A stretch of DNA of 29,431 nucleotides from contig JAYWIR010000081.1 of assembly GCA_036172245.1 (NCBI GenBank), forward strand, positions 310,001 to 339,431, given 5' to 3'. The position numbers and the translations under genes were made by a program. Positions 1 to 29,431 of the stretch are shown here, one piece after another. Each line of letters begins with the position of its first letter. The stretch's first letter is position 1. The notes beneath the pieces were generated by a model. The model was given only the letters and a program-made list of their open reading frames with translations. It was not told where the DNA came from and searched no databases. The stretch comes from Raillietiella orientalis. Taxonomy: Eukaryota.

Positions 1-500
1 GACGGATCAGCGTCGCGAACGACGACTACCACGCTGATCTCGGATTCGCTGGCGGGATCAGCGTTGCGACCGCCGACCGTCGCGCGGATCTCCGAATCTC
101 GGGCGAGATCAGCGCAGCGGATGCCTACCGCCGCGCTGATCCAGCAAACCTCGGACAGATCAGCGCAGCGGATGCCTACCGCCGCGCTGATCCAGCAAAC
201 CTCGGACAGATCAGCGCAGCGGATGCCTACCGCCGCGCTGATTCAGCAAACCTCGGACAGATCAGCGCCGCGACCGCCGAACGACGCGCTGATCTTGGAT
301 TCTTGGGCGAGATCAGCGCCGCGATCGCGGTCGGCAGCGCTGATCTGCAAGGGAAGCGGCGGATCAGCGCTGCGAACAGCCACTAGGCGCTGAACTTGGT
401 AAGCCGAGCGGCATCAGCGCCGCGGATGACGAACGCTTCGCTGATCCATGGCACTACGGACGGATCAGCGCCGCGAACGGCGACCGTCGCGCTCATCTAG
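1..500. repeat. Array A (partial): 51-bp phased inverted-motif array GCGCTGATC/GATCAGCGC
   Basis: GATC cores start at 5, 36, 56, 87, 107, 138, 158, 189, 209, 240, 260, 291, 311, 342, 362, (392), (412), 443, 463, (494), i.e. alternating 31/20 bp with alternating motif orientation. Confidence 0.97.
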
Positions 501-652
501 GATTAAAAAATGTAATCAGAAATAGCATCCTCTTCGAAAGCTTTGACCTTAAACCACCAAGCTTTATGCGCAGCTGCACTCCTAATGGCGCTCAGAAGTG
601 AAAGGATTATAGGGAGAATAGCAGAGAAATTCAAAAGAATTACGTAAGATAC

Positions 653-1684
653 ATGAAGATGGCTACCTTACGTGTGCCCTCTTCCTCATTCGGAAAACAA
701 ACCACTCCTTTCAGTTCTTGTACTCATTCAGGCGTTGTGTGCAAGAAATGTTTTCTCATTCGAATATTCGAAGAAACGAATCCATCTCTTTGCCGCACAT
801 GTCCTCTCAAGAAACGATGCCAGTAGCAGCTAGGCAGTTAATCCCAAATATTTGATGTCCTGCATATAATCCATTCCATTCAAGAGATCACACAATCAAG
901 ACAAGAAAGATCCTTCCGGTAAGAAAGCATTGATTTGTCTTGTGACTTCAACGCAATAGGATGGCACACCATTCATTTGTTTACGCAATTACGAGTTTAC
1001 ACTCAGGTGTTAACAAAAATGTGCGATTCTTTCTCTGCATTAATGTACTCTGATCGATATAATTGTCTCTGGTCGTGCCGGGAAGCTGTCAGAATTCTTA
1101 TTTATAGACTCATCCGTACAAGAGAGAAGCATGCCTCACGTACTATCCAACTTTGCGGTAGTGCTGTGTGTCGCTGTCAATAGAAGAGGATATAGAAAAG
1201 TATAAAACGGCTCATTTCAAGGTGGTTATTGTTTCAAAGTGTGAATGTTACGATGATGCTTTGAACTTCGGTATGATTAACGTTTGAAGTGATTACGGAA
1301 AAGTTTTTCTTTTTAATCGCCAGGGAATAGCACTTAGCAGGAAAGAAAGGCAGAATTCGAAAGTAGTCTACTCATTTATCCGATTCATCAGAGTTTCTTT
1401 CAACGATAATTTAATTGAAATCCTGGAAAATTTACCAGTCAAAGGAAATTAATTATACGTGTTCTAAAGTATAACTGCTTTCGATTGCGCAATGACATTT
1501 CGAAAAATTCACTTTTGTTAGTATGAATCGGCAAAAAAGCAGCTAATTTCTTTTTTTTTGTTACAAAGGCGAATGTCCTCTTGACGCATTGCGGATTTCG
1601 AGGATGTCATTATCGCGAAGTAGCACGAATATGCTTTTCATTTTAGGCAGACTCTGCAAAGGAAACGTAACTAATGAATGTTGA
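653..1684 (+). pseudogene. Stop-interrupted frame ORF1 with N-terminal RING-like Cys/His motif (pseudogene, or gene in a stop-reassigned code); copy 1 has small frameshifts at ~1139 and ~1555
   Basis: ATG at 653 gives MKMATLRVPSSSFGKQTTPFSSCTHSGVVCKKCFLIRIFEETNPSLCRTCPLKKRCQ. The frame continues through TAG 824, TAA 839 and TAA 920 into the supplied ORF 935..1183. Confidence 0.5.
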
Positions 1685-1782
1685 GGCGCAAGGAAATAAG
1701 AAGTAGGTTGATGGTTGGAAAATAACAGTTTCTAATTTGAGCATATCCTGTGATGTAGGGAGATAATTTCCTTTTTAATAAA

Positions 1783-1830
1783 CTTTCTTTCTTTCTTTTC
1801 ATTTTTTCTTTTTTTCTTTCTTTTCTTTTC
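1783..1830. repeat. (CTTT/CTTTT)n polypyrimidine tract (also ~9493-9540, ~17161-17208, ~24746-24783)
   Basis: Directly visible; length and sequence vary between copies. Confidence 0.85.
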
Positions 1831-2004
1831 ATTATAATATACACTGCAATTACAACTTTGCATAATAAGTAGTTGTGTTATGGTCTCTGCATATGCTGCT
1901 CTAAAGCTGCATATCTATAAGGGATTTCATCAATAGCGTGAATCGAAATATGAAATTACAAAACCGAACGTCAAGTGTAGTTTCGAGAGTAATATCACAG
2001 TTGA

Positions 2005-2598
2005 AAGCCTAAAACGAACTGGAAAGGCGAGTTGGTCCATTCCTTGCTCTATCGTGAAGATATTGAAAACGCTTTAGTAAGATGTGCTGGCGAAGGAAAA
2101 TTTTGGTGTAAGACTGATGTAGCAAGTTGTCTACTGGGTTGGTTATTTCGTATGCCAAGAATCGACATCTCCAAACGAAAATAAGTTGCAAACTGCAAAC
2201 AGCGTAATTTTCTCAGGTTCCTTTCATTGTTATGAGATTCTGGGAATTGCAAGTACAAGTAGAAAATACTAAGATGCAGTCGGTCTTCGGTAGCAGTCAC
2301 ATACAATCAAGAGCTTGTAGCATGTGTTGTGTTCAGATGGATGTACACGAATGTAGAGTTCATCGTAACAAAAAGATATAGATTTTTCAGGCGAAAGGAT
2401 TGGAACTCTGCAATATTTTCCGATGGAGTCCAAAACATAATACGCATTCAAAATTGTGTCCTTGAAAATGTGTACAGTTGTACACTGAGGTTATCTATAC
2501 TGCTATTTCTGCTGCATGAACATGATAGCCATGCAACTTTGAATTCAACGCTTTTGTTTATACAAGCTCAAAGAACTAAAATTGTAACGAATTTTTAA
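2005..2598 (+). pseudogene. Stop-interrupted frame ORF2, unknown product (copy 4: 24958-25563)
   Basis: ~197 codons in the frame of supplied ORF 2329..2598 with only three internal stops (TAA 2182, TGA 2233, TAG 2260); reads KPKTNWKGELVHSLLYREDIENALVRC... No start codon or homology recognised. Confidence 0.35.
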
Positions 2599-2650
2599 TA
2601 AATATTGTAACGAAATATTGTAACGAATTTTTAATTTTTAATAATTAAAA
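2581..2650. repeat. ATTGTAACGAA x3 micro-duplication (copies 1 and 2 only)
   Basis: Three copies here and at ~10287-10356; a single copy at ~17913 and ~25533. Confidence 0.9.
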
Positions 2651-2808
2651 AACATTACTCTAGCGAACAAAAATTTCCAACTTCATCAACTCCCAATAAA
2701 TGTATAACGCAGGCTCATATGATCACCGAACTTCTAGCACTTCGTATACCTAAAAGAGGCATACCATTTTGTCTGATCTGTTCAGATACCGCATTTATAT
2801 CTACTCGT

Positions 2809-3246
2809 TTTCTCACCATTCTCGCAATCTTTTTGCAATAATTCTTAAAATCACACCTTAATTTCGCTAAAATACTTCAACTTCCTTTGAATGTTGATTA
2901 GAACCAATAAAAAATGCACGCTGTCCGATTCGTCCATCCCACGTAATTTTTCCAGTCATGTTTTCCATTTTGGACAACGAATTAGCCATTAACCGTTTTT
3001 TCCACAACTACAACCTTCTCTTTTTTCCGCCTCATCCATTGCATTCAGATCATAAAGTCTGATGTTATTTTCTGGTTCCAAATCTAAACTTCCTACCCGA
3101 TCCATCTCATGAATACTCACATTCAATTGGCAAGACGCTGTTACTTTCGAGAAAACATCCATTGCGTGTCTAATGAATACAACATTGCCATTGATATGAA
3201 TCAGCATTATATTAAAAGTTTTACTCCAAGCCGATTGCGAAGCGAT
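2809..3246 (-). pseudogene. Stop-interrupted frame ORF3, unknown product (copy 4: ~25710-26147)
   Basis: Supplied ORF 2989..3207 continues in frame as *WLIRCPKWKT*LEKLRGMDESDSVHFLLVLINIQRKLKYFSEIKV*F*ELLQKDCENGEK. Copies 2 and 3 have a 1-nt deletion at the junction. Confidence 0.3.
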
Positions 3247-5187
3247 TCAACTTTACTTTATAAACTCACATAATCATTCACATAAAACATAAATCATGAA
3301 TATACCGCTTTCGATTTCTAATGCTTCCCTGTCAACAAAGCCATTCGACGTTTGCCAACTCTCCTCACTGGGACATCAACCTCAACTATGATATCCACGT
3401 TATCAACCCATCCATAAATCAATAAGGAATTTTGATTTCATAGAAAATCGTTTACAAGCATCATTCATCTGGAGCAAAGCATAACAAAATCAGTTAACAG
3501 ACATTTAACTCAATTAGAAATATTAACAATATTCTTCTTGACAATCGTTTCACTTACCACTACATACCATACCCGCACACATTTCTTTCACCCTTTATCT
3601 ACCATCTCGCAACCACACCAACACGCAGAAACCAATTCGCTTTTAGGAACCCTGCCATCAATTTCTAACCCATAATTATGATTATCACACCTACTCATCT
3701 TACAAACACTTCTAGAACACCTGCAAGGAATAAGAAAATAATTAGGCCTCCTATTCCTGAATATTTAATCGAAAAAAAAAAACCAATTCCTTAACCTGTT
3801 CAACTTTTTATCCACCTTCTTGCACTGCTTACATATTGGTCCCTATTAATGGAAGATAATTTATGATTCAACGAAGCACCCCCGAATATTCCAGTTGCTG
3901 CCACTATGAGTGCACCTAAAATCCGATACCCATAAACAACTGTTACTACAGCGGGAAACAAAAACCTCCACTTTACTACAACTTCCTATGTATACTACAC
4001 CATTCATGCCAATAAATAATCCTTTCAATAAGAAACTCCAAAGAAAGAAACGTCCACTTAGCCCATAAGTTTGAAATTCTAAATTTCACACAAAACCACA
4101 TTCACTCTTCGACTCATCCTTGAAATTCTATATCCAATACATAGCAATCATAGCTCCATAATTTCAACAAGAGTTTGCATAGAGAAATAGCTGAACATTA
4201 AGAAATACTACCTAATCTAATAAGAAATAATACTTAATGAACAAGAACATTCTTTTCAGAAAATAAATTTTTTACATCAAAGGTGACATCTTACTGTCAA
4301 TGAATTTCCAATTATCCAACATAACTGAAAAAGAAATAATCATTGCATGCCTTATCCACAATACTCTACTTTTACCTAAAAAAAACAATTTAAATGATTC
4401 CAATACTCCTGAGCTTATCATTGACAATTTTATTCATAATGAATTTCTTTCTACAACAAATCAGAAAATTCCAATCCCAACCATCACTTTCACCAACACC
4501 ACAACATATATCGAAACAGAGAAAAGTTGCCATGGTACCACCTATCGTTATTCCCTATAAACGATATGGGCATCAACACAAAAACATCATGATACTAACT
4601 ATTCCAGCTAAAACACACATGACAGAAACACAAAATATTTCCATTCTTCATGTGTAATTTATATCCACTGTTCTCATTCAATCCCTCAACATTACCTGTG
4701 AATATGGATTATAACAGCTAAATCCACTACAACAAACTTCACCACATTTTCTATTTGTATGTATATTTTAATTAAACCGAATAACTCTAGTTTTATAGAA
4801 GACATATAACCGAAAACTAAAATAATCATTTATGGTTGCATTCCACTACAGCTCAGTCGTATTCCAACCCTCAAATATATCGACCACTTCCCAACATTCG
4901 AAAGATTTAACATCTAAAAAATAGTATATCAGACGATTTATAACCGCAGGCTACCATCGACACACCCTATCGTAACCTCATCACCATCCTATATTCTTCC
5001 TCCTATTACAGCTCCCATATGACACATTGATGATTTAGACATGCTCCTTCTGCAATCCACTTGTTGACAAAATATCAACCCATTTCCTACAACATTCGAA
5101 AGACCCACGCTTATCGAAAATAACCTATCAGTTTAATACTAATCCTTCCCCAAAAAACACACCATTCCGCGGCGAAGAAAGTCCGCC

Positions 5188-5914
5188 GCGCTGATCCCGC
5201 CCGAAAGATCGCAGATCAGCGCGACGGGCGATCTCCGCGGCGCTGATCCCGGTCCCGAATCCGAGATCAGCGCGAAGGCAGTAGTCCGCCGCGCTGATCC
5301 CGGTCCCGCATCGGAGATCAGGGCGATGGCGGCAGTCCGCAGCGCTGATCCGTCGCGCCCCGCGGAGATCAGCGGGAAGGGCTAGAGTGCGCCGCGCTGA
5401 TCCTTCCTTCCAGGCCGAGATCAGCGCGTCGGCGGGTGTCCTCCGCGCTGATACTTCCCTCGAGGCCGAGATCAGCGCGACGGGCGATCTTCGCGGCGCT
5501 GATCCCGCTCTCGCATCGGAGATCAGCGCATCGGCGGGATTCCGCTGCGCTGATCCTTCCATCCAGGCCCAGATCAGCGCGACGTTGGGAGGCTGCCGCG
5601 CTGATCCCTTTCTCCACCCCGAGATCAGCGCGACGGCGGGAGTACGACGCGTTGATCGCTCCCTCCACGCGGGGATCAGCCCGACGGGCGAGCTCCGACG
5701 CGCTGATCCCTCCCTCCACGCGGGGATCAGCCCGACGGGCGAGCTCCGACGCGCTGATCCCTCCCTCCAAGCGGGGATCAGCGCGGCAGGTGCTTTCTCC
5801 GGCCTGGATGCCGTCTTTCCTCGCGAGATGGGAGCCACCCAAGGCGTGCGCAGCGCTGATCCCTCGCTGCAACTCGGAAATCAGCGCCGCGCGGGGCATT
5901 CCTTCGCGCTGATC
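5188..5914. repeat. Array B, copy 1: ~14 x 51-bp phased inverted-motif units
   Basis: GATC cores at 5193, 5214, 5245, 5265, 5296, 5316, 5347, 5367, 5399, 5419, 5450, 5470, 5501, 5521, 5552, 5572, 5603, 5623, 5654, 5674, 5705, 5725, 5756, 5776, then one degenerate unit, then 5858, ~5878, 5911. Confidence 0.97.
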
Positions 5915-6275
5915 GCGTTGCACGCGTCCCTGACAGCCTCCGGGTGACGCCGGAAGGCTTCCCCGAGGTTCCGCAGGAACCAAATGCCTTCCGCGAGACA
6001 CGCAACCTTCTCCTTGTACTCACGGGGGGGTTGGCGACGGCCTTCCGGGGGGATACGCTTCACCTGCTCCACCCGACCGAGCTCCCGAGTTGCGGGGCCT
6101 CAATTCCTGCTCCGCCTCCTCCTCGATCCCTCACCACGCGTCGCTCCAAGGCGGGAGGGCGGGCGGCCGGGCGGGATGGAGGAGGAGGTTCCAGGCGAGA
6201 GATTCGAGCGAAGCGGGACGCAATTCCCCCTCGTAAGAGGAGATTTCGCGTTTCCAGTCGTGGAAACGCGAAAAG
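5915..6275. other. GC-rich non-repetitive tail of array B with hairpins and G-quadruplex motif (also ~13547-13895, ~21150-21500, ~28822-29170)
   Basis: CGGAAGGC (5951-5958) pairs with GCCTTCCG (5986-5993) and encloses GGTTCC-GCA-GGAACC. 6115-6130 pairs with 6173-6188 (15/16). Five GGG tracts lie at 6153-6175. Function unknown. Confidence 0.7.
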
Positions 6276-6718
6276 TCAGTTAAAGGCAGTTAATACAAAA
6301 TAAGCAAATGATATTGTAGTACCCAAATTAAATATTCTCGTATACAGTTTAGGGCTCTATCACACATTGCTTCCTACGCATTCCCACCATCAATACTTAG
6401 TCTCCCCTTATAGTTCCTTTCACTTCATTCTCGTATACTTCATTTGATTCTTTCACAAAAGGTAATGTATTTATTATCCTAATGCTGTTCCTCTGTATTC
6501 TTTTCAGTACCTTTCGCTTTTCTGAAAAAAAAAATTAAGTTTCTTTGAATTTCAAACGATAGATTACAGAATTAGATAGTCACAACTGCTGCTATACCCA
6601 TGATGTCGCGACTTATCGAACTTCACAAGAAAGCAACCCGCGATTTGTATTCAAACTTTATTTCGTTCAATTTTCCATTCTCTAATACTTGTGCAATAGA
6701 ATTTATTTTCCATTTCAA

Positions 6719-6795
6719 ATTGCTGATATTGAAATTGCTGATAATTGCTGATATTGAAATTTCTGATAATTGCTGATATAATGTAATTGCTGATA
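6719..6795. repeat. ATTGCTGATA x6 minisatellite (also 14341-14417; single motif in copy 3 at 21943)
   Basis: Motifs start at 6719, 6734, 6744, 6759 (variant), 6769 and 6786. Confidence 0.92.
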
Positions 6796-7640
6796 TACAT
6801 TCCACTTAATACATTGTAGGTAACACATTATTCTTTTTTATGGTGCACTTTACTTTTTAATAAAGGAATCTACGAGATGCAAACATTCAAAAACACATTT
6901 TTTCGTGGATGATAATTTATGAAGCAAACTTCCCTAACAACATTCATTAGCACCGATTCGTACAAGCCTTAAATTACTAGCCCAAAGCTTTTTTCCTCAA
7001 AAGTACATAGCAAACATTGCTTTTTGAATACCAAACCAGAAGCCTGCATTCCAAGTTGATATAACATATATACTACTAGCTCATGTACCACTAGAGTTTC
7101 AAACTGCATAATAATAATTTTTGATAATCGCCAATTCAAAGTGTTTTTCCACGTAAAATGCAATACTGTATCGGCAATTCAAAGATTCATATATACCTAA
7201 TTATTATGATATAAACCAGTTTCCAACTAAAAATCATTTAGAAGAACTTTCGGCGCAGTACCATCCCAAATTTATTACAAATATCTATGGAATACCAAAA
7301 TTTATTTAAAAAAGTTTTCTCTTTTCATGCTTAGAAAATATTTCTTCAAGTATACCTTTTGATTAAAGAGAAAATTTTCTTCATAGTTTCTTTTTTTTTC
7401 TACAATTTTACAAGCTTCTTTCACTATATACATTCAAAGTAATATACCATAGACTGAAAATAAATAAATGTTATAACTATCAATTTGGATTGAATATAAA
7501 TGATGATGTATCCGAATTCCGCTTTCTAGATTTAATATTGATATTGCATTTAAAATCAGGTATAAAACTCTTCTTTCATTAAAGCAAATTATTGAGGTAT
7601 GTCAATGTTTGTTTGTTTCATAATATAATCTGCATCCTCG

Positions 7641-7683
7641 TATATATGCATATATATAGAAATACATTCATATATATGCATAT
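7641..7683. repeat. Duplicated palindromic TATATATGCATAT(ATA) tract just outside array A
   Basis: TATATGCATATA is self-complementary; TATATGCATAT occurs twice here and in copies 2 and 3. Confidence 0.7.
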
Positions 7684-7770
7684 CCGAAACGACGAACCTT
7701 TATCAGCGGGAACGACGCATTCTGCTGCGCGAATCTTCAAATTCGACCACGTATCAATGTGACAATCGTA

Positions 7771-8216
7771 GCGCTGATTGCGGATTAGCGCCGCTATCCA
7801 GGTCGGCCGCGCTGATCTGCAAGTGAAGGATCAGCGTCATGAACGACGACTTCTGCTGATCTCGGATTCGCTGGCGGGATCAGCGCTGCGACCGCCGACC
7901 GTCGCGGGGATCTCCGATCCTCAGGCGAGATCGGCACAGCGGTGCCTACCGCCGCGCTGATCCAGCAAACCTCGAACAGATCCAGCGCCGCAGCCGCCGA
8001 CGCGCTGATCTTGGATTTTTGGGCGAGATCAGCGCCGCGACCGCGGTCGGCAGCGCTGATCTGCAAGGGAAGCGGCGGATCAGCGCTGCGAACAGCCACT
8101 GGGCGCTGAACTTGGTAAGACGAGCGGCATCAGCGCCGCGGATGACGAACGCCCCGCAGATCCATGGCACTACGGACGGATCAGCGCCGCGAACGGCGAC
8201 CGTCGCGCTCATCTAG
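7771..8216. repeat. Array A, copy 1 (degenerate lead-in from ~7686)
   Basis: Same motifs and spacers as 1-500; several small deletions at 7826-8000 disturb the phase. Confidence 0.95.
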
Positions 8217-8368
8217 GATTAAAAAATGTAATCAGAAATAGCATCCTCTTCGAAAGCTTTGACCTTAAACCACCAAGCTTTATGCGCAGCTGCACTCCTA
8301 ATGGCGCTCAGAAGTGAAAGGATTATAGGGAGAATAGCAGAGAAATTCCAAAGAATTACGTAAGATAC

Positions 8369-9394
8369 ATGAAGATGGCTACCTTACGTGTGCCCTCTAT
8401 CTCATTCGGAACACAAACCACTCCTTTAAGTTCTTGTACTCATTCAGGCGTTGTGTGGAAGAAATGTTTTCTCATTCGAATATTCGAAGAAACGAATTGC
8501 AGACGTTGCCGCACATACCAAGAAAGACCCCACGTAGCAGCTAGGCAGTTGCCACCGCGTCCCTCCTAGGACATATATAATCCATTCCATTTCAAGAGAT
8601 CACACAATCAAGACAAGAAAGATCCTTCCAGTAAGAAAGCATTGATTTGTCTTGTGACTTCAACGCAATGGATGGCACACCATTCATTTGTTTACGCAAT
8701 TCACGAGTTTACACTCAGGTGTTAACAAAAATGTGCGATTCTTTCTCTGCATTAATACTTTGATCGATATAATTGTCTCTGGTCGTGCCGTTCAACTGTC
8801 AGAGAATTCTTATTTCTAGACTCATCCGTACAAGAGAAGCATGCCTCAAGGTACTATCCAACTTTGCGGTAGTGCTGTGTGTCGCTGTCAATAGAAGAGG
8901 ATATAGAAAAGTATAAAAGGGCTCATTTCAAGGTGGTTATTGTTTCAAAGTGTGAATGTTACGATGATGCTTTGAACTTCGGTATGATTAACGTTTGAAG
9001 TGATTACGGAAAAGTTTTTCTTTTTAATCGCCAGGGAATAGCACTTAGCAGGAAAGAAAGGCAGAATTCGAAAGTAGTCTACTCATTTATCCGATTCATC
9101 AGAGTTTCATTCAACGATAATGTAATTGAAATCCTGGAAAATTGACGAGTCGAAGGAAATTAATTATACGTGTTCTAAAGTATAACTGCTTTCGATTGCG
9201 CAATGACATTTCGAAAAATTCACTTTTGTTAGTATGAATCGGCTAAAAAGCAGCTAATTTCTTTTTTTTGTTACAAAGGCGAATGTCCTCTTGACGCATT
9301 GCGGATTTCGAGGAAGTCATTATCGCGAAGTAGCACGAATATCCTTTTCATTTTAGACAGGCTCTGCAAAGGAAACGTAACTAATGAATGTTGA
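8369..9394 (+). pseudogene. ORF1 remnant, copy 2 (multiple indels)
   Basis: Homologous to 653-1684; garbled at ~8498-8573 and ~8690-8835. Confidence 0.4.
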
Positions 9395-12300
9395 GGCGCA
9401 AGGAAATAAGAAGTAGGTTGATGGTTGGAAAATAACAGTTTCTAAATTGAGCATATCCTGTGATGTAGGGAGATAATTTCCTTTTTAATAAACTTTCTTT
9501 CTTTCTTTTCTTTTTTTCTTTCTTTCTTTCTTTTGTTTTCATTATAATATACACTGCAATGACAACTTTGCATAATAAGTAGTTGTGTTATGGTCTCTGC
9601 ATATGCTGCTCTAAAGCTGCATATCTATAAGGGATTTCATCAATAGCGTGAATCGAAATATGAAATTACAAAACCGAACAATCAAGTGTAGTTTCGAGAG
9701 TAATATCACAGTTGAAAGCCTAAAACGAACTGGAAGGCGGAGTTGGTCCATTCCTTGCTCTATCGTGAAGATGTGAAAACGCTCTAGTAGATCTTGGCGA
9801 AAGGAAATTTTTGGTGTAAGACTGATTAACCATTGTCTACTGGGTTGGTTATTGCGTATGCCAAGAATCGACATCTCCAAACGAAAATAATTTGCAAAGA
9901 GCAAACAGCGTAATTTTCTGAGGTTCCTTTCATTGTTGTGAGATTCTGGGAATTGCAAGTACAAGTGAAAAATACTAAGATGCAGTCGGTCTTCGGTAGC
10001 AGTCACATACAGTCAAGAGCTTGTAGCGTGTGTTGTGTTCAGATGGATGTACACGAATGTAGAGTTCATCGTAACAAAAAGATATAGATTTTTCAGGCGA
10101 AAGGATTGGAACTCTGCAATATTTTCCGATGGAGTCCAAAACATAATACGCATTCAAAATTGTGTCCTTGAAAATGTGTACAGTTGTACACTGAGGTTAT
10201 CTATACTGCTATTTCTGCTGCATGAACATGATAGCCATGCAACTTTGAATTCAACGCTTTTGTTTATACAAGCTCAAAGAACTAAAATTGTAACGAATTT
10301 TTAATAAATATTGTAACGAAATATTGTAACGAATTTTTAATTTTTAATAATTAAAAAACATTACTCTAGCGAACAAAAATTTCCAACTTCATCAACTACC
10401 AATAAATGTATAACGCAGGCTCATATGATCACCGAACTTCTAGCACTTCGTATACCTAAAAGAGGCATACCATTTTGTCTGATCTGTTCAGATACCGCAT
10501 TTATATCTACTCGTTTTCTCACCATTCTCGCAATCTTTTTGCAATAATTCTTAAACTCACACCTTAATTTCGCAAAAATACTTCAACTTCCTTCGAATGT
10601 TGATTAGAACCAATAAAAAATCCACGCTGTCCGATTCGTCCATCCCACGTAATTTTTCCAGTCATGTTTTCCATTTTGTACAACGAATTAGCCATTAACC
10701 TTTTTTCCACAACTACAACCTTCTCTTTTTTCCGCCTCATCCATTGCATTCAGATCATAAAGTCTGATGTTATTTTCTGGTTTCAAATCTAAACTTCCTA
10801 CCCGATCCATCTCATGAATACTCACATTCAATTGGCAAGACGCTGTTACTTTCGAGGAAACATCCATTGCGTGTCTAATGATTACAACATTGCCATTGAT
10901 ATGAATCAGCATTATATTATAAGTTTTACTCCAAGCCGATTGCGAAGCGATTCAACTTTACTTTATAAACTCACATAATCATTCACATAAAACATAAATC
11001 ATGAATATACCGCTATCGATTTCTAATGCTTCCCTGTCAACAAAGCCATTCGACGTTTGCAAACTCTCCTCACTGGGACATCAACCTCAACTATGATATC
11101 CACGTTATCAACCCATCCATACATCAATAAGGAATTTTGATTTCATAGAAAATCGTTTACAAGCATCATTCATCTGGAGCAAAGCATAACAAAATCAGTT
11201 ATCAGATATTTAACTCAATTAGAAATATTAACAATATTCTTCTTGACAATCGTTTCACTTACCACTACATACCATACCCGCACACATTTCTTTCACCCTT
11301 TATCTACCATCTCGCAACCACACCAACACGCAGAAACCAATTCGCTTTTAGGAACCCAGTCATCAATTTCTAACCCATAATTATGGTTATCACACCTACT
11401 CATCTTACAAACACTTCTAGAACACCTGCAAGGAATAAGAAAATAATTAGGCCTCCTATTCCTGAATATTTAATCGAAAAAAAAAAACCAATTCCTTAAC
11501 CTGTTCAACTTTTTATCCACCTTCTTGCACTGCTTACATATTGGTCCCTATGAATGGAACATAATTTATGATTCAACGAAGCACCCCCGAATATTCCAGT
11601 TGCTGCCACTATGAGTGCACCTAAAATCCGATACCCATAAACAACTGTTACTACAGCGGGAAACAAAAACCTCCACTTTACTACAACTTCCTATGTATAC
11701 TACACCATTCATGCCAATAAATAAACCTTTCAATAAGAAACTCCAAAGAAAGAAACGTCCACTTAGCCCATAAGTTTGAAATTCTAAATTTCACACAAAA
11801 CCACATTCACTCTTCGACTCATCCTTGAAATTCTATATCCAATACATAGCAATCATAGCTCCATAATTTCAACAAGAGTTTGCATAGAGAAATAGCTGAA
11901 CATTAAGAAATACTACCTAATCTAATAAGAAATAATACTTAATGAACAAGAACATTCTTTTCAGAAAATAAATTTTTTACATCAAAGGTGACATCTTACT
12001 GTCAATGAATTTCCAATTATCCAACATAACTGAAAAAGAAATAATCATTGCATGCCTTATCCACAATACTCTACTTTTACCTAAAAAAAACAATTTAAAT
12101 CATTCCAATACTCCTAAGCTTATCATTGACAATTTTATTCATAATGAATTTCTTTCTACAACAAATCAGAAAATTCCAATCCCAACCATCACTTTCACCA
12201 ACACCACAACATATATCGAAACAGAGAAAAGTTGCCAAGGTACCACCTATCGTTATTCCCTATAAACGATATGGGCATCAACACAAAAACATCATGATAC

Positions 12301-12897
12301 TAACTATTCCAGCTAAAACACACATGACAGAAACACAAAATATTTCCATTCTTCATGTGTAATTTATATCCACTGTTCTCATTCAATCCCTCAACATTAC
12401 CTGTGAATATGGATTATAACAGCTAAATCCACTACAACAAACTTCACCACATTTTCTATTTGTATGTATATTGTAATTACACCGAATAACTCTAGTTTTA
12501 TAGAAGACATATAACCGAAAACTAAAATCATCATTTATGGTTGCATTCCACTACAGCTCAGTCGTATTCCAACCCTCAAATATATCGACCACTTCCCAAC
12601 ATTCGAAAGATTTAACATCTAAAAAATAGTATATCAGACGATTTATAACCATGAGCTACCATCATCAAAACACACCCTATCGTACCCTCATCACCATCCT
12701 ATATTCTTCCTAGTATTATAGCTCCCATATGACACATTGATGATTTAGACATGCTCCTTCTGCAATCCACTTGTTGACAAAATATCAACCCATTTCCTAC
12801 AACATTCGAAAGACCGACGCTTATCGAAAATAACCTATCAGTATAATACTAATCCTTCCCCAAAAAACACATTATTCCGCAGCGAAGAAAGTCCGCC

Positions 12898-13546
12898 GCG
12901 CTGATCCCGCCCGAAAGATCGCAGATCAGCGCGACGGGCGATCTCCGCGGCGCTGATCCCGGTCCCGAATCTGAGATCAGCGCGAAGGCAGTAGTCCGCC
13001 GCGCTGATCCCGGTCCCGCATCGGAGATCAGGGCGATGGCGGCAGTCCGCAGCGCTGATCCGTCGCGCCCCGCGGAGATCAGCGCGACGGGCTAGAGTGC
13101 GCCGCGATGATCCTTCCTTTAAGGCCGAGATCAGCGCGTCGGCGGGTGTCCCCCGCGCTGATACTTCCCTCGAGGCCGAGATCAGCGCGACGGGCGATCT
13201 TCGCGGCGCTGATCCCGCTCTCGCATCGGAGATCAGCGCATCGGCAGGATTCCGCCGCGCTGATCCTTCCCTCCAGGCCCAGATCAGCGCGACGGCGGGA
13301 GGCTGCCGCGCTGATCCCTTTCTCCACCCCGAGATCAGCGCGACGGCGGGAGTCCGCCGCGCTGATCCCTTTCTCCACCCCGAGATCAGCGCGACGGCGG
13401 CAGTACGACGCGTTGATCCCTCCCTCCAGCAAGGTCTGGATGCCGTCTTTCCTCGCGAGATGGAGCCACCCAAGGCCTGCGCGGCGCTGATCCCTCCGCT
13501 GCAACTCAGAAATCAGCGCCACGCGGGGCATTCCTTCGCGCTGATC
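12898..13546. repeat. Array B, copy 2
   Basis: Same grammar; CCTTTCTCCACCCCGA unit duplicated and distal units deleted relative to copy 1. Confidence 0.96.
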
Positions 13547-15421
13547 GCGTTGCACGCATCTGACAACCTCCGGGTGACGCCGGAAGGCTTCCCCCGAGGT
13601 TCCGCAGGAACCAAATGCCTTCCGCGAGACACGCAACCTTCTCCTTGTACTCACGGGGGGGTTGGCGACGGCCTTCCGGGGGGATACGCTTCACCTCCTC
13701 CACCCGAACGAGCTCCCGGTCTGCGGGGCCTCAATTCCTGCTCCGCCTCCGCCTCGATCCCTCACCACGCGTCGCTCCAAGGCGGGAGGGCGGGCGGCCG
13801 GGCGGGATGGAGGAGGAGGTTCCAGGCGAGAGATTCGAGCGAAGCGGGACGCCCTTCCCCCTCGTAAGAGGAGATTTCGCGTTTCCGCGACCTGAGTCAG
13901 TTAAAGGCAGTTAATACAAAATAAGCAAATGATAGTGTAGTACCCAAATTAAATATTCTCGTATACAGTTTAGGGCTCTCTCACACATTGCTTCCTACGC
14001 ATTCCCACTATCAATACTTAGACTCCCCTTATAGTTCCTTTCACCTCATTCTCGTATACTTCATTTGATTCTTTCACAAAAGGTAATGTATTTATTATCC
14101 TAATGCTGTTCCTCTGTATTCTTTTCAGTACCTTTCGCTTTTCTGAAAAAAAAAAATTAAGTTTCTTTGAATTTCAAACGATAGATTACAGAATTAGATA
14201 GTCACAACTGCTGCTATACCCATGATGTCGCGACTTATCGAACTTCACAAGAAAGCAACCCGCGATTTGTATTCAAACTTTATTTCGTTCAATTTTCCAT
14301 TCTCTAATACTTGTGCAATAGAATTTATTTTCCATTTCAAATTGCTGATATTGAAATTGCTGATAATTGCTGATATTGAAATTTCTGATAATTGCTGATA
14401 TAATGTAATTGCTGATATACATTCCACTTAATACATTGTAGGTAACACATTATTCTTTTTTATGGTGCAACTTTGAATTTCTATGGATTAGGAACATTAA
14501 GTACTTTTTAATAAAGGAATCTACGAGATGCAAACATTCAAAAACACATTTTTTCGTGGATGATAATTTATGAAGCAAACTTCCCTAACAACATTCATTA
14601 GCACCGATTCGTACAAGCCTTAAATTACTAGCCCAAAGCTTTTTTCCTCAAAAGTACATAGCAAACATTGCTTTTTGAATACCAAACCAGAAGCCTGCAT
14701 TCCAAGTTGATATAACATATATACTACTAGCTCATGTACCACTAGAGTTTCAAACTGCATAATAATAATTTTTGATAATCGCCAATTCAAAGTGTTTTTC
14801 CACGTAAAATGCAATACTGTATAGGCAATTCAAAGATTCATATATACCTAATTATTGTGATATAAACCAGCTTCCAACTAAAAATCATTAAGAAGAACTT
14901 TCGGCGCAGTACCATCCCAAATTTATTACAAATATCTATGGAATACCAAAATTTATTTAAAAAAGTTTTCTCTTTTCATCCTTAGAAAATATTTCTTCAA
15001 GTATACCTTTTGATTAAAGAGAAAATTTTCTTCATAGTTTCTTTTTATTTCTACAATTTTACAAGCTTCTTTCACTATATACATTCAAAGTAATATACCA
15101 TAGACTGAAAATAAATAAATGTTATAACTATCAATTTGGATTGAATATAAATGATGATGTATCCGAATTCCGCTTTCTAGATTTAATATTGATATTGCAT
15201 TTAAAATCAGGTATAAAACTCTTCTTTCATTAAAGCAAATTATTGAGGTATGTCAATGTTTGTTTGTTTCATAATATAATCTGCATCCTCGTATATATGC
15301 ATATATATAGAAATACATTCATATATATGCATATCCGAAACGACGAACCTTTATCAGCGGGAACGACGCATTCTGCTGCGCGACTCTTCAGATTCGACCA
15401 CGTATCAACGTGACAATCGTA

Positions 15422-15878
15422 GCGCTGATTGCGGATTAGCGCCGCTATCCAGGTCGGCCGCGCTGATCTGCAAGTGAAGCGACGGATCAGCGTCGCGAAC
15501 GACGACTACCACGCTGATCTCGGATTCGCTGGCGGGATCAGCGTTGCGACCGCCGACCGTCGCGCGGATCTCCGAATCTCGGGCGAGATCAGCGCAGCGG
15601 ATGCCTACCGCCGCGCTGATCCAGCAAACCTCGGACTGATCAGCGCCGCGACCGCCGACCGACGCGCTGATCTTGGATTCTTGGGCGAGATCAGCGCCGC
15701 GACCGCGGTCGGCAGCGCTGATCTGCAAGGGAAGCGGCGGATCAGCGCTGCGAACAGCCACTGGGCGCTGAACTTGGTAAGCCGAGCGGCATCAGCGCCG
15801 CGGATGACGAACGCCCCGCAGATCCATGGCACTACGGACGGATCAGCGCCGCGAACGGCGACCGTCGCGCTCATCTAG
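15422..15878. repeat. Array A, copy 2
   Basis: Same motifs and spacers; a single CAGCAAACCTCGGAC unit. Confidence 0.96.
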
Positions 15879-16030
15879 GATTAAAAAATGTAATCAGAAA
15901 GAGCATCCTCTTAGAAAGCTTTGACCTTAAACCACCAAGCTTTATGCGCAGCTGCACTCCTAATGGCGCTCAGAAGTGAAAGGATTATAGGGAGAATAGC
16001 AGAGAAAATCAAAAGCATTACGTAAGATAC

Positions 16031-17062
16031 ATGAAGATGGCTACCTTACGTGTGCCCTCTTGCTCATTCGGAACACAAACCACTCCTTTAAGTTCTTGTA
16101 CTCATTCAGGCGTTGTGTGCAAGAAATGTTTTCTCATTCGAATATTCGAAGAAACGAATCCGTCTCTTTGCCGCACATGTCCACCCAAGAAACGATGCCA
16201 GTAGCAGCTAGGCAGTTAATCCCAAATATTTGATGTCCTGCATATAATCCATTCCATTCAAGAGATCACACAATCAAGACAAGAAAGATCCTTCCGGTAA
16301 GAAAGCATTGATTTGTCTTGTGACTTCAACGCAATAGGATGACACACCATTCATTTGTTTACGCAATTACGAGTTTACACTCAGGTGTTAACAAAAATGT
16401 GCGATTCTTTCTCTGCATTAATGTACTTTGATCGATATAATTGTCTCTGGTCGTGCCGAGAAGCTGTCAGAATTCTTATTTATAGACTCATCCGTACAAG
16501 AGAGAAGCATGCCTCAAGGTACTATCCAACTTTGCGGTAGTGCTGTGTGTCGCTGTCAATAGAAGAGGATATAGAAAAGTATAAAAGGGCTCATTTCAAG
16601 GTGGTTATTGTTTCAAAGTGTGAATGTTACGATGATGCTTTGAACTTCGGTAGGATTAACGTCTGAAGTGATTACGGAAAAGTTTTCCTTCTTAATCGCC
16701 AGGGAATAGCACTTAGCAGGAAAGAAAGCCAGAATTCGAAAGTAGTCTACTCATTTATCCGATTTATCAGAGTTTCATTCAACGATAATGTAATTGAAAT
16801 CCTGGAAAATTGACGAGTCGAAAAAAATTAATTATACGTGTTCTAAAGTATAACTGCTTTCGATTGCGCAATGACATTTCGAAAAATTCACTTTTGTTAG
16901 TATGAATCGGCAAAAAAGCAGCTAATTTCTTATTTTTGTTACAAAGGCGAATGTCCTCTTGAGGCATTGCGGATTTCGAGGAAGTCATTATCGCGAAGTA
17001 GCACGAATATGCTTTTCATTTTAGACAGACTCTGCAAAGGAAACGTAACTAATGAATGTTGA
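16031..17062 (+). pseudogene. ORF1, copy 3: 343-codon unshifted frame with 10 internal stop triplets and an intact C-x-H-x4-C-x2-C-x13-C-x2-C motif
   Basis: Read by hand in one frame from ATG 16031 to TGA 17060; it includes supplied ORF 16355..16540 and several stop-free runs of 40-65 codons. Confidence 0.5.
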
Positions 17063-20000
17063 GGCGCAAGGAAATAAGATGTAGGTTGATGGTTAGAAAA
17101 TAACAGTTTCTAAATTGAGCATATCCTGTGATGTAGGGAGATAATTTCCTTTTTAATAAACTTTGTTTCTTTCTTTAATTTTTTTCTTTTTTTCTTTCTT
17201 TTCTTTTCATTATAATATACACTGCAATGACAACTTTGCATAATAAGTAGTTGTGTTATGGTCTCTGCATATGCTGCTCTAAAGCTGCATATCTATAAGG
17301 GATTTCATCAATAGCGTGAATCGAAATATGAAATTACAAAAGCGAACGTCAAGTGTAGTTTCGAGAGTAATATCACAGTTGAAAGCCTTCATTCATTCGA
17401 GAAAATGAATCCCATTCCTTCTCTGTCCCCTAACTATTCCACTTTAATAGATATTTTGTATAAAAATTTTAGTGTCAGACTGATGTATAAAGTTATCTAC
17501 TAGTTTATTGTTGTGTACAAATGGTATCTCCAAACGAAAATAATTTGGCTACAACAGCAATTTTCTCAGTTCACTGTTGTTATATCATAAGTCGCTTTGG
17601 GGGGCAGGCACTTTCACAACTTTGCTCGTTAAACAAGCGGACGTAACTTGATGACTCCCTGTATATGTTGTTGATGAATGCTCCATTCATTTCATCGTAA
17701 CAAAAAGATATAGATTTTTCAGGCGAAAGGATTGGAACTCTGCAATATTTTCCGATGGAGTCCAAAACATAATACGCATTCAAAATTGTGTCCTTGAAAA
17801 TGTGTACAGTTGTACACTGAGGTTATCTATACTGCTATTTCTGCTGCATGAACATGATAGCCATGCAACTTTGAATTCAACGCTTTTGTTTATACAAGCT
17901 CAAAGAACTAAAATTGTAACGAAAATAAAAACATTACTCTAGCAAACAAAAATTTCCAACTTCATCAACTACCAATAAATGTATAACTCAGGCTCATATG
18001 ATCACCGAACTTCTAGCACTTCGTATACCTAAACAGAGGCATACCATTTTGTCTCATCTGTTCAGATACCGCATTTATATCTACTCGTTTTCTCACCATT
18101 CTCGCAATCTTTTTGCAATAATTCTTAAAATCACACCTTAATTTCGCTAAAATACTTCAACTTCCTTTGAATGTTGATTAGAACCAATAAAAAATGCACG
18201 CTGTCCGATTCGTCCATCCCACGTAATTTTTCCAGTCATGTTTTCCATTTTGGACAACGAATTAGCCATTAACCTTTTTTCCACAACTACAACCTTTTTT
18301 TTTTTCCGCCTCATCCATTGCATTCAGATCATAAAGTCTGATGTTATTTTCTGGTTCCAAATCTAAACTTCCTACCCGATCCATCTCATGAATACTCACA
18401 TTCAATTGGCAAGACGCTGTTACTTTCGAGGAAACATCCATTGCGTGTCTAATGATTACAACATTGCCATTGATATGAATCAGCATTATATTATAAGTTT
18501 TACTCCAAGCCGATTGCGAAGCGATTCAACTTTACTTTATAAACTCACATAATCATTCACATAAAACATAAATCATGAATATACCGCTATCGATTTCTAA
18601 TGTTTCCCTGTCAACAAAGCCATTCGACGTTTCCAAACTCTCCTCACTGGAACATCAAACTCAACTATGATATCCACGTTATCAACCCATCCATACATCA
18701 ACAAGGAATTTTGATTTCATAGAAAATCCTTTACAAGCATCATTCATCTGGAGCAAAGCATAACAAAATCAGTCATCAGATATTTAACTCAATTAGAAAC
18801 ATTAACAATATTCTTCTTGACAATCGTTCCACTTACCACTACATACCATACCCGTACACATTTCTTTCACCCTTTATCTACCATCTAGCAACCACACCAA
18901 CACGCAGAAACCAATTCGCTTTTAGGAACCCTGCCATCAATTTCTAACCCATAATTATGATTATCACACCTACTCATCTTACAAACACTTCTAGAACACC
19001 TGCAAGGAATAAGAAAATAATTAGGCCTCCTATTCCTGAATATTTAATCGAAAAAAAAAAACCAATTCCTTAACCTGTTCAACTTTTTATCCACCTTCTT
19101 GCACTGCTTACATATTGGTCCCTATTAATGGAAGATAATTTATGATTCAACGAAGCACCCCCGAATATTCCAGTGTCTGCCACTATGAGTGCACCTAAAA
19201 TCCGATACCCACAAACAACTGTTACTACAGCGGGAAACAAAAACCTCCACTTTACTACAACTTCCCATGTATACTACACCATTCATGCCAATAAATAAAC
19301 CTTTCAATAAGAAACTCCAGAGAAAGAAACGTCCACTTAGCGCATAAGTTTGAAATTCTAAATTTCACACAAAACCACATTCACTCTTCGACTCATCCTT
19401 GAAATTCTATATCCAATACATAGCAATCATAGCTCCATAATTTCAACAAGAGTTTGCATAGAGAAATAGCTGAACATTAAGAAATACTACCTAATCTAAT
19501 AAGAAATAATACGTAATGAACAAGAACATTCTTTTCAGAAAATAAATTTTTTACATCAAACGTGACATGTTACTGTCAATGAATTTCCAATTATCCAACA
19601 TAACTGAAAAAGAAATAATCATTGCATGCCTTATCCACAATACTCCACTTTTACGTAAAAAAAACAATTTAAATCATTCCAATACTCCTAAGCTTATCAT
19701 TGACAATTTTATTCATAATGAATTTCTTTCTACAACAAATCAGAAAATTCCAATCCCAACCATCACTTTCACCAACACCACAACATATATCGAAACAGAG
19801 AAAAGTTGCCAAGGTACCACCTATCGTTATTCCCTATAAACAATATGGGCATCAACACAAAAACATCATGACACTAACTATTCCAGCTAAAACACACATG
19901 ACAGAAACACAAAAATTTTCCATTCTTCATGTGTAATTTATATCCACTGTTCTCATTCAATCCCTCAACATAACCTGTGAATATGGATTATAACAGCTAA

Positions 20001-20473
20001 ATCCACTACAACAAACTTCACCACATTTTCTATTTGTATGTATATTGTAATTACACCGAATAACTCTAGTTTTATAGAAGACATATAACCGAAAACTAAA
20101 ATCATCATTTATGGTTGCATTCCACTACAGCTCAGTCGTATTCCAACCCTCAAATATATCGACCACTTCCCAACATTCGAAAGATTTAACATCTAAAAAA
20201 TAGTATATCAGACGATTTATAACCATGAGAGCTACCATCATCAAAACACACCCTATCGTACCCTCATCACCATCCTATATTCTTCCTCCTATTACAGCTC
20301 CCATATGACACATTGATGATTTAGACATGCTCCTTCTGCAATCCACTTGTTGACAAAATATCAACCCATTTCCTACAACATTCGAAAGACCCACGCTTAT
20401 CGAAAATAACCTATCAGTTTAATACTAATCCTTCCCCAAAAAACACATAATTCCGCAGCGAAGAAAGTCCGCC

Positions 20474-21149
20474 GCGCTGATCCCGCCCGAAAGATCGCAG
20501 ATCATCGCGACGGGCGATCTCCGCGGCGCTGATCCCGGTCCCGAATCCGAGATCAGCGCGAAGGCAGTAGTCCGCCGCGCTGATCCCGGTCCCGCATCGG
20601 AGATCAGGGCGATGGCGGCAGTCCGCAGCGCTGATCCGTCGCGCCCCGCGGAGATCAGCGCGACGGGCTAGAGTGCGCCGCGCTGATCCTTCCTTCCAGG
20701 CCGAGATCAGCGCGTCGGCGGGTGTCCCCCGCGCTGATACTTCCCTCGAGGCCGAGATCAGCGCGACGGGCGATCTTCGCGGCGCTGATCCCGCTCTCGC
20801 ATCGGAGATCAGCGCATCGGCAGGATTCCGCCGCGCTGATCCTTCCCTCGAGGCCCAGATCAGCGCGACGTCGGGAGTCCGCCGCGCTGATCCCTTTCTC
20901 CATCCCGAGATCAGCGCGACGGCGGGAGTACGACGCGTTGATCGCTCCCTCCACGCGGGGATCAGCCCGACGGGCGACCTCCGACGCGCTGATCCCTCCC
21001 TCCAAGCGGGGATCAGCGCGGCAGGTGCTTTCTCCGGCCTGGATGCCGTCTTTCCTCGCGAGATGGGAGCCACCCAAGGCGTGCGTAGCGCTGATCCCTC
21101 GCTGCAACTCGGAAATCAGCGCCGCGCGGGGCATTCCTTCGCGCTGATC
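20474..21149. repeat. Array B, copy 3
   Basis: Same grammar; 51 bp shorter than copies 1 and 4. Confidence 0.96.
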
Positions 21150-22953
21150 GCGTTGCACGCGTCCCTGACAGCCTCCGGGTGACGCCGGAAGGCTTCCCCG
21201 AGGTTCCGCAGGAACCAAATGCCTTCCGCGAGACACTCAACCTTCTCCTTGTACTCACGGGGGGATTGGCGACGGCCTTCCGGGGGTATACGCTTCACCT
21301 GCTCCCCCAGACCGAGCTCCCGAGTTGCGGGGCCTCTCTTACTGCTCCGCCTCCGCCTCGATCCCTCACCACGCTTCGCTCCAAGGCGGGATGGCGGGCG
21401 GCCGGGCGGGATGGAGGAGGAGGTCCCAGGCGAGAGATTCGAGGGAAGCGGGACGCAATTCCCCCTCGTAAGAGGAGATTTCGCGTTTCCACGACCTGAG
21501 TCAGTTAAAGGCAGTTAATACAAAATAAGCAAATGATAGTGTAGTACCCAAAATTAATATTCTCGTATAAAGTTTAGGGCTCTCTCACACATTGCTTCCT
21601 ACGCATTCCCACTATCAATACTTAGTCTCCCCTTATAGTTCCTTTCACTTCATTCTCGTATACTTCATTTCATTCTTCACAAAAGGTAATGTATTTATTA
21701 TCCTAATGCTGTTCCTCTGTATTCTTTTCAGTACCTTTCGCTTTTCTGAAAAAAAAAATTAAGTTTCTTTGAATTTAAAACGATGGATTACAGAATTAGA
21801 TAGTCACAACTGCTGCTATACCTATGATGTCGCGACTTATCGAACTTCACAAGATAGCAACCCGCGATTTGTATTCAAACTTTATTTCGTTCAATTTTCC
21901 ATTCTCTAATACTTGTGCAATAGAATTTATTTTCCATTTCAAATTGCTGATATACATTCCACTTAATACATTGTAGGTAACACATTATTCTTTTTTATGG
22001 GGCAACTTTGAATTTCTATGGATTAGGAACATTAAGTACTTTTTAATAAAGGAATCTACGAGATGCAAACATTCAAAAACACATTTTTTCGTGGATGATA
22101 ATTTATGAAGCAAACTTCCCTAACAACATTCATTAGCACCGATTCGTACAAGCCTTCCATTACTAGCCCAAAGCTTTTTTCCTCAAAAGTACATAGCAAA
22201 CATTGCTTTTTGAATACGAAACCAGAAGCCTGCATTCCAAGTTGATATAACATATATACTACTAGCTCATGTACCACTAGAGTTTCAAACTGCATAATAA
22301 TAATTTTTGATAATCGCCAATTCAAAGTGTTTTTCCACGTAAAATGCAATACTGTATAGGCAATTCAAAGATTCATATATACCTAATTATTGTGATATAA
22401 ACCAGCTTCCAACTAAAAATCATTAAGAAGAACTTTCGGCGCAGTACCATCCCTAATTTATTACAAATATCTATGGAATACCAAAATTTATTTAAAAAAG
22501 TTTTCTCTTTTCATCCTAAAATATTTCTTCAAGTATACCTTTTGATTAAAGAGAAAATTTTCCTCATAGTTTCTTTTTATTTCTACAATTTTACAAGCTT
22601 CTTTCACTATATACATTCGAAGTAATATACCATACACTGAAAATAAATAAATGTTATAACTATCAATTTGGATTGAATATAAATGATGATCTATCCGAAT
22701 TCCGCTTTCTAGATTTAATATTGATATTGCATTTAAAATCAGGTATAAAACTCTTCTTTCATTACAGCAAATTATTGAGGTATGTCAATGTTTGTTTGTT
22801 TCATAATATAATCTGCATCCTCGTATATATGCATATATATAGAAATACATTCATATATATGCATATCCGAAACGACGAACCTTTATCAGCGGGAACGACG
22901 CATTCTGCTGCGCGAATCTTCAAATTCGACCACGTATCAATGTGACAATCGTA

Positions 22954-23461
22954 GCGCTGATTGCGGATTAGCGCCGCTATCCAGGTCGGCCGCGCTGATC
23001 TGCAAGTGAAGCGACGGATCAGCGTCGCGAACGACGACCACCACGCTGATCTCGGATTCGCTGGCGGGATCAGCGCTGCGACCGCCGACCGTCGCGCGGA
23101 TCAACGAATCTCGGGCGAGATCAGCGCAGCGGATGCCTACCGCCCCGCTGATCCAGCAAACCTCGGACAGATCAGCGCAGCGGATGCCTACCGCCGCGCT
23201 GATCCAGCAAACCTCGGACTGATCAGCGCCGCGACCGCCGACCGACGCGCTGATCTTGGATTCTTGGGCGAGATCAGCGCCGCGACCGCGGTCGGCAGCG
23301 CTGATCTGGAAGGGAAGCGGCGGATCAGCGCTGCGAACATCCACTGGGCGCTGAACTTGGTAAGCCGAGCGGCATCAGCGCCGCGGATGACGAACGCCCC
23401 GCTGATCCATGGCACTACAGACGGATCAGCGCCGCGAACGGCGACCGTCGCGCTCATCTAG
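22954..23461. repeat. Array A, copy 3
   Basis: Same motifs and spacers; two CAGCAAACCTCGGAC units. Confidence 0.96.
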
Positions 23462-23613
23462 GATTGAAAAAGGTAATCAGAAAGAGCATCCTCTTCGTAA
23501 GCTTTGACCTTAAACCACCAAGCTTGATGCGCAGCTGCACTCCTAATGGCGCTCAGAAGTGAAAGGATTATAGGGAGAATAGCAGAGAAATTCAAAAGAA
23601 TTACGTAAGATAC

Positions 23614-24645
23614 ATGAAGATGGCTACCTTACGTGTGCCCTCTTCCTCATTCGGAACACAAACCACTCCTTTAAGTTCTTGTACTCATTCAGGCGTTGTG
23701 TGGAAGAAATGTTTTCTCATTCGAATATTCGAAGAAACGAATCCATCTCTTTGCCGCACATGTCCTCTCAAGAAACGATGCCAGTAGCAGCTAGGCAGTT
23801 AATCCCAAATATTTGATGTCCTGCATATAATCCATTCCATTCAAGAGATCACACAATCAAGACAAGAAAGATCCTTCCGGTAAGAAAGCATTGATTTGTC
23901 TTGTGACTTCAACGCAATAGGATGGCACACCATTCATTTGTTTACGCAATTACGAGTTTACACTCAGGTGTTAACAAAAATGTGCGATTCTTTCTCTGCA
24001 TTAATGTACTCTGATCGATATAATTGTCTCTGGTCGTGCCGGGAAGCTGTCAGAATTCTTATTTATAGACTCATCCGTACAAGAGAGAAGCATGCCTCAC
24101 GTACTATCCAACTTTGCGGTAGTGCTGTGTGTCGCTGTCAATAGAAGAGGATATAGAAAAGTATAAAACGGCTCATTTCAAGGTGGTTATTGTTTCAAAG
24201 TGTGAATGTTACGATGATGCTTTGAACTTCGGTATGATTAACGTTTGAAGTGATTACGGAAAAGTTTTTCTTTTTTATCGCCAGGGAATAGCACTTAGCA
24301 GGAAAGAAAGCCAGAATTCGAAAGTAGTCTACTCATTTATCCGATTCATCAGAGTTTCATTCAAGGATAATTTAATTGAAATCCTGGAAAATTGACCAGT
24401 CAAAGGAAATTAATTATACGTGTTCTAAAGTATAACTGCTTTCGATTGCGCAATGACATTTCGAAAAATTCACTTTTGTTAGTATGAATCGGCAAAAAAG
24501 CAGCTAATTTCTTTTTTTTTGTTACAAAGGCGAATGTCCTCTTGACGCATTGCGGATTTCGAGGAAGTCATTATCGCGAAGTAGCACGAATATCCTTTTC
24601 ATTTTAGACAGGCTCTGCAAAGGAAACGTAACTAATGAATGTTGA
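23614..24645 (+). pseudogene. ORF1 remnant, copy 4
   Basis: Homologous to 653-1684; one motif Cys is replaced by Trp (TGC>TGG); shares the ~1139 frameshift with copy 1. Confidence 0.45.
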
Positions 24646-27600
24646 GGCGCAATGAAATAAGAAGTAGGTTGATGGTTGGAAAATAACAGTTTCTAAATTG
24701 AGCATATCCTGTGATCTAGGGAGATAATTTCCTTTTTAATAAACATTCTTTCTTTCTTTTCTTTTTTTCTTTCTTTTCTTTTCATTATAATGTACACTGC
24801 AATGACAACTTTGCATAATAATTAGTTGTGTTATGGTCTCTGCATATGCTGCTCCAAAGCTGCATACCTATAAGGGATTTGATCAATAGCGTGAATCGAA
24901 ATATGAAATTACAAAAGCGAACGTCAAGTGTAGTTTCGAGAGTAATATCACAGTTGAAAGCCTAAAACGAACTGGAAAGGCGAGTTGGTCCATTCCTTGC
25001 TATATCGTGAAGATATTGAGAACGCTTTAGTAAGATGTGCTGGCGAAGGAAAATTTTGGTGTAAGACTGATGTAGCAAGTTGTCTACTGGGTTGGTTATT
25101 TCGTATGCCAAGAATCGACATCTCCAAACGAAAATAAGTTGCAAACTGCAAACAGCGTAATTTTCTCAGGTTCCTTTCATTGTTATGAGATTCTGGGAAT
25201 TGCAAGTACAAGTAGAAAATACTAAGATGCAGACGGTCTTCGGTAGCAGTCACATACAATCAAGAGCTTGTAGCATGTGTTGTGTTCAGATGGATGTACA
25301 CGAATGTAGAGTTCATCGTAACAAAAAGATATAGATTTTTCAGGCGAAAGGATTGGAACTCATCAATATTTTCCGATGGAGTCCAAAACATAATACCCAT
25401 TCAAAATTGTGTCCTTGAAAATGTGTACAGTTGTACAGTGAGGTTATCTATACTGCTATTTCTGCTGCATGAACATGATAGCCATGCAACTTTGAATTCA
25501 ACGCTTTTGTTTATACAAGCTCAAAGAACTAAAATTGTAACGAAAATAAAAACATTACTCTAGCAAACAAAAATTTCCAACTTCTTCAACTAACAATAAA
25601 TGTATAACTCAGGCTCATATGATCACCGAACTTCTAGCACTTCGTATACCTAAACAGAGGCATACCATTTTGTCTCATCTGTTCAGATACCGCATTTATA
25701 TCAACTCGTTTTTTGACCATTCTCGCAATGTTTTTGCAATAATTCTTAAAATCACACCTTAATTTCGCTAAAATACTTCAACTTCCTTTGAATGTTAATT
25801 AGAACCAATAAAAAATGGACGCTGTCCGATTCGTCCATCCCACGTAATTTTTCCAGTCATGTTTTCCATTTTGGACAACGAATTAGTCATTAACCGTTTT
25901 TTCCACAACTACAACCTTCTCTTTTTTCCGCCTCATCCATTGCATTCAGATCATAAAGTCTGATGTTATTTTCTGGTTCCAAATCTAAACTTCCTACCCG
26001 ATCCATCTCATGAATACTCACATTCAATTGGCAAGACGCTGTTACTTTCGAGGAAACATCCAGTGCGTGTCTAATGATTACAACATTGCCATTGATATGA
26101 ATCAGCATTATATTATAAGTTTTACTGCAAGCCGATTGCTAAGCGATTCAACTTTACTTTATAAACTCGCATAATCATTCACATAAAACATAAATCATGA
26201 ATATACCGCTTTCGATTTCTAATGCTACCCTGTCAACAAAGCCATTTGACGTTTGCAAACTCTCCTCACTGGGACATCAACCTCAACTATGATATCCACG
26301 TTATCAACCCATCCATAAATCAATAAGGAATTTTGATTTCATAGAAAATCGTTTACAAGCATCATTCATCTGGAGCAAAGCATAACAAAATCAGTTAACA
26401 GACATTTAACTCAATTAGAAATATTAACAATATTCTTCTTGACAATCGTTTCACTTACCACTACATACCATACCCGCACACATTTCTTTCACCCTTTATC
26501 TACCATCTCGCAACCACACCAACACGCAGAAACCAATTCGCTTTTAGGAACCCTGCCATCAATTTCTAACCCATAATTATGATTATCACACCTACTCATC
26601 TTACAAACACTTCTAGAACACCTGCGAGGAATAAGAAAATAATTAGGCCTCCTATTCTTAAATATTTATCCGAAAAAGAAAAAAACCAATTCCTTAACCT
26701 GTTCAACTTTTTATCCACCTTCTTGCACTGCTTACATATTGGTCCCTATTAATGGAAGATAATTTATGATTCAATGAAGCACCCCCGAATATTCCAGTTG
26801 TTGCCACTATGAGTGCACCCAATATCCGATACCCATAAACAACTGTTACTACAGCGGGAAACAAAAACCTCCACTTTACTACAACTTCCCATGTATTCTA
26901 CACCATTCATGCCAATAAATAATCCTTTCAATAAGAAACTCCAAAGAAAGAAACGTCCACTTAGCCCATAAGTTTGAAATTCTAAATTTCACTTAAAACC
27001 ACATTCACTCTTCGACTCATCCTTGAAATTCTATATCCAATACATAGCAATCATGACTCCATAATTTCAACAAGACTTTGCATAGAGACATAGCTGAACA
27101 TTAAGAAATACTACCTAATCTAATAAGAAATAATACTTAATGAACAAGAACATTCTTTTCAGAAAATAAATTTTTTACATCAAAGGTGACATCTTACTGT
27201 CAATGAATTTCCAATTATCCAACATAACTGAAAAAGAAATAATCATTGCATGCCTTATCCACAATACTGTACTTATACCTAAAAAAACAATTTAAATCAT
27301 TCCAATACTCCTAAGCTTATCATTGACAATTTTATTCATAATGAATTTCTTTCTACAACAAATCAGAAAATTCCAATCCCAACCATCACTTTCTCCAACA
27401 CCACAACATATATCGAAACAGAGAAGAGTTGCCAAGGTACCACCTATCGTTATTCCCTATAAACGATATGGGCATCAACACAAAAACATCATGATACTAA
27501 CTATTCCAGCTAAAACACACATGACAGAAACACAAAATATTTCGTTTCTTCATGTGTAATGTATATCCACTGTTCTCATTCATTCCCTCAACATTACCTG

Positions 27601-28094
27601 TGAATATGGATTATAACAGCTAAATTCACTACAACAAACTTCACCACATTTTCTATTTGTATTTATATTGTAATTACTCCGAATAACTCTAGTTTTATAG
27701 AAGACATATAACCGAAAACTAAAATCATCATTTATGGTTGCATTCCACTACAGCTCAGTCGTATTCCAACCCTCAAATATATCGACCACTTCCCAACATT
27801 CGAAAGATTTAACATCTAAAAAATAGTATATCAGACGATTTATAACCATGAGCTACCATCATCAAAACACACCCTATCGTACCCTCATCACCATCCTATA
27901 TTCTTCCTCCTATTACAGCTCCCATATGACACATTGATGATTTAGACATGCTCCTTCTGCAATCCACTTGTTGACAAAATATCAACCCATTTCCTACAAC
28001 ATTCGAAAGACCCACGCTTATCGAAAATAACCTATCAGTTTAATACTAATCCTTCCCCAAAAAACACACCATTCCGCGGCGAAGAAAGTCCGCC

Positions 28095-28821
28095 GCGCTG
28101 ATCCCGCCCGAAAGATCGCAGATCAGCGCGACGGGCGATCTCCGCGGCGCTGATCCCGGTCCCGAATCGGAGATCAGCGCGAAGGCAGTAGTCCGCCGCG
28201 CTGATCCCGGTCCCGCATCGGAGATCAGGGCGATGGCGGCAGTCCGCAGCGCTGATGCGTCGCGCCCGGCGGAGATCAGCGCGACGGGCTAGAGTGCGCC
28301 GCGCTGATCCTTCCTTCCAGGCCGAGATCAGCGCGTCGGCGGGTGTCCCCCGCGCTGATACTTCCCTCGAGGCCGAGATCAGCGCGACGGGCGATCTTCG
28401 CGGCGTTGATATCGCTCTCGCATCGGAAATCAGCGTATCGGCGGGATTCCGCCGCGCTGATCCTTCCATCCAGGCCCAGATCAGCGCGACGTTGGGAGGC
28501 TGCCGCGCTGATCCCTTTCGCCATCCCGATCTCAGCGCGACGGCGGGAGTCCGCCGCGCTGATCCCTTTCTCCACCCCGAGATCAGCGCGACGGCGGGAG
28601 TACGACGCGTTGATCGCTCCCTCCACGCGGGGATCAGCCCGACGGGCGACCTCCGACGCGCTGATCCCTCCCTCCAAGCGGGGATCAGCGCGGCAGGTAC
28701 TTTCTCCGGCCTGGATGCCGTCTTTCCTCGCGAGATGGGAGCCACCCAAGGCGTGCGTAGCGCTGATCCCTCGCTGCAACTCGGAAATCAGCGCCGCGCG
28801 GGGCATTCCTTCGCGCTGATC
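28095..28821. repeat. Array B, copy 4
   Basis: Same grammar; same length as copy 1 but a different unit is duplicated. Confidence 0.96.
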
Positions 28822-29431
28822 GCGTTGCACGCGTCCCTGACAGCCTCCGGGTGAAGCCGGAAGGTTTCCCCGAGGTTCCGCAGGAACCAAATGCCTTCCG
28901 CGAGACACGCAACCTTCTCCTTGTACTCACGGGGGGGTTGGCGACGGCCTTCCGGGGGGATACGCTTCACCTCCTCCACCCGAACGAGCTCCCGATCTGC
29001 GGGGCCTCAATTCCTGCTCCGCCTCCGCCTCGATCCCTCACCACGCGTCGCTCCAAGGCGGCAGGGCGGGCGGCCGGGCGGGATTGAGGAGGAGGTTCCG
29101 GGCGAGAGATTCGAGCGAAGCGGGACGCCCTTCCCCCTCGTAAGAGGAGATTTCGCGTTTCCGCGACCTGAGTCAGTTAAAGGCAGTTAATACAAAATAA
29201 GCAAATGATAGTGTAGTACCCAAATTAAATATTCTCGTATACAGTTTAGGGCTCTCTCACACATTGCTTTCTACGCATTCCCACTATCAATACTTAGTCT
29301 CCCCTTATAGTTCCTTTCACTTCATTCTCGTATACTTCATTTGATTCTTTCACAAAAGGTTATGTATTTATTATCCTAATGCTCTTCCTCTGTATTCTTT
29401 TCAGTACCTTTCGCTTTTCTGAAAAAAAAAA

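Follow-up and report, generated by a model that had tools for sequence, protein, structure and literature searches.

The locus is, as judged from its sequence, a non-coding nested repeat: a macrosatellite unit of 7.6 kb that carries two minisatellite arrays in mirror image. The window, by which we mean the whole stretch of 29,431 nucleotides that was analyzed, contains about 3.8 head-to-tail copies of this non-coding macro-repeat of 7.6–7.7 kb, starting at positions 490, 8206, 15868 and 23451. The reading that we put first, tentatively and with a probability that falls somewhat short of even, is that of a box-bearing satellite, in which a sequence-specific protein, probably a dimer, would bind DNA at the boxes of the arrays, these putative sites being set out on a lattice of five helical turns. 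To judge from the comparison of repeat units, the boxes were clearly under sequence-specific constraint in former times; the binding mechanism proposed below is putative throughout.

A macro-repeat with nested arrays

Head-to-tail copies are the mark of a tandem satellite or macrosatellite with a nested minisatellite, and such copies are what we find. They are mostly 95–99% identical to one another in windows of 300 bp, with a few diverged patches. Each macro-unit contains one array A of 9–10 units and one array B of 13–14 units, and is ordered as a 4.7-kb AT-rich segment, array B, a 0.37-kb GC-rich unrepeated stretch, a 1.4-kb AT-rich segment and array A (Table 1). The GC content of the arrays is 63–69%, compared with 29–39% in the AT-rich segments. 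TRF reports the 51-bp arrays with 4–12 copies each, together with higher-order periods of 102 and 153 bp.

Table 1. Coordinates of the repeat units, arrays and intervening segments in the window
Feature	Position	Strand	Remarks
Macro-unit 1	490..8205	+	7716 bp
Macro-unit 2	8206-15867		7662 bp
Macro-unit 3	15868-23450		7583 bp
Macro-unit 4	23451-29431		Partial
Array A, clipped by the window start	1..497 (cores 5-497)	-	~10 units of 51 bp, reverse-complement to array B
AT-rich non-coding segment, 4.7 kb	498..5187	.	~32-36% GC
Array B of macro-unit 1	5188..5914	+	14 units of GCGCTGATC-N16-GATCAGCGC-N17
GC-rich stretch (65%), unrepeated	5915..6280	.	Extends array B; differs between copies
AT-rich segment, 1.4 kb	6281..7689	.	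Includes the ATTGCTGATA-type repeat cluster 6717-6795
Array A of macro-unit 1-2	7690..8213 (cores 7771-8213)	-	Degenerate units 7690-7830, canonical after; sharp end at 8213
Array B of macro-unit 2	12898..13546	+	
Array A between macro-units 2 and 3	15422..15875	-	
Array B of macro-unit 3	20474..21149	+	
Array A between macro-units 3 and 4	22954..23458	-	
Array B of macro-unit 4	28095..28821	+	
Diverged patch, macro-copy 3	~17390-17700		Aligns to 2040-2350 of copy 1
Diverged patch, macro-copy 2	~8510-8580		Aligns to 800-870

Insertions and deletions of 51 bp are found between macro-copies in arrays A and B alike, i.e., the number of whole units has changed. These differences indicate unequal exchange in register, and at the level of the DNA sequence they show that the arrays have grown and shrunk in steps of the 51-bp unit. 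We also considered the possibility that the tandem copies were an assembly artefact of a circle. This was ruled out, as the copies differ by structured patches and by unit indels.

Half of the words sampled from the window are present in a coded DNA sequencing run, the contigs of which match at 90–99% and do not span the arrays. Since these matching contigs carry variants of their own, the repeat is real and present in multiple copies. The absence of genes, the architecture of the repeat and the size of this run suggest a eukaryotic, most likely nuclear, origin. One short-read contig tracks positions 4834–5323 and then continues into 29 nt of AT-rich sequence that is not in the window. Its exit point at 5323 lies 2.6 units into array B, which suggests that there is, in a different context, a copy whose array B is truncated.

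The diverged patches are sharp-edged and ~65–70% identical to the other copies, and are set within sequence that is otherwise 97–99% identical. They look like the product of conversion, with a diverged macro-unit relative at another genomic site as the donor.

Alternating boxes at fixed spacing

Counting both strands, the window has 115 occurrences of the exact 9-mer GCGCTGATC, compared with an expectation of 0.24 given by the mean of 100 dinucleotide-preserving shuffles (maximum 1). On allowing up to one mismatch we find 90 cores in the plus and 83 in the minus orientation; 173/173 lie within the eight arrays, and the remainder of the window contains none. The orientation of the cores alternates almost perfectly over 165 neighboring pairs. 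Pooling the four macro-copies, which are not independent of one another, the distance from the start of a plus core to that of the next minus core is 25 (67 pairs), 26 (7) or 27 (1), giving a gap of N16, while that from minus to plus is 26 (63 pairs), 27 (8) or 25 (4), giving a gap of N17. In the same pooled counts the centers of the GATC sequences are separated by 20 (67), 21 (7), 31 (63), 30 (4) and 32 (8) bp.

An earlier, sequence-only reading of this DNA had described an alternating inverted array of 9-mers with gaps of N16 and N17, containing ~14 units in B and ~9–11 in A. The counts bear this out: the array is real, the two gaps are those observed, and there are 14 units in 5188–5914 and 9–10 in A. 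The division of the unit as 51 = 20 + 31 bp holds when it is measured at the GATC centers. A degenerate unit near 5807/5827 was said to keep the phase, and indeed this unit, at 5802–5852 in an array B that decays at its right end, is 51 nt long. The further proposal that all cores face one side of the helix holds for a chosen sub-site and not in general. The GCGC centers are also spaced by 31 and 20–21 bp, but are offset by 5 bp, i.e., half a turn, from the GATC centers; moreover 51 bp is 1.5 bp less than five turns of 10.5 bp, so that the phase drifts along the array.

Conservation of the boxes relative to the spacers

We aligned the 22 distinct units of one macro-copy, 14 from array B and 8 from array A (the latter reverse complemented), so that conservation here is that between paralogous units of a single locus. 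The mean pairwise identity was 0.92 for the plus core and 0.87 for the minus core, compared with 0.45 for spacer 1 and 0.49 for spacer 2. The alignment was anchored without the minus core, whose conservation therefore does not stem from the way in which the units were cut. This core is conserved above the spacers with p = 4e-6 (Mann-Whitney), and a short conserved box of this sort is characteristic of a satellite of the CENP-B-box type. Eighteen of the 22 units are exactly 51 bp in length, the others being 50, 52, 52 and 53 bp. The claim that cores and spacing are better kept than spacers is therefore upheld.

The spacers had also been called variable. At the identities given above they are so, but they are not free to vary; they form related families with a partly conserved inner palindrome, CGG...CCG. 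Conservation runs past both cores, symmetrically, as far as a CG that lies two to three bases out, and as a consequence of this symmetry spacer 2 contains an inner CGG...CCG pair around a variable center of 7 nt. The 51-bp unit consists of a GC-rich imperfect palindrome of 35 bp, GATCAGCGC-(GA)CGG-N7-CCG(CN)-GCGCTGATC, and a variable linker of 16 bp. Comparison of these paralogous units shows that the box sequence has stayed constant while the spacers were losing half of their identity. In our judgment this deep pattern demands either long-term constraint on the boxes or their biased propagation; selection on the boxes could be mimicked by biased turnover of units. A CRISPR array was considered and rejected, as the cores alternate in orientation and the spacers of 16–17 bp fall into related families.

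Is the constraint still seen between the recent macro-copies? In orthologous columns the cores have changed at 14/311 positions and the spacers at 38/614 (Fisher p = 0.36), in a test limited to clearly orthologous, gap-free blocks; misaligned non-orthologous units inflate the spacer differences, giving p = 0.007 when they are included. Each of the core changes (14/14) is a singleton that departs from the consensus; under neutrality about 19 would be expected. In this comparison of cores with spacers between recent macro-copies, ongoing constraint on the boxes is thus not detectable. Since the macro-unit was amplified, the mutation rate of the boxes is, on these counts, close to background, and per-site selection is apparently weak or lapsed in the recently amplified macro-copies.

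Inverted relationship of arrays A and B

Array A is the reverse complement of array B. In 4/4 copies of A the local alignment score is 91–125 in the inverted sense, compared with 53–80 in the direct sense. The inverted matches between A and B have 70–85% complementarity over 40–141 nt, the longest extending over 141 nt at 71%. The G/C composition of spacer 2 in the two arrays agrees only when one of them is inverted, and between A and B the cores are 0.90 identical and the spacers 0.42. The inverted arrays are separated by 1.85 and 4.7 kb, and their edges are mirror images, with abrupt ends at the 4.7-kb segment and degenerate units toward the 1.85-kb side. The grammar of the boxes is strand-symmetric, and thus the orientation of an array can be read only from its spacers and its edges.

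Pairing within the arrays

Folded as single-stranded DNA, the arrays lie well below shuffled sequences in energy, with z = −4.6 for array B and −7.2 for array A. Short inverted repeats that fold are a feature of satellites with dyad symmetry (non-B DNA), and those of the arrays do so. Each box could, on the earlier reading, pair with either of its neighbors to give two alternative cruciform registers. For the two as hairpins we calculate mean values of −12.3 and −12.1 kcal/mol per unit (with 5-nt flanks), and thus they are about isoenergetic at ~−12 kcal/mol each, which bears out the proposal of two registers.

Covariation is absent. The proportion of cells that are paired is 86.4%, compared with 86.1% in shuffles, a comparison of low power with cores that are near-invariant. 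The covariation score is 0.071 versus 0.068 in shuffles, 167/500 of which score as high, and so compensatory change is not evident by this measure either. Most departures within core pairs are left unpaired; there is one compensated change (2 rows, representing one event) against up to 8 unpaired per core pair. These uncompensated departures from pairing indicate that it is the sequence of the box that is conserved and not its structure, in a test that has little power given that the cores hardly vary. Mismatched cores left uncompensated likewise point to recognition of sequence rather than structure. The pairing data favor sequence-specific recognition of what we take to be putative protein-binding boxes.

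Coding potential, RNA and base composition

Open reading frames longer than ~130 amino acids are found only in the GC-rich arrays, where two frames per strand are open together. This result holds under 21/25 genetic-code tables, the exceptions being those that read TAA and/or TAG as sense. No Pfam family scored above its cut-off among 74 ORF pieces (65+9), and no protein homologue was found for the candidates of 129–413 amino acids. A coding tandem repeat should maintain its reading frame; here the frame shifts wherever a unit measures 50, 52 or 53 bp. The variability of the spacers shows no periodicity of three (0.69, 0.58 and 0.61 by phase). Rfam gave no match at the gathering score in the window, and at E ≤ 1 only a chance-level match to a miRNA (E = 0.9) outside the arrays. 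ARAGORN found no tRNA in the window.

A number of other origins were tried and rejected. A mitochondrial or other organellar source was suggested by a Proton_antipo_M match of a 47-amino acid piece, of the NADH-dehydrogenase type, which is weak (E = 0.005 and 16.5 bits, compared with a cut-off of 21.5, among 65 pieces). A frame of 148 amino acids that reads TGA as tryptophan, at 3318–3764 (-) on the G-rich strand, has stops in 2/4 copies and changes at all codon positions. Neither held up when the four copies were compared. There is no signature of RIP or of CpG decay, CpG being undepleted and the RIP indices normal.

The AT-rich segments have compositional features of their own. There is strong strand asymmetry in 2650–5180 and 6281–7700 and in the equivalent regions of the other units, where the plus strand contains 9–11% G and the GC skew is ~−0.45. 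In 2650–5180 A exceeds T; the skew switches abruptly at ~2640, and 500–2650 is balanced. The skewed regions yielded no remnant of coding sequence on the plus or the minus strand. A 13-bp tandem repeat, ATTGTAACGAAAT (x3.8), is located at the switch point (2581–2627), and there is a (CTTT)n tract at 1783–1829. A palindromic tract of TATATATGCA (x4), at 7641–7683, adjoins the degenerate edge of array A. In copy 1 a perfect hairpin with a 10-bp stem, CGCGTTTCCA / TGGAAACGCG, and a loop of 4 nt lies at 6248–6272, where the GC-rich sequence that follows array B gives way to AT-rich sequence; it is absent from macro-copy 2 and is thus probably incidental.

The GATC sequence, which occurs twice per 51 bp in the arrays, was seen 7 times outside them (498–5160 and 6281–7689), where 16 are expected from a second-order model (z ~−2.7). 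It is among the three lowest 4-mers there, a rank that is not significant given the number of words tested. At 6717–6795 (also at 14339–14417) ATTGCTGATA-type units form a small tandem cluster, AT-rich and with periods of 10, 15 and 25; ~67 bp of it are deleted in macro-copy 3. Within it the hexamer GCTGAT, the center of the array core, occurs five times, always in direct orientation. The only other GCTGAT sequences outside the arrays are one site per unit at ~3200 and those of the degenerate array edge. The hexamers of the cluster could be low-affinity sites for the same putative factor, or a coincidence.

Searches for related sequences

Searching viral contigs with a pattern of one palindrome returned 23 loci, each with a single pair of boxes and no array. 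A three-box pattern was found at two metagenome loci and one GTDB genome locus, all of them isolated in GC-rich bacterial DNA. Among 185,579 prokaryote genomes there was no array of boxes, and only one three-box site. On the chromosome of a Xylanimonas sp., locus 3001–3057 has three alternating 9-mers at a spacing of 24 bp, isolated and apparently between two reading frames; it has no visible relation to the arrays of the window. A blastn search of 5100–6300 against plasmids and phages gave no match. In the full-text literature, those papers among the matches listed for the two 9-mers appear unrelated by title, and the sequences are probably primers or constructs. Nothing relevant by title was found for a 51-bp repeat, and for a 7.6/7.7-kb repeat only a human tRNA repeat.

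Discussion

The mechanism that we propose for the box-bearing satellite is as follows. Each box, of ~13 bp including its flank (CG-Y-N-GCGCTGATC), would be the recognition site of a sequence-specific DNA-binding protein, which would probably sit on the palindrome as a dimer. The 51-bp period, being about five helical turns, may align neighboring complexes, allowing them to bind cooperatively and making of the array a platform of high avidity. The protein might be a chromatin factor of the host, or the transposase of a foldback-type element, and the arrays would expand and contract by unequal exchange. A more far-reaching version of this is that the arrays are a dedicated cis-acting platform, on which a dimeric protein reads the 13-bp boxes and polymerizes along the 51-bp lattice into a nucleoprotein filament. 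This would organize the macrosatellite for a function resembling that of a centromere or in pairing or partition, or for flip-flop recombination between the inverted arrays. We regard this stronger proposal as unlikely. Were it true, the arrays would be a eukaryotic counterpart of the bacterial BIME or the viral hr/FR elements, with a motif grammar that has not been described before.

Close to the box-satellite reading lies another, to which we would give perhaps one chance in a handful, that the locus is what remains of a DNA transposon of the foldback type. On this view an element of 3.0 kb (5188–8213) would have had the two arrays, B and A, as its internally repetitive TIRs and the boxes as its transposase sites; its amplification in tandem, together with 4.7 kb of flank, would have given the macro-repeat, and the immobilized boxes would since drift neutrally. 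The inversion of A relative to B in every copy, with inverted matches of up to 141 nt, is what such an element would leave, and the array edges are mirror-symmetric, with the sharp positions 5188 and 8213 as outer ends and the degenerate units inward. The arms differ in their number of units, as those of foldback elements do, and the near-neutral recent change in the cores fits a dead element, while the lack of ORFs, too, agrees with a remnant of this kind. The contig that leaves array B after 2.6 units for unrelated AT-rich sequence hints at another context. Passages in a paper on foldback elements (FB, Galileo and Tetris) describe TIRs of tandem repeats, an absence of ORFs and the seeding of satellite arrays, and in Galileo the TIR repeats are reported there to contain extra transposase-binding sites (PMC4079207). 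Against this reading, the 100-bp flanks of 5188–8213 share no direct repeat of at least 7 nt, which is a weak test as all the copies lie in one context. The flank windows of the alternative element share three direct 8-mers, none of which is placed symmetrically in the manner of a target-site duplication. The ends outside the arrays share one inverted 7-mer (5140 and 8215), at about the level of chance, and neither a transposase nor any other ORF is present. Typical subterminal clusters of binding sites are less regular than arrays of 18–27 perfectly periodic sites, which also argues against a transposon end.

Somewhat less probable again is a selfish minisatellite driven by structure, in which neither a specific protein nor a host function plays a part. 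Hairpins or cruciforms would stall replication, and slippage or template switching would favor the copying of units with intact arms, so that the boxes persist. The folding of the arrays well below shuffles and the near-equality of the two hairpin registers agree with this, as do the unit-sized indels, the higher-order periods of 102 and 153 bp and the lack of base-level protection of cores in the recent copies; dyad symmetries of <10 bp are, moreover, described as common in centromeric satellites in passages of two papers (PMC5889037; PMC13081366). The sequence-only reading had preferred a protein platform to a plain minisatellite in terms that were too strong, for the 51-bp indels, the 102/153-bp periods and the degenerate edges are how a minisatellite behaves. 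Yet pairing alone would allow the arms to covary, and covariation equals that of shuffles with one compensated change. A single box sequence is fixed in both arrays, and loops of 16–17 nt, or of 7 nt with a mismatched extension, would probably make cruciform extrusion costly to judge from the energetics of DNA. We think it improbable that the arrays are a source of hairpin or small RNA, in which array transcripts would fold serially and A–B transcripts would form long imperfect dsRNA that feeds silencing of the macrosatellite by an RNAi-type pathway. In keeping with such a source, hairpins are locally strong and the inverted arrays, 1.85 and 4.7 kb apart, are 70–85% complementary over 40–141 nt. 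But RNA structure tolerates covariation and none is seen, and no Rfam family was matched even at E ≤ 1 save the chance-level miRNA outside the arrays; that no RNA run is listed with the sequence is uninformative. Least credible by far is that the tandem unit encodes 17 amino acids (51 = 3 x 17). Open frames of 158–250 amino acids do run across the arrays on both strands, but two frames per strand are open together as the composition predicts, and units of 50, 52 and 53 bp break the frame. The spacers have no 3-periodicity, and neither a Pfam family above cut-off nor a homologue of the 129–413-amino acid candidates was found.

Returning to the box-bearing satellite, we can compare the arrays with repeats of known kinds. 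In alpha satellite the CENP-B box occurs once per one or two monomers of 171 bp. The arrays resemble this in having a short box that stays constant, at a fixed period, as the remainder of the repeat drifts; they are unlike it in having two inverted boxes per 51-bp unit. The BIME/REP sequences of bacteria form short arrays between genes. They share with the arrays palindromic units of alternating orientation, and linkers of two fixed lengths. However, the window contains no genes in 29.4 kb, and no arrays of the box were found in prokaryote genome contigs. The hr sequences of baculoviruses and the family of repeats of EBV oriP are tandem palindromic sites of fixed period that are bound by a dimeric protein, in gene-dense viral genomes. 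With their tandem palindromes, fixed period and less conserved linkers they may serve as a model of how the arrays could work, although the window has no ORFs and gave no match in phage or viral collections.

Centromeric satellites in general contain short dyad symmetries or protein boxes, according to parts of one paper (PMC5889037). The satellites of Tribolium are described, in sections of another, as having nested dyad symmetry in AT-rich monomers of ~110–700 bp that form megabase arrays; inverted repeats of <10 bp within the units and oppositely oriented arrays are common to these and to the present locus (PMC13081366). The window differs in its GC-rich 51-bp units and in arrays of 0.45–0.73 kb within a macro-unit, and no similarity between the two is on record. 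With FB, Galileo and Tetris, as they appear in passages of the work cited above, the locus shares inverted arms of tandem sub-repeats, unequal numbers of units and the absence of an ORF (PMC4079207). Unlike foldback elements, neither a target-site duplication nor a matching terminal domain was found in the window, and its unit, in which 9-bp boxes alternate, is palindromic in its own right, the whole structure being locked within a 7.6-kb tandem repeat. The locus is thus placed, by its apparent organization, with the known box or dyad satellites or with foldback-like repeats, and has an unusually tidy repeat grammar.

What the locus signifies depends on the boxes. If they are not binding sites, it is another GC-rich minisatellite in AT-rich repeat DNA. 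If they truly are, it provides a natural and clean case of palindromic sites arrayed in phase, whose sequence alone would reveal constraint on the boxes, constraint on the 51-bp spacing and drift of the spacers. A probe with which to capture the candidate protein is at hand in the 35-bp palindrome, and the locus bears on the mutual origin of foldback-like inverted arrays and macrosatellites.
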